Of a stretch of 64,000 nt of DNA, positions 1 through 64,000 are shown piece after piece. The DNA lies in the NCBI GenBank assembly GCA_001776545.1, contig MFBZ01000016.1, positions 1,088 to 65,087 on the forward strand. The letters run 5' to 3'. The notes under the pieces were generated by a model that saw nothing but the letters and a program-made list of their open reading frames with translations, did not search any database and was not told the DNA's origin. Source of the DNA: Candidatus Curtissbacteria bacterium RIFCSPLOWO2_12_FULL_41_16. Its GTDB lineage: Bacteria; Patescibacteriota; Microgenomatia; Curtissbacterales; GWA2-41-24. The position numbers and the translations under genes are program-made. The stretch's first letter is position 1. The number at the start of each line of letters is the position of its first letter.

Positions 1-131
1 TGAAGCCCGCTGACCACCTCATCAAGGGGGTGGCTATTTTTAGTCCTGAGTTCAAAGTGGGGGCTTCTTCCAAGTTTTTCCTCCTCTTTTTCTTTTACCA
101 CTTTAATCAATTGCTGCTGTTTTGATTTCAT
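1..131 (-). CDS. partial hypothetical protein (N-terminal ~43 aa; continues past window start)
   Basis: Reverse-strand ATG at 131 opens a frame (MKSKQQQLIKVVKEKEEEKLGRSPHFELRTKNSHPLDEVVSGL...) that runs off the window edge. It overlaps the upstream gene's stop (TAG at 196-198) out of frame, consistent with the same minus-strand operon. Confidence 0.3.
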   Translation of the reverse strand, partial: MKSKQQQLIKVVKEKEEEKLGRSPHFELRTKNSHPLDEVVSGL

Positions 132-195
132 AACTTCAGCTCTTTCCGCAAAGTCTGCAGTTGCAGTAAAGATTTTGTTTGTTTTTTCCAGGTTT

Positions 196-579
196 CTACG
201 GATTTGAGTACTCTTGTTCTGGCTTTTCCTGACACCAAGAACCATCTGGATTTCTCCTTCCGCAAGACCAGAACTTCCCGTATTGGCCTTCCCTGAGCTT
301 CATTGGCGTCTCATGGACTGGGCAAACAGGGGCGAGCACCGCCTGAGCCTGCTCAGGTGTGTCAATTATTTTCCCAAAAGATTGACCATTAGTTTTCCTC
401 TGGCCATTTATTACTCCATTCCAAAGCTGCGGTTTCGTGCCCAAAGAGTTGGTGACTTTTTGATATAAGGCTCTGGCGAAAGGGTACATCTTATTCATTT
501 CCTCCCTGTCTGAAGCCTGGACATGGACTGTGTGTTTCCCGTCTGTTGAAAGATACAGTTCAATCACCTTTAGATTCAC
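196..579 (-). CDS. hypothetical protein with C-terminal topoisomerase-type C4 zinc ribbon (CPVH...WSCG...SWC)
   Basis: 127-aa ORF. C-terminal CxxH-x16-CxxxxxxxxC Zn-ribbon-like motif. Translationally coupled to the neighbouring small ORFs. Confidence 0.5.
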   Translation of the reverse strand: MNLKVIELYLSTDGKHTVHVQASDREEMNKMYPFARALYQKVTNSLGTKPQLWNGVINGQRKTNGQSFGKIIDTPEQAQAVLAPVCPVHETPMKLREGQYGKFWSCGRRNPDGSWCQEKPEQEYSNP

Positions 580-754
580 CTCCTTGCGATAAAAATTTTG
601 GCTTGAATTGGTCGTAATAGCTCATGTAGTTTTTTGCGATAAATTTTGAGGCTTTTTGTTTTGACCATTTGTGAAACACCACATCAAAGTTGATGTCTTT
701 GCCATACCTTCTGTAAATTGCCACAACAGCTTCACTTTGACGCAAAGTAGCCAT
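560..754 (-). CDS. hypothetical small protein
   Basis: 64-aa ORF overlapping the neighbours' start and stop in an operon-like arrangement. No recognisable domain. Confidence 0.35.
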   Translation of the reverse strand: MATLRQSEAVVAIYRRYGKDINFDVVFHKWSKQKASKFIAKNYMSYYDQFKPKFLSQGGESKGD

Positions 755-956
755 TTAGTTCACCTCCCCAAATGCGGTTAATCAACTCTTTGTGCTCATT
801 TAAGGCTCGTTCAAGTTCATCGGCCATATCCATGAGTGCCTTTGGTTGACTGTCTGCCTCACATTTGTTACCATCAAAAATGCCGAAAGAATCCATAATT
901 CTTTGCTTACAAGGTAGGGAGTTTGGCCTTTCGGCTTTCTTATGTTTATGTCTCAT
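732..956 (-). CDS. hypothetical small protein
   Basis: 74-aa ORF, first gene of a minus-strand four-gene cassette. Confidence 0.35.
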   Translation of the reverse strand: MRHKHKKAERPNSLPCKQRIMDSFGIFDGNKCEADSQPKALMDMADELERALNEHKELINRIWGGELNGYFASK

Positions 957-1258
957 TTATGTTTTGAAATATATTCGCCTCCGTTCTATAGGTTATTAAA
1001 TATAGAATAGCACAGTACGCTGCATTGTCAAGTAAAATCTCCCTAAATAATTTAGTTTATGTTGTTGGGATAATCTAATTTTAGTAGAGTTTTGATGAGT
1101 TCTGAAGTTGTATATTTTTGACTGAAGATGAACTACAAGCCTTTTTATTTCTTTTAGTATTGCATTATTAAGGGTACAGCTATTTAGATGTACCTATACT
1201 ATGAGAACAACGGGGTTAACTTAAAAAATAAGGGTAAATGTGATAGCATACTGCCATT

Positions 1259-1675
1259 ATGCCTAAGAAAGCTATTTCTCCTGATTCACTACCATTTAAG
1301 CTTGACCTTAATCAAGTATTTGGAACAATCCGTGTTTCAAGTGTCTTAAAAGATATGATTTATGTAGTCCTATTTTTTCTTGTATTCATCTTATTTTTAG
1401 TTTTTCTAAAGGCAAGTGTTTGGATTATTATTGCATCATTTGTTATCTTAATACCGATACTTCTATTTTTTGGGTATTGTTATTATTTTCTTATGCGTAA
1501 TGACCCAGATTCATTGCGTTCAGAAACTTATAAATTACAAAAACAGCGATTAGAAATGATGGGTAGGAAAGGACAAGAGATACCTGCTCAAGCCATAGAG
1601 GCAGAACTCGTAATTGGAAAACCAGAAGAAAAAAATATAAGAAAAGAACTAAAGAAAGGAAGCGGTAAAAAATGA
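1259..1675 (+). CDS. hypothetical 2TM membrane protein
   Basis: 138 aa. Two strongly hydrophobic helices (VVLFFLVFILFLVFL / IIIASFVILIPILLFFGYCYYFL) followed by a charged tail. First gene of a plus-strand four-gene cassette. Confidence 0.5.
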   Translation: MPKKAISPDSLPFKLDLNQVFGTIRVSSVLKDMIYVVLFFLVFILFLVFLKASVWIIIASFVILIPILLFFGYCYYFLMRNDPDSLRSETYKLQKQRLEMMGRKGQEIPAQAIEAELVIGKPEEKNIRKELKKGSGKK

Positions 1676-1950
1676 ACGCATATTTATTTGTATTCAATAG
1701 AAATACTTCGGTTGATTATAATAAACTGCATGAAAATATAAAAAGCGATAGGCACATTAGTAATTGGTGGCATTATTTAAATTCTGCTTATATTTTAATA
1801 TCGTCTTATGATGCCAATCAATTAGCGGATAGTATCAGAAGTTATTATCCTTATCAATTACTTGTAATTAAAATTACTAAAAGTAATTATCAAGGTTGGT
1901 TGCCACAAGATGCATGGGATTGGATTTCCAAAAATGTCCCTTATCAATAA
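1672..1950 (+). CDS. hypothetical protein
   Basis: 92 aa. ATGA overlap with the upstream gene. Trp/Tyr-rich. No recognised domain. Confidence 0.45.
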   Translation: MNAYLFVFNRNTSVDYNKLHENIKSDRHISNWWHYLNSAYILISSYDANQLADSIRSYYPYQLLVIKITKSNYQGWLPQDAWDWISKNVPYQ

Positions 1951-1979
1951 TGAAAAGTAGGATTTTCTCCAAAAGATAA

Positions 1980-2498
1980 TTGATAGCTAAAATAACAATG
2001 GGAAAATATGCAATTGCCATAAGAGATTCAGGCGAACTTTTCCTCATGTTCCTTATTCGTAGAGGTGTGAAGGGTGATGTCTATGTTAATTTTAATAAAC
2101 GTGATTCTAAACACAAACCACACTCAAGCTACCACTTATCGGGACAGCTTCACCACAAATCTTACAACAAAATTCTTCTTCCTGTTACAAAAAAACAATC
2201 ACCAACTCAAAACTTTAGAGGCTCTGAAGCTATTATTGCGACAAGTATTCAAAGAGGCGATGGTAGAACATGGAATATCCCCTGTAAGAAAAAGGATTTT
2301 TCAGAAATAATGGAAATACCCGATGAAATCATTACCCCAAAATTTGGATATCAATTAATAGTAGAGCTTGTTGAAGCAGGTAGTTTACCAGAAACTTCGA
2401 AATCTAAATACACGCGAATTATTAAACAACATTTTTTCAAAAAAGGTAACCCATGGATTGTCGCTTCACTTTGTGAAGTTAGTGCATCTTTTACTTGA
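1980..2498 (+). CDS. hypothetical protein
   Basis: 172 aa. His-rich stretch (RDSKHKPHSSYHLSGQLHHKSY). No recognised domain. Confidence 0.45.
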   Translation: MIAKITMGKYAIAIRDSGELFLMFLIRRGVKGDVYVNFNKRDSKHKPHSSYHLSGQLHHKSYNKILLPVTKKQSPTQNFRGSEAIIATSIQRGDGRTWNIPCKKKDFSEIMEIPDEIITPKFGYQLIVELVEAGSLPETSKSKYTRIIKQHFFKKGNPWIVASLCEVSASFT

Positions 2499-2945
2499 AT
2501 GAATTATTTTAATCAGCTTAGTCTAGTACAAAAAGTAATCTTGATTTCTATAGCAGGAGTGGTATCAATCATTGCACTTGTAGGACTATCGGAGACTTAT
2601 CAGGATTACTATGTAAGTGCGGCATTGGCACGAGCATTTTTCTGGGGTATCTTGCTATTAGTGTTGTCATCTCCATTTATTTACTTAGCAAGAAGGAAAA
2701 ACAATAAGGGTAAAGCAGAAAAAGAGCTAGAAAAAGCTAAGAGGTTGGCTGCCGAGGATAAAGAAAAAACAAAAAGAGCCTTGGAGAAACTAGAGGAAAT
2801 TAATCAATCTGAAACGATTACAGGTTGGAATGACATTCCAGTAAATAGGCATGTTGCAGGTTCGGTTGTTTATAAAATAAAACATAACACACCTTTGGAT
2901 AATAAGGAAGAAAATCTACTAAAATCTATAAAAGACAAACTTTAA
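2499..2945 (+). CDS. hypothetical 2TM membrane protein with coiled-coil segment
   Basis: 148 aa. Two TM helices then a Lys/Glu-rich coiled coil. Immediately follows the previous ORF. Confidence 0.5.
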   Translation: MNYFNQLSLVQKVILISIAGVVSIIALVGLSETYQDYYVSAALARAFFWGILLLVLSSPFIYLARRKNNKGKAEKELEKAKRLAAEDKEKTKRALEKLEEINQSETITGWNDIPVNRHVAGSVVYKIKHNTPLDNKEENLLKSIKDKL

Positions 2946-3211
2946 AGTCTTAGAGGTTAAGTGAGCTTGAAGATAATTTAAAAGAATGGATAAGCCAGGC
3001 CTGAAGAAAAAGCTTAGTTTGTCGACCATTCATAGTTAGTAATTAGTAAACTACTTGTAAATTAAGGAATCTTCCCACATTAGCTGGACTAAACTCAAAA
3101 GAATTGATAGTATGCCAAAGGTTCCTTATTTCGTCTAATAAGGCCGACCAAGTTAGAATAACTCGGTGGGTTTGACAAAATCAGTTAGAAAAAAGTTACA
3201 ATGGATATAGA

Positions 3212-3607
3212 ATGACAACTGCCGTTAAAGCAGAAGAGCTACCTCTTAAGCCACCTGGAAGCGAAACACCCGGACCGCCGCCTGAGGATCCAAATAGCCC
3301 AGAAGCCAAACAAAGACGTGCGGATGAACTTCAAAGACGATTAGATGCTTTGCTGCAGGGGAGTAACCAAGCTGCTAGTCATATTTCACTTGAAGGAGCT
3401 GATCGCAGAGAAATTACTGGATTGAAAGAAGAATTAGACCAACTACGTGGCCAAGGAATAACAAGCAGTGTCGAGCCCCGTGAATCAAAAGCGAGTTATT
3501 CATATCCCGACCGAGATTCTTTCGCTTTGCTGAGGCGCGCTGGAATCCCACCAACAACTACAAAGCCGGGTGCCTCGACAAAATCCGTTTTAAAAAGCAG
3601 GAGATAA
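3212..3607 (+). CDS. hypothetical Pro/Arg-rich protein, anomalously GC-rich (~50% vs ~40% background)
   Basis: 131-aa ORF with codon periodicity. Convergent with rpsI. Confidence 0.4.
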   Translation: MTTAVKAEELPLKPPGSETPGPPPEDPNSPEAKQRRADELQRRLDALLQGSNQAASHISLEGADRREITGLKEELDQLRGQGITSSVEPRESKASYSYPDRDSFALLRRAGIPPTTTKPGASTKSVLKSRR

Positions 3608-3683
3608 ATCAGAAACTCTCGACACTAAATCGTTTACCTTTTGGGTGATTGTCTTTCGGCGGACTCAGGAGATCGTCCTAAAC

Positions 3684-4115
3684 TTATCGTTTCGGACTCT
3701 GCTTGCCTTTTCGTGCCTTCTGGGCCAGGCCATATTTGCGGCGTTCCTTAACCCTAGGATCGCGGGTTAAAAGACCGGCTTTTTTTAAGATAGGGCGAAA
3801 ATCAGGATTGGCAAGAACCAATGCTCGTGAAAGACCGTGAACGGCAGCATCTAACTGGCCACTCTTACCTGAACCATCAACTTTGATATTTGCAAAATAC
3901 TTCTCCAGAGACTTCGTTAAAAATAAGGGTTTTTGCCACGTTACTTTAGCAATTTCTCCCGGAAAATATTTTGCGATCGGCTGATTGTTAACGATGGTTT
4001 CCCCTTTACCTTTAAACAGTCTGACTCTGGCGACAGCTTCTTTTCTGCGGCCGTGAGTAGTGACATACTGGGTATTCTTACTTTTAGTATTTGATCGTGC
4101 TGGTTCCATATTCAT
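3684..4115 (-). CDS. rpsI: 30S ribosomal protein S9
   Basis: GRRKEAVARV ... GGG..GQ..A..HG..RAL ... KARK..QSPKR hallmark motifs. Confidence 0.9.
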   Translation of the reverse strand: MNMEPARSNTKSKNTQYVTTHGRRKEAVARVRLFKGKGETIVNNQPIAKYFPGEIAKVTWQKPLFLTKSLEKYFANIKVDGSGKSGQLDAAVHGLSRALVLANPDFRPILKKAGLLTRDPRVKERRKYGLAQKARKGKQSPKR

Positions 4116-4633
4116 TTTGTGATCACGGAGGCCACAGTCGCCTTCGGCGAACCTCGCTCAATTGAGCGGGAAGGTTCTGAGGGCACTGAGTTCTGTGCCT
4201 TCTGTTTTTCTACTGTACTCTCTGTGATCAGTTTTTTATCCCCATACGGGTGTTGGGAGCCTGGATAGATATAGAGTTTTTTAATCATTTGTCTTGCGAG
4301 TTTTGTTTTCGGTAGCATACCGACAACTGCATGTTTGATGAGATCTTCAGGTTTTTTTGCTCTAACTTGCCGGGCGGACCGCTCGTTTAATCCACCGGGG
4401 TAATTTGAATGGTGCCGGTAAAGTTTTTGATTTTCTTTTTTACCAGAAAGGATAACGTCTTTAGCGTTGATAATAACTACATAATCCCCAGTATCCAAAT
4501 GGGGCGTGTAATAATTTTTACTTTTGCCCATTAATATCTTGGCGGTATTTGTGGATAGCCTTCCTAAAATTTTATTTTTGGCATCGATTAGCTGCCAGTT
4601 TCTTTGGATGTCGCCTGATTTGATGTTTTTCAT
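4112..4633 (-). CDS. rplM: 50S ribosomal protein L13
   Basis: L13 core (MKNIKSGDIQRNWQLIDAKNKILGRLST...). The track ORF runs upstream to 4840 and overlaps rplQ; I chose the internal Met at 4633. Confidence 0.85.
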   Translation of the reverse strand: MKNIKSGDIQRNWQLIDAKNKILGRLSTNTAKILMGKSKNYYTPHLDTGDYVVIINAKDVILSGKKENQKLYRHHSNYPGGLNERSARQVRAKKPEDLIKHAVVGMLPKTKLARQMIKKLYIYPGSQHPYGDKKLITESTVEKQKAQNSVPSEPSRSIERGSPKATVASVITK

Positions 4634-4649
4634 GCTAACAAAGATTTCT

Positions 4650-5150
4650 CTAATTTCTTGCCTGTGCGAGATTGCCTGCAGCTTCAGCCGCTGGCGGGCT
4701 AACAACCACTGATTTTGCCGAAGTCTTGCGTGACAACTTTTTCGGCGTCTTATTTTTAGCCTTCGTGCTTTTTGGGACAACAGACTTTTCCTTTTCCCCC
4801 ATTTCAATAAATTCAAGCCTTGCCATCTGGGCAGCATCACCTCGTCTGATGTCTAATTTGATTATTCTCGTGTAACCGCCTATTCTCTTGATATTAGCTC
4901 GCGCAATTTCGCGAGTTAATTTAAGTAAGGCTTGGTTGGTCAGAATAGATGCTAATGATCTTCGCGAATGCAAAGTATCTTTTTTGGCGTCCGTGACCAA
5001 TTTTTCGACAAAGCCGCGCACAAATTTTGCCTTTGCTAGGGTCGTGATAACAGCACCATTTGTTATTAATGAACTGGCCAGGTTGGCACGCAGCGCTTTT
5101 CTGGCGTTGGTATCTCTGGCGAGCTTGCGACCAAATTTTGCGTGTCTCAC
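4650..5150 (-). CDS. rplQ: 50S ribosomal protein L17
   Basis: MRHAKFGRKLARDTNARKALRANLASSLI... is the typical L17 N-terminus. Lys-rich C-terminal extension. Confidence 0.9.
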   Translation of the reverse strand: MRHAKFGRKLARDTNARKALRANLASSLITNGAVITTLAKAKFVRGFVEKLVTDAKKDTLHSRRSLASILTNQALLKLTREIARANIKRIGGYTRIIKLDIRRGDAAQMARLEFIEMGEKEKSVVPKSTKAKNKTPKKLSRKTSAKSVVVSPPAAEAAGNLAQARN

Positions 5151-6067
5151 TTGACATCGACTCCTTTCTCACTTAGTTTTTCTTCAACCAAAGCGATAGA
5201 TTTTGGCCCAAGATTCTTCATTTTTAAAAGATCTTTCTTGTCTTTCTGCAGAAAGTCACCGATCGTCTCAACTTTACTCGATTTTAAACTATTAGTTAAC
5301 CTCACTGGTAAATCAAGTTCTTCCAGGGATGTTTTTAAAACCTCATCGCTTGGTGGCTGACTTGTTTGAGGTTTTTGTTTTTTACTACCTGTTTGAGGTT
5401 GATAAATAGTTATGAAATGATCTACTAAAATTTTTGCCGCCTGTTTTAAGGCAAGAGATGGTTTAATTGTGCCATCGGTGGCTATCTCGATTATTAATTT
5501 GTCGTAGTTGGTAAGTCGGCCAACACGTGTTGCCTCTACTTTATAATTCACGGAAATAATTGGCGAAAAATTAGCGTCAATAGGAATAATTCCGATCTCG
5601 TCAGTTTTTCTCTCTTCGGCAAGTGAATAACCCATGCCTGTTTCGGCAACCAAACGAGCATTAAGTCTTGTTTTGGAATCCGCAAGATGAGCCAAAATTA
5701 AATCACCATTAACAATTTCCACCCCGGCTGCCGGTTCGATATCTTTTGCTTTCACTTCTTTTGGCCCTTTGACATCCAAAGTAAGCCTAACTGGTTTGTC
5801 ACCGGCAATTTTCAGTCTTACATTTTTGAGATTTAAGATAAACTCAACTATATCCTCGGTCATTCCGGGAAGAGAACTGAATTGATGGCGGATGCCGGAG
5901 ATTTTTACCTGCGTGATGGCTGCGCTCGGTAAGGACGTAAGAAGAACCCTGCGCAATGAATTGCCAATAGTATGCCCGTAACCTTGGTCTAATGGTTCAA
6001 TAATAAATTTTCCGAACTCTTGCGTTTCTTTTTCTGTTTCGATTTCAATTTGCGACAAATCGAGCAT
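5147..6067 (-). CDS. rpoA: DNA-directed RNA polymerase subunit alpha
   Basis: N-terminal and C-terminal alpha domain motifs (GHTIGNSLRRVLL; C-terminal helix-hairpin-helix region). 306 aa. Confidence 0.95.
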   Translation of the reverse strand: MLDLSQIEIETEKETQEFGKFIIEPLDQGYGHTIGNSLRRVLLTSLPSAAITQVKISGIRHQFSSLPGMTEDIVEFILNLKNVRLKIAGDKPVRLTLDVKGPKEVKAKDIEPAAGVEIVNGDLILAHLADSKTRLNARLVAETGMGYSLAEERKTDEIGIIPIDANFSPIISVNYKVEATRVGRLTNYDKLIIEIATDGTIKPSLALKQAAKILVDHFITIYQPQTGSKKQKPQTSQPPSDEVLKTSLEELDLPVRLTNSLKSSKVETIGDFLQKDKKDLLKMKNLGPKSIALVEEKLSEKGVDVK

Positions 6068-6089
6068 TTATTTCACCTCCTTTTATGCC

Positions 6090-6133
6090 CTAAGGGGACA
6101 CCTAAGGTTCCTTCTTAGTATTCCCCTTCCTTT
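6090..6133 (-). promoter_or_regulatory. repeated ~44-nt leader element, copy upstream of rpoA
   Basis: On the transcript, AAAGGAAGGGGAAUACUAAGAAGGAACCUUAGGUGUCCCCUUAG. 20/20 identity plus flanking similarity with the copy at 6768-6809. Confidence 0.5.
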
Positions 6134-6151
6134 AAAAATTTTCTTCACGAT

Positions 6152-6760
6152 TCATCTTGAGTAATACTCGACGATTAAACTTTCATTAATCGCCAGATCT
6201 TGCTCGTCACGTTTTGGTCTGGCAACAACTTTTCCGACAGTTGCCTTTTTGGCAAGCCAAGACGGTAATTTTGCATCTTTTGTTTCTTCCTGCAATTTTT
6301 TAATGAAATTTAAATTCGCAGCCTTTGCAGACAGTGAAATAACATCACCTATTTTAACATTATATGAGGAGATCGTCACCTTTTTACCGTTGACCAAAAC
6401 ATGGCCATGGGAGACAAGCTGTCTTGCTTGCGGGCGACTTTTGGCTAAATTTAATCTGTAAACCGCATTATCAAGACGATTTTCCAAAATTTCAAGCAAA
6501 GTTTGGCCGGTTGCGGATTTTTTACTGGAAGCCAATTGGTAGTATTTTTTGAACTGTCTTTCAAGAATTCCATACATTCTTTTGACTTTTTGTTTCTCTC
6601 TTAACTGGATGCCATATTCCGAAAGCTTTTTGCGGCCCTTTGCGCCATGCTGTCCTGGGGGGGCAGCATTCTTTCTGATTACCGGACATTTTGGCGAGCC
6701 ACACAGAGCTACACCTTCCGCTCGACAAAGTTTATGCTTTGGTCCTGTATATCTAGCCAT
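6152..6760 (-). CDS. rpsD: 30S ribosomal protein S4
   Basis: MARYTGPKHKLCRAEG...C...C Zn-finger-type S4 N-terminus and S4 domain. Confidence 0.95.
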   Translation of the reverse strand: MARYTGPKHKLCRAEGVALCGSPKCPVIRKNAAPPGQHGAKGRKKLSEYGIQLREKQKVKRMYGILERQFKKYYQLASSKKSATGQTLLEILENRLDNAVYRLNLAKSRPQARQLVSHGHVLVNGKKVTISSYNVKIGDVISLSAKAANLNFIKKLQEETKDAKLPSWLAKKATVGKVVARPKRDEQDLAINESLIVEYYSR

Positions 6761-6767
6761 GACACTC

Positions 6768-6809
6768 TAAGGGGCAACCAAGATTTCCCCTTAGTATTCC
6801 CCTTCCTTT
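6768..6809 (-). promoter_or_regulatory. repeated ~44-nt leader element, copy upstream of rpsD
   Basis: On the transcript, AAAGGAAGGGGAAUACUAAGGGGAAAUCUUGGUUGCCCCUUAG. Same 20-mer as at 6114-6133. Confidence 0.5.
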
Positions 6810-6838
6810 CATTGGAAATTTGAAATTGGTAATTCTCA

Positions 6839-7246
6839 TTAGACTCTTCTCTTTTTCGATGCTCTGGGTCCATTGTGTGGAATAGGTGTAACATCGGCGA
6901 TCATTGCAATATCAAGACCAACTGCTTTTAATGCACGGATCGCTCCATCTCTACCTGGACCAGCACCTTTGATGTAAACCTCTACGCTTTCAATGCCTTT
7001 TTCTTTGGCCTTTCTTGCAACTTGTTCAACTGCTGTGGTTGCAGCATAAGGTGTTGATTTTCTCGCGCCTTTAAAGCCGGAGGCACCCGCTGATCCCCAG
7101 CATATGGTCCGTCCGTTGGTGTCTGTTATTGTAACTAGCGTATTGTTAAAAGTGGCGGTAACGTAAGCGCGTCCGGCGGCGGAAGTTTCGTGAACGTTTC
7201 CGGGTTTTTTATTTAATTTGTTGGTTTTGGTGTTTTTTTTAGTCAT
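6839..7246 (-). CDS. rpsK: 30S ribosomal protein S11
   Basis: [12 protein letters not shown]...GFKG..K.TP.AA motifs. Confidence 0.95.
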
Positions 7247-7665
7247 TTATTCTCGGCCACTTTGGTTATTTCTTTCGTCTTTTCAACCCTTCCTGCAGCT
7301 TCTTTTCTGACTGTACCTATGGTTATTCTTTTACCTCTTTTGGTCCTAGCATTCGTCCTTGTCCTTTGGCCACGTACCGGTAAATTCCTGGTATGACGAA
7401 TACCCCGATATGAACTTATCTCTTGAAGTCTTTTAAGATTTTCTTGAATCTCGCGCCTAAGGTCTCCTTCTACTTTGTACTCTTCTACCTTGCGCTGAAG
7501 TCTATTTATTTGCTCTTCCGTAAGATTTTTTGTCCTAGTGTTTGGGTCTATTTGACAATCAGCAATGATTTTTTTGGACAAAGTTAATCCAATCCCAAAA
7601 ATGTAGGGTAGAGCTGCTTCAATTCTTTTTTCGTTTGGCAGATCGACTCCAGCAATTCTAGCCAT
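7243..7665 (-). CDS. rpsM: 30S ribosomal protein S13
   Basis: [11 protein letters not shown]....AL..I.GIG N-terminus. Arg-rich C-terminal tail. Confidence 0.95.
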
Positions 7666-7683
7666 AATATCCTAATTTATCCT
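7666..7683 (-). promoter_or_regulatory. 18-nt element AUUAGGAUAAAUUAGGAU abutting the rpsM start codon
   Basis: Identical 18-mer found abutting the rplC start (20238-20255). It contains tandem AGGA (SD-like) at 10-nt spacing. Confidence 0.5.
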
Positions 7684-7795
7684 AATAAGATTAGTCCGAA
7701 TTTATCCGAATGCTCCCAGTTGATTTCAATTGCTAATTTTGAGAATTGACTATTCGGATTCATTCGGATTATTTTGATTAAGACACATTGGTATT

Positions 7796-7909
7796 TCATC
7801 CCTGTCTTTGCTTATGGCGAGGGTTAGTACAAATCACATAAAGCCGACTTTTACGTTTGACGATTCTACAATTAACGCATCTTTTTTTAACGCTTGCTTG
7901 AACCTTCAT
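7796..7909 (-). CDS. rpmJ: 50S ribosomal protein L36
   Basis: Not in the ORF track (37 aa). Hand translation of the minus strand gives [37 protein letters not shown], the classic L36 Zn ribbon, at the position where L36 normally lies between infA and rpsM. Confidence 0.85.
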
Positions 7910-7959
7910 GGTAAATTCAAAAACTTTTCATTTTTAACTTTTATTCTTAAATTGGCCTC

Positions 7960-8199
7960 TTATCTGTACCTAAACGTTATCCTCCCACGAGCTAAATCGT
8001 AAGGTGTCATTTCAAGTTTTACTTTGTCGCCGGGCAAAATTCTGACATAGTGAATGCGCATTTTCCCTGACAGGTGGCAAAGGACAATTTTATCTTCTTT
8101 GACGCTTGGCAGTTGGGCAGATGCAACTCTGACCCTAAACATGGTGTTGGGCAAGGCTTCTGTGACTTCGCCTTCTGCTTCAATAACGCCGGGTTTCAT
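7960..8199 (-). CDS. infA: translation initiation factor IF-1
   Basis: LPNTMFRV....G....AH.SGKMR..YIRIL.GDKV..E..PYDL..GRI.FR. Start trimmed to [10 protein letters not shown]. Confidence 0.9.
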
Positions 8200-8275
8200 A
8201 ATTTCCCCTTTCCCATAGTGGATATACAGCGCCATAATTTTAGAAATATTTTTCTCAAGACTATATTGTACATAA

Positions 8276-9043
8276 TTACAAATAGGGCGTCAAGACTATA
8301 GGGCCATTTCTGGTGACGGCTACAGTTTGTTCATAAAGACCCGCAAGGGAACCATCTTTGGTTGAAATTGTCCATCCGTCTCTCTCTAATCTGACTTCAG
8401 ACGAACCTTGAGCATAGATTACCTCGATTGCTAAAACCATATTTTCTACTATTTTGGGACCGCTCCCTTTTTTGCCAAAACCGGGAACGAGCGGTTCTTC
8501 ATGGAGCTGGCGGCCAATTCCATGACCAGTAAGACTTTTAACAACCGAGAAGCCTTCACCTTCGATATTTCCTTGAATAGTTGATGAGATATCACCTATG
8601 CGGTTGTCGATTACTGCCTGACTGATAGCTTTTTTTAAGGTTAAATGCCCTATCTCTAAAAATTTTTGTGTGCTCTTTGATACATTACCGACGGCTACGG
8701 TTTTCGCCATATCAGTGTGAAAACCCCGGTAGCTGGCCCCAACATCTATTCCTAAAATATCTCCGTCTTGAAGTTCCTTTGCGGTGGGAACGCCATGGAC
8801 AACCTGCTGATTAACAGTTGTACAAATAGTCCACTTATAGCCATCAACTGTCATAAAAGAGGGTTGCGCCCTGCTTATTTCCATTTGGTGCTTGGCAATC
8901 TGATCCAGTCCGTCGCAGCTGACACCAGGTCTGGCTTGTTCTAAAACTTTTTTTAAGGCAAGCGCCGTAATTTTGCCAGAAATTTTCATTAAGTTTATTT
9001 CTCTGTCGGTTTTTACCACGTCAGACTCGGTTTGTGTTACCAT
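8276..9043 (-). CDS. map: type I methionine aminopeptidase
   Basis: MetAP fold and metal-ligand regions ([10 protein letters not shown]...HGIGR.LHE...). Start uncertain (9043 or 8989). Overlaps the adk 3' end. Confidence 0.85.
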
Positions 9044-9572
9044 TTTGTAATCGATTGATAATATCCTGGTGCACCTCGTCAATATTCCTTTGGCCATCAA
9101 TTTCTTCAAGTATCCCTTTTTGCTTAAAGTATAAAAGCAACGGTTCGGTTTGCTGATGATAAAGCTCGAGACGTCTGGTGATTGTTTCTAAAGTATCGTC
9201 ATGTCTTGCTCTATCAATTAATCTTTTAATGCCTTCTTGGTCGGAAACCTTTATAAAAAAAACTTTGTCAATATCTGATTCTATTCCCTCGAGTTGAGCA
9301 TAATTTCTAGGGTAACCATCCAGAATGTAACCATTTTTGCAATCAGATTTTGCTAACCGCTCCTTTAGTGTTACAACAGCAATATTATCCGGGACGAGAT
9401 CGCCTTTTTCTAAGGCTTCCCTTACCTCACCTGCTTCTTGGTTATTCTCTTGGGCCTTATCTCTCATAAGCTGACCCATTTCGATGTATGGCAGGACAAG
9501 CTTTTGGGAAAGCGTACTGGCCTGCGTTGATTTTCCTGAACCTTGGCTGCCTAAGAATATAAGTTTCATCAA
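9021..9572 (-). CDS. adk: adenylate kinase
   Basis: P-loop [10 protein letters not shown] and an LID/NMP-binding arrangement. Confidence 0.9.
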
Positions 9573-10849
9573 CTTTTCCTCAGAAAGGAATCATAATCTC
9601 TCATTACTAAGTGCGATTCGATTTTTTTTGTTGTCTCCAGGACAACTGAGACCACGATTAGAAGCCCGGTTCCTCCAATTAGGAGAGTTGCGACTCCGGT
9701 TAGGCTTTGGCCGATTGATGGCAGAATCGCAATAAGCCCCAAAAAGACTGCTCCGAAGAGGGTTATTCTTAATGAAATATAATCTAGGTGTGATTTAGTG
9801 GGAGAACCGGGTCTAATTCCAGGAACAAAACCGCCTTGTTTCATAAGCATTTCCGAGATTTGTTTAGTGTTAAAAGCGACAGTGGTGTAAAAATAGGTAA
9901 AAGCCACCACTAACAAAAAGTAGGTTACGTTGTAGAGAACATCTTGGGGATTGAAAAGCCTTTGGATTTCCTGGGCGATGTTGGCAACTAAAACGCTGGG
10001 GGACCTTTCGAAAAATTTGGCAAATGTTGTCGGCAAAAGAATTAAGGAAACAGCAAAGATTATTGGGATAACGCCGGCTTGGTTAATTCTAAGTGGAATA
10101 TAGCTCGCAACTGGCGTTTCAGTCGTGCTTCTTCTGGCGTAATGGACGGTAATCGGACGCTTAGCCTCTGTTACAATAACGATTGAGACAATGACAATTA
10201 CGGCCATCGCCATAAAAATCAGGATGTTTTTTATTTGTGTTGGATCAAAAATTGAAACAGTTTGGGCAAGACCAATAGGTAATCTACCAGCAATACCCGC
10301 AAAAATTATCATTGAGATTCCATTGCCTATTCCTTTTTCGGAAATTAGTTCACCCAACCACATCAAAAAAATTGTGCCTGCCGTCATGGTGATAACGAGA
10401 GCTAAAAGAATCAGCGGTGATAGGACACTTATAATGCCGGAATTGCGTAGTAAAATATACATTCCAAAAGCCTGAACGGCAGCCAGAGGGACGGTTAGAT
10501 AACGAGTGTACTGATTAATCTTCTCGTGTCCTTGCTCGCCCTCTTTGGCTAGCTCTTCAAGTTTTGGAAAAACCAATTGCAAGAGTTGCATGATAATGCT
10601 GGCATTGATGTACGGATTCAGCCCTAATGATAGGACTGAAAAATTGGCTAAGGTGCCGCCAGAAAAAAGATCTAAAAGCGAAAGTAGTTGACTTTCGGCA
10701 AATAATCTTTTAAGTGATGCAATATCGACACCAGGAACCGGCACATGGGCAAATAGCCTAAAGATAAGAAAAATAAAAAAGCTAAAAAGAATTCTTTTTC
10801 TTAAATCTTTAACTTTAAAAATCTTTAATAAGGTTTGTAGATAATTCAC
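9569..10849 (-). CDS. secY: preprotein translocase subunit SecY
   Basis: 426 aa, ten hydrophobic segments, canonical position after rplO. Confidence 0.95.
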
Positions 10850-10876
10850 AACTGTACTTCAGGGCAAGCCTTGCGA

Positions 10877-11482
10877 TCACCCCTGCTTCGCGGGGATCCT
10901 GTTTTTTCCCCTTAATACTTCCTTTCTCCTGGTGGACAAAATTGGTTTGCCTAAAGCAGTTCCAATTTTGGAATTTTGATTTCTGATATTTGCCCGCTCC
11001 GCTTCGCTTTGCGAGGCGGGGGATTTTTGATTCAGTATTGTCACTTTTCCGCCGGCTTTTTGAATTTTCTCTGCTGCACTTTTGGAAGTCGGTAAATTTA
11101 TGACGAGTGCTCTTGATAAATTACCATCTCCCAGGATTTTTACGCCATAATTTTTGGCGTCGTTTTTTTCAACTATACCGAACTTGACAAGTGCTTCAAG
11201 GTCCACATTTTGGCAGTTTTCGGGTAGCAGATTCAATGCTCCTAAATTGACAACTAGCGGTTTTTGGGAAATTTTAGGATTCCCTATACCTCTTCTTAAA
11301 GGAAGCCTTTTAATAAGAGGTCTTGTTCCGCCTTCGAAATGTGGATGGGTAATTTTCATTTTACCTCTGGCTTTTTGACCTTTGGTCCCGCGGCCGCCTG
11401 TTTTTCCTTTCCCTGACGACTGACCACGACCGATCCTTTTTGCTCTTTTTTGGGTTATTTTTGGCAAGGTATTTAAATTCAT
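10877..11482 (-). CDS. rplO: 50S ribosomal protein L15 with ~55-aa C-terminal extension
   Basis: RIGRGQSSGKGKTGGRGTKGQKARG motif. The extension carries GC-rich hairpin-forming DNA (10985-11025, 10855-10900). Confidence 0.9.
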   Translation of the reverse strand: MNLNTLPKITQKRAKRIGRGQSSGKGKTGGRGTKGQKARGKMKITHPHFEGGTRPLIKRLPLRRGIGNPKISQKPLVVNLGALNLLPENCQNVDLEALVKFGIVEKNDAKNYGVKILGDGNLSRALVINLPTSKSAAEKIQKAGGKVTILNQKSPASQSEAERANIRNQNSKIGTALGKPILSTRRKEVLRGKNRIPAKQG

Positions 11483-11940
11483 GGCATTAAACTTTCTAAA
11501 GCTGCAAGCGTTGCGTAGACATTTGACGCCTGATTTTTGGTCCCCATCACTTTACTGGAGATATTTCTAATTCCAGCCGCTTCAACCACAACCCGAACTG
11601 CTCCGCCGGCAATAATTCCTGATCCTTCTGGTGCAGGCTTGAGAAGAACCTTGGCCGCGCCTCTTTTAAGAAGTACATCATGAGGAATGGTACCTTTGAC
11701 GATCGGCACGGTGATCAAATGTTTCTTAGCATAAGTCGCACCCTTCCTGATTGAGGAAGAAACGTCTCTGGCTTTGCCCAAACCAACGCCAACTTTACCT
11801 TTTTTGTCACCAACAACTACAAGTACCGAAAAACCGATTCGATTACCGCCCTTTGTTTTTTTTGAAACTCGATTCACTTGGATGACTCTTTCGTCAAATT
11901 CTTTTGCAAATCCTATTAGTTGCTCTTCTTGACTATTCAT
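11479..11940 (-). CDS. rpsE: 30S ribosomal protein S5
   Basis: S5 dsRBD and C-terminal domain. Start trimmed to MNSQEEQL. No rpmD (L30) between rpsE and rplO. Confidence 0.9.
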   Translation of the reverse strand: MNSQEEQLIGFAKEFDERVIQVNRVSKKTKGGNRIGFSVLVVVGDKKGKVGVGLGKARDVSSSIRKGATYAKKHLITVPIVKGTIPHDVLLKRGAAKVLLKPAPEGSGIIAGGAVRVVVEAAGIRNISSKVMGTKNQASNVYATLAALESLMP

Positions 11941-11953
11941 TTTAAGCTTCTGG

Positions 11954-12295
11954 CTAAAAAAGTAGGCCCTCCTCCCTTGCACCTTCGGCTAAAGCTTTTA
12001 CGCGTCCATGATAGAAGTATCCAGCGCGGTCATAAACTACTTTTTTGATATTTTTGCTCTTTGCAGCTTTGGCCAAATTAATCCCAACTTCCTTTGCTTT
12101 CTGGCATCTTGTACCTTTTTTGATTTTTGCGTCAGAAGCGAAAGCGATAGTAGCTGCTTTTTGATCATCTATTAGTTGCGCATATATATGTTTATTTGAA
12201 CGAAAGACAACTATTCTCGGAACGTTTTTGGCTCGCGCTATTTTTTTTCTTATCCTGTCATGTCTTAGGACTTTCTGCTTCCTTCTATCTTTCAT
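11954..12295 (-). CDS. rplR: 50S ribosomal protein L18
   Basis: L18 family (RIVVFRSNKHIYAQLIDD...GYFYHGRVKALAEGAREEGL). Confidence 0.9.
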   Translation of the reverse strand: MKDRRKQKVLRHDRIRKKIARAKNVPRIVVFRSNKHIYAQLIDDQKAATIAFASDAKIKKGTRCQKAKEVGINLAKAAKSKNIKKVVYDRAGYFYHGRVKALAEGAREEGLLF

Positions 12296-12843
12296 GTTGA
12301 ACTCTGGGCAGCTTTAACTGCCTTACCAGCCTTTCGTCTGATTACTTCTTCTGAGTATTTTATTCCCTTACCTTTATAAGGTTCAGGCGGTCTTGCTCTT
12401 CTAATTCTGGCGGCTACTTCACCAACCAATGCTTTATCGCAACCAGAAACAATAATTTTGTTTTCTTTGGTTTCTATTTGGACACCGCTTGTAGGTGTGA
12501 TGATAACTGGATGAGAATAACCAATATTTAACACTAGATTCTCCCCTTGTTTTGTAGCTCTATAGCCAACACCGATGATTTCCAAAACTTTTTGGTGGCC
12601 TTCTGTCACGCCTTTGACCATGTTGGCAATAATACTTCTTGTTAAGCCGTGAAGGGATTTGGCAAATTTACTCTCAGATTTTCTGGCCACATTAATTTTA
12701 TCCTGAAAAACCTCAACAGTAACTTCCGGACGAAACTGAAATGAAAGATTGCCTTTTGGTCCAGAGATCTTAACCTGGGAATCGAAAGTTTCTACTTTAA
12801 TCCCTTGAGGAATTATAACTGGTTGTTTGCCTATTTTAGACAT
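12292..12843 (-). CDS. rplF: 50S ribosomal protein L6
   Basis: MSKIGKQPVIIPQGIKV... is the typical L6 start. Track ORF trimmed from 12885. Confidence 0.9.
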   Translation of the reverse strand: MSKIGKQPVIIPQGIKVETFDSQVKISGPKGNLSFQFRPEVTVEVFQDKINVARKSESKFAKSLHGLTRSIIANMVKGVTEGHQKVLEIIGVGYRATKQGENLVLNIGYSHPVIITPTSGVQIETKENKIIVSGCDKALVGEVAARIRRARPPEPYKGKGIKYSEEVIRRKAGKAVKAAQSST

Positions 12844-12913
12844 AGACTCTCCTTTCTGAGGAAATTTCCCGGCTTCGCAGGGCAAGTAATTTTATCTGAT
12901 ATCTGATATTTAT

Positions 12914-13363
12914 TTACCATGCTTCGCAAATTACCTCCCCTCCAAGTTTTTTGGCTTTGGCCTGTTCACCCGTCATCACTCCTTGGGGCGTTGAGACAAG
13001 AACCAGACCTCTTTTGCCTTTTACTTTTTTGATATTTTTGCTCTTGGTGTAAATCCTCAGGCCTGGTTTAGAAACTTTTTTGATCTCGTGTAATTTTGGC
13101 TTTTGATTCTCATATAAAAGACTGATAATAATTTTTGCCCGCCCGCTGCCTGCCTGCCGGCGAGGCAGGGCGAGGTGGGCTTGTGATTTTTTGACGATAC
13201 CCACAAATTTTTCTTTTTCCAAAACCTTAGCAACTTCCGATTTAAACTTTGAGTAAGGTACCAAAACTTCCGGCTTTTTAGCCATGTATCCATTTTTAAT
13301 TGTGACAAGCATATCAGCTATTGGATCCACAAAAAATCTCCTTTCGCCGAATTTTAATTTCAA
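12914..13363 (-). CDS. rpsH: 30S ribosomal protein S8 with internal insertion
   Basis: DPIADMLVTIKNG N-terminus and C-terminal LSTPQGVMTG..A.KLGGEVICEAW. An extra segment HLALPRRQAGSGRAK is encoded by a GC-rich palindromic stretch at 13141-13180. Confidence 0.9.
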   Translation of the reverse strand: MKLKFGERRFFVDPIADMLVTIKNGYMAKKPEVLVPYSKFKSEVAKVLEKEKFVGIVKKSQAHLALPRRQAGSGRAKIIISLLYENQKPKLHEIKKVSKPGLRIYTKSKNIKKVKGKRGLVLVSTPQGVMTGEQAKAKKLGGEVICEAW

Positions 13364-13378
13364 ATTTAAAATTGATCA

Positions 13379-13561
13379 TTACCATGATGCCTTTTTGACT
13401 CCAGGTATTTCTCCGCGATGTGCAAGATCCCTAAAACAAATTCGACAAATTCCGAATTTACGGATATAAGCTCTTGGCCTACCGCAAAGATGACAACGAT
13501 TTCGGTGCCGGCTGGCAAATTTTTGTTTTTTCTCATTTTTGATAATCTTAGATTTTTTGGC
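13379..13561 (-). CDS. rpsN: 30S ribosomal protein S14 type Z (zinc-binding)
   Basis: [23 protein letters not shown]4 motif, ~60 aa. Confidence 0.9.
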
Positions 13562-13586
13562 CATGATTGCCTCCGGCAATATTAGT

Positions 13587-14123
13587 TTACTTCTTAAAAG
13601 GTAATCCTAAGAGTTCAAAAAGTCTTTGGGACTTTTTCTGATCACTATTTTTGACGACTATGGTGACGACTAGTCCTCTGACTTTGTCGATTTTGGCGTA
13701 ATCTACTTCTGGAAAAATAATCTGCTCAGATAAGCCCAGACTGTAGTTGCCGAATTTATCAAATTTTGTCGTGGTAAGACCCCGAAAATCGCGCATTCTT
13801 GGCATAACAATGGCAATTAATTTTTCCAAAAACTGCCAAGCTCTTTTCCTTCGTAGAGTAACCATAACACCAATGGGGTCGTTTTTTTTTAATTTAAAGT
13901 TCGAGATTGCTCTTTTGGCACGGGCGACTTTTGGTTTTTGACCTGTAATTTGAGTTAGCTGATCTTTGACTTTTTCTAAAATATCATGACTGGTGATTGC
14001 TTCAGCTACTCCCATATTTAAGACTATTTTTTCCATTTGAGGCAGAGCCAAATCATTTTTTATACCAAATTCCTCCTTGAGTTTTGGTTTAACCTCCTCT
14101 TTATATTTAGTTAAAATATTCAT
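13587..14123 (-). CDS. rplE: 50S ribosomal protein L5
   Basis: L5 family (EKIVLNMGV...). Start trimmed to [11 protein letters not shown]. Confidence 0.9.
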
Positions 14124-14428
14124 ACTAGGCGTCCTTGACATTTTTTACAAATTCTATTTTTGATCTTGCCTTCTTTGACAAATCCTACTCTGGTAGTTTG
14201 AGCGCATTTTGGACAAATAAGAGCAACCTTGCTAACCGGAATGGGCCGAGTAATTTCGTAAATGCCGGAAGCTTTGGTTCTAGTAACTTTCTTGTGTCTT
14301 TTATAAATATTAGCTCCGGCAACAACAAGTTTATTTTCAAAGACCAGGACTTTTTCAACCTTGCCTTTGATGCCTTTATCTCGACCAGCTGTAACTTGTA
14401 CTTGATCACCTACTTTGAACTTAAACAT
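14120..14428 (-). CDS. rplX: 50S ribosomal protein L24 (KOW) with C-terminal C4 zinc ribbon
   Basis: KOW motif FKVGDQVQVTAGRDKGIKGKV. C-terminal CPKC-x17-CKKC. Confidence 0.9.
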   Translation of the reverse strand: MFKFKVGDQVQVTAGRDKGIKGKVEKVLVFENKLVVAGANIYKRHKKVTRTKASGIYEITRPIPVSKVALICPKCAQTTRVGFVKEGKIKNRICKKCQGRLV

Positions 14429-14797
14429 TTAAATAACCTCCTGGGCCATAGAAATGATTTTGGTAAAACCTTTATTTTTTAACTCTTGAGCTACCGGACC
14501 AAAAATTCTGGTTGCGAGGGGTATTCCTTTCTCATCGCAAACAACAGCGGCATTGTCTGAAAATCTGATATAAGAACCGTCCGGTCTTCTCGTTTCTTTT
14601 CTAGTCCTGACAATAACTGCTTTGACTATTTGATGATCTTTAACTTGACCGGTGGGGCTTGCTCCCCTAACTACACAGGTAACAATTTCTCCAATGCCGG
14701 CAAATTTTTTATGGGACATGCCAGGCATACCAATAATAACCAAGTTTCTGGCACCGCTATTGTCGGCAGCTGCCAAAACTGACCTTCTTAAAAGCAT
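14429..14797 (-). CDS. rplN: 50S ribosomal protein L14
   Basis: ADNSGARNLV...IRFSDNAAV motifs. Confidence 0.95.
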   Translation of the reverse strand: MLLRRSVLAAADNSGARNLVIIGMPGMSHKKFAGIGEIVTCVVRGASPTGQVKDHQIVKAVIVRTRKETRRPDGSYIRFSDNAAVVCDEKGIPLATRIFGPVAQELKNKGFTKIISMAQEVI

Positions 14798-15040
14798 CTA
14801 TCCTAATACCTCCAAAACCTTAAAATTGACGTCTTTTGAGATCGGCCTGGTTTCAACTATTTTTACAATGCTCCCGACTTTTGCTCCAAAATTATCGTGT
14901 ACTTTGTATCTTGTGGTTTTTTTGATTCGTTTTTTGTAAAGCGGGTGCAAGGTTTGCGAGACAACCTCAACAACTATTGTTTTATTCATCTTATTTGAAA
15001 CCACGGTACCAATTTTGGTATTAATATTGTTTTTCTTCAT
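14798..15040 (-). CDS. rpsQ: 30S ribosomal protein S17
   Basis: G.VVSNKMNKT..V.V....HP.Y.K. is the S17 pattern. Confidence 0.9.
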   Translation of the reverse strand: MKKNNINTKIGTVVSNKMNKTIVVEVVSQTLHPLYKKRIKKTTRYKVHDNFGAKVGSIVKIVETRPISKDVNFKVLEVLG

Positions 15041-15258
15041 TTTTGATTTTTGATCACTTCCATAAAATTTTTCTCAGCTATTATAGTTTTAATCTTGGCG
15101 ATGTCTTTGCGCTTTTGATTTGCAAGATGGACATTTTTTATTTTGCCTATTTTAAGCTTGAGACGCGTCTGTTTTTCTTCTTTTTCTTGATCGGCAATAA
15201 TTTTTTTTAGATTCTCAATACTTTTATTTTTTAATTCGTTCAAATCTTTATTTTTCAT
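15037..15258 (-). CDS. rpmC: 50S ribosomal protein L29
   Basis: Small Lys/Glu-rich helical protein at the L29 position between L16 and S17. Start trimmed to [13 protein letters not shown]. Confidence 0.8.
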
Positions 15259-15280
15259 CGCAATCACCGTCTTTTTGTGT

Positions 15281-15685
15281 TCATCTTGTAACAACTCTTG
15301 TTTTTATTGGTAATTTATGGGCGGCAAGCCTTAATGCTTCTTGGGCAACATTTGCTTCAACGGCACCCATCTCAAAAAGGATCATGCCTGGTTTGACAAC
15401 TGCTACATACTCGGAAACATCGCCTTTGCCTGAACCCATTCTAGTCTCTGCGGGTTTTTTGGTGACCGGTTTGTCTGGAAATATCCTGATCCAAATACGG
15501 CCACCTCTTTTGGTGTAATGGGTCATGGCACGTCTGGCTGCCTCGATTTGTCTAGCGGTCACCCAAGCACTCTCTTCACTTTTTAAACCATAAGAGCCAA
15601 ACGAGAGGATTGTTCCACGACCGGCAATGCCTTTTCTTTTACCTCTGAACTGTTTTCTATATTTTGCCCTTTTTGGTGCAAGCAT
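15281..15685 (-). CDS. rplP: 50S ribosomal protein L16
   Basis: [19 protein letters not shown]...[18 protein letters not shown] motifs. Confidence 0.95.
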
Positions 15686-15880
15686 AACTTTCCCTTTCCC
15701 TTAATAAACTACTCACGGCCGATTCGGTCTGAGCCTCACGGTCGAAGACCTGAAGGCCATAGTTCTCGCTCGCGTGGAATAGACAATAGACAAAATTGTC
15801 CAAGCTAAGCTTGTTACAATTTTGGGATTTGTTTTTTTTGAATTTTGATTTGTCATTTTGATGTTTGATTTTTGATTTTG

Positions 15881-16519
15881 TTACGTTTCTCCTTTATATA
15901 TCCAAACCTTAACACCGACGGTGCCTGACTTTGGAACTTGAGCATCGACTTTAGCAAAATCAATTTCTGCCCTAATTGTGTGGAGTGGAACGGCACCAAT
16001 TTTAACCGTCTCTCGTCTGGCTATTTCTGATCCTCCAAGTCTGCCAGAGAGCGAGATACGCACTCCTTTGGCGCCTGATCTTCTAACTCTTTCTTGCGTT
16101 TGATTCATTATCCTTCTAAAAGGAATTCGCCTGCCCAGTTGGTCTGCAATAGATTGAGCAATTAAATAAGCATCAAGGTCCGGTGATTTAATCTCTTCAA
16201 ATCTAATCTCTAGTTTGTCGGAATCTACAATTTTTAATTTCTTGACTAGTGCCGCTTTTAACTGTTCGATACCGGTTCCACCCCGACCGATGGCGATACC
16301 CGGCCTGGCGACATGGACGATGGCAACTCGTTTGTCAAAAGAACGCTCGATTTCAACTTTGGAAATCCCAGCGGGTTTTAGATGTTCCATGATAAATTTC
16401 CTTATTTTTTGATCCTCCAGAAGATATTGGGAATAAAGACCGTTTTTGGCAAACCATCTGGAGCTCCAGGTATAAATGTTTCCTAGCCTAAAGCCGATCG
16501 GGTTAACTTTTTGGCCCAT
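15881..16519 (-). CDS. rpsC: 30S ribosomal protein S3
   Basis: MGQKVNPIGFRLG N-terminus, KH domain and S3 C-terminal domain. Track ORF trimmed from 16567. Confidence 0.9.
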   Translation of the reverse strand: MGQKVNPIGFRLGNIYTWSSRWFAKNGLYSQYLLEDQKIRKFIMEHLKPAGISKVEIERSFDKRVAIVHVARPGIAIGRGGTGIEQLKAALVKKLKIVDSDKLEIRFEEIKSPDLDAYLIAQSIADQLGRRIPFRRIMNQTQERVRRSGAKGVRISLSGRLGGSEIARRETVKIGAVPLHTIRAEIDFAKVDAQVPKSGTVGVKVWIYKGET

Positions 16520-16654
16520 GACAACCTCGCTTTCGTTCGTTAGGTGAAAAGTGAAAAGTGCCGCCAAGGGCGAGCCTTGCTCGCCTCGCTGCGAAGCGGG
16601 TCTTTGACGGGAAAAGTGAAAAGTTATGGTAATTTAAAATTAATTTGAAATTTT

Positions 16655-17086
16655 TCATTGTAATTTTGAACTTTGCATTTTGATTTTTGAATTTTGATTT
16701 TCAGAAACAACTTTATTGTCTTTTGATACTTTGTAAGCAGTAGCTGTGTTTTTCGTTTCTCCCTCCAGAATCACTCTTATATGGCTGGTTCTTCTTAAAA
16801 TTGGATGGGCTCTGCCCCTGGCAACTGCCCGGAAGCGTTTAAAAACAGGTCCCTTGCCAACTAAGATTTCTTTAAAGGCCAAGGAGTTCTGGTCAAGATT
16901 AAAATTGTTTTTGGCGTTGGCAATTGCCGAGGCAATTACTTTTTTAAGAATCGGCGCCGATCGCTTATTGACAAAATTTAAAATTTGAACAGCTTTTTGT
17001 GGAGGCGTCTTTTTTATTTGATCCACAACAAGTCGTACCTTTTCAGGTGATACTCGGACTGATTTGGCTACTGCTGTTACTTCCAT
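16655..17086 (-). CDS. rplV: 50S ribosomal protein L22 with C-terminal extension
   Basis: L22 family core, about 30 aa of extra C-terminal tail. Confidence 0.9.
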   Translation of the reverse strand: MEVTAVAKSVRVSPEKVRLVVDQIKKTPPQKAVQILNFVNKRSAPILKKVIASAIANAKNNFNLDQNSLAFKEILVGKGPVFKRFRAVARGRAHPILRRTSHIRVILEGETKNTATAYKVSKDNKVVSENQNSKIKMQSSKLQ

Positions 17087-17108
17087 ACTCTAATCTCCTT
17101 GTCGCGTT

Positions 17109-17393
17109 TTATTTCTTAGTTGTTGATTTCTCGGTAATTTTCCCGTGCCCGCGAAATACTCTGGTTGGGGCAAATTCACCAAGTCTATGACCAACCATTG
17201 GTTCGCTGATAAAAACACTGATGAAAGTACGCCCATTGTGAATCGAAAAAGTATGATTGACAAATTCCGGCGGAATTTGGCTTGCTCTGGCCCAGGTTTT
17301 GATTGGCTCTTTTTTACCCGATTGTTTTTGAGCCATAACTTTTTTTAACAACTTTTGATCCACATACGGACCTTTTTTACTTGATCTTGCCAT
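17109..17393 (-). CDS. rpsS: 30S ribosomal protein S19
   Basis: [17 protein letters not shown] motif. Confidence 0.95.
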
Positions 17394-17425
17394 TTTCTAC
17401 ATCCCCTTCCAATTTAAATTGATTT

Positions 17426-18244
17426 TTATTTCCTCTTTTGAATAATAAATTTATCTGACGGTTTGTTTTTCTTTCTGGTTTTTTTGAAGGCGGGTTTGCC
17501 CCAGGGTGTTTTGGGATGCATGCCTGTGCCCGATCTGCCTTCACCACCGCCATGGGGGTGTGACCCTGGATCCATAGCAACCCCCCGCACTTTCGGACGC
17601 TTGCCCATGTGGCGGGATCTGCCAGCCTTTCCAATCGAGATATTCTTCCAATCTAAATTTCCAACTTGACCAACCGTGGCGAAGCAACTGGCGTGTATTT
17701 TCCTAACTTCTTTAGAGGGGAATTTGAGGTGGACCCAATTGCCTTCTCTGGCAACAACAATGGCACCTGCGCCTGCGCTTCTTACTATTTGACCTCCGGC
17801 TCCGGGGATAAGTTCGATATTATGAACCACTGTACCAATAGGCATTTTACCGAGAGGCAGGGCATTGCCCGGTTTTATCGGAGCAATCTGGCCCGTCATA
17901 ACCTCAGTTGCAATCTTAAGACCAATTGGAGCCAGAATGTATCTTTTTTCGCCATCAGCATAGTGAAGAAGGGCAATATTGGCAGAGCGATTAGGATCGT
18001 ATTCAATTGCCGCAACTCGTGCCGCAATATCTCTTTTATCTCTTTTAAAATCAATCACTCTAAAATTCCTTTTGGCCCCTCCACCTTTACCACGCATGGT
18101 TACCCTACCCGCTGATCTTCCGGCCTTTTCTAAAAGACGATAGACCAGTGATTTTTCGGGTCTTGTTTTAGTTATTTCGCCAAAGATTAAGCCTGTTTTG
18201 AATCGTTGTCCGGGCGTTGTTGGTTTAAAAACTCTTAGTGCCAT
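17426..18244 (-). CDS. rplB: 50S ribosomal protein L2
   Basis: [18 protein letters not shown] ... HPHGGGEGR motifs. Confidence 0.95.
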
Positions 18245-18619
18245 TTATCCTTCCTTCCCTTCTGCTGATGTTGTTTGGATATCCTTTTCCTTTGGCGATG
18301 GGTGTCTTTTTTTCGACTTTTCACTTTCTTTTTTTGGTGAAATCATGGCAATAGATTGACCCGCCTTCAGCCAAACAATAGCCTTTTTGCCGCCACCAGT
18401 TTTTGTCTCTTTTCTCGTCCTGGCAATTCTTTTGGTTTTAAAAGCACGTGTGGCAACGTTGACTTTTTGAACTTCTACAGAAAATTGTTTTTCAACTTGT
18501 TTCTCAATTTGATCTTTTGTGGATCGCGCATCGACTAAAAAAGTGTAGATGCTTTTTTCCATTTGCTTGTAAGCTTTCTCGGAAAGAATTGCTTTTTTAA
18601 TAACGTCGGTGGTTTTCAT
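18245..18619 (-). CDS. rplW: 50S ribosomal protein L23 with C-terminal Lys/Glu-rich extension
   Basis: L23 core (YTFLVDARSTKDQIEKQVEKQFSV.V.KVN) plus about 40 aa tail. Confidence 0.9.
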   Translation of the reverse strand: MKTTDVIKKAILSEKAYKQMEKSIYTFLVDARSTKDQIEKQVEKQFSVEVQKVNVATRAFKTKRIARTRKETKTGGGKKAIVWLKAGQSIAMISPKKESEKSKKRHPSPKEKDIQTTSAEGKEG

Positions 18620-19413
18620 TTTATTTGAAAAGAACTTACCGCCTCTTTTGAAATCAACAATTGATTGTTTTTCAGAACGATGTTTGCATTTAGGTTTTGA
18701 GCGGTTTCAACTGAAACTTGCGAAATGTTACGAGAGGCTAGTTTTACATTTTTTCCGCCAGCCGGCGGATTGGCAGATAGAACTAAAAGCGTGTCGCCTT
18801 TTGCCCGGAGTTTTAAAAGAAGATTGGCAATAATTTTTGTTTTTGGTTCTATTTTTTCGATATTTTGGATAACTTTGATATGACCGGATTTAAATTTGAG
18901 AGAGAGCGAGTGGATTAGAGCTTTGTGTTTCATTTTCTTAGGTAAAGAGAGTTTCACTTCCCGATAGTGCGGCCCAAAGGCCTTTCCCCCGCCAACCCAA
19001 AGCGGTGAACGAATCGATCCGGCTCTGGCCCGACCTGTGCCTTTTTGACGATGCGGTTTTCTTCCACCGCCGCGGACTTCGCTTCGTGTTTTGGTATTAG
19101 CAAAATGTCCAGACTGGTTGGCAAAATAGACCCTGACCGCTTGGGCCAGAAGATTTTGATTGGGAGTTTGGCCAAAAATTTCCTTTGGTAAATTGATTGT
19201 TCCCTGTACTCTGCCTTGAGTATCAAATACTTGAGCTGCCAGTTTTGGTATGGCAAGTTTCTTTTGACTCTTTCGGGGTGAGCTTTCAACTTTCAGACGT
19301 GTTTTGAAAACTCCTTGTCTGGCCTTTTCCGGAGCAATTTTTTTAGGGTCGGCCTTTACGGTTTTTACCTTGATAACTTTTGCTTGTTTTGTGACTTTTG
19401 TTTTTTGCTTCAT
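18616..19413 (-). CDS. rplD: 50S ribosomal protein L4 with N-terminal Lys-rich extension
   Basis: L4 core (GGGRKPHRQKGTGRARAGSIRSPLWVGGG). About 55 extra N-terminal residues if the ATG at 19413 is used. Confidence 0.9.
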   Translation of the reverse strand: MKQKTKVTKQAKVIKVKTVKADPKKIAPEKARQGVFKTRLKVESSPRKSQKKLAIPKLAAQVFDTQGRVQGTINLPKEIFGQTPNQNLLAQAVRVYFANQSGHFANTKTRSEVRGGGRKPHRQKGTGRARAGSIRSPLWVGGGKAFGPHYREVKLSLPKKMKHKALIHSLSLKFKSGHIKVIQNIEKIEPKTKIIANLLLKLRAKGDTLLVLSANPPAGGKNVKLASRNISQVSVETAQNLNANIVLKNNQLLISKEAVSSFQIK

Positions 19414-19442
19414 TTTCTTTACGCTGGCTTTGCAGCCACTGA

Positions 19443-20237
19443 TTATGGCAAATCGGATTGGCCTGATTGCGGTTTCTTCTCTTCTTCCAGTTTCTGGTTG
19501 TCGCCCTTGGCTTGGGCCGCACCAGAATCGGTGCGGGGTGAAGTTGCAGGTTTTTCCTTCGGCTCTTCCTCCTCTTTTGGTGGTGGTTTATAGCCCTTAA
19601 CTTTGCCGGTTTTTTCGATTATTAAAAATCCGTTTTTGACACCCGGCACCGAACCTTTAACGATAAGTTGACTTGCGGCGCTATCAACTTCAATAACCTC
19701 AAGACCTGTAATTGTTAATTTGGCGTGACCCATGTGCCCGGCCATTTTTTTACCTTTATAAACACGGCCTGGTGTTGTAGTCTGGCCAATGGAACCCGGT
19801 GCCCTGTGACGATCACTTTGTCCGTGAGTTTTAGGTCCGCCAGCAAAACCCCATCTTTTGACTGTCCCTGCGAATCCCTTACCGCGAGTGATACCGCAAA
19901 CTTTAACTTGATCACCCGGCTCAAAAATAGAAAGGGTGATTTTGTCGCCAGTTTTGACCACGTCTGACGTGGTTTTGATCTTTTCCGAACCGGTAATCTC
20001 TGCTTGAGCAATTTTGATCTCTCTTTTATACTTTGGGGCAAAGCCCAATGCTGAAATAAAGGCATTCTCAGTTTTTTTGGCCTTCTTTTTTTGACCCAGG
20101 CCAAGCATTATTTGCCCATCTTTTTTTAAAATCACGACATTCGGATCGACCTGGACTACGGTGACGGGTAATCGACGACCAAGTTGATCAAAACGAACAG
20201 ACATTTCCTTTTTAATACCGAGTATTGTAGTTACCAT
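19443..20237 (-). CDS. rplC: 50S ribosomal protein L3 with acidic/Pro-rich C-terminal extension
   Basis: L3 core (GITRGKGFAG..KRWGF.GGP.THGQSDRHRAPGSIG). Confidence 0.95.
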   Translation of the reverse strand: MVTTILGIKKEMSVRFDQLGRRLPVTVVQVDPNVVILKKDGQIMLGLGQKKKAKKTENAFISALGFAPKYKREIKIAQAEITGSEKIKTTSDVVKTGDKITLSIFEPGDQVKVCGITRGKGFAGTVKRWGFAGGPKTHGQSDRHRAPGSIGQTTTPGRVYKGKKMAGHMGHAKLTITGLEVIEVDSAASQLIVKGSVPGVKNGFLIIEKTGKVKGYKPPPKEEEEPKEKPATSPRTDSGAAQAKGDNQKLEEEKKPQSGQSDLP

Positions 20238-20255
20238 CCTAATTTATCCTAATTT
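20238..20255 (-). promoter_or_regulatory. 18-nt element AUUAGGAUAAAUUAGGAU abutting the rplC start codon
   Basis: Identical to the element before rpsM. Confidence 0.5.
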
Positions 20256-20284
20256 TTACCAAAAAGGCAGGACTCCTTAAATTC

Positions 20285-20313
20285 TCCCCAATCGAGTCAG
20301 GCTCGATTGGGGA
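20285..20313 (-). promoter_or_regulatory. 11-bp perfect GC-rich hairpin in the rpsJ-rplC spacer (no U-tract)
   Basis: tccccaatcga-gtcaggc-tcgattgggga. Confidence 0.45.
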
Positions 20314-20502
20314 CCCCGATAAGAAAAATCTCCTATGGAGCTTTCAGGTGTCCTACCGATTAACAAATCGTCAATTGTTGAGCGTTAATTGTTAATGGTT
20401 ATTTTTATTTAATTTTAGCAAGTACCTCCAAATTTTCTGTAATTCTAATCTATCCGAATATAATTAATCCTAATGAATCCGAATATTAGGATAAATTCGC
20501 AT

Positions 20503-20811
20503 TTACATCTTAATTTCGATATCTACCCCCGCGGGAAGATCAAGATGCGTTAGGGAATCAATTGTTTTATTCGTCGGCTCGATAATATCAATAAGCCTCT
20601 TGTGAATGCGCATTTCAAACTGTTCTCTGGCGTCTTTATCGGTATGCGGACTGGTAAGAACAATGAATTTCTCAAACTTTGTCGGCAAAGGAATCGGGCC
20701 GGAAATTTTAGCACCGGTTGACAGTGCCGTGTTGATAATGTCCTTACAGGCCGCATCCATAACCCGTGCGTCGTATGCTTTAAGTTTGACTCGAATTCTA
20801 CCTTTTGGCAT
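20503..20811 (-). CDS. rpsJ: 30S ribosomal protein S10
   Basis: IRVKLKAYD...LD....I...A...[11 protein letters not shown] ... [20 protein letters not shown]. Confidence 0.95.
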
Positions 20812-20959
20812 GGTTTTTCTTTTAATGTGCTATTTAATTTTGTGTCCGTTATTTGCTTTCAGCTTAACCTAACGGTTTTGTACTTAAATGCCTTGCTTTA
20901 AAACCAATTGTGACTCCGGTTTTAGGGTATCGGAATTCCTTAATAACAGGTTATATAAG

Positions 20960-20980
20960 GTCCTGAAATGAGTTCAGGAC
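20960..20980 (-). promoter_or_regulatory. perfect 8-bp hairpin in the S10-operon leader
   Basis: gtcctgaa-atgag-ttcaggac, about 150 nt upstream of the rpsJ ATG. Confidence 0.35.
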
Positions 20981-21118
20981 GACCATAATGTTGATTGAGC
21001 GATAAGAGCCGAGAAGTTTCTTTATTACTCTAAGCGGTTAGGCTTGAAGCTTAAACTTGTTGATTTCATATATTGGTTCTCGACTTCGCTCCAGAATAAC
21101 AATAATTACCAATTGTAT

Positions 21119-21152
21119 CAAAAAAAATCCCCCTTGAGCAACTCTTGGGGGA
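21119..21152 (-). terminator. rho-independent terminator downstream of tuf
   Basis: On the minus transcript, UCCCCCAAGAGUUGCUCAAGGGGGA (5 bp + 3 bp interrupted stem) followed by U9. Lies 13 nt after the tuf stop. Confidence 0.6.
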
Positions 21153-21164
21153 AGTTCATTGCGC

Positions 21165-22346
21165 TTAGGCAATAATTTTAGCAACGACTCCGGCGCCAAC
21201 AGTATGGCCGCCTTCGCGAACTGCAAACCTAAGTCCTTCTTCCATGGCGACGGGCACAATCAATTTTACCTTCATTTTGGTGTTATCACCAGGCATGACC
21301 ATTTCGGTACCCTCCGGCAAAGTCGCTTCACCGGTGACATCAGTCGTCCTGACATAAAACTGTGGTCTGTACCCTGTGAAAAATGGGGTATGTCTGCCAC
21401 CTTCTTCTTTGGTTAAGACATAAACTTCTGCCTCAAATTCGGTATGAGGAGTGGTTGAGCCGGGTTTGGCTAAAACTTGACCTCGCTCAACATCATCTTT
21501 CTCGATTCCTCGAAGTAAAACGCCGATATTGTCACCAGCCTGACCTTGATCAAGCTCTTTTCTGAACATTTCAACGCCGGTGACAATCGTTTTTTTAGTG
21601 GGCCGAATGCCGATTATTTCAACCTCATCATTGACCTTAACAACTCCCCGCTCGACTCTTCCGGTAACGACCGTGCCGCGACCTTTTATGGAGAAAACAT
21701 CTTCAACTGGCATTAAGAATGGTTTATCAAGGTCTCGAGTCGGGGTCGGAATTTTTTCATCAACCGCAGCCATTAAGTCTTCGATTGCTTTGGTGGCTTC
21801 GGAATCACCTTCAAGGGCCTTTTTGGCAGAACCGCGGATGATGGTGGCGTTTTTGCCGTCGTATTGATATTTGTCTAAAAGTTCGCGAACTTCAAGTTCA
21901 ACGAGGTCTAAAAGTTCGGGATCGGAAACCATATCGACTTTATTCAAGAAAACGACAATTGCCGGAACATTGACTTGACGGGCCAGAAGAACGTGTTCTC
22001 TTGTTTGGGGCATGGGACCGTCAGGAGCTGAAACAACTAAAATTGCGCCATCCATTTGAGCGGCTCCGGTGATCATGTTCTTGATGTAGTCGGCATGACC
22101 GGGAGCATCGATATGGGCGTAATGCCGTTTTTCGGTTTCGTATTCGACATGGGTAATATTGATAGTGATTCCACGCTGTTTTTCTTCAGGGGCATTGTCA
22201 ATCTGATCAAAGGACTTGGCCTGAGCCAGACCTTTTTTGGAAAGGACTTGGGTGATCGCGCTGGTTAGCGTGGTTTTACCATGGTCAACATGACCAATGG
22301 TTCCGATATTAACATGTGGTTTTGTTCTTTCGAATTTTTCGGCCAT
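21165..22346 (-). CDS. tuf: elongation factor Tu
   Basis: [23 protein letters not shown]-domain motifs plus domains 2 and 3. Start trimmed to [11 protein letters not shown]. Confidence 0.95.
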
Positions 22347-22511
22347 ATTACCTTTAGGGAACAACTAAGATAAACCCCTTTGATCGTAAACAAATAATAA
22401 TATCAGTTTTAGTCACAATAAATGCGACTTCTCTGGCAGGCGGAGCAACTGATATTTGATCGATAGTTTATACGATTAGCGCAACAAAATGCAAGTAGTA
22501 AAATTCTTTAA

Positions 22512-24647
22512 CTAACTTTCTTTAACATTACCCTTAACCTTGGCAACAATTTTATCGGCAATATTTTGCGGCACTTCCTCGTAGTGAGACGGTTCCATGT
22601 ACGCCGAACCTCTACCTTGGGTCATCGAACGAAGTGTAGTTACGTATCCTGACATTTCGGAAAGAGGAACAAGAGCGGTAATAATAACACTGTTTGCCCG
22701 ATGTCCACTTGAGAGTATTTGCGCACGTTTTGCGGAAAGATCACCAATGACATCACCCATGAATTCTTCCGGAATGGTGACTTCAACTTTCATAATAGGT
22801 TCTAAAAGACAAAGATTGGCACGTTTAACGGCCTCTTCTAGAGCTAATGATCCGGCGATTTTAAAGGCAATATCGGAGGAATCAACATCATGATAACTAC
22901 CGTCATAGACCGCTACTTTCATGTCAACTATTGGATATCCGGCCAGAACTCCTATATCCATCTTTTCGCGAACGCCTTTCTGGATTGAAGAAATAAATTC
23001 TTGGGGAATGGCTCCACCTCTAATCTCGGAAACGAATTGGAATCCCTCTCCACGTCCCATGGGTTCAACTCTTAAAAAGCAATGACCATATTGTCCACGG
23101 CCTCCGGTTTGCCTAATGTATTTACCTTCGGCTGTGGCAGTATTTTTGATTGTTTCCCTGTAGGCAACTTGGGGGCTGCCAACATTGGCTGCCACTCTAA
23201 ATTCCCGGTGCATTCTGTCTACTAAAATTTCCAGGTGCAGCTCGCCCATGCCCGAGATAATGGTTTGGCCGGTTTCCAAATCGCTTTTGATGCGGAAAGT
23301 TGGATCTTCTTCTGAAAGTCGCGACAGGGCATAACCAAGTTTTTCTTGGTCGGCTTTAGTTTGCGGTTCGATAGCCAGCGAGATTACCGGTTCGGGAAAG
23401 GAGATTGATTCCAAAATGATTGGTGCTAACCCATCACATAAGGTGTCACCAGTGGCCGTATTTTTAAGCCCAACAACGACAATAATTTCTCCGGCGTAAG
23501 CTTCTGGAATTTCTTCTCTGGCGTTGGCATGCATTAAAAGAATTCGGCTGATTCTCTCCTGATCATTCTTGACGCTATTTGCAACCGAGGTTCCGGATTT
23601 CAATTTGCCAGAGTAGACCCGTAAGTAGGTAAGTTTACCGACATGGGGATCGACTTGGATTTTAAAGGCAAGGGCTGCAAAGGGCGCTTCTATAACTTGT
23701 TTGCGGATTTCTTTTTGGTTCGTTTTAGGATTAATGCCTTCGACCTTTTCGATATCTACCGGGGAGGGTAAATACTGGACAACAGCATCCAAGAGTGGTT
23801 GTACTCCTTTGTTTCGAAGACTTGAACCTGCCATTACAGGAACTATTTTATAATCAATAACCGCACGTCTTAAGGCTTTTTTAAGATCGTTAATATCAAG
23901 TTCTTCCTGTGCCAGGTATTTCACAAGAAGCGCCTCATCAGTTTCAACTATTTTTTCGATAAGCTCATGACGATATTTTTCGACCTTTTCTTTTTCTGTG
24001 GGGGGTATTGGAGTTTCAACAAACTTGGCACCATATGGATCAGTTTCATCCCAAACATACGCTTTCTGATCAAATAAATCGATTATTCCCTTGAAGTCGC
24101 TTTCTGCACCTAAGGGTAAATTAATAGGGTAAGCCGGAGCACCTAATCTTTTTTTGATTGAAGCGAGTGTGGCAAAAAAGTCAGCGCCAATCTTATCCAT
24201 TTTGTTAACAAAACAGATTCTTGGAACCTTATACTTATCCGCTTGGCGCCAAACAGTTTCTGATTGTGATTGAACACCTTCTTCGGCATCAAGAACCGTA
24301 ACTCCTCCATCCAAAACACGCAGTGATCTTTCGACTTCAGCGGTAAAATCAACGTGGCCGGGGGTGTCAATGAGATTGATTCTTGCGGGGATATTGGCAA
24401 ACGGACCTTGTTTTGGGGTCCAAAAGGTAGTAATGGCGGCGGAAACAATGGTTATACCTCTTTCTTTTTCCTGAGCCATCCAATCGGTGACGGTAGTACC
24501 CTCATCGATATTACCAAGCTTATAGGTTCTGCCAGTGTAATAAAGAATGCGTTCGGTAGTGGTCGTTTTGCCAGCATCAATGTGGGCAATAATGCCGATG
24601 TTTCTGATTTGTTCGAGTGGATAGAGTCGTGATTTATTAGTCGCCAT
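22512..24647 (-). CDS. fusA: elongation factor G
   Basis: AHIDAGKTT, DTPGHVDF, NKMD and EF-G domains III-V. 711 aa. Confidence 0.95.
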   Translation of the reverse strand: MATNKSRLYPLEQIRNIGIIAHIDAGKTTTTERILYYTGRTYKLGNIDEGTTVTDWMAQEKERGITIVSAAITTFWTPKQGPFANIPARINLIDTPGHVDFTAEVERSLRVLDGGVTVLDAEEGVQSQSETVWRQADKYKVPRICFVNKMDKIGADFFATLASIKKRLGAPAYPINLPLGAESDFKGIIDLFDQKAYVWDETDPYGAKFVETPIPPTEKEKVEKYRHELIEKIVETDEALLVKYLAQEELDINDLKKALRRAVIDYKIVPVMAGSSLRNKGVQPLLDAVVQYLPSPVDIEKVEGINPKTNQKEIRKQVIEAPFAALAFKIQVDPHVGKLTYLRVYSGKLKSGTSVANSVKNDQERISRILLMHANAREEIPEAYAGEIIVVVGLKNTATGDTLCDGLAPIILESISFPEPVISLAIEPQTKADQEKLGYALSRLSEEDPTFRIKSDLETGQTIISGMGELHLEILVDRMHREFRVAANVGSPQVAYRETIKNTATAEGKYIRQTGGRGQYGHCFLRVEPMGRGEGFQFVSEIRGGAIPQEFISSIQKGVREKMDIGVLAGYPIVDMKVAVYDGSYHDVDSSDIAFKIAGSLALEEAVKRANLCLLEPIMKVEVTIPEEFMGDVIGDLSAKRAQILSSGHRANSVIITALVPLSEMSGYVTTLRSMTQGRGSAYMEPSHYEEVPQNIADKIVAKVKGNVKES

Positions 24648-24662
24648 TTTAAATTTGATAGA

Positions 24663-24944
24663 TTATTTTGAATTTTCGCCAGATGGCGGATCGTTAGTTG
24701 GGGCTGGAGATGGAGGGTGTTTCAGGTTTTTAATTTCTGTTTTTATTCCGGTAATCATTGCCCGAAGAACAGAGACTTCTTCATCGGCAAGTTCCCAAGC
24801 AGCATTTTCATTCCAGTTAGAAGTTGACTCCTGGTATGCTTGACCATATTTGGCTAAAGCTTCCTTGAGTTTAACTTCTTCAAGCTCTTTAAGCCGTTTC
24901 TTAAGATCTCTTAATTTTTGAGCTTTTGTTTGGATTTCTCTCAT
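24663..24944 (-). CDS. hypothetical coiled-coil protein inserted between rpsG and fusA
   Basis: 93-aa ORF. Lys/Glu-rich heptad-like N-terminal half, Pro-rich C-terminus. No SD sequence visible. Confidence 0.4.
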   Translation of the reverse strand: MREIQTKAQKLRDLKKRLKELEEVKLKEALAKYGQAYQESTSNWNENAAWELADEEVSVLRAMITGIKTEIKNLKHPPSPAPTNDPPSGENSK

Positions 24945-25139
24945 TCTAATTGTTATCTTATTATTATATACACAAACTCCTTCAATAATTAAAGAGATTT
25001 AAATTGTTGAAGAGTGTTTAGAAAACTAAGCGGGAATTATATCAGCAGATTGTGCTTCTTGGCAAGTTAAGGCGCTCCTTGTGATACATCAACCCTAATT
25101 GTTTTGCGAGCTTCCTGATATTTTCTCAGTGAACTTCGT

Positions 25140-25634
25140 TCACCATCGAAAATGGGCGAAGGCCTTGTTCGCTTCGGCCATACGGTGCATTTCTTCTTTC
25201 TTGGCAACCGCTCTACCATGGCCTTCGGCGGCTTCCAATATTTCTGTTGCCAGCTTTGAGATGATTAATGGTTTGTTCTTGAGTTTTTCTACTTCTTTGA
25301 CAGAACGACCTTGGGCCGCGGCGACTAACCAAGTGAGAGCCAGTGATTGTCTTCGAAAACTCCTAACTTCCATTGGTACCATATAGGAGGCTCCCCCAAC
25401 CCGTCTTGGCCTAACTTCTATCTTTGGGGTAATATTTTCGAGGGCTTTTTCAAAGGTTCTTAAAGGATCTTGGCCTTTTTCTCTAATTTTTTCAAAGGCT
25501 TCATAAACAATTTTGGCGGCCAAAGATTTTTTACCGCTTATCATAAGCTTATTGATAAGCTTGGCAATGGTTGGGTTTTGGAAAATAGGATCCGGTTTGA
25601 TTTGTCTTTTTTCGACTCTTCCTGTTCTAGGCAC
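25140..25634 (-). CDS. rpsG: 30S ribosomal protein S7
   Basis: S7 family (KLMISGKKS.A..I...A....E..RR.GGA.Y.VP.EV). Confidence 0.95.
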   Translation of the reverse strand: MPRTGRVEKRQIKPDPIFQNPTIAKLINKLMISGKKSLAAKIVYEAFEKIREKGQDPLRTFEKALENITPKIEVRPRRVGGASYMVPMEVRSFRRQSLALTWLVAAAQGRSVKEVEKLKNKPLIISKLATEILEAAEGHGRAVAKKEEMHRMAEANKAFAHFRW

Positions 25635-25694
25635 AGCAACGCTCCCTTCGGTCGCAAGTGATAAGTGATAAGTTTTGGAAATTCGACATTTTAA

Positions 25695-26174
25695 TTATTC
25701 AATCGGTTGGGCTTGGGATGCAACGGCGGCGCCAACAGTGGTTGCAGCTTGAGCGCCTGTGACTGCCCCTGACTTTTTGGTGCCGTAAAGTGAACGGCCC
25801 TTTCGTCTTCCGGCCACGCCAGTCGTATCGTATTTCCCACGAATTATGTGGTATTTGACTCCAGGTAAGTCCTTAACACGGCCGCCACGAATTAAAACAA
25901 CGGAGTGTTCGGCAAGTTCATGGCCAATCCCCGGAACATAAGCTGTAACTTCTTGTTTATTGGACAGGCGAACACGGGCTACTTTTCTTAAAGCCGAATT
26001 AGGTTTTTTGGGCGTCATGGTTTTGACGATGACGCAGACACCTCTCTTTTGACCAGAAGGATAATAAACATAACGATTGACACGATTATTGAACGCACGA
26101 CGCAGCGCTGTTGCCCTAATTCTTTTGGGTTTTGACTTTCTGCCTTTTCTAATAAGTTGATTTACTGTTGGCAT
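25695..26174 (-). CDS. rpsL: 30S ribosomal protein S12 with ~12-aa internal insertion and Ala/Gly-rich C-terminal tail
   Basis: [16 protein letters not shown]...[18 protein letters not shown] core. An insertion ([15 protein letters not shown]) precedes QKRGVC. Confidence 0.95.
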
Positions 26175-26229
26175 AAAATTACCTCAAGTTTCAAGTTTAA
26201 ATTGTAAAGATAAAAATTACAATCTTTGA

Positions 26230-26257
26230 ATTATAGCAAAATCGGGGTAGATTGCAA
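26230..26257 (-). promoter_or_regulatory. sigma70-like promoter for rpsL-rpsG(-fusA-tuf)
   Basis: On the minus strand, TTGCAA-16 nt-TATAAT lies about 55 nt upstream of the rpsL ATG. Confidence 0.5.
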
Positions 26258-26288
26258 GCTAGGTAGGAGTTATTGGGTATCAATTCTT

Positions 26289-26756
26289 TTAAAAAAGGCC
26301 GAGGACGATCAGCTCTTGGTGGGGTTCCTTATACCACTCGGCGATCACCTTTAATTCCAATTCAGCAAAGTCCGTCTGACCTGTATTTAAAAATCTATGC
26401 CTGACTGGAAGAGTGGGTTTAAGCCTATCTGAAAGATGGCCTACAGCTTCAGAAACAGACCTGGTTGTTTCATCGCAAGACTTGCTCCCTTTTTCTATCG
26501 GCGTAATTACTTCTGCGAGCAGCGTGCTCCCACACCTAGGATAGTTAGAAATCAGAAAAGCCACACCAGCTACTCTGGGAAGAGTCTGGAGTTTGTTTAA
26601 AAAATCCTTTACCGGTTCAGAAATGGGATCGGGGTTATCCCCAATCTCACAGAGCCGCTCGGCAACAATTCCGGCTAACTCTACTGAGAATTCCTCAGGT
26701 GACGCAAGGTACTCCTCCTCGCCGCCGTTTCCTCCTGATTGCCACTCTTTTGCCAT
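26289..26756 (-). CDS. hypothetical Cys-containing protein between rpoC and rpsL (GC-rich relative to flanks)
   Basis: 155-aa ORF. Four Cys residues (LCEIG / YPRCGS / SKSCDE). No recognised domain. Confidence 0.45.
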   Translation of the reverse strand: MAKEWQSGGNGGEEEYLASPEEFSVELAGIVAERLCEIGDNPDPISEPVKDFLNKLQTLPRVAGVAFLISNYPRCGSTLLAEVITPIEKGSKSCDETTRSVSEAVGHLSDRLKPTLPVRHRFLNTGQTDFAELELKVIAEWYKEPHQELIVLGLF

Positions 26757-26812
26757 GGTTGCAACTCAGCTTAATTCTAGCAAAAATTTTAAGTTCTGAG
26801 AATCTTGGAATC

Positions 26813-29800
26813 TCACTCTATTTTTGCCCGGTCAGGGCTTGTGGGTATTAATCTTCCAATTATGACGTTTTCTTTAAGACCCAGAAGACGATCGTCTTTA
26901 CCTTCAATGGCAGCATCGGTTAAAACACGGGTTGTTTCTTGGAAAGAAGCTGCAGAAAGAAAACTATCGGTATAAAGCGCCGCTCTGGTTATTCCCAGAA
27001 TAACAACTTGGGCAGTTGCTGGTTCACCGCCTTCGGCTAAAACTTTGGCATTTTCTTCTTGAAACTTGTTTTTACCGATTAGTTCACTTGGCAGAAAGAC
27101 AGTATCGCCAGATGACTCGATTCTAACCTTCTCGCTCATTTTTCGGACAATTACCTCGAAATGTTTGTCGTGGATGACTACCCCTTGGCTTTCGTAAACC
27201 TCTTGGGTACCGTCGATGATGTATTTTTGTGCTATTTCCAGGCCTGAAATTGCTAAGATCTCTTTAACGTCCAAGTATCCTGTCGAAAGTGCAGTGCCGG
27301 CGGTAATTAATTGTCCATCGGTTACGGCAAGTTCTGCTGTCGGCAGAGCCGTATATTCCCTTTCTTGTGACGGCTTAAGATTAGTACTTTTGATTCTTAT
27401 ACTATAACCGTCTTTCGTTTCCTCTATTTTAACCTTACCTGTAATTTCCGAAATCTGGGCGACGTATTTTGGAGTACGGACTTCAAAAAGTTCTTCGACT
27501 CTTGGCAAGCCTTGCGTGATATCGAGACCAACAATTCCTCCCGTATGAAAAGTTCTCATGGTCAACTGAGTCCCCGGCTCGCCTATCGACTGGGCAGCTA
27601 TGACTCCAACGGGGGTACCAAGCGCCACAAGGGTCCTGGCGACTAAGTCCATCCCGTAACATTTGGCGCACAAGCCATATTTTGCTTCACAGGTGATAGG
27701 TGAATAGACTTGGATTTTTTCGATATCGCTTTTTTCCAAATCTTGTGCAATGTTTTCGGTAAGTAGCGTGCCTTTTGGTGCTAAAACTTTTTTGCTTTTG
27801 GGAGAAATAACATCAGCTGCTGTAATCCTGCCCAGCAGCCTTGTGGAAAACGGCGCTCGCCGTTTGTCTTGTCGAGAAATAGTAATACCTTTTTGGGTAG
27901 CGCAATCTTCCAATCTGACAATGGCATCATGGGCAACATCAACGAGCCTTCTGGTAAGGTATCCACTTTCCGCAGTTTTGATGGCACGATCTGCCAGTCC
28001 TTTTCTGGCTCCTCGGGCACTGGTGAAATATTCAAAAACAGAAAGGCCCTCTCTAAAGTTTGATTTGATCGGCAAAGGGACAATACTGCCGGAGGGGTCT
28101 GTAACTAGACCTCGAATTGCAGCAAGCTGTTTGATTTGTTCGGCGGTCGCCCGAGAACCACCTGAATCAGAGATAATTTTGATAGAATTGTCCTTTGGTA
28201 AGTTCTTCCAAGTAAGATCGGCAAGCTCGTTTGTTGTTGAAAGCCAAACTTCTTGCGAAAGGCGTTTTTCTTCATCACGGGTGATTAAACCAAGCTTAAA
28301 GTTTTTTTCAATAGACTCGACTTCTTTTTCTGCTTTTTCGATGATTTTCGATTTTTCATCGACAATCATACAATCGAAAACGGAAACGGAAAGACCCGAG
28401 AAGGTGGCACCTTCAAAACCAAAACTTTTAAGTTTATCGATAAGTTCGATTACTTCATCTTCTTTCAGGGTGTTGATGCTGGTATCTATTAACCTTTTAA
28501 TTGTTGAGGCAGTAATTGGTTCGTTAATGAACTTAAGAGACTGGGGAAGTTGAATGTTGAAAAGAACTCTACCTGCCGAGGTTGTCAGGGTTTCTTTGCC
28601 AATTTTTACCTGGATCTGTTGTCTGGTTTTGATTTTAGCAGACTCTTTGGCAAGAATGACCTCGGTTTCGCTTTCAAAAACATTATCGTATGGAGGTGTT
28701 TTTGTGTCTAACAAGGTGAGATAATAAACACCGAGGGCCATTTCTTTGTTTGGCAAAGTGATCGGTGAGCCATCTGCTGGCCTGAGCAGATTTTTGCCAG
28801 CCATCATTAGCGCGATTGCTTCTTCTTGCGATTTTAAAGAAAGGGGAACGTGGACGGCCATTTGATCTCCGTCAAAATCCGCATTAAAGCCCGCACAGAT
28901 ACAAGGATGAATTCTAATGGCATCGCCCTCTATCAAAATTGGATAGAATGCCTGGATTCCCAGACGATGCAGAGTCGGAGCTCGGTTTAAAAGAATTGGA
29001 TGGTTTTTAGTAATTTCTTCTAAGATGTCCCAAATTTCTCCACTTCTTCGTTCTAAATAATGCTTGGCACTTTTAACGTTTGGTGCAAGCGCAAGGGTTA
29101 TTATTTCACGCAGCACAAATGGTTTAAACATCTCAAGTGCCATCTCTTTGGGAATGCCGGCTTGGTTGAGGTTTAACTCGGGTCCGACGACAATCACAGA
29201 CCTACCCGAATAATCGACTCTTTTGCCTAAAAGATTTTGTCTGAATCTTCCTTGTTTACCTCTGAGCATGTCGGAGAGCGAGCGTAGTGCAGGAGTAAGT
29301 CTGGTTGCTTTAGTTCGTTGTGAATCGATGAGGGCATCAACGGCTTCCTGCAGCATTCTTTTTTCATTCCTAAGGATAATTTCTGGCGCACCCAATTCAA
29401 TAAGTTTTTTGAGTCGGTTATTTCTGTTTATTACCCTTCGGTAAAGATCATTAAGATCGCTAGTTGCAAATCTACCGCCAGAAAGTTGAACCATTGGTCG
29501 CAGATCTGGTGGTAAAACCGGCAAAATTTTGGCGATCATATAGGTCGGTAAAATGCCAGCTTTGCGCATATTTTCAACAACTCTGAGTCTCTTGGTAGCT
29601 TTAAGATGTCTTTGGCCGGTAGTTCTGGTGATTTCTTCCTTAAGTGAAGCTGATAATTGGGAAAGGTCAATTTTTTCAATGATTGCCAGTAAGGCTTCGG
29701 CACCCATGCCGACTTTAAAGAAATCGCAAGAATTGTAATCGCCTAACTTAAGATATTCATCTTCTGAAAGAAGATCACGATGTTTAATGGATCTGGTCAT

Positions 29801-30499
29801 ATCAATGATATTTTTGTAAATTTCCTCGAGTCTTGAAATTTCCTGAGCGTTTTCATCACGAAGCTTGGCTGCTTTCTGGCGCATGGCAAGTTTGATTTCT
29901 TCAATCTTTAAATCTGTCTGTTCTTTAACAATATTTTTTTTAGATTTGATGGCTGAAATTTCCTTCTTAACTTGGTTTTCTTCCTCCTCGAGTTTCTTTT
30001 TAAGGATGGCGTCTTGTTCCTTACGCTTGACATCTTGCTCGGTTTCAAGCCTTTTGATGGTTTGACGCCTGGCCTCATCATCGACTTGGCAGACTATATA
30101 AGAAGCAAAATAAACAACCGACTCTAAGCTTCTTGGAGCAATATCTAAAATTAATCCCAATTTTGAGGGACTACCTTTAAAGAACCAGTTATGGGCGACG
30201 GGGGCTGCAAGATTAATATGCCCCATGCGTTCTCTTCTAACTCGAGACTGAGTAACTTCAACGCCACATTTGTCGCATATAATGCCACGATACCTAATTT
30301 TCTTATATTTGCCACAGTAACATTCCCAATCTTTGGTTGGACCAAAAATTCGTTCATCGAAAAGGCCGTCTTTTTCAGGTTTTAAAGTTCGGTAATTGAT
30401 GGTTTCTGGTTTTGTAACTTCGCCAAACGACCATGTTTTAATGTCGTCCGCTGAGGCAAGTGTTAATCTTAATGTTTCAAAATCAATTAGTTCATTCAT
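26813..30499 (-). CDS. rpoC: DNA-directed RNA polymerase subunit beta'
   Basis: 1228 aa. Zn-binding CxxC-x..-CxxC N-terminus, NADFDGD catalytic motif, trigger loop. Confidence 0.95.
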   Translation of the reverse strand: MNELIDFETLRLTLASADDIKTWSFGEVTKPETINYRTLKPEKDGLFDERIFGPTKDWECYCGKYKKIRYRGIICDKCGVEVTQSRVRRERMGHINLAAPVAHNWFFKGSPSKLGLILDIAPRSLESVVYFASYIVCQVDDEARRQTIKRLETEQDVKRKEQDAILKKKLEEEENQVKKEISAIKSKKNIVKEQTDLKIEEIKLAMRQKAAKLRDENAQEISRLEEIYKNIIDMTRSIKHRDLLSEDEYLKLGDYNSCDFFKVGMGAEALLAIIEKIDLSQLSASLKEEITRTTGQRHLKATKRLRVVENMRKAGILPTYMIAKILPVLPPDLRPMVQLSGGRFATSDLNDLYRRVINRNNRLKKLIELGAPEIILRNEKRMLQEAVDALIDSQRTKATRLTPALRSLSDMLRGKQGRFRQNLLGKRVDYSGRSVIVVGPELNLNQAGIPKEMALEMFKPFVLREIITLALAPNVKSAKHYLERRSGEIWDILEEITKNHPILLNRAPTLHRLGIQAFYPILIEGDAIRIHPCICAGFNADFDGDQMAVHVPLSLKSQEEAIALMMAGKNLLRPADGSPITLPNKEMALGVYYLTLLDTKTPPYDNVFESETEVILAKESAKIKTRQQIQVKIGKETLTTSAGRVLFNIQLPQSLKFINEPITASTIKRLIDTSINTLKEDEVIELIDKLKSFGFEGATFSGLSVSVFDCMIVDEKSKIIEKAEKEVESIEKNFKLGLITRDEEKRLSQEVWLSTTNELADLTWKNLPKDNSIKIISDSGGSRATAEQIKQLAAIRGLVTDPSGSIVPLPIKSNFREGLSVFEYFTSARGARKGLADRAIKTAESGYLTRRLVDVAHDAIVRLEDCATQKGITISRQDKRRAPFSTRLLGRITAADVISPKSKKVLAPKGTLLTENIAQDLEKSDIEKIQVYSPITCEAKYGLCAKCYGMDLVARTLVALGTPVGVIAAQSIGEPGTQLTMRTFHTGGIVGLDITQGLPRVEELFEVRTPKYVAQISEITGKVKIEETKDGYSIRIKSTNLKPSQEREYTALPTAELAVTDGQLITAGTALSTGYLDVKEILAISGLEIAQKYIIDGTQEVYESQGVVIHDKHFEVIVRKMSEKVRIESSGDTVFLPSELIGKNKFQEENAKVLAEGGEPATAQVVILGITRAALYTDSFLSAASFQETTRVLTDAAIEGKDDRLLGLKENVIIGRLIPTSPDRAKIE

Positions 30500-33400
30500 G
30501 AGATTGGTCCCTCCTCAAGTTCCATGGGGCTGTCTTTGGTGATTTCTGTCTCACTTGCAACTATTTCGCTCCCCACGATTTCGGCAAATTCTTGGACTTT
30601 CTTGGTTTCTTCCTCGGATTGGGGGATTTCTTCTGTCGCCTCTTTGGTTTTAGCGCCGATTGTTTGAACATTTAAAGATAAACTATTTAATTCTTTAACT
30701 AAGACTTTAAATGATTCCGGTATGAGAGCCTGGGGGATTTCGGTTCCTTTAATAATTGCTTCGAAGGCCTTGGCACGACCTACAATGTCGTCAGATTTGA
30801 TGGTTAGCATTTCCTGTAAGGTGTAAGCTGCGCCATAAGCTTCAAGAGCCCAGACCTCCATTTCGCCAAGACGTTGGCCGCCCATCTGAGCCTTGCCGCC
30901 AAGTGGCTGTTGAGTAATTAGGGAGTAGGGTCCGGTTGAGCGGGCATGAGTTTTATCTTCAACCATATGAATAAGCTTCATAATGTAGGCATTTCCAACA
31001 ACAATTGGTCTATCAAATGGTTGTCCGGTCCGGCCGTCGTAGAGAGTTACGCGACCATCTGTCGGTAGACCTGCTTTTTTAAGCTCAGAGATAATACGTT
31101 CTTCTGAGACATGTTCAAAAACAGGTAGGGCAACTTTATAGCCAAGTTTGGAAGCGGCCCAGCCAAGGTGGGTTTCTAAAAGTTGGCCCAAATTCATACG
31201 GGAAAGAACAGAAAGGGGGCTAATGATAATATCTATTGGCGTACCGTCTGGAAGATAAGGCATGTCGGGCCGCGGGACGATCTTTGAGATAACACCCTTG
31301 TTGCCATGACGACCAGCAAGTTTATCGCCAACAACTACCTTGCGGATTTGGGCAACTTTGACAAAAATCTTGAAAAGGACACCATGCTCCAATTCATCCC
31401 CTTTATCACGAGACAAAATCTTAATGTCGATAACTGTACCTTTTTCCCCGTGGGGCATTCTAAGCGAAGTGTCGCGAACTTCACGAGCCTTTTCTCCAAA
31501 AATTGTTCTCAACAATCTTTCTTCTGCGGTTAATTCGGTTTCGCCCTTGGGTGCAATTTTGCCGACTAAAATATCATTCGGGCCAACTTCGGCACCGATA
31601 ACGACAATGCCTTTTTCATCTAAATTCGCCAAATCTTCTTCTGAAACATTAGGAATGTCGCGGGTTGTTTCTTCTGGTCCCAGCTTGGTTTCAACAACCG
31701 ATGTTTCATACTCTTCGATGTGGATTGAGGTTAAAACATCTTCTCTGGAGAGTCTATCTGAAATGACAATGGCGTCTTCATAACCCAGACCATCAAAACT
31801 CATATAAGCGATTGTTAAATTTTGGCCGATTGCCAATTCGCCATCATCAGTTGCCGAACCGTCGACTAGAACATCTCCCTTTTTGATCTTTTGATTTATT
31901 ACCACCTTGGGTCTTTGTGAGTAACAGGTACTTTGCGGAGATCTGGCAAACTTTTGGGTTGGAATGGTTATTTGGCCGTCTTTCGTTTTTAAAATAAGCT
32001 TTTTGGCATCGACATAGACAACTTCACCATCTTGAGGACTTCTAACAACTCGACCCATATTGGTGGCAACAACTTCTTCCATGCCGGTACCAACTTGCGG
32101 TGCTTGGGGTTTGATTAATGGAACGGCCTGGCACTGCATATGAGTTCCCATTAAAGCACGATTAGCCTCATCATGGGCCAAAAATGGAATAAGCGAGGCT
32201 GAAGTTCCGACAACTTGTCTGGGGATAACATCGATAAAATTGACCGCATCGGTAAGTGCGGTTGTGAATTCGCCTTTATAACGGACAGGGATCCTGTCTG
32301 CTTCCAGATAGCCATTTTTGTCTATTTCGACTTGAGCATGAGTAATGTAATAATCTTCTTCGTCATCTGCCGCAAGATAAACGACTTCGTCGGTCACTTG
32401 GGCTCTACCGTTTTTTGCCTTGACAACTTTTTTATAAGGAGCTTCTAGAAATCCATATTCATTTACACGGCAGTAAAGTGCCATGTAGGTAACAAGGCCA
32501 ATATTTGGGCCTTCTGGTGAACGGACCGGGCAGATCCTGGAGTATTGAGAATGATTAATGTCCCGAATGGAAAAAGCAGCTCTTTCTCTGGCAATGCCGC
32601 CGGTACCCATGACAGTTAACCTTCTGAGGTTATCCAGTTCTGAAAGTGGATTGGTTTGATCTAAAATAGTAGAAAGTTGAGAGGACCGGAAAAATTCATT
32701 GATAGCCGAAATCAATGGTCTGGCGTTGATGAGCGCGGCTGGGGCCGGAACGGTATCTATCGGGGTAAGACTCATTCTTTCTTTGACCACACGTTCCAGT
32801 CTTAAAACTCCGATTCTAAAAGCATTCTGGGCTATGAGTTCACCAACACGTCTCACCCGGCGGTTCCCTAAGTGATCAATGTCATCGACTAGACCATTAC
32901 CTTTTAAAAGCTCGAATAGGTAGGCAATGGCTGCTATAAAATCCGGAGGCGAAAGTACAAGATCTTTTTCATCTTTTTCCCAAGCAAGCTTTTCTTTAAT
33001 TTTTGCGAGGCGTTTTTCAATTTTGTATCTACCAACCTTTCCGAGAGAATATCGTCGAGGATTGAAAAACATATTTTCGACTAAAGCTTTGGCATTGTCT
33101 AAGACCACATGATCACCCGGACGCATTCTGCGATAAATTTCCAAGAGTGCTTCTTCTTGAGTGGTGGTAGTGTCTTTGGCGAGGGTATTTGCGATGAGTT
33201 TTTGCGAAATTTCATCGGTAACATTTTCAAAAAGCCGGTGAATTTGGTCATCTGCAAATCCAACCGCTTTGAGAAATAAAGTAACAGGAAACTTGCGGCG
33301 TCTGTCAATTTTGACCGTGATGATATCGTTTTTGGTGATGGCAAATTCAAGCCATGAACCACGAAGGGGCCTAATTTCACAATTATAAAGATTTTTGCCT

Positions 33401-33837
33401 GTTGTAGGATCAATTTCAGCGGAATAGTAAACTCCAGGAGCACGTACTAATTGAGTAACTACTGCCCGTTCTATCCCATTAATTATAAAGGAGCCTTTTT
33501 CCAGCATTAATGGAAGATCGCATAGGAATACTTCCTGGGTGTTTTTGCCCCCAGTTTGCTTATTGACAACCTGGGCTTCTATCTTGAAGGGGACATCATA
33601 GGTGATGCCTTTCTCAATGGCTTCTTCCGGTGTATGTTTTGCCTTCCCTAAGTTGTAAGCGCCAAACGAAAGTGTAAAGTTTTTACCGGTGAAATCTTCT
33701 ATTGGAAAAACTTCGTCTATAACCTCACGGATTCCTTCCTTTAAAAAGGCATCAAAAGAATCTCTTTGAACTTTTACCAAGTCCAAGGATGGTAAGTTAA
33801 TGTTTGAAGGCTGTTCCCAGGAGATACGTTTTACCAC
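30496..33837 (-). CDS. rpoB: DNA-directed RNA polymerase subunit beta
   Basis: 1113 aa. Rif-region and beta-flap motifs. 4-nt overlap with rpoC. Confidence 0.95.
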   Translation of the reverse strand: MVKRISWEQPSNINLPSLDLVKVQRDSFDAFLKEGIREVIDEVFPIEDFTGKNFTLSFGAYNLGKAKHTPEEAIEKGITYDVPFKIEAQVVNKQTGGKNTQEVFLCDLPLMLEKGSFIINGIERAVVTQLVRAPGVYYSAEIDPTTGKNLYNCEIRPLRGSWLEFAITKNDIITVKIDRRRKFPVTLFLKAVGFADDQIHRLFENVTDEISQKLIANTLAKDTTTTQEEALLEIYRRMRPGDHVVLDNAKALVENMFFNPRRYSLGKVGRYKIEKRLAKIKEKLAWEKDEKDLVLSPPDFIAAIAYLFELLKGNGLVDDIDHLGNRRVRRVGELIAQNAFRIGVLRLERVVKERMSLTPIDTVPAPAALINARPLISAINEFFRSSQLSTILDQTNPLSELDNLRRLTVMGTGGIARERAAFSIRDINHSQYSRICPVRSPEGPNIGLVTYMALYCRVNEYGFLEAPYKKVVKAKNGRAQVTDEVVYLAADDEEDYYITHAQVEIDKNGYLEADRIPVRYKGEFTTALTDAVNFIDVIPRQVVGTSASLIPFLAHDEANRALMGTHMQCQAVPLIKPQAPQVGTGMEEVVATNMGRVVRSPQDGEVVYVDAKKLILKTKDGQITIPTQKFARSPQSTCYSQRPKVVINQKIKKGDVLVDGSATDDGELAIGQNLTIAYMSFDGLGYEDAIVISDRLSREDVLTSIHIEEYETSVVETKLGPEETTRDIPNVSEEDLANLDEKGIVVIGAEVGPNDILVGKIAPKGETELTAEERLLRTIFGEKAREVRDTSLRMPHGEKGTVIDIKILSRDKGDELEHGVLFKIFVKVAQIRKVVVGDKLAGRHGNKGVISKIVPRPDMPYLPDGTPIDIIISPLSVLSRMNLGQLLETHLGWAASKLGYKVALPVFEHVSEERIISELKKAGLPTDGRVTLYDGRTGQPFDRPIVVGNAYIMKLIHMVEDKTHARSTGPYSLITQQPLGGKAQMGGQRLGEMEVWALEAYGAAYTLQEMLTIKSDDIVGRAKAFEAIIKGTEIPQALIPESFKVLVKELNSLSLNVQTIGAKTKEATEEIPQSEEETKKVQEFAEIVGSEIVASETEITKDSPMELEEGPIS

Positions 33838-34044
33838 TGGTTATTTTGTTTTGCTATATATTAATAATTAATAACTGATTGAGCAAGAGGATCAGGCCAA
33901 TTCTGGTTTTGTCGGATTAAAATCTAGCCAGCTCATTAGTTGAGAAGACCAGGGTTACTTGGATGATCCACAGGATTTTTATTTGATACAACAAAAATAA
34001 AGGTACAATAAGTACCCCTCTTTAAAAGGATGTATCTTCCCTGT

Positions 34045-34074
34045 TTTATACCACTGACTATTTGCTTTTGTCAA
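34045..34074 (-). promoter_or_regulatory. sigma70-like promoter upstream of rpoB (extended -10)
   Basis: On the minus strand, TTGACA-17/18 nt-TGgTATAAA lies about 205 nt upstream of the rpoB ATG, in the mltG-rpoB spacer. Confidence 0.5.
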
Positions 34075-34104
34075 CCCGCGTGTCGTGTATAGAAATTCCG
34101 AATT

Positions 34105-35106
34105 CTAGAGAAACTCTTGAATATTTTTGTTATGTTCCTCGATGGTTTTGGCAAAATGAATTTTACCTTCTTTGTCATGGAGGTAATAAAGGTAGTCTGT
34201 TTGAGTTGGGGTTGCTGCTGAGCGAATTGATTCAAGACCTGGATTGGCAATAGGAGCCGGTGGCAGGCCGGGGTTTAGGTAGGTGTTGTAGGCTGATTTG
34301 ACGCTTCGATAGTCTTCCTGAGTAATGGACGGCCACCAGCTGCTGTTGGCAACATCATAACCTTTGGCGTATTGAACAGTGGCGTCTACCTGGAGGGCAA
34401 GACCAGTGTTTAATCTATTAATTAAAATTCCGGCGATAATTGGTCTTTCTTCGTTTGTTTTAGCTTCTCTTTCAATCAGTGATGCCAGAATTATGACTTC
34501 TTCTTCTTTAAGGTTATTTTTGCTACCGGCTGAGGTGATTTTTTTATCGACCTTATCTTCGAAAGTTTTTCTAAGGCGCTGAACGATATCTTGGGATGAG
34601 GCATCGCGTGCGATAAGATAGGTGTCCGGAAACATGTAACCCTCGAGGGCTATTTTTATGAACTCGTTTTTATCGAACTGGTATTTATCGTTGGTCGCGG
34701 TTTTAAGCTTGACCTCGATTAGCTGGGCCATTTCTTCGATTCTGGTACCCTCTGGAAAAGTAATCCAGACGTCGATTGCTCCATGAGTTAAGAATTCGGC
34801 TATTTCCCGTGCTGAAAGATGGGGAGAAAGACGAAAGTCACCCGCCTGGATATTTTTAGCAATACCTGTTTGAGCAACGAATAGCCTGAAGGCAAGGGCA
34901 TTCTTGATGAGTTTGGTACTTTCAAGATTTTTGGCGATTCGGGCGACTGGTTGACCGGGTTTAATGACAAAAATTTGGAAAGATTCCATATTTGAGATTG
35001 GTCGGAGTAAATAATTGTAATACTGGTTCAAACCAATCGGTGCTGAAATCAAAATGATAAAGATTATGAGAAAAATTAAAGATCTCGGTTTCTTTGTCAC
35101 TCTCAA
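34105..35106 (-). CDS. mltG: endolytic murein transglycosylase MltG (YceG-like)
   Basis: N-terminal TM anchor and a YceG domain (LASLIEREA...GILINRL..G..LQ.DATV.YA). Confidence 0.85.
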   Translation of the reverse strand: MRVTKKPRSLIFLIIFIILISAPIGLNQYYNYLLRPISNMESFQIFVIKPGQPVARIAKNLESTKLIKNALAFRLFVAQTGIAKNIQAGDFRLSPHLSAREIAEFLTHGAIDVWITFPEGTRIEEMAQLIEVKLKTATNDKYQFDKNEFIKIALEGYMFPDTYLIARDASSQDIVQRLRKTFEDKVDKKITSAGSKNNLKEEEVIILASLIEREAKTNEERPIIAGILINRLNTGLALQVDATVQYAKGYDVANSSWWPSITQEDYRSVKSAYNTYLNPGLPPAPIANPGLESIRSAATPTQTDYLYYLHDKEGKIHFAKTIEEHNKNIQEFL

Positions 35107-35303
35107 CCCTCCGCGAAAGTTGCTCTGTGGTATTTACCTTTTCTTTTATCGAAAATAAATATACGTCCGCAAGTGCAGATGACTTTTTGACTATTGTCTT
35201 GTTTTTCTATTCTGCGCCCCAAAGATAAATTACGGCCGCAACCGACACACTTTCCCTGAAGAAGAATCCAAGCCTGAACCGGGGCGATGATTTTTTTGAT
35301 CAT
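35103..35303 (-). CDS. small C4 zinc-ribbon protein
   Basis: 66 aa with CVGCG...CTCG. Overlaps ruvX and mltG by 4 nt each. Confidence 0.5.
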   Translation of the reverse strand: MIKKIIAPVQAWILLQGKCVGCGRNLSLGRRIEKQDNSQKVICTCGRIFIFDKRKGKYHRATFAEG

Positions 35304-35683
35304 TGTGAATCGAGATAACTTTGCAAAATAATGGCAGCTGCCACTTCGTGTTCTTTTTGACGACGACGCATCTTTGGTACTTGAAGTTTAATCATAGTTT
35401 GAGTTGCCTGTCCAGTAGTCAAAGTTTCATCCCACAAGATGATTTTTAAATCGGGTTTTTGCTTATGGAGTTTTTTGGCAAAACCTTCAAATAGAGTTTT
35501 TATTTTTCCTTCAACGCAACCGATAACAACAGTGGCGATTCCCTCCAATTCAATAGTTTGAACTATTGAATTGACAGCCTGATCAATATTTTTGTGGGTG
35601 ATTGTGGCATACGGTGATGCCAGTTGACCGGCTGAGATAGCCACACCGGTTGTTTTTCGACCAAGATCAATACCTAAATACAT
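35300..35683 (-). CDS. ruvX: putative pre-16S rRNA nuclease / Holliday junction resolvase-like RuvX (YqgF)
   Basis: MYLGIDLGRKTTGVAIS RNase H-like N-terminus. 127 aa. Confidence 0.85.
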   Translation of the reverse strand: MYLGIDLGRKTTGVAISAGQLASPYATITHKNIDQAVNSIVQTIELEGIATVVIGCVEGKIKTLFEGFAKKLHKQKPDLKIILWDETLTTGQATQTMIKLQVPKMRRRQKEHEVAAAIILQSYLDSQ

Positions 35684-35731
35684 TGTTTAATTGCTAAATT
35701 GTTAAATTGTTTAGAGGAAATTGTCAAATGA

Positions 35732-36541
35732 CTAGTCACTGCTTGCTCCCCCATCAATCACCAGTTGTGTGCCGGTGATATAGGAAGCTTCATCAGACGC
35801 TAGGAAAAGTGCGCCATACGCCACCTCCCGGGGTGTACCTATACGCTTTAAAAGGGCCGCATCGCCGAATTGCTTGTAAGCCCTTTTAGGATCGAGCCCT
35901 AGAAATTTAGCGTGGCGTTCGGTGATCTGCGTCTTGATTGTGCCAGGGCAAATGGCGTTGACACGAATATTGTCTGGCGCCAAATCCATGGCAAGACAAC
36001 GTGTCATCTCCAAGACGGCGGCTTTGGAAGCATTGTAGGGAACAAATGCTGGCTGGGCAATGAAAGAACTAACCGATGCAAGGTTTACGATGGCTCCGCC
36101 GCCAGCTTCGCGCATAAAAGGAAGTATCTCTTTCACGCAATTTGCATAGCCGATAACATTGACCTCAAATACTTTGTGCCAGTCTTCTTGGCTTACATCC
36201 TCAACTTTACCGAAAATAAAAGCAACTGCATTATTTACCAGAATGTTGACTGCGCCAAATTTTTCGACAGCCGTGGCAACCGTTGACTTGACGTCATCAG
36301 GTTTGGTGACATCACAACAAACAAAAACGGCTTGACCATCACCATCTGTAATCTCTTTTGCTGTCTCTAAACCATTTTTCTCGTCAATGTCGGCAATAAG
36401 TACGCTGGCGCCTTCCTCGGCAAATAATTGCGCTATGGCACAACCGATGCCGTTGGCGGCACCGGTTACAATCGCTGATTTGCCTTGCAGTCTGGCAAAC
36501 TCTTTTGGTTTAATCCGTTCCATTTTATTGTGGCTCATCAT
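35732..36541 (-). CDS. SDR-family short-chain dehydrogenase/reductase
   Basis: TGAANGIGCAIA Rossmann motif, NNAV, catalytic YNASKAAV. Confidence 0.85.
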   Translation of the reverse strand: MMSHNKMERIKPKEFARLQGKSAIVTGAANGIGCAIAQLFAEEGASVLIADIDEKNGLETAKEITDGDGQAVFVCCDVTKPDDVKSTVATAVEKFGAVNILVNNAVAFIFGKVEDVSQEDWHKVFEVNVIGYANCVKEILPFMREAGGGAIVNLASVSSFIAQPAFVPYNASKAAVLEMTRCLAMDLAPDNIRVNAICPGTIKTQITERHAKFLGLDPKRAYKQFGDAALLKRIGTPREVAYGALFLASDEASYITGTQLVIDGGASSD

Positions 36542-36573
36542 AGGTCATTTACTTTCTGCTGTCAAAACGTAGT

Positions 36574-37386
36574 TCATATCAAACTGGTAACAACCACCAG
36601 ACGTTTAAGATTTGTTCCGGGGGGCACGCAAGTCATTAGAGTCAGGTTACGACCGGCTGGCGAAATCGGGTTAATGACAGACGTGTCGCGCGGGTCAACA
36701 ACTCTTAAATACTGAACTGTGAAATGGAGTTTTTGACCTTCAATTTCTACAAAAACATCATCCCCTACCTCCAGATCGGAAAGTTTGGTGAAAATTGCCC
36801 GATAATTTTTAGGATCGTTAAATTGAGGCAGAACCGAGTGGCCAGTGATAAAGCTATTGCCGATTTCGCCGGGAAGAGCGGATCCGGGGAAATGGGCAAG
36901 ACTCTTGTAAAAGTCTAGGCTATCGACTTTAACTTTGGCTCTTGCGATTTTGAGTCTGGGAATTGTCAGGGAAAACTCGCTAGGTTTATTTTCTAATCTA
37001 TAATTTTGGACAAGTGAAGAAGATTCAGAAGCTTCTTCTTTTGAAAAAGTAGTCGGAATGAAATAAGAGGGCTTGTTTCCCTCCTCCTCTTTTGAAAAAG
37101 TAGTCGGAATGAAATAAGAAAATCCATCTGGGTCTTGAATTACTTGGATGCTTGCGGAAAGAGTAGATTTTGATGAAAGCACCTGAGCCTTAGGTATAGG
37201 AAAATCATTAACACCTCCAGACAATCTTGGTCGGGTCACCGTCTGCCAGACGAAATACGGCCAAATGGCAAAAATTACTGAAGTTAAACCTATAATGGTG
37301 ATAAGCCCAAAAAAGACCCGATCGCGACGTTTGGCGACCTGTATTTTGTCGAAAGTATTTTCCTTGACATAAACTGCAAGGGGCAT
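36574..37386 (-). CDS. sortase-family transpeptidase with N-terminal TM anchor and internal 17-aa tandem repeat
   Basis: ITGHSV (His), LTLMTC (TLxTC Cys) and a downstream Arg in NLKRLVV. N-terminal TM helix. Linker repeat SYFIPTTFSKEE x2. Confidence 0.75.
   Translation of the reverse strand: MPLAVYVKENTFDKIQVAKRRDRVFFGLITIIGLTSVIFAIWPYFVWQTVTRPRLSGGVNDFPIPKAQVLSSKSTLSASIQVIQDPDGFSYFIPTTFSKEEEGNKPSYFIPTTFSKEEASESSSLVQNYRLENKPSEFSLTIPRLKIARAKVKVDSLDFYKSLAHFPGSALPGEIGNSFITGHSVLPQFNDPKNYRAIFTKLSDLEVGDDVFVEIEGQKLHFTVQYLRVVDPRDTSVINPISPAGRNLTLMTCVPPGTNLKRLVVVTSLI
37038..37119. repeat. 51-nt tandem duplication inside the sortase gene
   Basis: cttttgaaaaagtagtcggaatgaaataaga occurs twice 51 nt apart, encoding two copies of SYFIPTTFSKEE(E/A). 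Confidence 0.8.
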
Positions 37387-37429
37387 TCTAAAATTAAAAG
37401 TTAACTAAGTTGGCTGCTATCATTTTGAA

Positions 37430-39631
37430 TTATTCTTGACTTGCCTCTATTTTAAAGGTGATTTTTGATTTGTTACGCGGAATCGAACCGGCCAAAGGCA
37501 AACTCGGTGAAAATCTTACTTGAACATCAGAAATTTCTGGTGTTGTTTTGATAATCGTTCTTGTTTCTTTTAGATTTTTGCCGGCAATTTTGGCGGCCAG
37601 TTCGTCTTCATTAAATTTTGGGATTAAGTTTGCCTGATACCTTCCGGAAAGTTCGATGGTATCATTGAGGCGTTTAACCGTTATATCGACAATTTCAATA
37701 TCGTCGGCTCTGGCTTCCAAGTTTGCCGGGATATCACTTTGGGCATCTTGCGCCAGGTGGTTTTTAAGATCACTTTCTTTGTAAACAACCACGCGCGCCT
37801 CGATTTCCATGTTTAGATTAATCAGGGAGGCTTCTTCGTCTTGTTTTTTGTCGAATTCTTTTTCGAGAATTTTAATGATGGTGGTCTCGTTGTGGAATTT
37901 TTGTCCGGAAATTTTTTCTTTGAGATCAGCTTTGGCTTTTTCCGTTAATGAGTCGATGAGAGACTTTTCTAACTTATCTAAGTCTTGCCGGGCGACTACG
38001 GTGACCTGCTTCTCGCTGCCACCGGAAAATGGTGTGTCATTATGTGCCCAATAAGCATATTCATCAAATTGAGCAAAAGAGAAGTCTTGTTCTGTGTCTA
38101 TATTATATTGCGGTCCTGCTTCACTGGCTGTGACGCGTGTTTTTGTCTGACTTGGTTGTCCAGGTTTACCAGCTGAGGTAGCCTCCACCTCTTCGTCTAA
38201 AACAAACTTGAGTCCACTTTTGGTAATTATTGTTGTATCTTTTGGAAAACTCTTAGGAGTAGACGTGATATTAAAAATTGTCACTTCACCGCCGGCTTTC
38301 TCCCCCAATTTTTTAGTACCAGTGGCTATGGCCTTTTGGGAACCGCTCATTTTGGTAGTAATTTCTTGGCCTATTATTTGGGAGCTTTCTGTCTGTCTTA
38401 AAACAACATCGGCTTTGAAATTTTTCTCTAAAGTTTTAGCGTTCACTTTAATAATCACTTGCGCGGAAGTTAAGGTTTGAGATGCTATAAAGCTTCCGAG
38501 AAAACCGATTATCACAAGCCCTGCTACAGCAACGGCAATTTTTTTGACTGAAGGCCTTTTTTTAAAAATTGCCAAGACTCGCGATAACCAAGCGCCGGTT
38601 GCGATATCTCCTAAAGTTTCTTTGTAATTTTGGGCGGGGGCAGTATCGGGCGTTTGGTTTACTTCGACTGCATAATCTTCTTTGTCTGGTTTGTCTTTTT
38701 CTTGTTTTGCTAAAACATGTTTTGGCAAGTCTGGTTGTAAACTTTTGACTGCGGAATCCGATGTCTCGTGTCTTTCTAATTCTTCTTGTTGCTTGGTAAG
38801 TAAAATGTCCTCTCCCTCAACAAAACCAAACTCATTAATTTTTTCTATTTTTGATTTGACAGGGCTTGGGTAATGACCTTTGGTGATTTCCAATAACGTA
38901 GGGTCATGGCCAAGAATATCTGCTGCCTGAGCATAGGCAACGGACTTTGCCAGTTGGTTGGCGTCTAAAATCATAATTTTGGGTTCGTGAATAAATAGAT
39001 CTTTCCAATCCGCTTTAATGATTTTGTCAGTAAACCCTGGGTCCTTGATTCCATAAACAATAAAGCGTGAGGGAAGATTTTCCACTTCATCCTTGAGGCG
39101 ACTTATCAGATTTTCAATTTTATCGATGGTAATTTTCTCCTTGGAAGTATAAGTGGCGATCACTTTATTGTTTTTAATTATGTGAACCTCGCAAAAATCA
39201 TTAAAAACCCCAATCAAAACAGCGTGTGGTGTTGCCGATTCTTCTATTTTTAATAAATGATTGATTGCCGCTGCCAACGGTATAAAAGCCTGTGGTGAAA
39301 GTTCCAAGTCACTGGCTAAATTCTTGATAATCTTTGAAACTTCGCGGGAAGGCTGGTTATCTTCAAGATAGAAATTGGAGAGCCCGAATACTATTTTTGT
39401 AACATCGCTTTTAGCATTTTGCGCTGCAGTATCGATAGCAATTGTAGCCTGATGACGTAGACTATTTATATCGGTAATGGACTTTTGGCCAAATCCAAGA
39501 AATTCTACTTGGTCAAAATTTAGGACCCAAATACAAGCCACTACTCTATCTGGAGTGACTACAAGCGAAAGATAATTTTGTCCCGGTGAATCTTTTTTAA
39601 GAATCTTTGTGAATATATTCAAAGGTCCCAT
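37430..39631 (-). CDS. large membrane protein: degenerate FtsA/PilM-like actin-fold N-terminal domain + single TM + ~350-aa extracytoplasmic domain
   Basis: 733 aa. The N-terminal 330 aa follow the FtsA/PilM pattern (YLSLVVTPDRVV...; HAVLIGVFNDFCEVHI...) but have DIGT/DIGGGST-like phosphate motifs replaced. TM helix AVAVAGLVIIGFLGSFIA at about residue 360. Confidence 0.5.
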   Translation of the reverse strand: MGPLNIFTKILKKDSPGQNYLSLVVTPDRVVACIWVLNFDQVEFLGFGQKSITDINSLRHQATIAIDTAAQNAKSDVTKIVFGLSNFYLEDNQPSREVSKIIKNLASDLELSPQAFIPLAAAINHLLKIEESATPHAVLIGVFNDFCEVHIIKNNKVIATYTSKEKITIDKIENLISRLKDEVENLPSRFIVYGIKDPGFTDKIIKADWKDLFIHEPKIMILDANQLAKSVAYAQAADILGHDPTLLEITKGHYPSPVKSKIEKINEFGFVEGEDILLTKQQEELERHETSDSAVKSLQPDLPKHVLAKQEKDKPDKEDYAVEVNQTPDTAPAQNYKETLGDIATGAWLSRVLAIFKKRPSVKKIAVAVAGLVIIGFLGSFIASQTLTSAQVIIKVNAKTLEKNFKADVVLRQTESSQIIGQEITTKMSGSQKAIATGTKKLGEKAGGEVTIFNITSTPKSFPKDTTIITKSGLKFVLDEEVEATSAGKPGQPSQTKTRVTASEAGPQYNIDTEQDFSFAQFDEYAYWAHNDTPFSGGSEKQVTVVARQDLDKLEKSLIDSLTEKAKADLKEKISGQKFHNETTIIKILEKEFDKKQDEEASLINLNMEIEARVVVYKESDLKNHLAQDAQSDIPANLEARADDIEIVDITVKRLNDTIELSGRYQANLIPKFNEDELAAKIAGKNLKETRTIIKTTPEISDVQVRFSPSLPLAGSIPRNKSKITFKIEASQE

Positions 39632-39675
39632 GAAGTGTAGCCCAATTATATCAGCTAAAAATTTTATTCGGAAGA

Positions 39676-40287
39676 TTACTCTCGTGGCTCACTGGTGGCT
39701 TCACGCGTTGATTCCCTGAGAATTTGAGGAAGATCGGCAAAACCGCCTCTTGTTCTTTTGGGAAGAGGCGGAGGTTCTTCAATCTGTGGTTGGCTTGTTT
39801 CTGATTTAACAGTCTCTTTTGGCGTTTTTTTGCCCAGTACCAAAAACCAACCGGCTGCGGCAATTGCCGCGACGAGAATTAAAACACCAATAATTATGAC
39901 AATTAGCCTTAGTTTTTTAATTTGCGAATGCTCTTCGGGTGCCGGACTTTGGTCAGGTGGTGCAGCGTAGGGTGTTGGGTTTGGTTGTTCTCCCATTACA
40001 GGGAACTTGGGTGGAAAATTTTGGGCGGGGGGAGCAGGCTCATTTGACGGAGGAGTCGGTGGTGGTGAGATGCTAGGTATCGGGGGAACCGATGGAAGTG
40101 GTGGTGTGGTGATGGTGGAGCTTGCCGCATTTTCTTCTTGAGTTGTTACAAATTGTCCTGGCTCAATAGGAGTTGGTGAGGCGTCATTCGGATTTGTATT
40201 GGAAGAGTCCGATGTAGGCGGTGAAGATAATCCGATTGGAGATTTAGAATCTTGAACTATTGAATTATTCTTGGGGGCAGTATCCAT
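39676..40287 (-). CDS. Pro-rich single-pass membrane protein
   Basis: 203 aa. N-terminal half about 30% Pro, a TM helix LIVIIIGVLILVAAIAAAGWFLVL, then a short C-terminal tail. Confidence 0.6.
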   Translation of the reverse strand: MDTAPKNNSIVQDSKSPIGLSSPPTSDSSNTNPNDASPTPIEPGQFVTTQEENAASSTITTPPLPSVPPIPSISPPPTPPSNEPAPPAQNFPPKFPVMGEQPNPTPYAAPPDQSPAPEEHSQIKKLRLIVIIIGVLILVAAIAAAGWFLVLGKKTPKETVKSETSQPQIEEPPPLPKRTRGGFADLPQILRESTREATSEPRE

Positions 40288-40311
40288 AAATTTTAAAATT
40301 GAAATTGAAAA

Positions 40312-42081
40312 TTACTCCTCAATTGTAGCATAGATTCTCCTGAGGTCAGAACCGGCGGATTCTTCTTTGGTGATTTTAAAATGGCCAAGAACGCCGGTAG
40401 ATTTGGCATGCGGTCCACCACAAAATTCTTTAGAATAGGCTTCTTCGATTTTAGTGGATGGGCCAATAAAATAAATATTGACCAAATCTCCGTATTTTTC
40501 TTCAAAAAGTCCGACGGCGCCAATTTTATTTGCTTCTTCTTTAGGCATAACCCTTTGATTAACCATAAGATTATCTCTGATCTTTTGGTTAACGATTGCT
40601 TCGGTCTGTTTTATTTGCTCTGGTGTCGTTTTGGCATGATGCGAAAAGTCGAATCTCAATCTTTCTTCGGTAATGTGAGAGCCGGTTTGGTGGACATGCT
40701 TGCCTAAAACATCACGGAGTGCTTGATGTAAAAGATGGGTAGCAGTATGAAGTTTGGCTGCTTTTTCCGTTTGGACTGTCAATCCCCCTTTGGTTTTTTC
40801 ACCGGCTTTCCTAGAGAGTTCTTGATGGGCTTTAAGTTCTTTTTCAAACCCCGCGAGGTCGACTTGTTTACTTTTCTCAGTCGCTAACTCGATTGTTAGT
40901 TCTATGGGAAAACCATAGTTTTGATAGAGATCGAATGCATCATGACCAGAAATATCTCCGGTAATTTTTTCAAATTGTCTGATACCTGATGAGAGTGCTT
41001 TTTTAAATTTATCTTCTTCTTTTTTAAGGGTTTCAATGATCAAGTTTTGAGACTCATATAGATTAGGATAGAGATCACCATAGGTTTTGATGACAATTTT
41101 GGCTAAATCTTCCAAGAAGTCTTCCTCGATTTTTAACAAAGAAGCATGTCGAATCGCACGTCTGACAAGTCGACGAAGGACATATCCTCTCTCGACATTT
41201 GATGGGAAAACACCGTCTGATATCAAAAAAACTGACGAGCGAATATGGTCGGCCACGATTCTTGTGGATTTAACATCGAGGTAACTGGCGAGATCCTCGA
41301 TTCTTTTGGCAAGTGGTAGAAAAACATCGGTTTCATAAATTGAGAGAGCATTTCCCAAAACTGCCAGCATGCGTTCCAAGCCCATACCGGTGTCAACATT
41401 TTTTTGTTTAAGAGGTTTGAAGCTACCGTCATTTTGCTTGTCATATTGCATAAAGACGTCGTTCCAAATTTCAATGAAGCGATTTGAATCACTCGTTTTT
41501 TCAACCTGCCCTGAATCGTTCGGACTGACGTCATAAAACATCTCAGTGTCAGGACCACAGGGACCGGTTGGGCCTACCGGACCCCACCAATTTTCTTGTT
41601 TGCCATATTTGAAAATGTGATTCTCTGGTAAGCCAAGTTTCCTCCAGATATCGTAGGATTCTTGGTCAAAAGGGGCATCGGCGTCTCCAGCAAAAACCGA
41701 AACATAGATTCTTTTGGCATCGAGTTTTAAAACATCAATTAAAAATTGATAAGACCAAGAAATCGCCTCTTCTCTCCAGTACCCGCCCAAAGACCAGTTG
41801 CCAAGCATTTCGAAAAATGTGTTGTGGACGCTGTCCCCTACCTGATCGATATCATCGGTGCGCAGACACTTTTGGACGTTAACGAGCCGTTTGCCTTCTG
41901 GGTGGGATTCACCCAGCAGATAGGGCACCAGTGGGTGCATGCCGGCAGTGGTAAATAAAACTCTTTTAGTACCGGTAAGTTCGACGGACTCTGACGGAAC
42001 AAGAGATGCAGAAGGAATAATCTTGTGTCCCCTATCTTCAAAAAATTTCAAAAACTTTTGGCGAAGGTCTGAAGAGTTCAT
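40312..42081 (-). CDS. alaS: alanine--tRNA ligase, short form (catalytic + tRNA-binding + editing domains; no C-terminal oligomerisation domain)
   Basis: Class II motifs (FTTAGMHP, GNWSLGGYW), editing-domain HxxxH...H (HTATHLLHQALRDVLGKHVHQTGSH), C-terminal CGGPH. 589 aa. Confidence 0.9.
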   Translation of the reverse strand: MNSSDLRQKFLKFFEDRGHKIIPSASLVPSESVELTGTKRVLFTTAGMHPLVPYLLGESHPEGKRLVNVQKCLRTDDIDQVGDSVHNTFFEMLGNWSLGGYWREEAISWSYQFLIDVLKLDAKRIYVSVFAGDADAPFDQESYDIWRKLGLPENHIFKYGKQENWWGPVGPTGPCGPDTEMFYDVSPNDSGQVEKTSDSNRFIEIWNDVFMQYDKQNDGSFKPLKQKNVDTGMGLERMLAVLGNALSIYETDVFLPLAKRIEDLASYLDVKSTRIVADHIRSSVFLISDGVFPSNVERGYVLRRLVRRAIRHASLLKIEEDFLEDLAKIVIKTYGDLYPNLYESQNLIIETLKKEEDKFKKALSSGIRQFEKITGDISGHDAFDLYQNYGFPIELTIELATEKSKQVDLAGFEKELKAHQELSRKAGEKTKGGLTVQTEKAAKLHTATHLLHQALRDVLGKHVHQTGSHITEERLRFDFSHHAKTTPEQIKQTEAIVNQKIRDNLMVNQRVMPKEEANKIGAVGLFEEKYGDLVNIYFIGPSTKIEEAYSKEFCGGPHAKSTGVLGHFKITKEESAGSDLRRIYATIEE

Positions 42082-42165
42082 TGAACTTAATTATATCTCA
42101 GTTTGTCGAGGAAAATTAAGATTCAGTACGACTGCAGCGAAAAGTTTAACCAGGTCTGATTTGGT

Positions 42166-42528
42166 CTAACTTTCCTGGCGCGTATGACTGCGCCGGAAGA
42201 AGAAGCGGCGGCCTTTTTTTTGGATTTCTTCGATGTGCTCAGGTATTTGCGCGGTTGCTTCCTGAACATTTTCCTTGATATTTTGAACGGCATGGGCGCT
42301 TTCGGCTAATTTTTCTTTAATTCCTTCTTTATGCTTGTCGATTTTTTCTTCTGCTGATTCTTTTGTTTCTTCTAATGCTTCAGCCATTTTCCCGATAAGC
42401 TTTTGGCTTTCTTTTAAAAGCTCCTCTTTGAGTTTTTGGCCGCTTTTGGTGCCAAAAAGATAAACAAGAGCAGCGCCTACGATAACGCCAAAAAGAAATG
42501 AGGAATTGCCGTTTTTTTGATCGTTCAT
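42166..42528 (-). CDS. YtxH-like membrane-anchored coiled-coil protein
   Basis: N-terminal GVIVGAALVYLFGTKSGQKLKEEL (YtxH signature) then coiled coil. Confidence 0.6.
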   Translation of the reverse strand: MNDQKNGNSSFLFGVIVGAALVYLFGTKSGQKLKEELLKESQKLIGKMAEALEETKESAEEKIDKHKEGIKEKLAESAHAVQNIKENVQEATAQIPEHIEEIQKKGRRFFFRRSHTRQES

Positions 42529-42788
42529 TTACCTGATTCTTTCTTGCCCTTTTTTAATAAATGGGCAATACCGACACCGGCAGCAAGCGAAGCAAAAAGG
42601 TTACCGGCAGTTTCAATCGGTTTTTTAACTTGACCCACTAAATCGTCGGTGTCATCAAAAAGCCTATTCATTCTAAAAAGTGTCTTTCGAAGGTCGCGAA
42701 GAACAAAGAAAACTTGGAAACCCAAAGCTATAAGGAAAATTGACAGTACAATAATTACTGCGAGAAGAATTATTTGTGTTATATCCAT
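42525..42788 (-). CDS. DUF948-like small membrane protein
   Basis: 87 aa, an N-terminal TM helix then a helical region. 4-nt overlap with the YtxH-like gene, the usual pairing. Confidence 0.5.
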   Translation of the reverse strand: MDITQIILLAVIIVLSIFLIALGFQVFFVLRDLRKTLFRMNRLFDDTDDLVGQVKKPIETAGNLFASLAAGVGIAHLLKKGKKESGK

Positions 42789-42940
42789 AGGGCAGTTGTT
42801 AAGTCAAAGTATGTAGTCAAGGTCGAAAGTCAAACTTTGACTGTGAACTAGTCTTGTATACTTCACTGTCCTTGTTTTTGTCAATGGGGACTAGCGGCAC
42901 CTATCCCCACATGACAGGTAAAGTGATATAATTCCCAATA

Positions 42941-43129
42941 ATGAACCAGATTAGAAAATACTTCGCAGGTCTTCTATTTGCACTTTCTATACTATATATG
43001 TTTTTCCCAAGTTTAGGCAAAAGAGGTCTTTTTGAAAATGCGACAAACGTTGAAATTGGAATCTCTGCTTTAATTCTTGTTGCTACAGCTATAATCTTAT
43101 ATCTTATGCCAGACGAAAAGAAAAACTAA
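42941..43129 (+). CDS. hypothetical small membrane protein
   Basis: 62 aa with two hydrophobic helices, followed by a clear terminator. Confidence 0.35.
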   Translation: MNQIRKYFAGLLFALSILYMFFPSLGKRGLFENATNVEIGISALILVATAIILYLMPDEKKN

Positions 43130-43179
43130 ATTGACTTCAAAATAAAATAGCCTTAGAATAGTTTTAAGAGGGAAATTAC

Positions 43180-43206
43180 CCCACGCAAATGCGTGGGTTT
43201 TTGCGT
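43180..43206 (+). terminator. rho-independent terminator
   Basis: CCCACGCAAATGCGTGGG (7-bp stem) followed by TTTTT, about 50 nt after the 42941..43129 ORF. Confidence 0.55.
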
Positions 43207-43289
43207 TTAAGGGGTCAGTTTTGCCATTTGCCTATAAATAAAAATGCCTGAAACAATATAAATATGGGATAAAAAATAAAAAACTCCTT

Positions 43290-43502
43290 TTGGCGAAGGA
43301 GTCTAAAAGATATATGAGTTGGATAAATATACCTCTTGATAAGAGTATAAATGCTATGAGTGATTTTGTCAAAGTAGCCTCAGAAATGAATAAACGGAGG
43401 CAAAATAGGTCGTTGCGTCTAATTGCATTGCTCCTTGCTCTAATTGCAGGGTTTCTGCTACTTATGTTTTGGGGATTCGGCTTTTTTATCTTAAGTAGTT
43501 GA
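43290..43502 (+). CDS. hypothetical small protein with C-terminal TM helix (start may be the second Met at 43314)
   Basis: 70-aa ORF. AAGGAG lies 12 nt before the second ATG. The antisense 91-aa ORF 43232..43507 is the less likely reading. Confidence 0.3.
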   Translation: MAKESKRYMSWINIPLDKSINAMSDFVKVASEMNKRRQNRSLRLIALLLALIAGFLLLMFWGFGFFILSS

Positions 43503-43713
43503 GTCAATTTGTTAGAATATACTTGTGCCGACTAAAAAGAAATCAGAATTTGTAACCCTCACCTCAATCCTAATCGAAAAAAGGAATCCTGACAGGAAAG
43601 ATTTAGCGGGTAGCAAGAGTAGTTTTAAAAAATTAGTTGTAGAAGCTACGAAACAAGAGCCGTTTGATAAGTCAAAGTAACACTCAAAAAATTAGTTTGC
43701 TATAATACCGCCG

Positions 43714-43974
43714 ATGGCAGAAAAGAAAGAGATACCACAAAAAACAATAATAAATGCCAGCACAATTATTGGAAGTGCTTATTCCCAGCTTGCAAGCGTG
43801 ACAGTCACTAATATAGATATGACAATAGAATTTATTTTTATCAATCCTCGTGATCCGTCCTCTGGACAAGTAGTTTCAAGAGTTACTTTGCCTAAAAAGG
43901 TTGGTTTAAAACTTGCGGAGGTTATTGTAAATACAAACAAAATTAATGAAAAAAGGAGAAGTGAGAAAAAATGA
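43714..43974 (+). CDS. hypothetical protein, DUF3467-like pattern
   Basis: 86 aa. The YSQLASVTVTNIDMTIEFIF...VVSRVTLPKKVGLKLAEVI pattern resembles DUF3467. TATAAT-like box 10 nt upstream. Confidence 0.4.
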   Translation: MAEKKEIPQKTIINASTIIGSAYSQLASVTVTNIDMTIEFIFINPRDPSSGQVVSRVTLPKKVGLKLAEVIVNTNKINEKRRSEKK

Positions 43975-44246
43975 TTAATGCCTTACCCTGGGAATCCAGA
44001 GATTACGACATAATAATAGATGAAGATTTACAACCAAAGATAGGGGAAATTAAGTGGGTAACAAACATTCCGAGAGAAAATCAACTGGTAGTTAGCTTGG
44101 TGGATAATTTTGAATACCCACTGCTAGCAGAATTGCGTTCGCAATTTGAGGCAACAGGCTCATACACAAGTGAGCAATTAGATGAAATAATTGGAGTGTA
44201 TGGGCGGTTACCAAAATACAGAGCGCAAAGTCATAGTACTACCTGA
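43971..44246 (+). CDS. hypothetical protein (possible antitoxin partner)
   Basis: 91 aa. ATGA overlap with the upstream gene. Its 3' end overlaps the RelE/ParE-like ORF by about 55 nt in another frame. Confidence 0.35.
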   Translation: MINALPWESRDYDIIIDEDLQPKIGEIKWVTNIPRENQLVVSLVDNFEYPLLAELRSQFEATGSYTSEQLDEIIGVYGRLPKYRAQSHSTT

Positions 44247-44457
44247 GGCTGAAGACGAAGCTCGCAGACTTAGACTTAAACCACAGCTAGAGAGACTCGT
44301 AGAAAGACTAAGAAAAAGATCACTAATCAAGGGTTTCAAGAAGATAGAACCTAAAACTGCAAATACGTGGGAAGCTCGGTTGAAATTGAGGTGGCGTGCC
44401 TATATCATTTTTGATGATGATATACCAACTATCTTTAGAGTGGGCGATCATTTATAA
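44191..44457 (+). CDS. RelE/ParE-superfamily type II toxin
   Basis: C-terminal half (KKIEPKTANTWEARLKLRWRAYIIFDDDIPTIFRVGDH) matches the RelE/YoeB/ParE consensus W.aR....yR..Y..dd....I.rigHR. The N-terminal AEDEARRL matches the helix-1 pattern. Confidence 0.6.
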   Translation: MECMGGYQNTERKVIVLPEAEDEARRLRLKPQLERLVERLRKRSLIKGFKKIEPKTANTWEARLKLRWRAYIIFDDDIPTIFRVGDHL

Positions 44458-45402
44458 GAAATTCTAAGTTTTCAAAACCCTAACTCCGTTAATTTGCCCG
44501 AGTAATACTTCAAACATTGGCTCGTTTCTGTGATTAAAGCGAAATCCATACTCATCAACATAAGCCTGTAAATACTTTTTGCTAACAACCCGATAGACTC
44601 CTGTTACCCCTCTCTTGAAATGACTCCAAAAGTTCTCGATTCCTTGCGTATGCACTTCGCCTCGTACTGATTCCAACCTGTGATTTACTGATTCGTGGTA
44701 GTAGCCAAACTTCGGCAAGTGATAGTAACCTGCAAATTCGTCTGTAAAAACCCTTGCTGTCGGGTCAACATTCTCTTTTATCTGTTGTAGTAATGTCCAC
44801 TTACCAGTATTAGGAATGTGTTTTAAATATACTTTCCCGCCTCTTTTTAACATACCCATTACTATTTCCTTATCGGTTGAACCAATACCATATTTATTCT
44901 TGCGGTTGCTTGTCTTACCACCTACAAATGTTTCGTCAACTTCTACAATGCCGTCCAGCAAGCCATCTTTTGGCTCTGCCATTAACATTCTGATCTGTTT
45001 AAACATTCTCCACGCCGTCTTATATGAAACTGCAAGCTCACGCTGTAATTGCTTTGCTGATACGCCTGATCGGGTATTAGACATTACAAACATAGCGTAG
45101 AACCAATACTGCAAGGGTGTTGTGGTTTTTTCAAAGATAGTTCCTGCAAGCGGTGCTATTTGATAACCGCAGGAGCATTGATAAACCATTCTGCCTTTTA
45201 TTTTGTAGAAGTTGGATATTTGCTCGAAGTATTTACATTTCTTGTTCTGGCATTTAGCACCTTTTGGATACTTAATCTTAAATATCTCAGCAAGACACGA
45301 TTCATCATCTTTATACTTTCGCAAGAATGTTGCGAGGCTAAATTGATTTTTCATAGCCTCAGTATAGCACACTAATTACCTGTTGTCAAGGGATAAGTGC
45401 CG
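44440..45402 (-). mobile_element. IS1595-family insertion sequence (ends approximate)
   Basis: A single transposase gene filling about 0.9 kb between the toxin cassette and the rodZ-like gene. I could not define terminal inverted repeats by eye. Confidence 0.5.
44464..45354 (-). CDS. IS1595-family transposase (N-terminal Zn ribbon + DDE domain)
   Basis: MKNQFSLATFLRKYKDDESCLAEIFKIKYP...C..C.. ribbon and an ISXO2-like DDE core. Start trimmed to MKNQFSL. Confidence 0.85.
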   Translation of the reverse strand: MKNQFSLATFLRKYKDDESCLAEIFKIKYPKGAKCQNKKCKYFEQISNFYKIKGRMVYQCSCGYQIAPLAGTIFEKTTTPLQYWFYAMFVMSNTRSGVSAKQLQRELAVSYKTAWRMFKQIRMLMAEPKDGLLDGIVEVDETFVGGKTSNRKNKYGIGSTDKEIVMGMLKRGGKVYLKHIPNTGKWTLLQQIKENVDPTARVFTDEFAGYYHLPKFGYYHESVNHRLESVRGEVHTQGIENFWSHFKRGVTGVYRVVSKKYLQAYVDEYGFRFNHRNEPMFEVLLGQINGVRVLKT

Positions 45403-45404
45403 GA

Positions 45405-46031
45405 CTAGCGGGTCAGGCGAATGATTTTGGTGACTTTGGTTTTTGGAGAAAGACGTTTGGAAGCAATAATTTCAATGATGTTTTGGCCGTCTTTAAGCTT
45501 GTGCTCATAAGAAAAATTGCCCTGGGGATCAACCGGGACGAACTGACCATTAATGGCGAGTTGTGATTCTTTTTCTGTTTGGCCTGAAATAACAACGATC
45601 GGTACTGAGGTAGTGAAATCATCGGGAGGACTTGCGACTTTGAGTTCGGGGGCAGAAAGTATCGAGAGATATTGAATTACCAAATAAGCAATAAAGATAA
45701 TAACGGCTACTGTAAAAGTTGAGTTAATAATTTTTGTGGTAGTTGGCATCAGGCCTTTTTTGTATTGCCTGATCGGCGGTTTTTGCGGGTATTTAGCCTC
45801 ATCGTATTCTCTTCTAAAAAGGGCCAGGGCATGTTTTTCGTCAAGGCCTAAATAGGTAGAGTAATTTTTGATGAAACCGCGAATAAAGGCTGATTCAGGA
45901 AGAACCGACCAGTCGGATTCTTCTAAGGCTTGCAGGTGTTGTTTTTTAATAGATAACTGGCGAGCTGCTCTTTTTAGTGGAATTCTTTTGGCTTTCCTTT
46001 GTGAAGATAGAAGCTCGCCTAATGTTGCCAT
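45405..46031 (-). CDS. rodZ: RodZ-like cytoskeleton protein (N-terminal HTH, TM, C-terminal DUF4115-like domain)
   Basis: HTH segment LGELLSSQRKAKRIPLKRAARQLSIKKQHLQALEE...FIRGFIKNYSTYLGLD, then a TM helix VAVIIFIAYLVIQYL. Confidence 0.6.
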   Translation of the reverse strand: MATLGELLSSQRKAKRIPLKRAARQLSIKKQHLQALEESDWSVLPESAFIRGFIKNYSTYLGLDEKHALALFRREYDEAKYPQKPPIRQYKKGLMPTTTKIINSTFTVAVIIFIAYLVIQYLSILSAPELKVASPPDDFTTSVPIVVISGQTEKESQLAINGQFVPVDPQGNFSYEHKLKDGQNIIEIIASKRLSPKTKVTKIIRLTR

Positions 46032-46037
46032 CTACTT

Positions 46038-48152
46038 TTAGTTTGTGGAGTTTTGTGATTGAGCTTGTAAGTATTCATCGGCATTTTTGACTAAAACATC
46101 GCGGGGTTTTGAGCCTTCACCTGGACCTACAATACCGGCTATTTCCAGTTCGTCAAGAAGTCTGGCGGCTCTTGCATAACCGATGCGTAACCTTCTTTGC
46201 AACAGTGAAGCGCTCGCTCGATCGTACTGACAAATTGTACGCACAGCCTCTTCAAAAAGATCATCTTTTTCGCCTTCACGTCCGGCCATTTTACCAATCG
46301 GCAGCTGGGTAACTTCTTCGGTGTATTCGGGGGCAAATCCTGATTTTTTAAGAAAATTTATTAAATTTCTGATTTCCGTATCAGAAACGAAAACGCCTTG
46401 AATTCTTTGTGATTTTGAAGCATCAGGGGGGACATAAAGCATGTCTCCTTTCCCCAGGAGTTTGTCAGCGCCCGGCTGGTCGAGAATCACCCTGGAATCA
46501 ACCATGGAAGAAACATTGAAAGCAATCCGGCAGGGAATATTAGCCTTGATAAGGCCAGTGATTACATCAACAGAAGGTCTTTGGGTGGCAATGACTAAAT
46601 GAATACCGGTGGCCCTGGCCATGGCGGCGATTCTGCAAATGGCATCTTCAACCTCAACCGGGGCAAACTCCATCAAATTATGCAACTCATCTATTAGAAT
46701 GATAATGTAAGGTAGTGCCTGGAAACCGGAGAATTCATTATAGCTTCCGATATTTCTAACTTGAGCTTCATGGAATAATTTGTAACGCCTATCCATTTCT
46801 CCCATTGCCCACTTCAGGGCCGAAAGAATTTTATCCGGTTCGACAATAACCGGTGTTAGAAGATGGGGAATATCATTATATTCTGAAAGCTCTACACGCT
46901 TGGGATCCGCAAGGATGAGCTTTATCTCTTGGGGACTTGCCCTAAAGAGCAAGGTGGCAATGAGAGCATTTAAAAGAACTGATTTGCCGGAACCCGTAGT
47001 GCCGGCGATTAAAACATGGGGCATTTTGGCTATGTCATTAACCACAATGTTACCGGTGACATCCAACCCTAGGCCGACTGCAGTTTTGGATTTGTTTGTC
47101 CGCAATAAATCGCTTGCAAGAACATTTTTTAAAGAAACGATTTCCGGTGAAATGTTAGGTATTTCAATGCCGACAAGAGATTTGCCGGGGATCGGTGCTT
47201 CTATCCTGACGTTACCGGTTGGGGTTGCCAGGGCAAGGGCCAAATTATTTTGGAGGCTGATGATCTTGGAAAGTTTAGTTCCCATGGGAATTTCCAGAGC
47301 ATATTGGGTAACCGTCGGACCAAGATTAATCTCGGCTACTTTGGCGGTTATACCAAAACTTTCAAGAGTTTTTTCGATGATAGCGGCATTTTGCTTTAAG
47401 TTACCACGATTAGCGGAGGCTCCATGATTATCTGAAAGAAGAGACAAAGGCGGGTATTGCCAAATTTGTGCATGATCTGGATTGTTAACAATAACGCTTG
47501 TTCCCAGGGGATATTCAAAGTCTTTTTCTGCTTGTTTTTTTGCTTGTAGATTTTCTTTGGGAGCAGTATAGCCCGATTGGGTTTTGGTGATAAGTTTTGG
47601 TTTTGATCTCCCAAATATTTTCGGGCTTAATTTTGCGGTAAACTTAGTTACCATTTGATACGTCTTAACAATAGCCGCAATTGCTTGATCTAAACTGGTG
47701 TTAAAGGCAATAAAATTCGCAACTAAAAATGTAAAAAATAGAATAAGAAAAGCACCGGCCGGGGTAACTATTGATTTTAAAAACGACCATAGGGAGTTTC
47801 CTATTAAACCTGAAAGTTCTTCGGACATTGAAGATACTAGGCCAAGCGCCGAAAGGAGAACGGCAATTGCGCCTAAGATTACGTTAGTTTTGGCAAAACG
47901 AGATTTTAGGGAAAGTAAAGGCAAACTGATTAATATCCCGATTATGGGAAGAAAAATAATCCCGATGCCAAAAAGATCGTAAAAGTATTCTTTGAAGACA
48001 AGTAGTGCGCCTGCTTTGGTGAACAATGATAAAAAAAGAAGCAGTGACGTGGCCAAAATTGATATACCGATAATAGTGGTTATTGTTTTCTTTTCAAGAT
48101 AAATTGGTGGTCCAAATGCAGATTTTCTACGTCTTCTCATGGTAGAGTTCAA
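46038..48152 (-). CDS. ftsK: DNA translocase FtsK/SpoIIIE
   Basis: Four N-terminal TM segments, Walker A GTTGSGKS, Walker B ILIDE, gamma-like winged-helix C-terminus. Confidence 0.9.
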   Translation of the reverse strand: MNSTMRRRRKSAFGPPIYLEKKTITTIIGISILATSLLLFLSLFTKAGALLVFKEYFYDLFGIGIIFLPIIGILISLPLLSLKSRFAKTNVILGAIAVLLSALGLVSSMSEELSGLIGNSLWSFLKSIVTPAGAFLILFFTFLVANFIAFNTSLDQAIAAIVKTYQMVTKFTAKLSPKIFGRSKPKLITKTQSGYTAPKENLQAKKQAEKDFEYPLGTSVIVNNPDHAQIWQYPPLSLLSDNHGASANRGNLKQNAAIIEKTLESFGITAKVAEINLGPTVTQYALEIPMGTKLSKIISLQNNLALALATPTGNVRIEAPIPGKSLVGIEIPNISPEIVSLKNVLASDLLRTNKSKTAVGLGLDVTGNIVVNDIAKMPHVLIAGTTGSGKSVLLNALIATLLFRASPQEIKLILADPKRVELSEYNDIPHLLTPVIVEPDKILSALKWAMGEMDRRYKLFHEAQVRNIGSYNEFSGFQALPYIIILIDELHNLMEFAPVEVEDAICRIAAMARATGIHLVIATQRPSVDVITGLIKANIPCRIAFNVSSMVDSRVILDQPGADKLLGKGDMLYVPPDASKSQRIQGVFVSDTEIRNLINFLKKSGFAPEYTEEVTQLPIGKMAGREGEKDDLFEEAVRTICQYDRASASLLQRRLRIGYARAARLLDELEIAGIVGPGEGSKPRDVLVKNADEYLQAQSQNSTN

Positions 48153-48247
48153 GTATTTTTCTTAATTTTACCTCAAAAGGATGATTATTGCTATAGGGTT
48201 CTCCTTTTTCCCCTCGGGAAAGAGTCCTCCGATGAAACCTTTATCTT

Positions 48248-49306
48248 TCACCATTTTGGTAGATAATCTTTCAGGTTTTGAGCGGTAAGAGTAAGGCTTT
48301 CCAGTTTACTTTCCACTTTTAGCTTAGCTACTTTGCGGCATATGTTATTTAATGTTCTTTCTAAAGTTCTCATGCCTGCATCAAAACCAAGGGGCCTGAC
48401 GATTTGTGGCCAAACATCGTCTTCTAAAACTAAATTGCCGGGTTTAAGGCCTGAAGCAGCAATTATCCTTGGTAAAAGGTAATTTCTACCGATTATTATT
48501 TTTTGCTCATCGGAGTAAGAGGGCATTTCAATTATTTCTAATCTGTCTAAAACTGCCGTCGCGATACCTGTTGTATTATTGGCCGTAGCGATAAAGAAAA
48601 TTTCCGACAAATCAAACGGGTGGTCTATAAAATGGTCTAAAAATTGACTGTTCTGTTCGGGGTCTAAGAGTTCGACCAGTACACTCATGATGTCTGCCTT
48701 CGCTTCATCGGTAACCCTATCAATTTCATCCAGGAGAATTACAGGGTTTTTGGTTTGGACACGTCGCAAGACTTTCATAATTTGGCCCGGTTCAGCGTCT
48801 GTATAGGTCTTTGCTCTACCCCTTAGCTGTATGGCATCACCCATGCCGCCCATGGGAATTCTGCCAAATTGGCGACCCAATGCTTGGGCGATAGAGTAAG
48901 CCATGGTTGTTTTGCCGGTACCAACTAATCCCAGAAAAAGTAGAGTCGGGGCCTTTGGTCCTTGTGGATTTTGATGCTTTTGATTTTTAAGGTTTGCAAC
49001 AGCAATATACTCAAGTATGCGTTCTTTGACATTGTCCAATCCATGGTGATTGGCGTCCAGAATTTTCTTGGCGTTTTCCAGGGAGGCCGTATCCGTGCTT
49101 CTTTTATTCCAGGGCAGCGAGATGATCCAATCCAAGTATCTGGCGACGGAATCATACTCCTGTGAATATCCTTGTTGTGTGGCAAGGCGAACCAAGCGCG
49201 CGAGCATAGCTTGGGTTTTTTGGGCAAGCTCCGGCGGGAGCGCGGCGCCTGCCAGTTTATTTTCAAGAAGCGTGATGTCTTCAAATTGGGCAGGTGCAAC
49301 AGCCAT
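48248..49306 (-). CDS. Lon-type AAA+ ATPase module lacking both the N-terminal LAN domain and the C-terminal serine-protease domain
   Basis: Lon-specific pre-AAA helix (ARYLDWIISLPWNKRS...HHGLDNVKERILEYIAV), Walker A GLVGTGKTT, Walker B ILLDEID, sensor TAN, Arg finger LDRLE. Stops where the Lon protease domain would begin. The 5' 200 nt is GC-rich. Confidence 0.75.
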   Translation of the reverse strand: MAVAPAQFEDITLLENKLAGAALPPELAQKTQAMLARLVRLATQQGYSQEYDSVARYLDWIISLPWNKRSTDTASLENAKKILDANHHGLDNVKERILEYIAVANLKNQKHQNPQGPKAPTLLFLGLVGTGKTTMAYSIAQALGRQFGRIPMGGMGDAIQLRGRAKTYTDAEPGQIMKVLRRVQTKNPVILLDEIDRVTDEAKADIMSVLVELLDPEQNSQFLDHFIDHPFDLSEIFFIATANNTTGIATAVLDRLEIIEMPSYSDEQKIIIGRNYLLPRIIAASGLKPGNLVLEDDVWPQIVRPLGFDAGMRTLERTLNNICRKVAKLKVESKLESLTLTAQNLKDYLPKW

Positions 49307-49336
49307 AGTCCAATTGTAACAGATGGAAAGCTGATT

Positions 49337-50152
49337 TTAATTTGAATTTAAAGAAGCAACTAGATTAGGATTATCTCTCAGTTTATCTTTTAACCGGTAG
49401 GACTCTCCTTCTATTTTAATTATTGTAGCGTGATGATGCAGTCGATCGAGAATCGCTGCTGCTCTTTGTTGGCTGCCAAAAAGCCTCCCCCACTCCTCGA
49501 AAGATCTATTAGAAGCAAAGATAACTGAACCGGTTTCGTATCTTTGGTGCAGTAGCTTGAAAAGAAAAGTCGCTGCATTGGTACTTGTTTCATACAAATC
49601 CATTTCATCCAGTATTAAAAGATCTGGCCGCAGGAGTGAGGTGAAGAGATAATGGCGTTCTTCGGCACTAGCTTTTCTCTCGACTAGTTCTACTAGTTGG
49701 TCGAGGGTTAAAAATTTTACATCATGACCACTATAAATTGCTTCATAGCCAAGTGCCACACTAAGGTGAGTCTTACCTACTCCCGGAGGACCCATAAAAA
49801 CAACGTCTTCTGTTTTATCAATGTACTGGCAAGAAGCTAAATCGCTAATTTGTGTTTCGTCAACCGTGGGCTGAAAGGTAAAATCAAATTCTTTTAGAGT
49901 TCTCTTAAACGGAAAGCCGGCCTTTTGAATCCAGCGCTGCAAACGGCTGTCCTCTCTTAAAGTGAACTCTTTTTCAAGCAGCCCTTCTAAAAAATCGTGC
50001 GGAGTTTTTTTGTTTTTGATACACTCTTGCGCAGTTCTATCAAAGGATGAACTCATTCCATCAAGGCCAAGTTCTTTCAATGCTTGACTAATTCTTTCGT
50101 TCTGTTTTAGAGAGCTAGATATTTTATAAATTCTAACTTTCGACTTTGCCAT
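49337..50152 (-). CDS. istB: IS21-family helper ATPase IstB
   Basis: DnaC-like AAA: GPPGVGKTH Walker A, LILDEMD Walker B. Confidence 0.9.
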   Translation of the reverse strand: MAKSKVRIYKISSSLKQNERISQALKELGLDGMSSSFDRTAQECIKNKKTPHDFLEGLLEKEFTLREDSRLQRWIQKAGFPFKRTLKEFDFTFQPTVDETQISDLASCQYIDKTEDVVFMGPPGVGKTHLSVALGYEAIYSGHDVKFLTLDQLVELVERKASAEERHYLFTSLLRPDLLILDEMDLYETSTNAATFLFKLLHQRYETGSVIFASNRSFEEWGRLFGSQQRAAAILDRLHHHATIIKIEGESYRLKDKLRDNPNLVASLNSN

Positions 50153-51335
50153 TTTTGTTTTGCGGAATAAATTGGTTGTAATAACTAAGCGGTCGTATTT
50201 TTATCTCAATTGAATATTTCTCCAAGTTCCCAACCTGTATGTCAAATTCTTTTTCTGTGTTTTTAGGTTGACGAAGATTCTTGATAATGTGCTCGTCGCT
50301 GACGATCCACTCATTTCGGCCTTGAGAAACAATATGTTTGGCAATAACCTTGTCTTCATAATAAATCTTGATAAAGGGAACGCCGAGATTGTTAACTTCC
50401 TCTAAGAAAAGTCTTTTGGCCGCAAATTCGAGAGGTACTGAATAGTAGTTGGAATGATATTGAACCATCCCGTCTTTGGTACTACTTCTAACTTCAAAAT
50501 GGGAAATTTGATATCTTTGTTGTTTTGACGGAAATCTCAAGTATGCTTTTTCGAACAACCATCTGTCTATGGGTCTTTCTCCTGTTGTCCTGTGGTTTCG
50601 GTTATTGGCCACTTGACTTAGCCAAAAACTCGCTTTTTCATTCAGTTCCTCTAACGAAAAGGAGTTCTTTTTAAAACTCATACCCTGCATGAAATTGTTT
50701 CTTACAAATTTAACGGAGGCCTCAACTTTTCCTTTCGCTCTTGGCCAATACGGAGGGCAAACAAATATTTCGAAACCATAGAAATTGGCAAAATCCAGAA
50801 AAGCAGGATTGTAATGGTTTTTTACCTCCCCGTTTTCTAGTTTTTCCCTCCTTAAAACGACAGTTTTCATATTGTCATAAACTATGGTCTGGGGAATTCC
50901 TAACTGCTCAAAAGCATGAATATGACATTCCAACAATGATTGGATATTTTGTTTCGTGGTAAATTCGACATAGAGTGCGCGACTGTAGCCCAATACGTAA
51001 ACGAAGCAGTACAGCCTTTTAGCTACACCATTAATTTCGATTTCTCCGAAAGATCCCCAATCCACTTGAGCTTGCTCTCCTGGGCCTGTCTCTAATCGTT
51101 GACTACGCTTTAGAGTTTGAAAATTTTTAACATCTGTTTTCATGAACCGGTAAAGAGACATGTAACAGCCTTGATATCCTTGTTGCCTGATTTCAAAGTA
51201 CAACTTCTTGATGTTTGCAACGCTTGCTTTGGTTCTTTGCCCAAGATAATCAACAAAGGGAACAAGCTTCTTGGGAACTTTCAATGAAACGTTTTTGCTA
51301 ATTTTATAAGCTCTTTTCTGATGTCGCTTAAACAT
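50133..51335 (-). CDS. istA: IS21-family transposase IstA
   Basis: 400 aa. N-terminal HTH and DDE integrase core (QVDWG...). 20-nt overlap with istB. Confidence 0.9.
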   Translation of the reverse strand: MFKRHQKRAYKISKNVSLKVPKKLVPFVDYLGQRTKASVANIKKLYFEIRQQGYQGCYMSLYRFMKTDVKNFQTLKRSQRLETGPGEQAQVDWGSFGEIEINGVAKRLYCFVYVLGYSRALYVEFTTKQNIQSLLECHIHAFEQLGIPQTIVYDNMKTVVLRREKLENGEVKNHYNPAFLDFANFYGFEIFVCPPYWPRAKGKVEASVKFVRNNFMQGMSFKKNSFSLEELNEKASFWLSQVANNRNHRTTGERPIDRWLFEKAYLRFPSKQQRYQISHFEVRSSTKDGMVQYHSNYYSVPLEFAAKRLFLEEVNNLGVPFIKIYYEDKVIAKHIVSQGRNEWIVSDEHIIKNLRQPKNTEKEFDIQVGNLEKYSIEIKIRPLSYYNQFIPQNKNGKVES

Positions 51336-51477
51336 TTTAGCGATTTATTGTTTTGTCGGAATTATTCCAAATTTGCTGAAAAAATCAATCTCTATATTTT
51401 GAGCAAAGCTATAGGATATTATTCAAACTTTGGGGGAAATTTTCAAAGATTGACTAACAACAAATGAATATACTAAA

Positions 51478-51855
51478 ATGCGTATGGTGATTGCCGATGA
51501 TTGGTCGATAGTTTTTTACACAACAAAGAGCGGTCGCAATCCTGTCCAGGAGTTCTTAGACACTCTTGATGCAAAAACCAACTCTAGATTTATATGGTCG
51601 ATTAGGGAACTACATCGTCGCAATGTTCATGCCCGAAAACCATTAGTAAAACATATCGAAGAAAAGTTGCGGGAATTGCGGGAAGAAAGTATGGGTAATA
51701 TTCACAGAATTATATATGTATTTTTCACTGGCCGAAAGATTATTCTATTGCATGGTTTTCAGAAAAAGTCACGACAAACGCCGCGTCGAGAAATTGACAT
51801 CGCATCGTCTCGACTTAAAGACTTTATAGACAGGCAGGGAGGTGAAAATGACTAA
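51478..51855 (+). CDS. higB: HigB-like toxin (Gp49/RelE family)
   Basis: VFYTTKSGRNPVQEFLDTLD....I...I..L ... IYVFFTGRKIILLHGFQKKSRQTPRREI is the Gp49-like HigB signature. Toxin-first gene order. Confidence 0.75.
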   Translation: MRMVIADDWSIVFYTTKSGRNPVQEFLDTLDAKTNSRFIWSIRELHRRNVHARKPLVKHIEEKLRELREESMGNIHRIIYVFFTGRKIILLHGFQKKSRQTPRREIDIASSRLKDFIDRQGGEND

Positions 51856-52186
51856 ACTAGATTTAATTAAAAAGGGAGAACTTGCATATAAGAAGTGGGA
51901 GAAAAAATTCCTTTCCGATTCCGAGAATCGTCGTATTTACGAGGAAGAAGCTGCCAAAAAAGAACTTTGGCTACAATTAGTGGAAGCTCGACAAGCTGCG
52001 GGGCTTACACAGCAACAACTTGCAAAAAGACTTGGTGTTTCACAAGCGCAAGTGGCTAGAGTGGAAAAGCGTGGTTATGATGCCTATACTTTAACTTCAC
52101 TGCGTCGCTATGTTAACGCTTTAGGTAAGGGCTTTTCTCTAAAAGTTATTATAGAAGAACAACGTATGTATTCTATTAACAATTAA
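51842..52186 (+). CDS. higA: HigA-like antitoxin (XRE-family HTH)
   Basis: LVEARQAAGLTQQQLAKRLGVSQAQVARVEKRGY HTH_XRE. 14-nt overlap with higB. Confidence 0.75.
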   Translation: MKMTKLDLIKKGELAYKKWEKKFLSDSENRRIYEEEAAKKELWLQLVEARQAAGLTQQQLAKRLGVSQAQVARVEKRGYDAYTLTSLRRYVNALGKGFSLKVIIEEQRMYSINN

Positions 52187-52216
52187 GTTGTGCAGTGTAA
52201 GTTTGGGCGGAAGTCT

Positions 52217-52305
52217 GTAAGTTTTCAAAAACTTTTTATCAAATTTAGCCTCGAGATTTTAGAAATTTTTGGTAAATTGAGGCTAAATGTTTTTTGAAAA
52301 CTTAC
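52217..52305. terminator. nested inverted-repeat structure between convergent higA and the 52310..53344 gene (probable bidirectional terminator)
   Basis: Perfect 15-bp IR gtaagttttcaaaaa / tttttgaaaacttac (52217-52231 / 52291-52305) encloses a perfect 10-bp IR atttagcctc / gaggctaaat (52243-52252 / 52279-52288). T-rich on the plus side. Confidence 0.45.
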
Positions 52306-52309
52306 ACAT

Positions 52310-53344
52310 TTATTTTAACATCATTAAGCCAGAAAACTTATTGGCCTTCAAAATAAATTCGAACTTGGTAACTTTTTCAAAGACTTGGGGATTTTTCTTT
52401 TTTTGGCCGAAAAGCAAATCATAAAAATTTGGGCCGAGTGGTTGATTGCCATTTCTAAAAAAAACAGCCATTGACGTATCAGGCGGTAGTTTTGGGAGTT
52501 CAAAGACAGGATTTTTTAATTTTTGGACAGATGCAAGAATGCGGGCGGCGGCATTTGAGGAAACAAAGAAAGACCACTCTCCAATTTGGAAAAATGTAAA
52601 TGTTTTTCTTTGATCATTCTCGTCTGGTGGTAAGTTCAAAAGATGAAAAGTTATATTTTCTTGTGATTCTTCCTTGTATACAGGTTGTTGGCCTTCGGCT
52701 GTTGGAATATTTTTTAACCTATCCAAATCTATCTTTTTGGCGCTTCTTAAAATAACTGCAACATCAGCGTCTTGTCCAAGAATAATAAGATATTGGCCAT
52801 GTTCTGAAATTAGATTGTCATCAATCCAGTTCGCAAGTTCTTTGGGAAAAGTAAATCTGGTTTTTAGAAAATCTCTGAGGTCTGGTCCAAAGATGACTAG
52901 ATTGGCAGAGCCGGGAATTATAAACTTCTTGCTTGCAAAATTGTCTGATATAAAAGGACTTGTTTCTCGTAGGGTTGGAAATGGTACGCGGGTCATCGTA
53001 CCTTTAAAGCTGATTTCTTTGGCTTTAATTGCGAGCCTTACATTCACTGGCGTTAGGTATGAAAGTCTAGCCTGCGAAGTTGCGTCTAACTCAAACTCAA
53101 CTCCCTCTTTTGTGCTTTGTGGTAAATTGAGTTTTTCTAAAATTTGCGAAAACCTTAACTCGTCTTCTTCTTGAAGATTAAAGTTGAGTTGAAACTTATT
53201 TTCATAAGAAGTGAGTTGGAGTGAATTTTCGTTTTGGTTAAATAATTTTAGAAAAGCTGTTAAGAAAAGGGTTGCTAAGAGAAGTATTGTAAACCCTAAG
53301 ATTATCTTTGTCTTGCCTACCGGCAGGCGGAGGCTATTTTTCAT
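52310..53344 (-). CDS. hypothetical secreted/membrane-anchored protein
   Basis: 344 aa. N-terminal signal/anchor ILGFTILLLATLFLTAFL. No recognised domain. Confidence 0.6.
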   Translation of the reverse strand: MKNSLRLPVGKTKIILGFTILLLATLFLTAFLKLFNQNENSLQLTSYENKFQLNFNLQEEDELRFSQILEKLNLPQSTKEGVEFELDATSQARLSYLTPVNVRLAIKAKEISFKGTMTRVPFPTLRETSPFISDNFASKKFIIPGSANLVIFGPDLRDFLKTRFTFPKELANWIDDNLISEHGQYLIILGQDADVAVILRSAKKIDLDRLKNIPTAEGQQPVYKEESQENITFHLLNLPPDENDQRKTFTFFQIGEWSFFVSSNAAARILASVQKLKNPVFELPKLPPDTSMAVFFRNGNQPLGPNFYDLLFGQKKKNPQVFEKVTKFEFILKANKFSGLMMLK

Positions 53345-53346
53345 TT

Positions 53347-55569
53347 TTAATATCTTTTCGGGGGACGTCTGCGATCTGACCCAGTACGCCTATTGTCAAA
53401 TCTTTTATGGACAAAGTCTCTTCTCTGGTCACCTTGGTGCCTCGCGGAACCTACCGCATCTCCTTCTAAATTCATTGAGAGATTAACTCTGCCTTGATCA
53501 TCAATTTCAGCAACTCTGACTTTGACTGTTTGGCCTATTTTGACAATGTCTTCAACTTTATCAACTCTGTAAGATGCCAGTCTCGAAACGTGTACTAAGC
53601 CTTCTTTACCCGGGAGGATTTCGACCATAGCTCCAAACGGGAGAATTCTTTTAACCTTACCTTCGTAGACTTCACCCGGCTGAGGCTCTTTAACGATACC
53701 TTCTACCCACTGAGCAGCTTTTTGACAAGCCTGGGCGTCTTTGCCACTGATAGTGACTGTACCTTCGTCGTTGATGTCGATAGCAACACCTGTTTCGGAG
53801 ATGATTTTATTAATTGTACGGCCGCCAGAACCGATTACTTCGCCAATTTTTGACGGATCAATTCTAACTAAGATAACAGTTGGGGCGTGTGGTGAAATTG
53901 TTTTTCTTGAACCAGGAATTGTAGAGAGGATTTTTTCTAATATCGCAAGTCTGGCCTTCCTCGCTTTTTCGAGAGCTTCCTCAACAATTTTTACCGTGAT
54001 ACCATTTAATTTCGTGTCCATTTGAATTACGTTGATGCCATTTTTGGTGCCGGCGACTTTGAAATCCATATCTCCCTGGGCATCCTCCTGGTAGGCAATA
54101 TCTGTTAAAAGAAGGTATTTTGATTTGTCTTTTTTATCGGAAATTAAACCGATAGAAATACCTGCAACGGGTTCTTTTATGGGTACACCGGCATCCATAA
54201 GTGCCAGGGTAGAACCGCATACAGACGCCATAGAAGTTGATCCGGCAGAAGATAAAACTTCTGAAACAACTCGAATAGTGTATGGGAAAGCATCGTTTGA
54301 GGGAAGAACAGGTAAGAGCGCTCTTTCGGCTAGCGCACCGTGACCGATTTCCCTTCTTCCAGGTGAGCCCAGTCTCCTGACTTCACCTGTTGAAAAAGGA
54401 GGAAAGTTGTAATGATGCATGTATCTTTTGGTCCCTTCTTTACTCATACCTTCAATTAATTGCTCGAGAGCGGGAGATGCTAAGGTGGCAATCGATAAAA
54501 CTTGGGTTTCACCCCTTTCAAAAAAGCCGGAACCGTGGGTTCTTGGCAGAATTCCTACCTTGGTTTTGATCGATCTTATTTCTTCGGGAGCACGACCGTC
54601 GATCCGCTTTTTGTTAACCAAAATCTGTTTTCTTAAAAATTCACTGACAGCATCATCAAGCATGGCAGAAAGAATCTTCGTGGTTATTTCTTGATTGCCG
54701 GATAACTGTGATTGGTCTTCTTTTAGAAACTCATTTTCGATTTTTTCTAGCGACTCTCCAAACCAGTTCTCGCTTTCAGCTTTGGAGGGCAATTCTAATT
54801 CTTTAATAAGATTGTCTTGAATAAATTTTTTGATAGCTTCTTCTTTTTTGGGATCCAACTTTTGAACTTCGTACTGTTGTTTTTGGCGACCCGCCTCCTT
54901 GACAAATTCACCGATGAGTGAAACGATTATTTCCCCTTGTTCGAGGGCAAACTTAACCGCTTGCGCCATGGATTTTTCTTCAACCTCTTGGCCGGCAGCT
55001 TCAATCATAACAATTTCGTCACGAGTTGAGGCGACGACTAAATCGAGACTTGAGAATGTTTTTTCTTCTTCTGTTGGGTTTAAGATAAAACCACCATTTT
55101 GTCTGCCAATTCGCACGGCCGCAATTGGTCCGTCCCAGGGTATGTCGGAAATAGAAAGGGCACAAGAAGCAGCAATTAAAGAAACGACATCGGGATCATT
55201 TGCTTGATCCACAGAAAGAACAGTAATAACGACTTGAACTTCAGCTTGGTAATCTTTAGGGAAAAGAGGACGAATAGCGCGATCAATTAGCCTGGAAGTT
55301 AAAATTGCTTCCTCAGAAGGACGACCTTCTCTTTTAATAAATCTCGAGGTTGAAATTTTACCGCCAGCATATAATCTTTCTTCATAATCAACAGCTAATG
55401 GGAAAAAATCGACGTCTGGACGGGCCGTTTGAGAAACAGCGGTTGCTAAAACAACCGTTTCGCCGTAAGAAGCTAAGACTGAGCCACTGGCCTGGCCGGC
55501 CAGTTCACCGGTTTCCAGAACTAGTTTTTTGCCTGCAAGTTCGATTTCTTTTCGAATAATCTTTTGCAT
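53347..55569 (-). CDS. pnp: polyribonucleotide nucleotidyltransferase (PNPase)
   Basis: Two RNase PH domains, KH and S1 domains. Arg-rich C-terminal tail. 740 aa. Confidence 0.95.
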   Translation of the reverse strand: MQKIIRKEIELAGKKLVLETGELAGQASGSVLASYGETVVLATAVSQTARPDVDFFPLAVDYEERLYAGGKISTSRFIKREGRPSEEAILTSRLIDRAIRPLFPKDYQAEVQVVITVLSVDQANDPDVVSLIAASCALSISDIPWDGPIAAVRIGRQNGGFILNPTEEEKTFSSLDLVVASTRDEIVMIEAAGQEVEEKSMAQAVKFALEQGEIIVSLIGEFVKEAGRQKQQYEVQKLDPKKEEAIKKFIQDNLIKELELPSKAESENWFGESLEKIENEFLKEDQSQLSGNQEITTKILSAMLDDAVSEFLRKQILVNKKRIDGRAPEEIRSIKTKVGILPRTHGSGFFERGETQVLSIATLASPALEQLIEGMSKEGTKRYMHHYNFPPFSTGEVRRLGSPGRREIGHGALAERALLPVLPSNDAFPYTIRVVSEVLSSAGSTSMASVCGSTLALMDAGVPIKEPVAGISIGLISDKKDKSKYLLLTDIAYQEDAQGDMDFKVAGTKNGINVIQMDTKLNGITVKIVEEALEKARKARLAILEKILSTIPGSRKTISPHAPTVILVRIDPSKIGEVIGSGGRTINKIISETGVAIDINDEGTVTISGKDAQACQKAAQWVEGIVKEPQPGEVYEGKVKRILPFGAMVEILPGKEGLVHVSRLASYRVDKVEDIVKIGQTVKVRVAEIDDQGRVNLSMNLEGDAVGSARHQGDQRRDFVHKRFDNRRTGSDRRRPPKRY

Positions 55570-55637
55570 TAGAAAATAAATTGAGTAGGTTTTTGGGGAG
55601 TTAGAAATCGGATAGTAAGAATCAAATATTTATTGCT

Positions 55638-55654
55638 ACCAAGTCAAACTTGGT
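55638..55654 (-). promoter_or_regulatory. 7-bp hairpin in the pnp 5' leader
   Basis: accaagt-caa-acttggt, about 70 nt upstream of the pnp ATG. Confidence 0.35.
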
Positions 55655-55701
55655 TCACACTATTCAACTTCCAACAACCCAAACCCTTTTAACTTAATAT
55701 T

Positions 55702-55730
55702 ATTATACTATAAATTCTTCTGATTTCAAA
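55702..55730 (-). promoter_or_regulatory. candidate sigma70-like promoter for pnp
   Basis: On the minus strand, TTGAAA-17 nt-TATAAT in the rpsO-pnp spacer. Confidence 0.4.
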
Positions 55731-55797
55731 ATCAGTCCTTTTTAGTCGCTAACTTATCATTTAGGCTTGCGAGACAACAACAAAGTCATTTCTTTGA

Positions 55798-56061
55798 TTA
55801 CTTAGGTAATCCTAATTTTCCAATAATATCTTTATAGCGATCCGGTGCTTTTCTCGTCAGATAATGAAGTAATCTTCGTCTTTTATTGATCATCGAAAGT
55901 AGTCCTCTTCTGGAGTGGTTGTCATGAGCGTGGGATTTAAGATGATCAGCAACGTTGTCTATTCTTTGGGATATAAGGGCGACCTGTACTTCGGGGGAGC
56001 CTGTATCTCCTTCATGTGTTTTGAATTTATCTATTATCTGCTTTTTTGTATTTTGTGCCAT
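55798..56061 (-). CDS. rpsO: 30S ribosomal protein S15
   Basis: HEGDTGSPEVQVALISQRI..L..HLK.H..D..SRRGLL.....RRRLL.YL. Confidence 0.95.
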   Translation of the reverse strand: MAQNTKKQIIDKFKTHEGDTGSPEVQVALISQRIDNVADHLKSHAHDNHSRRGLLSMINKRRRLLHYLTRKAPDRYKDIIGKLGLPK

Positions 56062-56119
56062 AGTTTAGTTTATAGAAAGTAGAGTTAAGACTTTAGAAAC
56101 AGAAAATAGTATAACCAGA

Positions 56120-57043
56120 TCAGTTCTCGCTGTCAAAGGATTTTGAGCCCTTATAAATTTTGGGTGGTTTGAGCCAGTCTTCTTCAGAGTCCTCAAAAGA
56201 TTTATAAAAATCAGCAGGTTTTATGTGGGCTTTAGGTTGGAATTCTGAAGTTGATGGTTGACTGACGAAACTCGGGTTCCTAAAAGTCTTACTAAGTTGG
56301 TTAGCAAGACTGGCTTTACCAGCGCCAAATTTAACTAACCAAGCGGCTGTCTGAAAACTTGCCGGACTAGACTTTGCAGGTGAAAAATTTGACGTTGCAT
56401 CAACAATGCCCACAAACAGGTTAAAAGCGATGTCCTGATCTATAGGAAGCGCTAAGTCTTGCAGGATCAAACCTGTTATCTCGCTGAGACTTGCTGCTTG
56501 CGGATTGCAAATATCTACTTGAGCAAATTTTTGTTTCACATCTTCTCTATTGATATTCACTATCCATACAGTTGAGTCTATATTTTGTTCGTGAGTAATA
56601 AGTCTGGTCAAATCTTCCAAGGACTTGTTCCCAATAGAGAAAATCAGGTCTGGTTTTGATAGAGTTTCTTCAAATTTAAGTTGTTCTTGAGAGACCCCAG
56701 TAGTTCCAGGAAACGAGTGGATAACAATCTTTAATTTGTTACCGTCTAAAAAATAAGTCACCTTATCGACATTTTGGACTGCATTTTCAACAACAACAAC
56801 TAGGTTCTTTTTACCTGCAGGCTTGCCAATTTTATCAACGCCATAAAGTGTTTTTGCATCAGATACCTGTGGCGACTTTGCGAATATGGAAACGTTTTTG
56901 CCTAATTTTTGGCAGGAAAGACAAATCGCCAGCCCCGCGGCAAGTCCATCAAAACCAGAATTTTCGGAAACAGCAACCAAAACGGCTTCTGCTTTGGTTA
57001 AACTTTCAAGGGTTTTCTCTTTTGAATTTTGATCCATAAACAT
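56120..57043 (-). CDS. DHH/DHHA1-family (NrnA-like) protein with degenerate catalytic motifs
   Basis: Collinear with NrnA. Motif I position reads VSENSGFDGLAAG instead of H.H..PD.DA.GS. Motif II reads VVVVENA instead of ivvDt. Motif III reads VIHSF instead of iDHH. The DHHA1 GGGH position reads FGAGK. Confidence 0.55.
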   Translation of the reverse strand: MFMDQNSKEKTLESLTKAEAVLVAVSENSGFDGLAAGLAICLSCQKLGKNVSIFAKSPQVSDAKTLYGVDKIGKPAGKKNLVVVVENAVQNVDKVTYFLDGNKLKIVIHSFPGTTGVSQEQLKFEETLSKPDLIFSIGNKSLEDLTRLITHEQNIDSTVWIVNINREDVKQKFAQVDICNPQAASLSEITGLILQDLALPIDQDIAFNLFVGIVDATSNFSPAKSSPASFQTAAWLVKFGAGKASLANQLSKTFRNPSFVSQPSTSEFQPKAHIKPADFYKSFEDSEEDWLKPPKIYKGSKSFDSEN

Positions 57044-57138
57044 GGAGATGGGGCAGAATCCCGATTTATCTTAGTGCTCGCCTTTGGGTACTATTCGTAC
57101 ACGGCTAATGCCTTGATTCTAGCGATACAAGTAAAATT

Positions 57139-58569
57139 TTACCCCAATGATTCTATAATATCACCAATTCTCACGTCAAGGCTTGGATTAATACCAATTC
57201 CACAGTCTTGACCATTAGTTACCTGTTCGAGGTCTTTTTTAAATCTTTTTAATGAAACAATCTTTGCCTCTTGTTTAAGGTTATCTCTTTTTAAGAGTAT
57301 TTGGTCGCCGATTTTCAACCTGCCATGAGTTACTTTGGCGCCAGCTATCTTTTTGCCATCTACGTCGAAGGTGGCAACTACTTTAGCGCGACCGATAATT
57401 TTTAATTCATGTTTTGCCTGTTCATAGAGTGCGACGACATCTTGCATGTCGGAAAGTAGTTCATAAATAACATTATAATTTTTGATCACGACTCCCTCTC
57501 TTTCCGCTTGAGATTTAATTTGGCCATTAATTTTAAGATTAAATGCCAAAATTGGAGCATTGGCAAGTTTGGCAACAACAATGTCGCCGCTTTTAACCTC
57601 ACCCAACCCCGAGGAAACAACTAATAAATTCTTCGGTAGGTTGCTCATAATGGCCTCAAGAGAACCAGCGACATCAGCTTTAATAACTACTTTGAAGCTT
57701 TCTTTGGCCTCTTCGGATTTGGCGATAATATCGGCAATAGTTTTGGCAGGTTGACCGGCTTTCGATTTTGTCAGAGTAAGATCGCTAACAATACCACCAA
57801 TATCAAATATTTTTTTAAATCCTAAAATTTCGACTGGTTTGCCCGGTTGTGCTTTGTCAACATTCTGATCCTTGTCGTCAATTAAAGCGCGGACTGTAAT
57901 AATCTCGGAATCGACCGTTATTTTTTGACCGACTGCAAGCGTACCTTTTTTAACAATAACAGTAACTACTGGCCCGCGTTTTTTATCTAAAAATGATTCA
58001 ACGACAACAGCCTCCAAGGGATCTTCTGGAAGGTAGGGCTGCGGTGAAAGTTGCCAGACTAAAAGAACAACCTCAAGAAGTTCGGTGATTCCCTTATTTT
58101 TTGGTGCGGCAACTTCGACCTCGGGAACTTGGCCGCCGAAGCTTTCAAGAATAATATTTTGGTCTTGGAGCTGTTTTTTTATCCGATCGATGTTGATATC
58201 AGGAAGATCAGTTTTAGTGATTGCGACAATTGACGGCTTGTCTGCTTTTTTAATGTGTTTAATGGCCTCGATAGTTTGAGGTTTAACCCCATCGTTGGCG
58301 GCAACCACTAGAATAACGATGTCGGCAACTTCTGCGCCACGAGAACGCATTTTTTCGAATGCGGCATGTCCGGGTGTATCAATAAAAGTAATAGGTTTAT
58401 CTTGAAAAATTATCTGATAGGCACCAATATGTTGGGTTATGCCACCATGCTCTGTGGCAACAACATTGGTTCTGCGGATTGTGTCAAGAAGGGTAGTTTT
58501 ACCGTGGTCGACATGACCCATAAGGGTAACAATTGGCGGACGAATATCGGTATCTGGTTTCTGGTTCAT
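57139..58569 (-). CDS. infB: translation initiation factor IF-2, short form (G domain onward)
   Basis: [22 protein letters not shown] motifs and IF-2 domains II-IV. 476 aa with no N-terminal extension. Confidence 0.9.
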
Positions 58570-58603
58570 GATTATTGGTTTCTAAGACGACAAAGCTTTT
58601 CAT

Positions 58604-59953
58604 TTAACTAGACTCGTCGCCATCAGCGTTGTTGGAAGTTGTTTCATCTTTTATCACTGATGGCGTAGGAGATTCTGGGGGCACTGAGGTAGTTGTCGAC
58701 TGTTTTGATTCTGTGCTTTCATTTCCTTTTGTGCCTTCCGTTCCTTTTGTGCCTTCCGTGATCGTTTTTTCGTCCTGATCGCTTGTGGAAATTGTCTGAT
58801 CATCTATATTTCGAACTGGTTGGCTGATCTTGCGACTCACTGAGTCATCTGCCGGTTTCTTTTGATCGCCTTTTGCGCTTGATTTTTCCGTTGTCCCCTT
58901 ATCATTGGTTTTTGATAGCTTTGATGCTTTTAATCCCTCTTCAATAACTCCTAGGGCCTTTTTGGCCTCAGCTTGAGCTTTTCTTTCTTTGGCCTCAACT
59001 TCTTTAGGCAAACCACTTTTGCCGCGAATATCAATTTTATATCCGGTAAGTTTGTGAGCAAGCCGCACATTTTGGCCTTCTTTACCGATTGCCAGTGAAA
59101 GTTGGTCATCAGGTGCGGTAACTTCTGCGGTTTTTTCTTTTTCGTTTACTTTTACTTGTAAATCCTTCGCGGGTGAAAGAGCGGCTCTGATAAACTCTGA
59201 CGGGTCTTCTTGATAAGCGATGACGTCGATTTTCTCGTCACTAAGTTCATTAATAACAGCCTGGACTCTAACGCCTTTTTGACCAACACATGAACCAACT
59301 GGATCAACGCCGAGTTGGCGCGAGGCGACGGCAACTTTGGATCTTGAGCCGGCTTCTCTGGCAACGGTTTTAATTTCTACAATACCTTGCGCAATTTCCG
59401 GAACTTCTTGTTTGAAAATACCTTCCAGGAGACCATTAGCGCTTCTTGAAATAATAATTTCTTCTCCCCTTGCTCCTTCTTTAATACCAACAACATAAAA
59501 TTTCAAGCGTTGGTTTACATAATATTTTTCATTGTGAGCTTGTTCTGCGGGTGGCATAATACCTTCGGCCTTGCCAAGATTGACCGTGATCACTTGACCG
59601 GCAATTCTTTGAATAATTCCGGAAACAATGGTGCCAACTTTTGATGAATACTCTGTTAAAATGGCATTTTTCTCGGCTTCCCGAATTCTTTGCAAAATGA
59701 CTTGTTTGGCGGTTTGCGCGGCAATTCGGCCAAAACCACTCGGAGTCACATTTTTTTTACCTTTTTGAAGATTTACTTCGCCAGTTGCCGGATCAAGATC
59801 AACGACGATGCCTTCGGGCTCTCCGTAATCTTTGCGGTAAGCAGCCAGAATGGCTTGTTTGATAGAGTCGATAACGACTTCGGGTTCGATTCCCCGTTCG
59901 GAGCAAACCTGATTTAGGGCTGATGCGAATTCTGTTCGAGCTTGTATGGCCAT
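58604..59953 (-). CDS. nusA: transcription termination/antitermination factor NusA with low-complexity C-terminal tail
   Basis: NusA N-domain, S1 and two KH domains (GxxG: GKEGQNVRLA). The tail holds the GTKGTE repeat. Confidence 0.9.
   Translation of the reverse strand: MAIQARTEFASALNQVCSERGIEPEVVIDSIKQAILAAYRKDYGEPEGIVVDLDPATGEVNLQKGKKNVTPSGFGRIAAQTAKQVILQRIREAEKNAILTEYSSKVGTIVSGIIQRIAGQVITVNLGKAEGIMPPAEQAHNEKYYVNQRLKFYVVGIKEGARGEEIIISRSANGLLEGIFKQEVPEIAQGIVEIKTVAREAGSRSKVAVASRQLGVDPVGSCVGQKGVRVQAVINELSDEKIDVIAYQEDPSEFIRAALSPAKDLQVKVNEKEKTAEVTAPDDQLSLAIGKEGQNVRLAHKLTGYKIDIRGKSGLPKEVEAKERKAQAEAKKALGVIEEGLKASKLSKTNDKGTTEKSSAKGDQKKPADDSVSRKISQPVRNIDDQTISTSDQDEKTITEGTKGTEGTKGNESTESKQSTTTSVPPESPTPSVIKDETTSNNADGDESS
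58724..58759. repeat. 18-nt tandem duplication in the nusA tail
   Basis: tccttttgtgccttccgt occurs twice, encoding GTKGTE twice. Confidence 0.7.
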
Positions 59954-59961
59954 TCTACTTG

Positions 59962-59983
59962 GAGAAAAGCTAAAGCTTTTCTC
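59962..59983 (-). promoter_or_regulatory. perfect 9-bp hairpin 9 nt upstream of the nusA start codon
   Basis: gagaaaagc-taaa-gcttttctc occupies the position of the ribosome-binding site. Confidence 0.4.
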
Positions 59984-60057
59984 GATATTCCTCTTTCCCT
60001 GCTAGATTTAAATTTAATTTTTAACTAATTATTTTCTTTGTAGTTTTTGCGATATTC

Positions 60058-60078
60058 AAAAAAAGGCGCATGCGCGCC
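60058..60078 (-). terminator. rho-independent terminator downstream of dnaJ
   Basis: On the minus transcript, GGCGC-GCAU-GCGCC then U7. Lies 70 nt after the dnaJ stop. Confidence 0.6.
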
Positions 60079-60148
60079 TTAGACTCTTGCCGAACTAAAA
60101 TGCAAAAGAATTTTAGCAAAATAGGATACTTTCAGTCAACTTCCGTGA

Positions 60149-61015
60149 TTAAGATCTTTCCAACTCCTCAAGAAGTCTTTTTTGGTCGTGGGAGAGTTTT
60201 GTGGGGATGCGGATCCGGATAATGACGTAATGGTCGCCGCGGGCATGACCTGCGACACGGTGAACCCCTTTGTTTCTTAGTCTAATTTGAGTGCCGGGTT
60301 GGGTACCTGCAGGAATGCGAATTTTGACTGGACCATCAATAGTTTCAATATTGGCAACGGTCCCCAGCGCTGCTTGGGCGAAAGAAACTTCATGCTCACT
60401 AATAATATCGTAACCTCTTCTTTTAAACTTAGGGTGTGGGGAAACTTGACAGACAATAACAAAGTTTGAAAAACGGATTTCGGAACCGTCGTCAACACCA
60501 GCTGGAATTTTAATTTTTTGTCTTTTGCCCGCTTCGCCGCGAGGCGAGCCATCTATTTCAATTTCTTTCTGTGTGCCATGAACTGCCTCCATAAAGTCTA
60601 AATTGAGGATATAGCGAGAAAGACGAGCACGTCTGCCGAAAGGCGATCTTTCTCCGAAGACCATTTCAAAAATATCAAAAGGGTCAGAAAAACCGCCGAA
60701 ATCAAAGTCAAAATCGCCGGGTGAGCCAGTCCAAGTGTAAGTTCGAAATCCGCCTGGCCCTGCGCTAGCACCGCCGAAGCCGCCACCTGGCTGAAACGCT
60801 GCGTGACCAAATTGATCGTAGGCGGACTTTTTCTGAGGGTCAGATAAAACTTGATAGGCTTCGTTTGTTTCTTTAAACTTTTCTTCCGCACCTGCTGATT
60901 TGTTGACGTCTGGGTGATACTTGCGCGCATTGACCCGGTAGGCTTTTTTTATTTCCTCGGGGGTTGCTGATTTGGAAACTCCCAAAATTTCATAGTAATC
61001 TGCTTCTGTTGCCAT
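60149..61015 (-). CDS. dnaJ: DnaJ-like co-chaperone (J domain + G/F region + C-terminal domains; no Cys-rich zinc-finger domain)
   Basis: J domain DYYEILGV...HPD. Gly/Phe-rich linker. No CxxCxGxG repeats. 288 aa. Confidence 0.85.
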
Positions 61016-61096
61016 ATATAAAATTAATTTCTAATTTCCAATAACCAATTTCTAATGTTTAATCTTAAAACATTTTGTCATTGGGGTTTGATTAGG

Positions 61097-61528
61097 TCAA
61101 TTAGAAATTTTCTTTCCTTGGAGATCTTGACCACCATAAGTTGCTGTTGTCTTATTAACTTTAAACTCAAGTTGACTAACTGAATTTTTATCACTTAAAA
61201 GTTCAATTTTGTAGGTGCCAGCAACAGGTAGGGGGAAATTAACAAGCTCAGTCATTAAATTGGCCTTGCCATTTTGGCCTAAAGTGACTTTGATTTCTCT
61301 GTCTGGAAATTTTTGTTCGGTTTCTTGCTGGGGGGTTAGTTTTAAGGTAAGTGGGTATTCCCTACCTGGTTCACCTTTTAAAACTGCGACCAGAAACATT
61401 CTGGGCCAGGAAGTTGGCAAATTGGCAACAAAAAATTGGTCGAAAATGCCAATTACTGAGAGCTTCTGCTCCTGAGAAACAGTGGCCAAATCGCATAAAA
61501 CAAATATCTCCGCTTGAAGTTTGTCCAC
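61097..61528 (-). CDS. hypothetical protein inserted between dnaK and dnaJ
   Basis: 143-aa ORF flanked by 2 nt (dnaK) and 81 nt (dnaJ). No recognised domain. Confidence 0.5.
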   Translation of the reverse strand: MDKLQAEIFVLCDLATVSQEQKLSVIGIFDQFFVANLPTSWPRMFLVAVLKGEPGREYPLTLKLTPQQETEQKFPDREIKVTLGQNGKANLMTELVNFPLPVAGTYKIELLSDKNSVSQLEFKVNKTTATYGGQDLQGKKISN

Positions 61529-61530
61529 AA

Positions 61531-63447
61531 TTATTCCTTCACCACTTCGCCTTCCTGGACATCGCCTGTGTCTGATTTAGCATCTTGAGTTTGCCCGTCG
61601 GTCTGACCTTTTTCGTCCATAGGACGATCAGCCCCTGGCTGAGACTCTGTCCTTTGACCCTTATACATGGACTCGCCTATTTTGGAGAGGACGCCAGAGA
61701 GTTCTTCGGTTTTTGTCTTGACCTCATCGAGTGGGCCGGCTGCCTGAATTTCTTTGAGAGCTTTAATCTTTTCTTCGACTTCGGTTTTGACTTCAGTCGG
61801 AACTTTGTCGCCGGCATCTTTGAGGGCTTTCTCGGCTTGGTAAACAAGGGCATCGGCTTTATTTCTGGTTTCGATTTCTTCCTTTTTGGCCTCATCTTCT
61901 TTGGCGTGCTCCTCGGCTTCTTTGGTCATCCTTTCGATTTCTTCGCTGGTCAATCCAGTACTACCTGTAATTTTGATGGACTGTTCTTTGCCTGTTGCCT
62001 TGTCGCGCGCCTTAACGTTTAAAATACCATTGGCGTCAAGATCGAAAGCGACCTCGATTTGGGGAATACCACGGGGGGCTGGAGGAATACCATCGAGAAT
62101 AAAACGGCCGAGAGATTTGTTGTCTTGCGCCATGGGTCTTTCGCCCTGCAAAACATTAATTTCGACTGATGTTTGGTTGTCGGAAGCAGTTGAGAAGATT
62201 TCTGATTTTGACGTGGGGATTGTGGTGTTTCTTTGGATAAGAGCAGTGGAGACACCACCTAAGGTTTCAATACCCAGTGTTAATGGAGTAACATCAAGAA
62301 GGACCATTTCCTTCATTTCGCCACCCAGAACAGCGCCTTGAACGGCAGCGCCGACGGCAACGACTTCGTCCGGGTTAATTCCTTTGTGGGGTTCTTTACC
62401 GAAGAATTCTTGGACTTTGGTATTTACAAGGGGCATTCTGGTCATGCCGCCAACAAGGATAACTTCGTCAACTTTAGCCGCGTCCATCTTGGCATCTTTA
62501 AGACAGGCTTTAACCGGTCCGAAAGTCTTTTCGACGAGATCGCCGACGATTGATTCAAGCTTGGCGCGCGAAAGTTTGAGTTGCAGATGTTTGGGGCCGG
62601 TTTGGTCGGCAGTTAGATAGGGAATGGAAATTTCTGATTCGGTGGTAGTGGAAAGCTCAATTTTAGCTTTTTCGGCTGCGTCCCGAAGCCTTTGGAGTGC
62701 GGGTCTATCTTTGGTGATATCGATACCTGATTCCTTTTTAAATTCTTCAACCAAATATTCGACAATTTTGGAATCAAAATCGTCACCGCCAAGATGGGTA
62801 TCGCCGTTGGTAGCTTTAACTTCAAAAACACCTTCGCCAAGTTCCAAAATAGAAATATCAAAAGTACCACCACCAAGGTCGTATACGGCAATAGTGTGGG
62901 CGTGGGATTTATCAAGGCCGTAGGCTAAAGCGGCGGCGGTCGGCTCATTGATAATACGCTCAACTTTAAGCCCGGCAATTTCTCCAGCTTGCTTTGTTGC
63001 TTGACGTTGAGAATCATCGAAATAGGCAGGAACCGTAATAACGGCTTTTTCAACTTTACCGCCAAGATAGCTTTCGGCATCGGCTTTAAGTTTTTGTAAG
63101 ATCATTGCGGAAATTTCCTGAGGAGTATAATCTTTGTTTTCAACATTAATGACAGCCATGACATCGCGGCCTTCTTTAATATCATAGGGGAGCCACTTGA
63201 TATCTCTTTGAACTTCCGGATCTTTGTATTTGCGACCCATTAACCGTTTGATGGAAAAAATGGTGGTTTTGGGATTAACAATCATTTGGCGTTTGGCGAC
63301 ATCGCCAACGATGTGTTTTGAGACGTCAACTACCGACGGGATAATATTTCTGCCTTCTGCAGAGTGAATCACCTTGGGCTTGCCAGCCTCGATGACGGCA
63401 ACTACGGAATTTGTTGTTCCTAGATCGATACCGATGATTTTTGACAT
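61531..63447 (-). CDS. dnaK: molecular chaperone DnaK (Hsp70)
   Basis: [18 protein letters not shown], and a lid with a C-terminal charged tail. 638 aa. Confidence 0.95.
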
Positions 63448-63487
63448 GTTGCGTTTCTTTCAGTCACTTAATGTGAATGCATCCGAA

Positions 63488-63982
63488 TTAGGATTCATTC
63501 GAAGTGTTTTCATTGGGATACATTCTTGATTCTACTTGCTGACCAACCTTCTTTCTCTCAACCACTACTTGCGTGGGCCTAATAACCTTATTATTTATTT
63601 TATAACCTTTTTGCGTAACCTTAACAACCCTTCCTTCGCCAGAACCTTCGACAACATCGGTGGCTTCATGGAAATTTGGATCAAACCTAGCACCCTCTGC
63701 CTGGATTTCCTCTACACCTTCTGCTTTCAAAATCTCTTTGAACTGTTTAATAACAATTTCCAAACCCTGATCATTTAAATGTTTTTGGGCGTTTTCTAAA
63801 TTATCCAAAACCGGCAAAAGCTTTTCTACCAAGATTGCCGACGAGAGTTGACCTAAAAGTTTTCTTTCTTCCTCAACACGCCTTTCTAAATTTCGGTAAT
63901 CCGCCAGAGCACGTTTAAGCTGATCCTCCAAGTGTTTGAGCTGTTCTTCTAGGTAATTATTTTTTGCAACCACTGATTTCAT
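63488..63982 (-). CDS. grpE: nucleotide exchange factor GrpE (N-terminus may extend beyond the window)
   Basis: LKRALADYRNLERR coiled coil and a C-terminal beta domain. The frame stays open up to the window edge. Confidence 0.85.
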   Translation of the reverse strand: MKSVVAKNNYLEEQLKHLEDQLKRALADYRNLERRVEEERKLLGQLSSAILVEKLLPVLDNLENAQKHLNDQGLEIVIKQFKEILKAEGVEEIQAEGARFDPNFHEATDVVEGSGEGRVVKVTQKGYKINNKVIRPTQVVVERKKVGQQVESRMYPNENTSNES

Positions 63983-64000
63983 TGAAGAAATGCCTTGGAT

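What the first reader, a model, noticed from the sequence alone, without database searches (positions are those of the whole stretch)
26289..26756. GC-rich Cys-containing unknown gene wedged between rpoC and the rpsL promoter
What the sequence shows: a 155-aa ORF with four Cys (possible metal site), higher GC than its flanks, co-oriented with and 56 nt downstream of rpoC. The canonical rpsL promoter TTGCAA-16-TATAAT lies just after it.

Inference: it is probably co-transcribed with rpoBC, placing an uncharacterised protein in the RNAP operon.
Basis: partly seen in the sequence, partly recalled or inferred. Interest (0 to 1): 0.5.

Follow-up and report, generated by a model that had tools for sequence, protein, structure and literature searches.

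The report
Orphan accessory gene after rpoC
The ORF is a real gene from a very rare, unnamed protein family, but it was inserted next to the RNA polymerase genes in only one Curtissbacteria species, so it is an ordinary horizontally acquired accessory gene and not a hidden polymerase subunit.

Summary
The 155-aa ORF exists at 26289-26756 on the minus strand. It lies 56 nt after rpoC and is followed by the rpsL promoter TTGCAA-16-TATAAT. It has three Cys, not four. It is a real gene: an exhaustive HMMER search found 27 distant full-length relatives at 25-35% identity. A profile built without the ORF scores it at E=1e-27, and AlphaFold with that alignment gives pLDDT 86.

The organism is a Candidatus Curtissbacteria (CPR) species. 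Four other Curtissbacteria with RpoC 80-83% identical have rpoC followed directly by rpsL, with no trace of the ORF. Relatives elsewhere sit in unrelated contexts: after rpsT and before pilN in Blackburnbacteria, in a GC-rich island, and after membrane-protein genes. They are usually GC-richer than their flanks.

The ORF has its own extended -10 promoter-like site.

Verdict: a horizontally acquired solitary accessory gene of unknown, probably non-enzymatic binding function. Its placement in the RNAP operon is incidental. Low interest.

The parts
26289..26756 (-). ORF155 coding sequence (155 aa, ATG to TAA). It is a divergent, slightly short member of an undescribed ~155-200 aa protein family. 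It is deposited as a hypothetical protein (OGD92544.1 and three others).
   Evidence: ORF; 27 distant homologs, leave-one-out profile E=1.3e-27; AF2 pLDDT 85.7, pTM 0.80; GenBank names, 35 contigs.
26774..26802 (-). Promoter-like site TTCTCA-17-TAGAAT with an extended -10 (TGCTAGAAT), inside the 56-nt rpoC-ORF155 spacer. The -10 ends 17 nt before the ORF155 ATG.
   Evidence: The motif TGNTANAAT occurs 23 times in the window against 12.7±3.6 expected, with 0 of 100 shuffles reaching 23. Function as a promoter is inferred, not shown.
26291..26317 (-). Weak terminator-like hairpin (AAG-A-GCUGA / UCGGC-CUU) followed by a U run that overlaps the last two codons and the stop of ORF155.
   Evidence: The surrounding 61-nt segment folds at -10.6 kcal/mol with z=-0.69, so it is not statistically distinctive. 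Termination here is inferred.
26230..26257 (-). rpsL (str operon) promoter-like site TTGCAA-16-TATAAT with TG. An equivalent extended -10 (TGATATAAT or TGTTACAAT) sits upstream of rpsL in all four related Curtissbacteria.
26813..30499 (-). rpoC (beta-prime, 1228 aa), the upstream neighbour. It is 100% identical to RpoC of Candidatus Curtissbacteria bacterium RIFCSPHIGHO2_01.
25695..26174 (-). rpsL (S12, 159 aa), the downstream neighbour and first gene of the str operon.
   Evidence: PF00164.

Best explanation
ORF155 is a genuine protein-coding gene. It belongs to a very rare, undescribed family of solitary, soluble ~155-200 aa alpha/beta proteins.

One Candidatus Curtissbacteria species acquired it horizontally as a single-gene insertion of about 0.5 kb in the spacer between rpoC and the rpsL promoter.

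Inferred: it is transcribed from its own extended -10 promoter in the 56-nt spacer, and probably also by read-through from rpoBC. Transcription mostly stops at a weak hairpin plus U run that overlaps its stop codon, before the independent str-operon promoter.

Shown: it is not a conserved component of the RNAP operon, and its Cys residues do not form a metal site.

Inferred with low confidence: the product is a non-enzymatic binding protein. Its fold is two N-terminal helices packed on a beta-beta-alpha-beta-alpha-beta sandwich, of the generic type seen in minimal nucleotidyltransferase antitoxins, the MafI2 immunity protein and CzrB-type cytoplasmic domains. The nucleotidyltransferase catalytic residues are missing. 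The likely binding site is the conserved loop cluster P73-x-C75-P-T-T78, E82, N124, W141 and P145. It may act as a neutraliser or immunity-like factor, or as a small-ligand binder.
For: Real gene and family:
- phmmer against 1.84 billion representatives gives 27 hits at E≤1e-3. They are 124-198 aa and align over nearly the full length (alignment).
- The leave-one-out profile gives E=1.3e-27 and 112.8 bits over residues 11-155.
- The AF2 model is poor alone (pLDDT 42) but confident with the family alignment (pLDDT 85.7, pTM 0.80).

Species-specific insertion:
- All contigs from the same species carry the identical gene: 35 contigs and 4 GenBank MAG proteins. The DNA is identical in L005-L007.
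- The nearest other Curtissbacteria (RpoC 83, 80, 80 and 80% identical) have rpoC followed directly by rpsL, separated by 93-263 nt (about 178 nt in L008 once the rpsL start is corrected).
- tblastn, blastn and hmmsearch find no remnant of the ORF in those loci.

Foreign composition:
- GC3 z=2.4 in the window.
- Family genes are GC-richer than their flanks in three other genomes: L002 0.506 against 0.28-0.32, L013 0.477 against 0.30-0.36, L014 0.549 against 0.42-0.46.

Unrelated contexts elsewhere:
- After rpsT and before pilN/pilO in Blackburnbacteria.
- In a 1.75-kb GC-rich island.
- After two small membrane-protein genes.
- No neighbour is shared between contexts.

Expression signals.

Non-enzymatic nature:
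- Conserved columns are mostly hydrophobic or structural. The consensus loop is PxCPTT where nucleotidyltransferases have G[SG]. Strand beta2 carries a single E (15 of 27) where they have [DE]x[DE].
- There are no Pfam, NCBIfam, PADLOC or PHROG hits.
Against: - No expression data exist for this gene. The promoter and terminator are consensus matches only, and the hairpin is weak (z=-0.69).
- The direction of change (gain here rather than loss in four relatives) rests on parsimony and composition. The closest relative (P0030, RpoC 84%) could not be inspected.
- Two of the two taxonomically assigned CPR contexts place the gene directly downstream of an information-processing gene (rpoC here, rpsT in Blackburnbacteria). 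This could hint at a link to transcription or translation.
- No toxin or partner gene is adjacent in any context.
- The window copy is the shortest full-length member of the family and deviates from the consensus at several positions. It could be decaying.
Confidence: 0.7

Rival explanations
1. RNAP- or translation-associated accessory factor. The protein is co-expressed with beta/beta-prime and binds RNAP or the ribosome. The comparison would be the small subunits delta, epsilon and omega, or the L7Ae-like YbxF encoded between rpoC and rpsL in Bacillus.
For: - It is co-oriented with rpoC, 56 nt downstream, with no terminator-like site in between.
- In Blackburnbacteria the family member lies 46 nt downstream of rpsT and is co-oriented with it.
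- It is a small, acidic (pI 4.8), soluble protein.
Against: - It is absent from 4 of 4 nearest Curtissbacteria, which keep the same rpoBC-rpsL-rpsG-fusA order.
- The other family contexts are unrelated to transcription or translation.
- It has a GC3 anomaly and its own promoter-like site.
- The family has only 27 clusters among 1.84 billion representatives.
- It shows no similarity to RpoZ, RpoE, RpoY or L7Ae models.
Confidence: 0.08
2. Orphan antitoxin or immunity protein. It would be a catalytically dead MNT-like or MafI-like neutraliser, kept to protect against a HEPN-type or polymorphic RNase toxin encoded elsewhere or delivered by competitors.
For: - The gene is solitary, horizontally mobile, compositionally foreign and patchily distributed. 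This is typical of orphan immunity genes (established knowledge of polymorphic toxin systems).
Against: - MafI2's fold is generic (PMC9970974).
- No toxin or HEPN gene is adjacent in any of five contexts, and no neighbour is shared.
- There is no PADLOC or Pfam hit.
- The pI across the family ranges from 4.6 to 9.9, so there is no consistent charge complementarity.
Confidence: 0.15
3. Functionless passenger. It would be a recently acquired gene that is neutral or decaying, tolerated because the rpoC-rpsL spacer accepts insertions.
For: - The window copy is the shortest full-length member. It lacks the N-terminal 'ER' segment and the C-terminal x-R-[DE] tail, and it departs from the consensus at P76G, I81A and G119R.
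- A variant (P0002) has a completely different first 22 residues, consistent with a frameshift and restoration, so the N-terminus is unconstrained.
- The rpoC 3' end and spacer carry other insertions and duplications in relatives.
Against: - The reading frame is intact and identical in 35 contigs from several samples and 4 MAGs.
- Residues 23-155 are 100% conserved in the variant.
- All core secondary-structure elements are kept and modelled confidently.
Confidence: 0.12
4. Not a gene. It would be a chance ORF in a long rpoC 3' UTR or rpsL leader, or a structured RNA element.
For: There is no strong Shine-Dalgarno sequence (-2.5 kcal/mol). The word-index search found only near-identical copies.
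Against: - Distant full-length homologs exist, and the leave-one-out profile gives E=1.3e-27.
- The co-evolution-driven AF2 model is confident.
- A weak SD is typical of this genome: the median is -0.9 kcal/mol, and only 21% of genes reach -5 or below.
- There is no Rfam match and no excess RNA folding energy (z=-0.33).
Confidence: 0.01

Closest known systems
Minimal nucleotidyltransferase (MNT) antitoxins of HEPN-MNT modules (for example HI0073 1no5, AF0614 1ylq, SO_3166 5yep, 8xeh)
   Different: There is no G[SG] motif; the consensus is PxCPTT. There is no [DE]x[DE]; a single E occurs in 15 of 27 members. There is no PF01909 or other profile match. No HEPN partner is adjacent in any context. 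Two extra N-terminal helices are present.
MafI2 immunity protein of the Neisseria MafB2 RNase toxin (PDB 8hhj)
YbxF (RplGB), the L7Ae-family protein encoded between rpoC and rpsL in Bacillus subtilis (own knowledge, not tested against sequence here)
   Same: It has the same genomic slot: a small gene between rpoC and rpsL, co-oriented with both.
   Different: ORF155 has no L7Ae (Pfam) signal. It is not conserved even within its genus. Its predicted fold is different (one search lists no L7Ae or K-turn binder).
Cytoplasmic domains of cation-diffusion-facilitator transporters (CzrB, MamM, MamB, CzcD C-terminal domains)
   Different: Those domains are metal-binding modules attached to membrane transporters. 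ORF155 is free-standing, has no conserved His, Asp or Cys metal ligands and has no transmembrane segment.

Membership tests
Undescribed 'ORF155 family' (27 clusters at 50% identity) | Significant full-length match to a family profile built without the query | tested here: met
Undescribed 'ORF155 family' (27 clusters at 50% identity) | Conserved core motifs: F52, V62-x3-AFL, PxCPTTL, (I)EV, A104, F(V/I)N(T), W141-x3-P, terminal F155 | tested here: met
   The window protein keeps F52, V62, A66-F67-L68, P73, C75, T78, L79, E82, V83, A104, F122, N124, W141, P145 and F155. It deviates at P76G, T77S, I81A and G119R.
MNT / Pol-beta-type minimal nucleotidyltransferase (Pfam NTP_transf_2) | G[SG] motif in the turn after strand beta1 | tested here: not met
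   The family consensus there is P-x-C-P-T-T. The window has P-R-C-G-S, but that Gly and Ser are each found only in the window copy among the 27 non-redundant members.
MNT / Pol-beta-type minimal nucleotidyltransferase (Pfam NTP_transf_2) | [DE]-x-[DE] metal-binding pair on strand beta2, plus a third acidic residue | tested here: not met
   Strand beta2 reads L-x-I-E-V. E82 is present in 15 of 27 members and there is no second acidic position. N124 (N in 18, D in 5 of 27) is the only candidate for a third site.
MNT / Pol-beta-type minimal nucleotidyltransferase (Pfam NTP_transf_2) | Profile match to the family model | tested here: not met
   None of the 28 family members matches PF01909 or any related model at E≤0.1. 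The PDB sequence profile search gives only noise.
MNT / Pol-beta-type minimal nucleotidyltransferase (Pfam NTP_transf_2) | Fold similarity to solved MNT structures | tested here: inconclusive
HEPN-MNT or toxin-immunity two-gene module | Adjacent cognate toxin gene (HEPN, MafB-like or other) | tested here: not met
   The neighbours are rpoC and rpsL in the window, rpsT and pilN in L014/L015, membrane proteins in L002, and a transporter and a Zn-ribbon-like ORF in L013. No neighbour is shared. There is no PADLOC hit.
RNAP accessory subunit or conserved rpoBC-operon member | Conserved presence at the locus in related genomes | tested here: not met
   It is absent from L008, L009, L010/L011 and L012 (RpoC 80-83% identical). 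No remnant was found.
RNAP accessory subunit or conserved rpoBC-operon member | Physical association with RNAP | not testable with these tools
   This needs co-purification or a complex prediction. Neither was available.
Cys-based metal (Zn or Fe-S) binding protein | Three or four conserved Cys/His ligands | tested here: not met
   There are three Cys. Only C75 is semi-conserved (19 of 27). Members have 0-6 Cys and two have none. No conserved His exists.
Phage or plasmid-borne gene | Homologs on viral contigs, phage genomes or plasmids | tested here: not met
   Three IMG/VR scans found none. tblastn against phages found no match. The only plasmid hits (Thermus, E=0.7) fail the family profile. 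BFVD gave nothing at E≤1e-3.

The most novel reading that the evidence does not exclude
The family may be a new kind of minimal, integrase-less mobile or 'hitch-hiker' gene. In this reading it repeatedly lands as a GC-rich single-gene island immediately downstream of highly expressed housekeeping genes in CPR bacteria (rpoC here, rpsT in Blackburnbacteria). Alternatively, those placements may reflect a real, sporadically distributed factor that acts on the transcription or translation machinery.
Probability: 0.07. Interest if true: 0.6.

Novelty: new member of a known kind. Interest (0 to 1): 0.2.

Why it matters
A conserved unknown protein inside the rpoBC operon of a CPR bacterium could have been a new RNA polymerase subunit in a poorly understood branch of life. 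The evidence shows it is not. The gene is a one-species insertion from a very rare, unnamed family.

The remaining value is modest. The result defines a new small protein family with a confident predicted fold and no functional annotation. It also documents that the rpoC-rpsL spacer of Curtissbacteria tolerates insertions.

The conserved GreA-N-like mini-protein between rpsG and fusA, seen in passing, is the better lead for an RNAP-binding factor in this gene cluster.

Tried and rejected
- **Armatimonadetes genome hit** (L001, 31% identity over residues 30-110). Rejected: it lies in a non-coding frame antisense to a 453-aa ORF of a GC-rich genome and does not match the family profile.
- **Thermus thermophilus plasmid tblastn hits** (E=0.7). 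Rejected: they run across the end of one annotated gene and antisense to another, and the profile does not match.
- **Word-index homology searches** found only near-identical copies plus three family members. The exhaustive HMMER search was needed.
- **JGI metagenome scans** with a 3-sequence alignment and with P0028 found nothing.
- **Viral, phage and defence-system origin.** There were no hits.
- **Structured RNA or riboswitch instead of a gene.** There is no Rfam match at E≤1, no tRNA, and the folding z-score is -0.33.
- **Transposon-like ends.** The 13-nt imperfect direct repeat TTTTGCTA(G/T)AATT flanking the ORF coincides with two extended -10 promoter elements. It is no better than eight other chance repeats in the same 800 nt. 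It cannot be called a target-site duplication.
- **Insertion boundaries.** Alignment of the spacers with relatives was too diverged to define them.
- **Shine-Dalgarno strength** is uninformative, because most genes here lack a strong SD.
- **Literature search** for a described gene at this position gave nothing relevant.

Full report
**Observation**

The window's minus strand carries rpoB (30496-33837), rpoC (26813-30499), a 155-aa ATG ORF (26289-26756), rpsL (25695-26174), rpsG, a 93-aa ORF, fusA and tuf.
- The ORF starts 56 nt after the rpoC stop.
- A promoter-like TTGCAA-16-TATAAT with an upstream TG lies at 26257-26230, between the ORF and rpsL.
- The ORF has GC 0.476 and GC3 0.455. For 38 other genes the means are 0.425±0.029 and 0.375±0.034, giving GC3 z=2.4. 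The ORF is therefore GC-richer than its surroundings, but only moderately.
- The protein has three Cys (36, 75, 94), not four.

**Is it a gene?**

The word-indexed search of 5.8 billion proteins found only two near-identical sequences. One of them (P0002) differs only in the first 22 residues, in a way that looks like a frameshift followed by restoration.

The exhaustive HMMER scan of 1.84 billion cluster representatives found 27 proteins at E≤1e-3, with a best distant hit of 2.4e-13. They are 124-198 aa, 25-36% identical, and align over almost the whole length.

A profile built without the window protein and P0002 scores the ORF at E=1.3e-27, even with the search space set to 1.84e9.

AlphaFold2 gives a poor model from the single sequence (pLDDT 42). 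With the 28-sequence alignment the model is confident (pLDDT 85.7, pTM 0.80). Its elements are H20-35, H43-57, E64-70, E78-85, H92-112, E118-124, H130-143 and E147-154.

There is no Rfam match and no excess RNA structure. The ORF is a real protein-coding gene and a member of a real family.

**What the family is not**

No member matches any Pfam family consistently. The window protein has no Pfam match and no credible NCBIfam match. PADLOC and PHROGs give nothing. The family profile finds nothing credible among PDB sequences.

Structural comparison:
- Foldseek finds nothing at E≤1e-3 in the PDB or BFVD.
- The fold class is therefore a generic two-layer alpha/beta sandwich.

The MNT-defining motifs are absent. 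The turn after beta1 reads PxCPTT instead of G[SG]. Strand beta2 carries one Glu (15 of 27 members) instead of [DE]x[DE]. Conserved columns are mostly hydrophobic.

Cys content ranges from 0 to 6 per member, and only C75 is semi-conserved (19 of 27). No metal site is defined. The pI ranges from 4.6 to 9.9.

**Organism and conservation of the locus**

RpoC is 100% identical to that of Candidatus Curtissbacteria bacterium RIFCSPHIGHO2_01, a member of the CPR Microgenomates. The ORF is deposited as a hypothetical protein (OGD92544.1 and three others) and is seen on 35 contigs. Three same-species loci are identical in DNA across the region.

The nearest other Curtissbacteria that could be inspected keep the order rpoB-rpoC-rpsL-rpsG-small ORF-fusA but have no gene between rpoC and rpsL. 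These are L008 (RpoC 83% identical) and L009, L010/L011 and L012 (all 80%).
- Their spacers are 93-263 nt, or about 178 nt in L008 once the rpsL start is corrected.
- hmmsearch, tblastn and blastn find no remnant of the ORF in these loci.
- Each relative has an extended -10 element (TGATATAAT or TGTTACAAT) upstream of rpsL. The str operon therefore has its own conserved promoter.

The parsimonious reading is a gain in one species.

**Contexts of relatives**

| Locus | Family member and source | Neighbours | GC of gene vs flanks |
|---|---|---|---|
| L014/L015 | P0020, two Candidatus Blackburnbacteria MAGs | 46 nt after rpsT, before pilN/pilO | 0.549 vs 0.42-0.46 |
| L013 | P0007, Logan contig | 1.75-kb GC-rich island with a 188-aa Cys-rich ORF and a 70-aa ORF | 0.477 vs 0.30-0.36 |
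| L002 | P0024, Logan contig | after two small membrane-protein genes | 0.506 vs 0.28-0.32 |
| L003, L004 | P0027 and P0011, Logan contigs | short contigs, uninformative | not compared |

One further member is annotated in a Chloroflexota MAG. No neighbouring protein is shared between contexts. There are no hits in phage genomes, viral contigs, or plasmids that pass the profile.

The picture is a rare, solitary, patchily distributed and compositionally foreign gene. In other words, it is a horizontally acquired accessory gene.

**Expression (inferred)**

- The 56-nt rpoC-ORF spacer holds TTCTCA-17-TAGAAT with an extended -10 TG.
- The extended -10 motif TGNTANAAT is enriched in the window: 23 occurrences against 12.7±3.6 expected. 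It often sits close to start codons.
- No terminator-like site separates rpoC from the ORF, so read-through is also possible.
- A weak hairpin followed by a U run overlaps the ORF's stop codon, just before the rpsL promoter.
- The weak Shine-Dalgarno sequence is typical of this genome.

**Mechanism**

Shown: it is a real gene, it belongs to a real family, it is a species-specific insertion, it has no metal site, and it has no catalytic nucleotidyltransferase motifs.

Inferred: it has its own promoter plus read-through transcription. It is most likely a soluble, non-enzymatic binding protein. Its conserved loops (P73-x-C75-P-T-T78, E82, N124, W141/P145) probably form the interaction site. It may be an orphan neutraliser or immunity-like factor, but that sub-claim has low confidence (about 0.15-0.25).

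The RNAP-factor reading keeps a small probability. Two CPR placements lie downstream of information-processing genes.

**Verdict**

The feature is an ordinary horizontally acquired ORFan-family gene. Novelty is limited to a new, very rare protein family with a confident predicted fold.

Noticed in passing
window 24663-24944 (-); also L008 6829-7143, L009 9317-9586, L010 9010-9273, L012 9120-9431: A 93-aa ORF between rpsG and fusA is conserved at the same position in all five Curtissbacteria. Identity is 65-71%, with 44 invariant columns that include W-x-ENAAWELADEE-x-SVLRAM. It gives weak GreA/GreB N-terminal coiled-coil hits (Pfam E=0.0045, TIGR01462 E=3.5e-4) and is named a GreA/GreB N-terminal domain protein in UniRef. 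A GreA-coiled-coil-only mini-protein embedded in the str operon is a better candidate for an RNAP-binding factor than ORF155.
   Followed up: partly
L008 5520-5600 and L010 7685-7795 (rpoC-rpsL spacers of relatives): Directly after the rpoC stop, both relatives carry a palindromic segment (CAATTATA...TAATTG). It is strongly structured in L010 (-37.9 kcal/mol, z=-4.3). A diverged duplicate of the last ~45 nt of rpoC, including a stop codon, follows it. The rpoC 3' end and spacer seem to be a hotspot for insertion or recombination in this genus.
   Followed up: partly
L013 2250-4000: This is a 1.75-kb GC-rich island (GC 0.45-0.52) in a genome of GC 0.30-0.36. It holds the family member P0007, a divergently oriented 188-aa ORF with a CxxC...CxxC zinc-ribbon-like C-terminal half, and a 70-aa ORF. 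None has a Pfam match.
   Followed up: partly
window, e.g. 39645-39653, 40322-40330, 49313-49321, 25036-25044 (-): Extended -10 motifs (TGNTANAAT) are enriched (23 against 12.7 expected) and often lie only ~7-20 nt upstream of start codons. Only about 21% of genes have a Shine-Dalgarno duplex of -5 kcal/mol or stronger. This suggests that short-leader or leaderless mRNAs are common in this genome.
   Followed up: partly
window 25695-26174 (-): Ribosomal protein S12 is 159 aa, with a ~35-residue Ala/Gly/Thr/Val-rich C-terminal tail beyond the usual length. Related Curtissbacteria have 162-168 aa versions.
   Followed up: no
window 42081-44464: This stretch has no minus-strand ORF of 150 aa or more, in an otherwise tightly packed minus-strand gene array. 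It has three plus-strand extended -10-like motifs (42924, 43510, 43698). It may hold plus-strand or small genes.
   Followed up: no

What the first reader, a model, noticed from the sequence alone, without database searches (positions are those of the whole stretch)
36574..40287. Sortase operon with a degenerate FtsA/PilM-like membrane fusion protein and a Pro-rich membrane protein
What the sequence shows: there are four co-directional genes.
- A Pro-rich single-pass protein.
- A 733-aa protein whose cytoplasmic N-terminus has the FtsA/PilM actin-like fold pattern but with phosphate-binding motifs replaced (likely non-catalytic). It is followed by a TM helix and a ~350-aa outside domain.
- A membrane-anchored sortase (TLMTC, GHS) with a recent 51-nt tandem duplication in its linker.
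- An SDR oxidoreductase.
None of the neighbours carries an LPxTG-like sorting signal, so the sortase substrate is elsewhere.

Inference: the locus may be a cell-envelope or pilus-like assembly module specific to this lineage (PilM-N/O-like fusion plus sortase).
Basis: partly seen in the sequence, partly recalled or inferred. Interest (0 to 1): 0.6.

Follow-up and report, generated by a model that had tools for sequence, protein, structure and literature searches.

The report
Degenerate FtsA-like membrane fusion plus sortase
In this Curtissbacteria (CPR) genome, a cell-division-type actin-like protein that has lost its ATP site is fused through a membrane helix to a wall-side domain and is always followed by a sortase gene. 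This is an uncharacterised, widespread envelope module that most likely belongs to cell-wall or division machinery, not to a pilus.

Summary
On the minus strand lie a Pro-rich single-pass protein (39676-40287), a 733-aa protein (37430-39631), a membrane-anchored sortase (36574-37386) carrying a 51-nt-period duplication, and an SDR (35732-36541).

Synteny changes the interpretation. In Saccharibacteria and other CPR, an intact FtsA-like gene (417-445 aa) sits directly upstream of a separate membrane protein with the same outside domain, usually inside alaS-ruvX-mltG. In Microgenomates the two are fused and degenerate, and all 29 fused loci have the sortase immediately downstream. The N-domain family has 1341 clusters.

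The Pro-rich gene was found only in the Curtissbacteria-type loci. The SDR is an insertion seen only in this population. No sorting-signal substrate or pilus gene lies nearby.

Best reading: a nucleotide-blind transmembrane scaffold derived from FtsA and its partner, serving wall or division machinery. The fold, homology and synteny are shown; the function is inferred.

The parts
39676..40287 (-). Pro-rich single-pass membrane protein (203 aa). Short conserved motifs: MDPTAP, PIxPGQFV (aa 40-49), QPxPTPY (aa 101-110), TM aa 126-151, and EEPxPxPKRTxGGFxDLP (aa 169-190). Found only in the Curtissbacteria-type loci.
   Evidence: ORF. Alignment of 17 orthologues, 15-25% Pro. Present in L001, L002, L009-L013 and L016-L025, and absent from L003 and L027-L034, where alaS abuts the fused gene. 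No family match above cutoff.
37430..39631 (-). 733-aa fused bitopic protein: cytoplasmic degenerate FtsA-like domain, acidic linker, TM helix, wall-side domain.
   Evidence: ORF. 107 homologues, mostly Candidatus Curtissbacteria. N-domain family of 1341 clusters, the listed ones mostly 700-820 aa. Exact protein is OGD92550.1 and siblings, named 'hypothetical' or 'Baseplate protein J-like domain-containing protein'.
38897..39577 (-). Actin-like (ASKHA) core, aa 19-245. Only subdomains 1A and 2A are present. The motif sites read NYLSLVVTPDRVV (phosphate-1), VLIGVFNDFCEVHII (phosphate-2) and RFIVYGIKDPGF (adenosine).
38798..38833 (-). Conserved short motif EFGFVEGEDILL (aa 267-278) between the actin-like core and the acidic linker. 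F270 and D275 are invariant.
   Evidence: Invariant columns. Present in all fused forms. Low pLDDT, so probably an interaction peptide; this is inference.
38477..38596 (-). Juxtamembrane segment GAWLSRVLAIFKKRPSVKK (aa 346-364) followed by the TM helix (aa 365-385). The basic residues on the N-side put the N-terminus in the cytoplasm.
   Evidence: Hydropathy; coordinates. Topology is inferred from the positive-inside rule.
37433..38473 (-). Wall-side domain, aa 387-733. It contains beta-hairpins, a beta-barrel shared with baseplate-J and GlxA (about aa 436-540, 38012-38326), a long helix and two alpha/beta modules.
36574..37386 (-). Membrane-anchored sortase (270 aa): TM aa 24-47, conserved linker motif DPDGFSYF (aa 85-92), His in TGHS (aa 181-184), Cys in TLMTC (aa 249-253), Arg in KRL (aa 261-263).
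   Evidence: Pfam Sortase 8.8e-21. Class C, D, E and F models all fall far below their cutoffs. 29 orthologues aligned; in loci of other lineages the gene starts within 0-140 nt of the end of the fused gene's tblastn match.
37034..37119 (-). Direct repeat of period 51 nt in the sortase linker: 35-nt copies at 37034-37068 and 37085-37119 with one mismatch. They encode SYFIPTTFSKEE twice.
   Evidence: Single copy in the closest orthologue L010 (FSYFIPTTFSKE) and unique among 29 orthologues. The 270-aa form is the only member of its 90% cluster and occurs on 29 contigs, so no copy-number variants were seen.
35732..36541 (-). SDR oxidoreductase. A population-specific insertion between the sortase and ruvX, not part of the conserved module.
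   Evidence: adh_short_C2 2.3e-71. No SDR match in any of the 34 loci of other lineages. Present in the same place on contigs of this population in three sources. GC 0.479 against 0.39-0.43 for most neighbouring genes. A promoter-like site matching 11 of 12 positions at 36565-36537.
34105..35683 (-). Conserved downstream genes: ruvX (35300-35683), a 66-aa Zn-ribbon ORF (35103-35303) and mltG/yceG (34105-35106). Their start and stop codons overlap.
   Evidence: Pfam RuvX 4.1e-26 and YceG 1.1e-79. Conserved order in the related loci.
40312..42081 (-). alaS (589 aa), the conserved upstream gene, 24 nt from the Pro-rich gene.
   Evidence: Pfam tRNA-synt_2c 2e-138. Synteny.

Best explanation
The 733-aa protein is a fused and stripped-down descendant of a gene pair that is conserved across CPR bacteria. 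The pair is an FtsA-like actin-fold protein and, directly downstream, a bitopic membrane protein with a ~350-aa wall-side domain.

In Microgenomates, including this Curtissbacteria genome, three things have happened:
- The two genes have become one polypeptide.
- The actin-like part has lost subdomains 1C and 2B and all three nucleotide-binding motifs, so it can no longer work as an ATPase.
- A divergent membrane-anchored sortase gene has been placed immediately downstream.

I infer that the protein is a passive transmembrane scaffold. Its cytoplasmic pseudo-actin domain and conserved peptide motifs would take positional information from division or elongation proteins. In Curtissbacteria these may include the Pro-rich neighbour. 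Its wall-side domain would place envelope enzymes at sites of new wall synthesis: the co-transcribed sortase and the operon's MltG glycan-strand terminase. The sortase would be a housekeeping type whose substrates are encoded elsewhere.

The fold, the homology, the fusion, the motif loss and the synteny are shown. The scaffold function and the partners are inferred.
For: Fold:
- AlphaFold2 N-domain pLDDT 84, with twice the order beta-beta-beta-alpha-beta-alpha-beta-alpha.

Homology to intact FtsA-like genes:
- hhalign E 6e-4, spanning 1-228 of the window domain against 1-384 of the intact protein.
- Shared N-terminal K-rich peptide followed by YLSL, and a shared W-x-(K)-x-LPF-x-x-x-PK motif that reads DWKDLFIHEPKI in the window protein.
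- The intact proteins score 90-115 bits on TIGR01174 ftsA against 31-46 bits on pilM. They end in an amphipathic tail such as FRDKIDKMLSV.

Motif and subdomain loss is seen in every fused form examined.

Gene-fusion (Rosetta-stone) evidence and positional orthology:
- Separate FtsA-like gene plus partner, then ruvX-mltG, in L006, L007, L008 and L038, with alaS upstream in three of these.
- A separate pair also in other genomic contexts, L004 and L039.
- Fused gene between alaS and mltG in L001-L003 and L009-L034.
- The partner's outside domain is homologous to that of the window protein, hhalign probability 99.1.

Sortase linkage:
- All 29 fused loci of other lineages have the sortase directly downstream, often with touching or overlapping codons, at 27-59% identity.

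Envelope and division context:
- mltG in the same gene string; FtsK and a RodZ-like HTH_25 protein a few kb away.
- A LysM-CHAP hydrolase after mltG in Saccharibacteria.

No adjacent substrate in the window or in the 37 related loci scanned.
Against: - There is no experimental or localisation evidence. Function rests on fold and gene neighbourhood only.
- alaS-ruvX-mltG is a housekeeping string, so neighbourhood with mltG may say little.
- With 1C and 2B missing, the surfaces FtsA uses for FtsN and FtsZ (established knowledge of E. coli FtsA) are gone, so a link to the Z-ring is not evident.
- I could not determine whether these genomes also have a canonical ftsA next to ftsZ. The FtsA-like parent may therefore be a paralogue with a different job.
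- hhalign probability for the N-domain against the intact FtsA-like protein is only 28.8%. Homology rests on structure, position and shared motifs together.
- The sortase is absent from the unfused loci, so it is an add-on, not a core partner.
Confidence: 0.45

Rival explanations
1. The fused protein is a dedicated sortase accessory with no link to division. It would hold the sortase in a membrane complex and present substrate or lipid II to it. The FtsA-like ancestry would be historical only.
For: Strict adjacency of the sortase to the fused gene in all 29 fused loci, with near-zero intergenic distance. Fusion, degeneration and sortase acquisition coincide phylogenetically.
Against: The same outside domain and an actin-like partner exist in many CPR with no sortase nearby, so the core function predates the sortase. 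No substrate is co-encoded.
Confidence: 0.17
2. It is the alignment or platform subunit of a pilus or secretion machine, equivalent to a PilM-PilN fusion or to GspL.
Confidence: 0.08
3. The outside domain is a surface-exposed adhesion or host-contact module, for example for episymbiotic attachment. It would have been recruited from a phage baseplate-type protein and be anchored by a cytoplasmic pseudo-actin.
For: The baseplate-J/GlxA-type barrel is shared with phage tail baseplates. CPR bacteria are largely episymbionts (papers).
Against: Only one barrel of about 100-140 residues is shared. No other tail or contractile-injection gene is nearby. The window protein matches no PHROG family. The outside domain shows moderate, even conservation (A3 mean column identity 56%) and a fixed housekeeping position, which is unlike typical fast-evolving host-contact proteins.
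Confidence: 0.08
4. There is no functional module. The genes simply share a housekeeping transcription unit, and their adjacency reflects genome compaction.
For: The surrounding genes (alaS, ruvX, rpoB) are functionally unrelated to each other. An unrelated SDR has inserted at the same spot.
Against: The actin-like gene and the membrane partner stay together even when they have moved to a different genomic context (L004 and L039), and they have fused. The sortase keeps its position directly after the fused gene down to 27% identity.
Confidence: 0.12

Closest known systems
FtsA (bacterial cell-division actin homologue; TIGR01174, PF14450)
   Different: Subdomains 1C and 2B and all three nucleotide motifs are missing. 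The domain is anchored by a real TM helix and continues into a 347-aa outside domain. It gets no score on any FtsA model. The gene is not next to ftsZ; it lies between alaS and ruvX-mltG.
GspL (type II secretion) and the PilM-PilN pair (type IV pili)
Baseplate J / gp47 / wedge proteins of contractile tails, and the GlxA beta-barrel domain (PF04865, PF21110)
   Different: Only one subdomain matches (TM-score about 0.25). The protein is membrane-anchored and cellular, sits in a housekeeping operon, and has no tail or injection-system neighbours. The window protein itself does not reach the Pfam threshold.
Housekeeping sortases (class A and class E)
   Same: Membrane-anchored, with a His-Cys-Arg triad and no substrate gene adjacent.
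   Different: It scores far below the cutoff of every class model: 59 bits on class C and 55 on class E, against 160. It has its own conserved linker motif DxDGFSYF. It is fixed downstream of the fused FtsA-like gene across Microgenomates. Its recognition motif is unknown.

Membership tests
FtsA | Actin-like fold with subdomains 1A, 1C, 2A and 2B | tested here: not met
   The 1A and 2A core is present. The roughly 90-aa 1C and 50-aa 2B inserts seen in the intact CPR relatives are absent.
FtsA | Nucleotide-binding motifs: phosphate-1 DxG, phosphate-2 DxGGGT, adenosine GGG | tested here: not met
   The window protein reads LVVTPDR, GVFNDFCE and YGIKD where the relatives read LDIGTEF, DVGGGTTD and CGGGS.
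FtsA | Scores above the family model cutoff (TIGR01174 175.85 bits; PF14450 31.8 bits) | tested here: not met
   The window protein has no FtsA hit in Pfam or NCBIfam. The unfused relatives reach 90-115 bits on TIGR01174, also below cutoff, but pass PF14450.
FtsA | Binds the FtsZ C-terminal peptide and sits in the divisome | not testable with these tools
   No ftsZ in the window or the loci.
PilM / PilM-PilN (type IV pilus alignment complex) | Encoded with pilN/pilO and pilus genes; the partner has a PilN-type periplasmic domain | tested here: not met
   No pilus genes in the annotated parts of the window or in the related loci. The outside domain has no PilN or PilO match. pilM model scores for the relatives are only 31-46 bits against a cutoff of 133.
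GspL-like fusion | Nucleotide-free actin-like cytoplasmic domain, TM helix, periplasmic ferredoxin-like domain, within a type II secretion operon | tested here: not met
   The first two features are met. The outside fold and the operon context are not. It works like GspL in architecture only.
Baseplate_J (PF04865) | Full-length match to the baseplate wedge protein, encoded in a tail or injection-system gene cluster | tested here: not met
   The window protein has no hit. 27 of 38 homologues have weak partial hits. Only the barrel aligns structurally. No tail genes nearby, and no PHROG hit.
Sortase (PF04203) | Sortase fold with the catalytic His, Cys and Arg | tested here: met
   74.4 bits against a cutoff of 26.6. 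TGHS, TLMTC and KRL are conserved in 29 orthologues.
Sortase class C (pilus-polymerising) | Scores above the class model cutoff and is encoded with LPXTG pilin substrates | tested here: not met
   59.1 bits against a cutoff of 160. No sorting-signal ORFs in the window or the 37 loci scanned.
Sortase class A/E (housekeeping) | Scores above the class model cutoff; cleaves LPXTG or LAXTG substrates encoded elsewhere in the genome | tested here: inconclusive
   Class E scores 54.7 bits against a cutoff of 160, and no class A model was among the matches. Substrates elsewhere in the genome could not be searched.
SDR oxidoreductase | Rossmann-fold short-chain dehydrogenase domain above cutoff | tested here: met
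   adh_short_C2 240.5 bits. NF005559 (glucose 1-dehydrogenase subfamily) 272 bits against a cutoff of 215.

The most novel reading that the evidence does not exclude
In Microgenomates, the FtsA-like gene between alaS and ruvX is the only FtsA descendant. It would have become a nucleotide-blind, non-polymerising pseudo-actin welded to a wall-side domain. Division-site wall remodelling and sortase-mediated surface-protein anchoring would then be organised by a passive transmembrane scaffold, with FtsZ tethered by something else. This would be a previously undescribed divisome design in a large uncultivated bacterial class. Its unfused form, FtsA-like protein plus a 'baseplate-J-like' partner, would be a CPR-wide divisome pair.
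Probability: 0.15. Interest if true: 0.8.

Novelty: new variant of a known kind. Interest (0 to 1): 0.52.

Why it matters
CPR/Patescibacteria make up a large share of bacterial diversity, and almost nothing is known about how they divide or build their envelope. This locus shows a conserved gene pair, an FtsA-like protein plus a bitopic partner, that databases label only 'hypothetical' or 'baseplate J-like'.

The pair comes in two natural states. It is separate and apparently ATP-competent in Saccharibacteria, some of which are cultivable and genetically tractable. It is fused and nucleotide-dead, with a sortase attached, in Microgenomates. That contrast makes the partnership directly testable.

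If the pair belongs to the divisome or elongasome, it would add a CPR-specific component and an example of an actin-fold ATPase turning into a structural pseudo-enzyme. It also corrects a misleading phage-type annotation.

Tried and rejected
- Pfam, NCBIfam, PADLOC and PHROGs scans of the 733-aa and Pro-rich proteins gave nothing above threshold. The weak hits to DUF4179 and FliL fall on TM or low-complexity regions and were ignored.
- The N-domain profile against PDB sequences gave no hit. Only structure comparison worked.
- Tandem Repeats Finder missed the sortase duplication; the repeat finder found it.
- The LPLAG string near the C-terminus of the 733-aa protein (aa 711-715) was considered as a sorting motif and rejected. 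It is not conserved (consensus NLPxxSS), lies in a confidently folded part of the model and has no hydrophobic tail after it.
- The GGFxDLPxAT motif in the Pro-rich orthologues was considered as a sortase site. It is unlikely: the window copy reads LPQIL, no membrane anchor follows it, and the gene is missing from other sortase-bearing lineages.
- Phage or defence origin was rejected (no tail genes).
- The recently described Pam pilus of CPR (bioRxiv 10.64898/2026.03.03.709456) is a chaperone-usher-like system with unrelated genes.
- The search for related loci with the full-length alignment failed because no stretch was conserved enough. The C-domain alignment worked.
- The afdb50 fold library was unavailable.
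- Literature searches found no paper on this family.
- The promoter and terminator scan was not above the shuffled background, so operon boundaries rest on gene spacing only.


Full report
**What is there.** The region holds a tight string of minus-strand genes. In order they are:
- alaS (40312-42081)
- a 203-aa Pro-rich protein (39676-40287)
- a 733-aa protein (37430-39631)
- a 270-aa sortase (36574-37386)
- a 269-aa SDR (35732-36541)
- ruvX (35300-35683)
- a 66-aa Zn-ribbon ORF (35103-35303)
- mltG/yceG (34105-35106)
- rpoB (30496-33837)

Gaps between genes are 24-48 nt or 4-nt overlaps. Pfam confirms the sortase (8.8e-21), SDR (2.3e-71), RuvX, YceG and AlaRS. An exact-sequence look-up shows that the window belongs to Candidatus Curtissbacteria MAGs from the Rifle aquifer. 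The proteins are OGD92549-92551 and siblings. The 733-aa protein is labelled 'hypothetical' or 'Baseplate protein J-like domain-containing protein'.

**The sortase and its repeat.** The enzyme has an N-terminal TM helix (aa 24-47) and the catalytic elements TGHS, TLMTC and KRL. None of the NCBIfam class models comes near its cutoff; the best is class C at 59 bits against 160. Two 35-nt copies, 97% identical, lie 51 nt apart at 37034-37068 and 37085-37119. They encode SYFIPTTFSKEE twice. Among 29 orthologous sortases this is the only one with the duplication. The closest orthologue, L010, has a single FSYFIPTTFSKE. The 270-aa form is the only member of its 90% cluster and is seen on 29 contigs from several sources, so no copy-number polymorphism is visible. 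The repeat lies in a linker whose length varies among orthologues, which range from 238 to 270 aa. I see no reason to give it a function.

An alignment with intact relatives (see the synteny paragraph) shows three losses:
- The ~90-aa insert at the position of FtsA subdomain 1C is missing.
- The ~50-aa insert at the position of subdomain 2B is missing.
- The nucleotide motifs LDIGTEF, DVGGGTTD and CGGGS are replaced by LVVTPDR, GVFNDFCE and YGIKD.

The same losses occur in every fused homologue examined. The domain is therefore almost certainly not an ATPase; this is an inference from the motifs.

**The 733-aa protein, the rest.** After the core come four segments:
- a conserved peptide, EFGFVEGEDILL (aa 267-278)
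- an acidic low-complexity linker
- a juxtamembrane segment ending in KKRPSVKK
- one TM helix (aa 365-385)

The basic N-side flank puts the actin-like domain in the cytoplasm and aa 387-733 outside. The outside domain models well (pLDDT 90). Its only recognisable piece is a beta-barrel at about aa 436-540:
- A profile search of PDB sequences hits the diffocin baseplate protein TRI-2 (E 9e-4) and Mu gp47.
- 27 of 38 homologues, but not the window protein, give weak Baseplate_J hits.
- Foldseek TM-scores are about 0.25.

A long helix and two alpha/beta modules follow and have no convincing counterpart. There is no PilN, PilO or GspL/M match. The 'PilM-N/O-like fusion' idea therefore holds for the architecture only.

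**Synteny is the key result.** At 52% identity, loci L001/L002 have alaS, a Pro-rich gene, a 734-aa gene, sortase, ruvX, a Zn-ribbon ORF, mltG and rpoB. There is no SDR. A scan of one genome per species returned 26 loci, L009-L034. These comprise Curtissbacteria and more distant relatives, one of them titled Levyibacteriota. All have alaS, the fused gene, the sortase directly downstream and mltG wherever the contig extends far enough. Sortase identity falls to 27% in the most distant loci. L003 shows the same arrangement.

Other points from these loci:
- The Pro-rich gene is present in L001/L002 and in most of L009-L026, and is absent from L003 and L027-L034.
- None of the 34 loci of other lineages contains the SDR.
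- In this population the SDR is present at the same place on contigs read from NCBI, ENA and JGI, so it is real and not an assembly artefact.
- The SDR has a higher GC content (0.479) than most neighbouring genes (0.39-0.43) and a promoter-like site matching 11 of 12 positions just upstream.
- The spot between the sortase and ruvX also holds 0.7-1.7 kb of other DNA in several relatives.

The SDR is a local insertion, not part of a module.

**The unfused form.** A profile of the outside domain finds 540-630-aa proteins across Patescibacteria, including Saccharibacteria. In L006, L007, L008 and L038 the gene order is: a 430-445-aa FtsA-like gene, then this membrane protein, then ruvX, mltG, a LysM-CHAP hydrolase and obg. 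In three of these loci alaS lies upstream. None has a sortase. In L004/L005 and in the most divergent case, L039, the pair sits in other genomic contexts, yet an FtsA-like gene is still immediately upstream. It is a 417-aa gene in L004. In L039 it is a 395-aa gene with hhalign probability 82%.

The separate actin-like proteins have these properties:
- They score 90-115 bits on the ftsA equivalog model, against 31-46 bits on pilM.
- They pass Pfam FtsA.
- Those of L004, L006, L007 and L008 carry intact nucleotide motifs and both inserts.
- Those of L006, L007 and L008 end in an amphipathic tail, as FtsA does.
- They form a family of more than 6700 sequences, mostly annotated as FtsA or 'FtsA domain-containing'.

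Their partners carry a conserved ~90-aa cytoplasmic N-domain, an acidic linker, a TM helix and the outside domain. The partners' outside domain is homologous to that of the window protein (hhalign probability 99.1).

The window's N-domain aligns to the L004 FtsA-like protein end to end (hhalign E 6e-4). The fused and separate forms also share an N-terminal K-rich peptide followed by YLSL, and a tryptophan-containing motif before the last strand. That motif reads PWSKSLPFLHLPQI in the more distant fused forms, PWLKSLPFAQFPKI in L004 and DWKDLFIHEPKI in the window protein. Structure, position and these motifs together make the fused N-domain a degenerate descendant of this FtsA-like family. The fused family is large: 1341 clusters at 50% identity, and the listed ones are mostly 700-820 aa.

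**What it most likely does.**
- Shown: an actin-like protein and a bitopic envelope protein are kept together across CPR, even when they move. They have fused in one class, with loss of everything needed for ATP turnover and of the two subdomains that FtsA uses for partner binding. In that class a sortase is fixed directly downstream.
- Context: the pair usually sits with mltG, a wall glycan-strand terminase. In Saccharibacteria a LysM-CHAP hydrolase follows. In Curtissbacteria the locus lies a few kb from ftsK and a RodZ-like gene.
- Absent: no pilus, secretion, phage-tail or defence gene was seen nearby, and no protein with a C-terminal sorting signal.
- Inferred: the protein is a passive transmembrane scaffold of the wall-growth or division machinery. 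It would position the sortase, and perhaps MltG, at sites of new wall synthesis. The sortase would be a housekeeping type with substrates encoded elsewhere. The Pro-rich neighbour, with its short conserved motifs separated by disordered proline-rich stretches, is a plausible cytoplasmic adaptor in Curtissbacteria.

I put this reading at about 0.45. The rivals are a dedicated sortase accessory, a pilus platform, a surface adhesion module, and no functional link at all. They are listed with their tests in the rival explanations.

**Comparison with known systems.**
- It works like GspL, or like PilM fused to PilN, in architecture. It fails membership on outside fold and on context.
- It is derived from an FtsA-like protein but fails FtsA membership on subdomains, motifs and model score.
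- It is not a baseplate protein.
- The sortase is a true sortase of no defined class.

No paper describing the family was found. I rate it a new variant of a known kind: an actin-fold cytoplasmic module coupled to a bitopic envelope protein.

**Main open point.** I could not check whether these genomes also carry a canonical ftsA next to ftsZ. If they do not, Microgenomates would run division with a nucleotide-dead FtsA remnant, which would be far more interesting.

Noticed in passing
window 35732-36541 (and 36537-36565): The SDR gene is an insertion seen only in this population, between the sortase and ruvX. It is absent from 34 loci of other lineages. Its GC is 0.479 against 0.39-0.43 for most neighbouring genes. 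A promoter-like site (TTGACA-17-TATGAT, 11 of 12) lies just upstream and overlaps the annotated ATG, so the real start is probably Met7 (263 aa), as in the NCBI record. The same intergenic spot holds 0.7-1.7 kb of other DNA in several relatives.
   Followed up: partly
window 44464-45372 and 49337-51335: Mobile elements lie among housekeeping genes of a small CPR genome: an IS1595-type transposase (DDE_Tnp_IS1595, 8.5e-38) and an IS21-type pair (IstA-like rve integrase 50133-51335; IstB 49337-50152, 5.7e-72).
   Followed up: no
window 35103-35303: A 66-aa CxxC...CxC Zn-ribbon ORF sits between ruvX and mltG with 4-nt start/stop overlaps on both sides. It is 70-85% identical across the Curtissbacteria-type loci and about 51% identical in L033. 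It has only a sub-threshold Pfam hit to the prepilin-peptidase N-terminal Zn-binding domain (E 0.005).
   Followed up: no
window 39676-40287; loci L001, L009-L025: The Pro-rich protein is a string of short conserved motifs in disordered proline-rich sequence: MDPTAP, PIQPGQFVV, QPDPTPY, a TM helix, then EEPxPxPKRTxGGF[GA]DLPxAT. The last motif resembles a sortase-type LPxxT string in most orthologues, but in the window copy it reads LPQIL, and no membrane anchor follows it.
   Followed up: partly
[not shown]
   Followed up: no
window 45405-46031, 46038-48152, 42166-42528: Envelope and division genes cluster just upstream of alaS: a RodZ-like protein (HTH_25 plus Glucodextran_B domain), FtsK and a YtxH-like protein. 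The same set is next to the module in L001 and L003.
   Followed up: partly
L039 2352-3539: In the most divergent member of the family, the upstream actin-like gene keeps phosphate-1 (YDIGSS) but has a degenerate phosphate-2 (DIRGELTE). Loss of the nucleotide site may therefore have happened more than once.
   Followed up: no
window 40312-42081: AlaRS is only 589 aa, with the catalytic core and the tRNA_SAD domain and nothing beyond. Orthologues in the related loci are 595-630 aa. This is much shorter than the usual bacterial ~870 aa (that figure is from memory).
   Followed up: no
window 52310-53344 and 56120-57043: Two sizeable ORFs (344 and 307 aa) among housekeeping genes have no Pfam match at E <= 0.001.
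   Followed up: no
loci L010, L014, L015, L021, L026-L030, L033, L034: The public record titles call these MAGs 'uncultured Gammaproteobacteria', yet their gene content and 44-59% identity (for L010-L026) to Curtissbacteria proteins place them in Microgenomates. The titles look like placeholder mislabels.
   Followed up: no

What the first reader, a model, noticed from the sequence alone, without database searches (positions are those of the whole stretch)
48248..49306. Lon-type AAA+ module with no protease domain and no LAN domain, mosaic GC, immediately downstream of IS21 and higBA
What the sequence shows: the 352-aa product aligns to the Lon region from the pre-AAA helices through the alpha-helical subdomain (Walker A/B, sensor-1 TAN, arginine finger). 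It stops exactly where the Ser-Lys protease domain would begin. Only 95 nt of non-coding DNA separates it from ftsK. Its first ~200 nt are ~52% GC, and the gene start lies 30 nt from the IS21 end.

Inference: either this is an IS-truncated lon remnant whose protease part is encoded elsewhere, or it is a stand-alone Lon-like unfoldase or adaptor. The latter would be interesting next to a HigBA module, whose antitoxin would normally be a Lon substrate.
Basis: partly seen in the sequence, partly recalled or inferred. Interest (0 to 1): 0.6.

Follow-up and report, generated by a model that had tools for sequence, protein, structure and literature searches.

The report
Protease-less Lon ATPase of Microgenomates
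This gene is not a broken lon but one member of a conserved, uncharacterised family in ultrasmall Microgenomates and Dojkabacteria that keeps only the ATPase motor of the Lon protease, with altered substrate-gripping loops, so it probably no longer feeds proteins to a protease.

Summary
ORF 48248..49306 (-) encodes 352 aa that match Lon only from the pre-AAA helices to the lid. There is no LAN or S16 protease domain. It lies 30 nt after istB and 95 nt before ftsK, and its 5' end is GC-rich.

The "IS-truncated lon remnant" reading is refuted. The protein is collinear end to end with orthologues of 342-383 aa in 83 loci, and at least 380 GTDB species genomes hold a relative. These come from Curtiss-, Woese-, Gottesman-, Shapiro-, Chisholmbacteria and related groups; more distant short forms occur in Dojkabacteria. 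The gene sits in a fixed housekeeping context: pnp - (Curtissbacteria-only membrane protein) - AAA - (udg, rnj) - ftsK - rodZ-like. All 96 protease-less sequences split from 58 full-length Lons as one group.

The ATPase motifs are invariant. The pore loops are rebuilt: canonical RGHRRTY[VI]GA[ML]PG becomes RGxSRx[Y/H/R/F]P[D/E]AEPG, and the pore-loop-2 aromatic becomes A/G/S/T.

The IS21 insertion is old. A lineage 79% identical in DNA shares it. higBA is swappable cargo, so the toxin-antitoxin link is incidental.

Best reading: a stand-alone, Lon-derived, probably non-threading ATP-driven remodeller. I could not test whether a separate Lon or protease exists elsewhere in these genomes.

The parts
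48248..49306 (-). Gene for a 352-aa stand-alone Lon-derived AAA+ ATPase. It comprises an N-terminal helical bundle, the alpha/beta ATPase domain and the Lon lid, with no LAN and no S16 protease domain.
48905..48931 (-). Walker A, GLVGTGKTT (aa 126-134). G-x-x-G-x-G-K-T is invariant in 83/83 orthologues.
48782..48823 (-). Rebuilt pore-loop 1, RGRAKTYTDAEPGQ (aa 162-175). The family motif is RGxSRx[Y/H/R/F]P[D/E]AEPG; canonical Lon has RGHRRTY[VI]GA[ML]PG.
   Evidence: role of the Tyr from PMC8503904
48689..48742 (-). Walker B, VILLDEIDR (aa 189-197), followed by pore-loop 2, RVTDEAKADIM. The aromatic residue that corresponds to Meiothermus Lon Trp431 is Ala202 here.
48365..48580 (-). Region holding sensor-1 N243 (ATANN), Arg finger R255 (LDRLE) and sensor-2 R313 (DAGMR). 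All three are invariant in 83/83.
49307..49340 (-). The 30-nt istB-AAA spacer with a promoter-like site (TTAAAA-16-TACAAT, with a TG extension). The TGTTACAATTG core is conserved in the sister lineage L092, and the -10 element ends 6 nt before the ATG, which suggests a possible leaderless transcript.
   Evidence: inference only
49337..51335 (-). IS21-family istA (50133..51335, 400 aa) and istB (49337..50152, 271 aa), in the same orientation as the AAA gene. This is an old insertion shared with lineage L092.
51478..52186 (+). HigB-like toxin (Gp49/PF05973, 125 aa) and HTH antitoxin (114 aa). This is strain-specific cargo between the palindromic repeat and IS21.
52214..52306 (.). A ~92-nt palindromic repeat element directly after the stop codon of the upstream membrane-protein gene. 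It marks the left edge of the inserted block.
52310..53344 (-). A 344-aa N-terminally membrane-anchored protein with no Pfam match. In other Curtissbacteria its stop codon abuts or overlaps the AAA start codon. No homologue was detected (tblastn) in the non-Curtissbacteria loci.
53347..55569 (-). pnp (PNPase). It is the conserved upstream neighbour of the AAA gene across Microgenomates.
45405..48152 (-). ftsK (46038..48152) and a rodZ-like HTH_25 gene (45405..46031). These are the conserved downstream neighbours.

Best explanation
The ORF is an intact, vertically inherited member of an uncharacterised protein family found across Microgenomates and, in more distant short forms, Dojkabacteria. 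The family descends from LonA and has kept only the pre-AAA helical bundle and the AAA+ module. It has lost both the LAN substrate-binding domain and the S16 protease domain. These points are shown. It is inferred that the protein still binds and hydrolyses ATP in a ring, because the Walker A and B motifs, sensor 1, the trans-acting Arg finger and sensor 2 are all invariant. It is also inferred that it no longer works as a polypeptide-threading unfoldase feeding a protease. The aromatic-hydrophobic-Gly pore-loop-1 motif has been replaced by a different, strongly conserved acidic motif (x-P-D/E-A-E-P-G), and the pore-loop-2 aromatic residue is gone. It most likely acts as a non-proteolytic, ATP-driven remodeller or switch acting on a specific, probably basic, client. 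Its fixed place at the end of the nusA-infB-rpsO-pnp cluster, usually just before RNase J and ftsK, points to a housekeeping role. In this strain an old IS21 insertion, with swappable cargo that is higBA here, separated the gene from its upstream operon partner. The gene is now probably transcribed with, or from the end of, the IS.
For: Homologues and length:
- The top 120 homologues are all 345-364 aa and 68-77% identical, and none has LAN or Lon_C (one 281-aa fragment aside).
- The window protein is collinear from M1 to W352 with 17 orthologues, with about 130 invariant columns.
- 83 orthologous ORFs measure 342-383 aa.
- At least 380 GTDB species genomes hold a relative.

No missing domains nearby:
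- No LAN or Lon_C coding sequence exists in the 64-kb window or in any of the 83 loci.

Synteny:
- pnp lies within 1.3 kb upstream on the same strand in 65 of 75 assessable loci.
- RNase J lies downstream in 47 of 61, and ftsK in 54 of 61.

Single origin:
- All 96 protease-less sequences form one bipartition against 58 full-length Lons.
- Mean identity is 64% within the family and 41% to Lon.

Motifs:
- The ATPase motifs are invariant in 83/83.
- The pore-loop-1 Tyr is Y29/H31/R13/F3, against Y in 58/58 Lons.
- The neighbouring [VI]-G-A-[ML] has become P-[DE]-A-E.
- The loop's net charge is -1.6, against +0.9 in Lon.
- The pore-loop-2 aromatic residue has become A/G/S/T.
- In Meiothermus LonA these two residues (Tyr397, Trp431) contact substrate and are required for degradation (PMC8503904).

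Age of the insertion:
- Lineage L092 shares the istA-istB-AAA arrangement at 78.8% nt identity over 3.2 kb.
Against: - The window's own protein, like most Curtissbacteria orthologues, still has the pore-loop-1 Tyr (Y168), so some threading activity cannot be excluded in this lineage.
- I could not search a whole Microgenomates genome. A separate Lon_C protease, or a second full-length lon, may exist elsewhere.
- Conserved gene order within one class may partly reflect shared ancestry rather than functional coupling.
- Hexamer formation without the protease domain is assumed and was not tested. That the protease domain is a main oligomerisation determinant in LonA is my own recollection, not a tool result.
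- The AlphaFold model of the protein was poor (pLDDT 55) and gives no structural support.
- There are no expression or biochemical data.
Confidence: 0.6

Rival explanations
1. Split Lon. The 352-aa protein is the unfoldase subunit of a two-gene Lon, and it docks onto a separately encoded S16 (or other) peptidase located elsewhere in the genome.
For: The ATPase machinery is intact. The protein ends exactly at the AAA/protease boundary. Curtissbacteria members keep the pore-loop-1 Tyr/Phe. Whole genomes could not be searched.
Against: No Lon_C coding sequence lies within the fetched flanks (6-10 kb each side where available) of any of the 83 loci, or in the 64-kb window. The pore-loop-1 aromatic residue is lost in 51 of 83 members, and the pore-loop-2 aromatic residue in essentially all. 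The C-terminus carries no invariant docking motif: the terminal residue is W in 42, absent in 26 and Y in 14.
Confidence: 0.12
2. RNA-metabolism or ribosome-linked remodeller. The acidic-pore ATPase acts on basic RNA-binding clients, or on the PNPase/RNase J machinery, with which it is co-transcribed.
For: The gene sits directly after pnp in 65 of 75 loci and before rnj in 47 of 61, at the tail of nusA-infB-rpsO-pnp. The pore loop is acidic and conserved.
Against: This rests on gene order alone. In Curtissbacteria rnj is not adjacent and a membrane protein is interposed. There is no physical or expression evidence.
Confidence: 0.2
3. IS21-truncated lon pseudogene: a remnant of a full-length lon whose N-terminal part was cut off by the IS.
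For: istB ends 30 nt upstream of the start codon, and the 5' end has unusual GC.
Against: The N-terminus MAVAPAQFEDI... is native; compare P0002 MSAAPAQFEDI and P0004 MAQTAQFEDI, the latter from a locus without an IS. All 83 orthologues have the same length. No LAN or Lon_C remnants are found. The ORF is identical in 8 contigs of this strain and is kept intact in a lineage that diverged after the insertion.
Confidence: 0.01
4. HigBA-linked function: the ATPase serves as an unfoldase or adaptor for the neighbouring HigA antitoxin.
For: higBA lies about 2.2 kb upstream in this strain.
Against: higBA is on the opposite strand and beyond IS21. The sister lineage L092 has two small membrane ORFs there instead. 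The 18 other Curtissbacteria loci (L001-L018), L093 and the rest of Microgenomates have no TA module at this position.
Confidence: 0.02

Closest known systems
LonA (endopeptidase La, MEROPS S16; e.g. B. subtilis 3m6a, Meiothermus taiwanensis 6wqh, E. coli 6u5z)
   Same: The pre-AAA helical bundle, AAA+ alpha/beta domain and Lon-type lid match at about 40-45% identity (E 1e-75 to 1e-79). Walker A and B, sensor 1, the Arg finger and sensor 2 are all conserved.
   Different: There is no LAN domain and no S16 Ser-Lys protease domain. The score is below the NCBIfam lon cutoffs. Pore-loop 1 (TY[VI]GA[ML]PG) is replaced by x[Y/H/R/F]P[DE]AEPG, and the pore-loop-2 aromatic residue is lost.
LonC (Meiothermus 'Lon-like protease with no ATP-powered unfolding activity', PMC3391209)
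   Same: It is also a Lon derivative in which one of the two catalytic halves has been given up (title and abstract listed).
   Different: It is the mirror image. According to that paper's title and abstract, LonC keeps the protease but has no ATP-powered unfolding activity. This family keeps a fully conserved ATPase and has no protease.
Stand-alone AAA+ partners of separate peptidases in the HCLR clade (ClpX/ClpP, HslU/HslV)
   Same: They are ATPase-only polypeptides of the same AAA+ clade and of similar size (clade membership from general knowledge).
   Different: Those proteins keep the aromatic-hydrophobic-Gly pore loop and have dedicated docking elements (IGF loop, HslU C-terminus; my recollection). 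Here the pore loop is acidic, and no conserved docking motif or nearby peptidase gene was found.
IS21 family insertion sequence (istA/istB)
   Same: IstA has an rve DDE core and a Mu-transposase C-terminal domain. IstB matches PF01695. The two genes overlap by 20 nt. Direct 22-nt repeats lie upstream of istA.
   Different: No clean terminal inverted repeats or target-site duplication could be found. The element sits at the same locus in two lineages that differ by 21% in DNA.

Membership tests
LonA protease (endopeptidase La, TIGR00763 / NF008053) | N-terminal LAN substrate-binding domain (PF02190) | tested here: not met
   Pfam gives no hit. The alignment to Lon starts at Lon residue ~245. 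tblastn with 13 full-length Lons finds no LAN coding sequence in the window.
LonA protease (endopeptidase La, TIGR00763 / NF008053) | C-terminal S16 protease domain with a Ser-Lys dyad (PF05362) | tested here: not met
   The ORF stops at Lon position ~579-580. There is no Lon_C hit in the protein, the window or 83 orthologous loci.
LonA protease (endopeptidase La, TIGR00763 / NF008053) | Whole-protein score above the curated cutoff | tested here: not met
   TIGR00763 scores 337 bits against a 608 cutoff. NF008053 scores 257 bits against 891.
LonA protease (endopeptidase La, TIGR00763 / NF008053) | Lon-type AAA+ module with Lon lid (PF00004 + PF22667) | tested here: met
   AAA E 4e-19 and Lon_lid E 6e-10. 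PDB Lon matches at E 1e-75 to 1e-79.
LonA protease (endopeptidase La, TIGR00763 / NF008053) | Substrate-gripping pore loops (pore-loop-1 Tyr followed by a hydrophobic residue and Gly; pore-loop-2 aromatic residue) | tested here: not met
   The window protein has Y168 but T-D in place of [VI]-G, and A202 in place of the pore-loop-2 aromatic residue. Across the family Tyr occurs in only 29 of 83. The role of these residues is taken from PMC8503904.
Functional AAA+ ATPase (classical catalytic motifs) | Walker A GxxGxGK[ST], Walker B hhhhDE, sensor-1 N, Arg finger, sensor-2 R | tested here: met
   All are invariant in 83/83 orthologues. Activity itself was not tested.
IS21 family insertion sequence | istA (DDE transposase) followed by an overlapping istB (IstB ATPase) | tested here: met
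IS21 family insertion sequence | Terminal inverted repeats and a 4-8 bp target-site duplication | tested here: inconclusive
   No convincing TIR or TSD was found. There are only 22-nt direct repeats upstream of istA. All database copies of this exact IstA lie at this same site, so the ends could not be mapped by comparison.
HigBA-type toxin-antitoxin module | A Gp49/HigB-like toxin gene preceding and overlapping an HTH (Xre-type) antitoxin gene | tested here: met
   PF05973 E 1e-26; HTH_3/HTH_37 E 1e-10; 14-nt overlap. Activity was not tested.
Known anti-phage defence ATPases (PADLOC, e.g. BrxL/Lon-like) | A significant match to a defence-system model, and a defence-island context | tested here: not met
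   Only weak, generic AAA hits (best IetA, E 6.5e-06, 24 bits). The context is housekeeping genes.

The most novel reading that the evidence does not exclude
Microgenomates and Dojkabacteria have no proteolytic Lon at all, and this protein is its only descendant. On this reading it is an ATP-driven ring with an acidic axial channel, repurposed from protein degradation to non-destructive remodelling of basic clients in the RNA-processing and translation machinery (the pnp / RNase J neighbourhood). That would be the first natural example of a Lon lineage converted into a pure chaperone or remodeller.
Probability: 0.2. Interest if true: 0.75.

Novelty: new variant of a known kind. Interest (0 to 1): 0.55.

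Why it matters
A review abstract listed (PMC9569914) describes all Lons as single-chain enzymes containing both ATPase and protease domains. Here a whole class-level lineage of ultrasmall bacteria, at least 380 species genomes, carries a Lon descendant that kept a perfectly conserved ATPase. It discarded both the substrate-recognition and protease domains and replaced the substrate-gripping loops with a new conserved acidic motif.

If these organisms also lack a proteolytic Lon, this changes how we picture protein quality control in reduced genomes. It also offers a natural experiment on what a Lon motor can do without its protease.

On the practical side, database labels such as 'ATP-dependent Lon protease' for these genes are misleading, and metabolic reconstructions that count them as Lon would be wrong.

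Tried and rejected
- **AlphaFold2 model of the 352-aa protein.** I used the 18-sequence alignment. The model was poor (mean pLDDT 55, with the ATPase core below 40), so no fold search was run on it and no structural claim rests on it.
- **IS21 ends.** A repeat search and manual comparison of the junctions in the window, L092, L093 and L004 gave no convincing terminal inverted repeats or target-site duplication. All 23 or more contigs carrying this exact IstA are the same strain at the same site, so the ends could not be mapped by comparing insertion sites.
- **Recombination test for the GC-rich 5' part.** Segment-wise identity to seven orthologues shows only that the first ~35 codons are closest to L092 and L093. 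There is no clear breakpoint. The cause of the GC gradient remains unresolved.
- **Upstream membrane protein as a hidden LAN or protease domain.** There is no Pfam or PADLOC hit. The AlphaFold model has pLDDT 70. The best Foldseek hits are weak: TP0453 (E 1e-3, TM 0.33-0.42) and DcrB/PsbP-like subdomains. This does not look Lon-related. It is probably an extracytoplasmic membrane-anchored protein, and it was detected only in Curtissbacteria loci.
- **Literature.** Four full-text searches found no paper on protease-less Lon in Patescibacteria/CPR. Two CPR genome papers say nothing about cytoplasmic ATP-dependent proteases.
- **Rfam and tRNA scans of the window.** Nothing was found.
- **Third large protein search.** I ran no further search on a Lon_C query, because a top-120 list cannot be targeted to Microgenomates and so would not answer the question.

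Full report
**1. The observation**

The ORF at 48248..49306 on the minus strand (ATG start, 352 aa) is real. Pfam finds only an AAA domain (aa 122-259) and the Lon-specific lid (aa 284-334). NCBIfam's lon equivalog TIGR00763 aligns to the protein over model positions 256-567 of 795. The score is 337 bits, against a trusted cutoff of 608. Against the PDB the best matches are all LonA. B. subtilis 3m6a gives E 5e-79 over query 11-351. Meiothermus Lon aligns at its residues 245-579 and E. coli Lon at 253-579. No match extends into the LAN or protease regions.

- 95 nt separate the gene from the ftsK TTG start at 48152.
- 30 nt separate the gene's ATG from the istB stop at 49337.
- GC is 0.52 in the first 210 nt.
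- IstA, IstB, a Gp49/HigB-like toxin and an HTH antitoxin lie upstream.

**2. It is not a truncated lon**

A search of the 5.8-billion-protein collection returned 120 best hits. All are 345-364 aa (one 281-aa fragment aside), 68-77% identical, and carry only AAA and Lon_lid domains. Where named, most are from Candidatus Curtissbacteria or Patescibacteria.

The window protein is collinear with 17 of them from Met1 to the C-terminal Trp. Its N-terminus (MAVAPAQFEDI) is the family's native N-terminus; compare P0002, MSAAPAQFEDI. A scan of one genome per GTDB species found at least 380 relatives. The best 80 come from Curtiss-, Gottesman-, Shapiro-, Woese-, Beckwith-, Chisholm- and Blackburnbacteria, at 53-75% identity. 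In all 83 loci the ORF is 342-383 aa.

tblastn with 13 full-length Lons finds nothing but the AAA region in the 64-kb window. Queries made from Lon N-terminal and protease domains find nothing in any of the 83 loci. More distant short forms (41-52% identity, 348-548 aa) also carry only AAA and Lon_lid. Their extensions are low-complexity sequence, and two are from Dojkabacteria.

In a neighbour-joining tree of the shared module, all 96 protease-less sequences fall on one side of a single bipartition and all 58 full-length Lons on the other. Mean identity is 64% within the family and 41% to Lon. This fits one ancient origin. It is a distance tree on a limited sample, not a rigorous phylogeny.

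**3. Genomic context**

In Curtissbacteria relatives the gene order is:

nusA - infB - x - rpsO - pnp - [a ~310-340-aa membrane-anchored protein with no Pfam hit] - AAA - ftsK - rodZ-like - ... - alaS.

The AAA start codon overlaps the stop codon of the upstream gene by 4 nt. The window has the same order. The difference is that about 3 kb is inserted exactly between the membrane-protein gene (52310..53344) and the AAA gene. The insert consists of a palindromic repeat, higBA on the opposite strand, and istA-istB.

In the other Microgenomates the membrane-protein homologue is not detected. There the AAA gene follows pnp directly and is followed by a UDG-like gene and/or RNase J, then ftsK. The counts are:
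- pnp within 1.3 kb upstream on the same strand in 65 of 75 assessable loci.
- RNase J downstream in 47 of 61.
- ftsK downstream in 54 of 61.

So the gene is part of a conserved housekeeping cluster and not of a mobile or defence island. PADLOC gives only weak, generic AAA hits.

**4. The IS21 and higBA**

Every contig carrying this exact IstA (23 or more) shows the same higBA-IS21-AAA-ftsK junction. All are the same strain at 99.9-100% identity, including NCBI MFBT01000038.1 of assembly GCA_001776495.1.

The closest different lineage (P0002/L092; AAA 78% identical in protein) has the same istA-istB-AAA arrangement with the same ~30-nt spacer. It aligns at 78.8% nucleotide identity over 3.2 kb. 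IstA is 87% identical and IstB 86%. The insertion therefore predates the split of these lineages, and the AAA gene has stayed intact since.

Left of the IS, L092 carries two small membrane ORFs where the window has higBA. The next relative, L093, has no IS and no TA module. The higBA neighbourhood is thus incidental cargo, and the proposed antitoxin link is not supported.

I could not find terminal inverted repeats or a target-site duplication.

The spacer holds a promoter-like TTAAAA-16-TACAAT with a TG extension. Its core, TGTTACAATTG, is conserved in L092, and the -10 element ends 6 nt before the ATG. This suggests a leaderless transcript starting at the ATG, but that is inference only.

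**5. GC**

The 5' ~630 nt of the gene run at 0.45-0.52 GC, with GC3 of 0.43-0.53. The 3' part has GC3 of 0.30-0.40 and neighbouring genes 0.33-0.39. More distant orthologues show no such gradient. The two closest orthologues are also GC-rich over the whole gene: L092 at 0.50, and L093 at 0.47 in a 0.435 genome with no IS.

The elevated GC is therefore a property of this subclade's allele and not of the IS junction. Segment-wise identities show no clear recombination breakpoint. The cause remains open and looks minor.

**6. What the sequence says about mechanism**

Across the 83 orthologues the following are invariant:
- Walker A (G-L-V-G-T-G-K-T)
- Walker B (D193-E194)
- sensor-1 N243
- the Arg finger R255
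- sensor-2 R313

An invariant trans-acting Arg finger implies that ATP is hydrolysed in an oligomeric ring (established AAA+ knowledge).

The pore loops tell a different story. The canonical pore-loop 1, RGHRRTY[VI]GA[ML]PG, has Tyr in 58/58 Lons. In this family it is replaced by RG[QRK][SA][RK]x[Y/H/R/F]P[D/E]AEPG. Tyr survives in only 29 of 83 members (plus 3 Phe), mostly Curtissbacteria and including the window's Y168. The following positions are Pro (66/83), Asp or Glu (79/83) and Glu (82/83). The loop's net charge is -1.6, against +0.9 in Lon. The pore-loop-2 aromatic residue (F/Y/W/I in Lon) is A/G/S/T.

The HMMER alignment to Meiothermus Lon places Y168 and A202 opposite the Tyr and Trp. 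These correspond to Tyr397 and Trp431, which contact substrate and are required for degradation (PMC8503904).

The new loop is itself strongly conserved, so it is functional but chemically different.

My inference is that the family is an active ATPase that has given up hydrophobic polypeptide threading. That would be consistent with having no proteolytic chamber to feed. It probably engages a specific, likely basic, ligand. The nature of that client is unknown. The pnp/rnj neighbourhood is the only lead.

**7. Rivals**

- **Split Lon.** A Lon with a separately encoded peptidase cannot be excluded, because no whole genome could be searched. It is disfavoured by the pore-loop changes, by the absence of any Lon_C gene in 83 neighbourhoods, and by the lack of an invariant C-terminal docking motif.
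- **Pseudogene and HigBA-linked readings.** Both are contradicted by the comparative data set out above.

**8. Comparison with what is known**

The closest family is LonA. The protein fails four of five LonA membership features tested here: LAN domain, protease domain, curated score cutoff, and pore loops. It should not be called a Lon protease.

It is the mirror image of LonC, which is described as a Lon-like protease with no ATP-powered unfolding activity (PMC3391209, listed). A review abstract states that all Lons are single-chain proteins containing both ATPase and protease domains (PMC9569914).

No NCBIfam or Pfam family model is specific to this family. Four full-text literature searches found no description of it. 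Sources label it 'AAA family ATPase', 'hypothetical protein' or, misleadingly, 'ATP-dependent Lon protease'.

**9. Verdict**

The gene itself is an ordinary, intact member of its family. The family is an undescribed variant of Lon: ATPase-only, with rebuilt pore loops, clade-wide, and in a fixed housekeeping position.

Interest is moderate to good at 0.55. It would rise if whole-genome searches show that no proteolytic Lon exists in these organisms.

Noticed in passing
window 52214-52306: A ~92-nt palindromic element sits immediately after the stop codon of the 344-aa membrane-protein gene. It folds into a long hairpin (dG -27.5 kcal/mol, z -6.6). Two further 100%-identical copies occur in alternative assemblies of the same strain (L085 and L086, at 586-678 and 1341-1431), which is where the assemblies diverge. 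A 29-nt arm is also found at the start of L092. It could be a MITE/REP-like repeat or a bidirectional terminator.
   Followed up: partly
window 52310-53344 (-): A 344-aa protein with an N-terminal TM helix and no Pfam hit. It evolves fast (30-53% identity where the AAA protein is ~70-77%) and was detected only in Curtissbacteria loci. In relatives its stop codon abuts or overlaps the AAA start codon. The AlphaFold model has pLDDT 70. Fold hits are weak: Treponema TP0453 and DcrB/PsbP-like domains. It is probably extracytoplasmic.
   Followed up: partly
window 49307-49340 (-) and L092 2495-2523: A conserved TGTTACAATTG (extended -10-like) element ends 6 nt before the AAA start codon in both IS21-bearing lineages. 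The gene may be expressed as a leaderless mRNA from the IS end.
   Followed up: partly
window 49337-51335 versus L092 499-2494: The IS21 istA and istB genes are better conserved between the two lineages (87% and 86% aa) than the adjacent housekeeping AAA gene (78% aa). They sit at the same locus in both lineages. This is unusual stability for an IS. It may be immobile or domesticated, or under selection because it now drives AAA-ftsK transcription.
   Followed up: no
L092 51-379 (-) versus window 51478-52186 (+): The cargo between the palindromic repeat and IS21 differs between lineages. The window has higBA. L092 has two small hydrophobic ORFs of 73 and 36 aa.
   Followed up: no
window 44464-45372 (-): An IS1595-family (ISXO2-like) transposase of 302 aa is inserted just downstream of the rodZ-like gene. 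Next to it, at 43714-44457 (+), are three small overlapping ORFs. These are not among the genes called at the corresponding positions of L001 and L003.
   Followed up: no
window 40312-42081 (-): The alanyl-tRNA synthetase is only 589 aa. Relatives have 588-596 aa with just tRNA-synt_2c and tRNA_SAD domains. From memory, typical bacterial AlaRS is about 870 aa, so this is probably a lineage-wide loss of the C-terminal domain.
   Followed up: no
proteins P0139-P0152: The top-scoring 50%-identity cluster representatives for the AAA query are very long proteins (889-1675 aa) with 2-5 separate Lon-AAA-like stretches each. They could be tandem Lon-AAA repeats or gene-call fusions. Their origin is unknown.
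   Followed up: no
window 37034-37068 and 37085-37119; 7751-7798 and 20438-20485: Two other repeats were seen: a 35-nt direct repeat (97% identical, 51 nt apart), and a 48-nt inverted repeat pair 12.6 kb apart (77% complementary).
   Followed up: no
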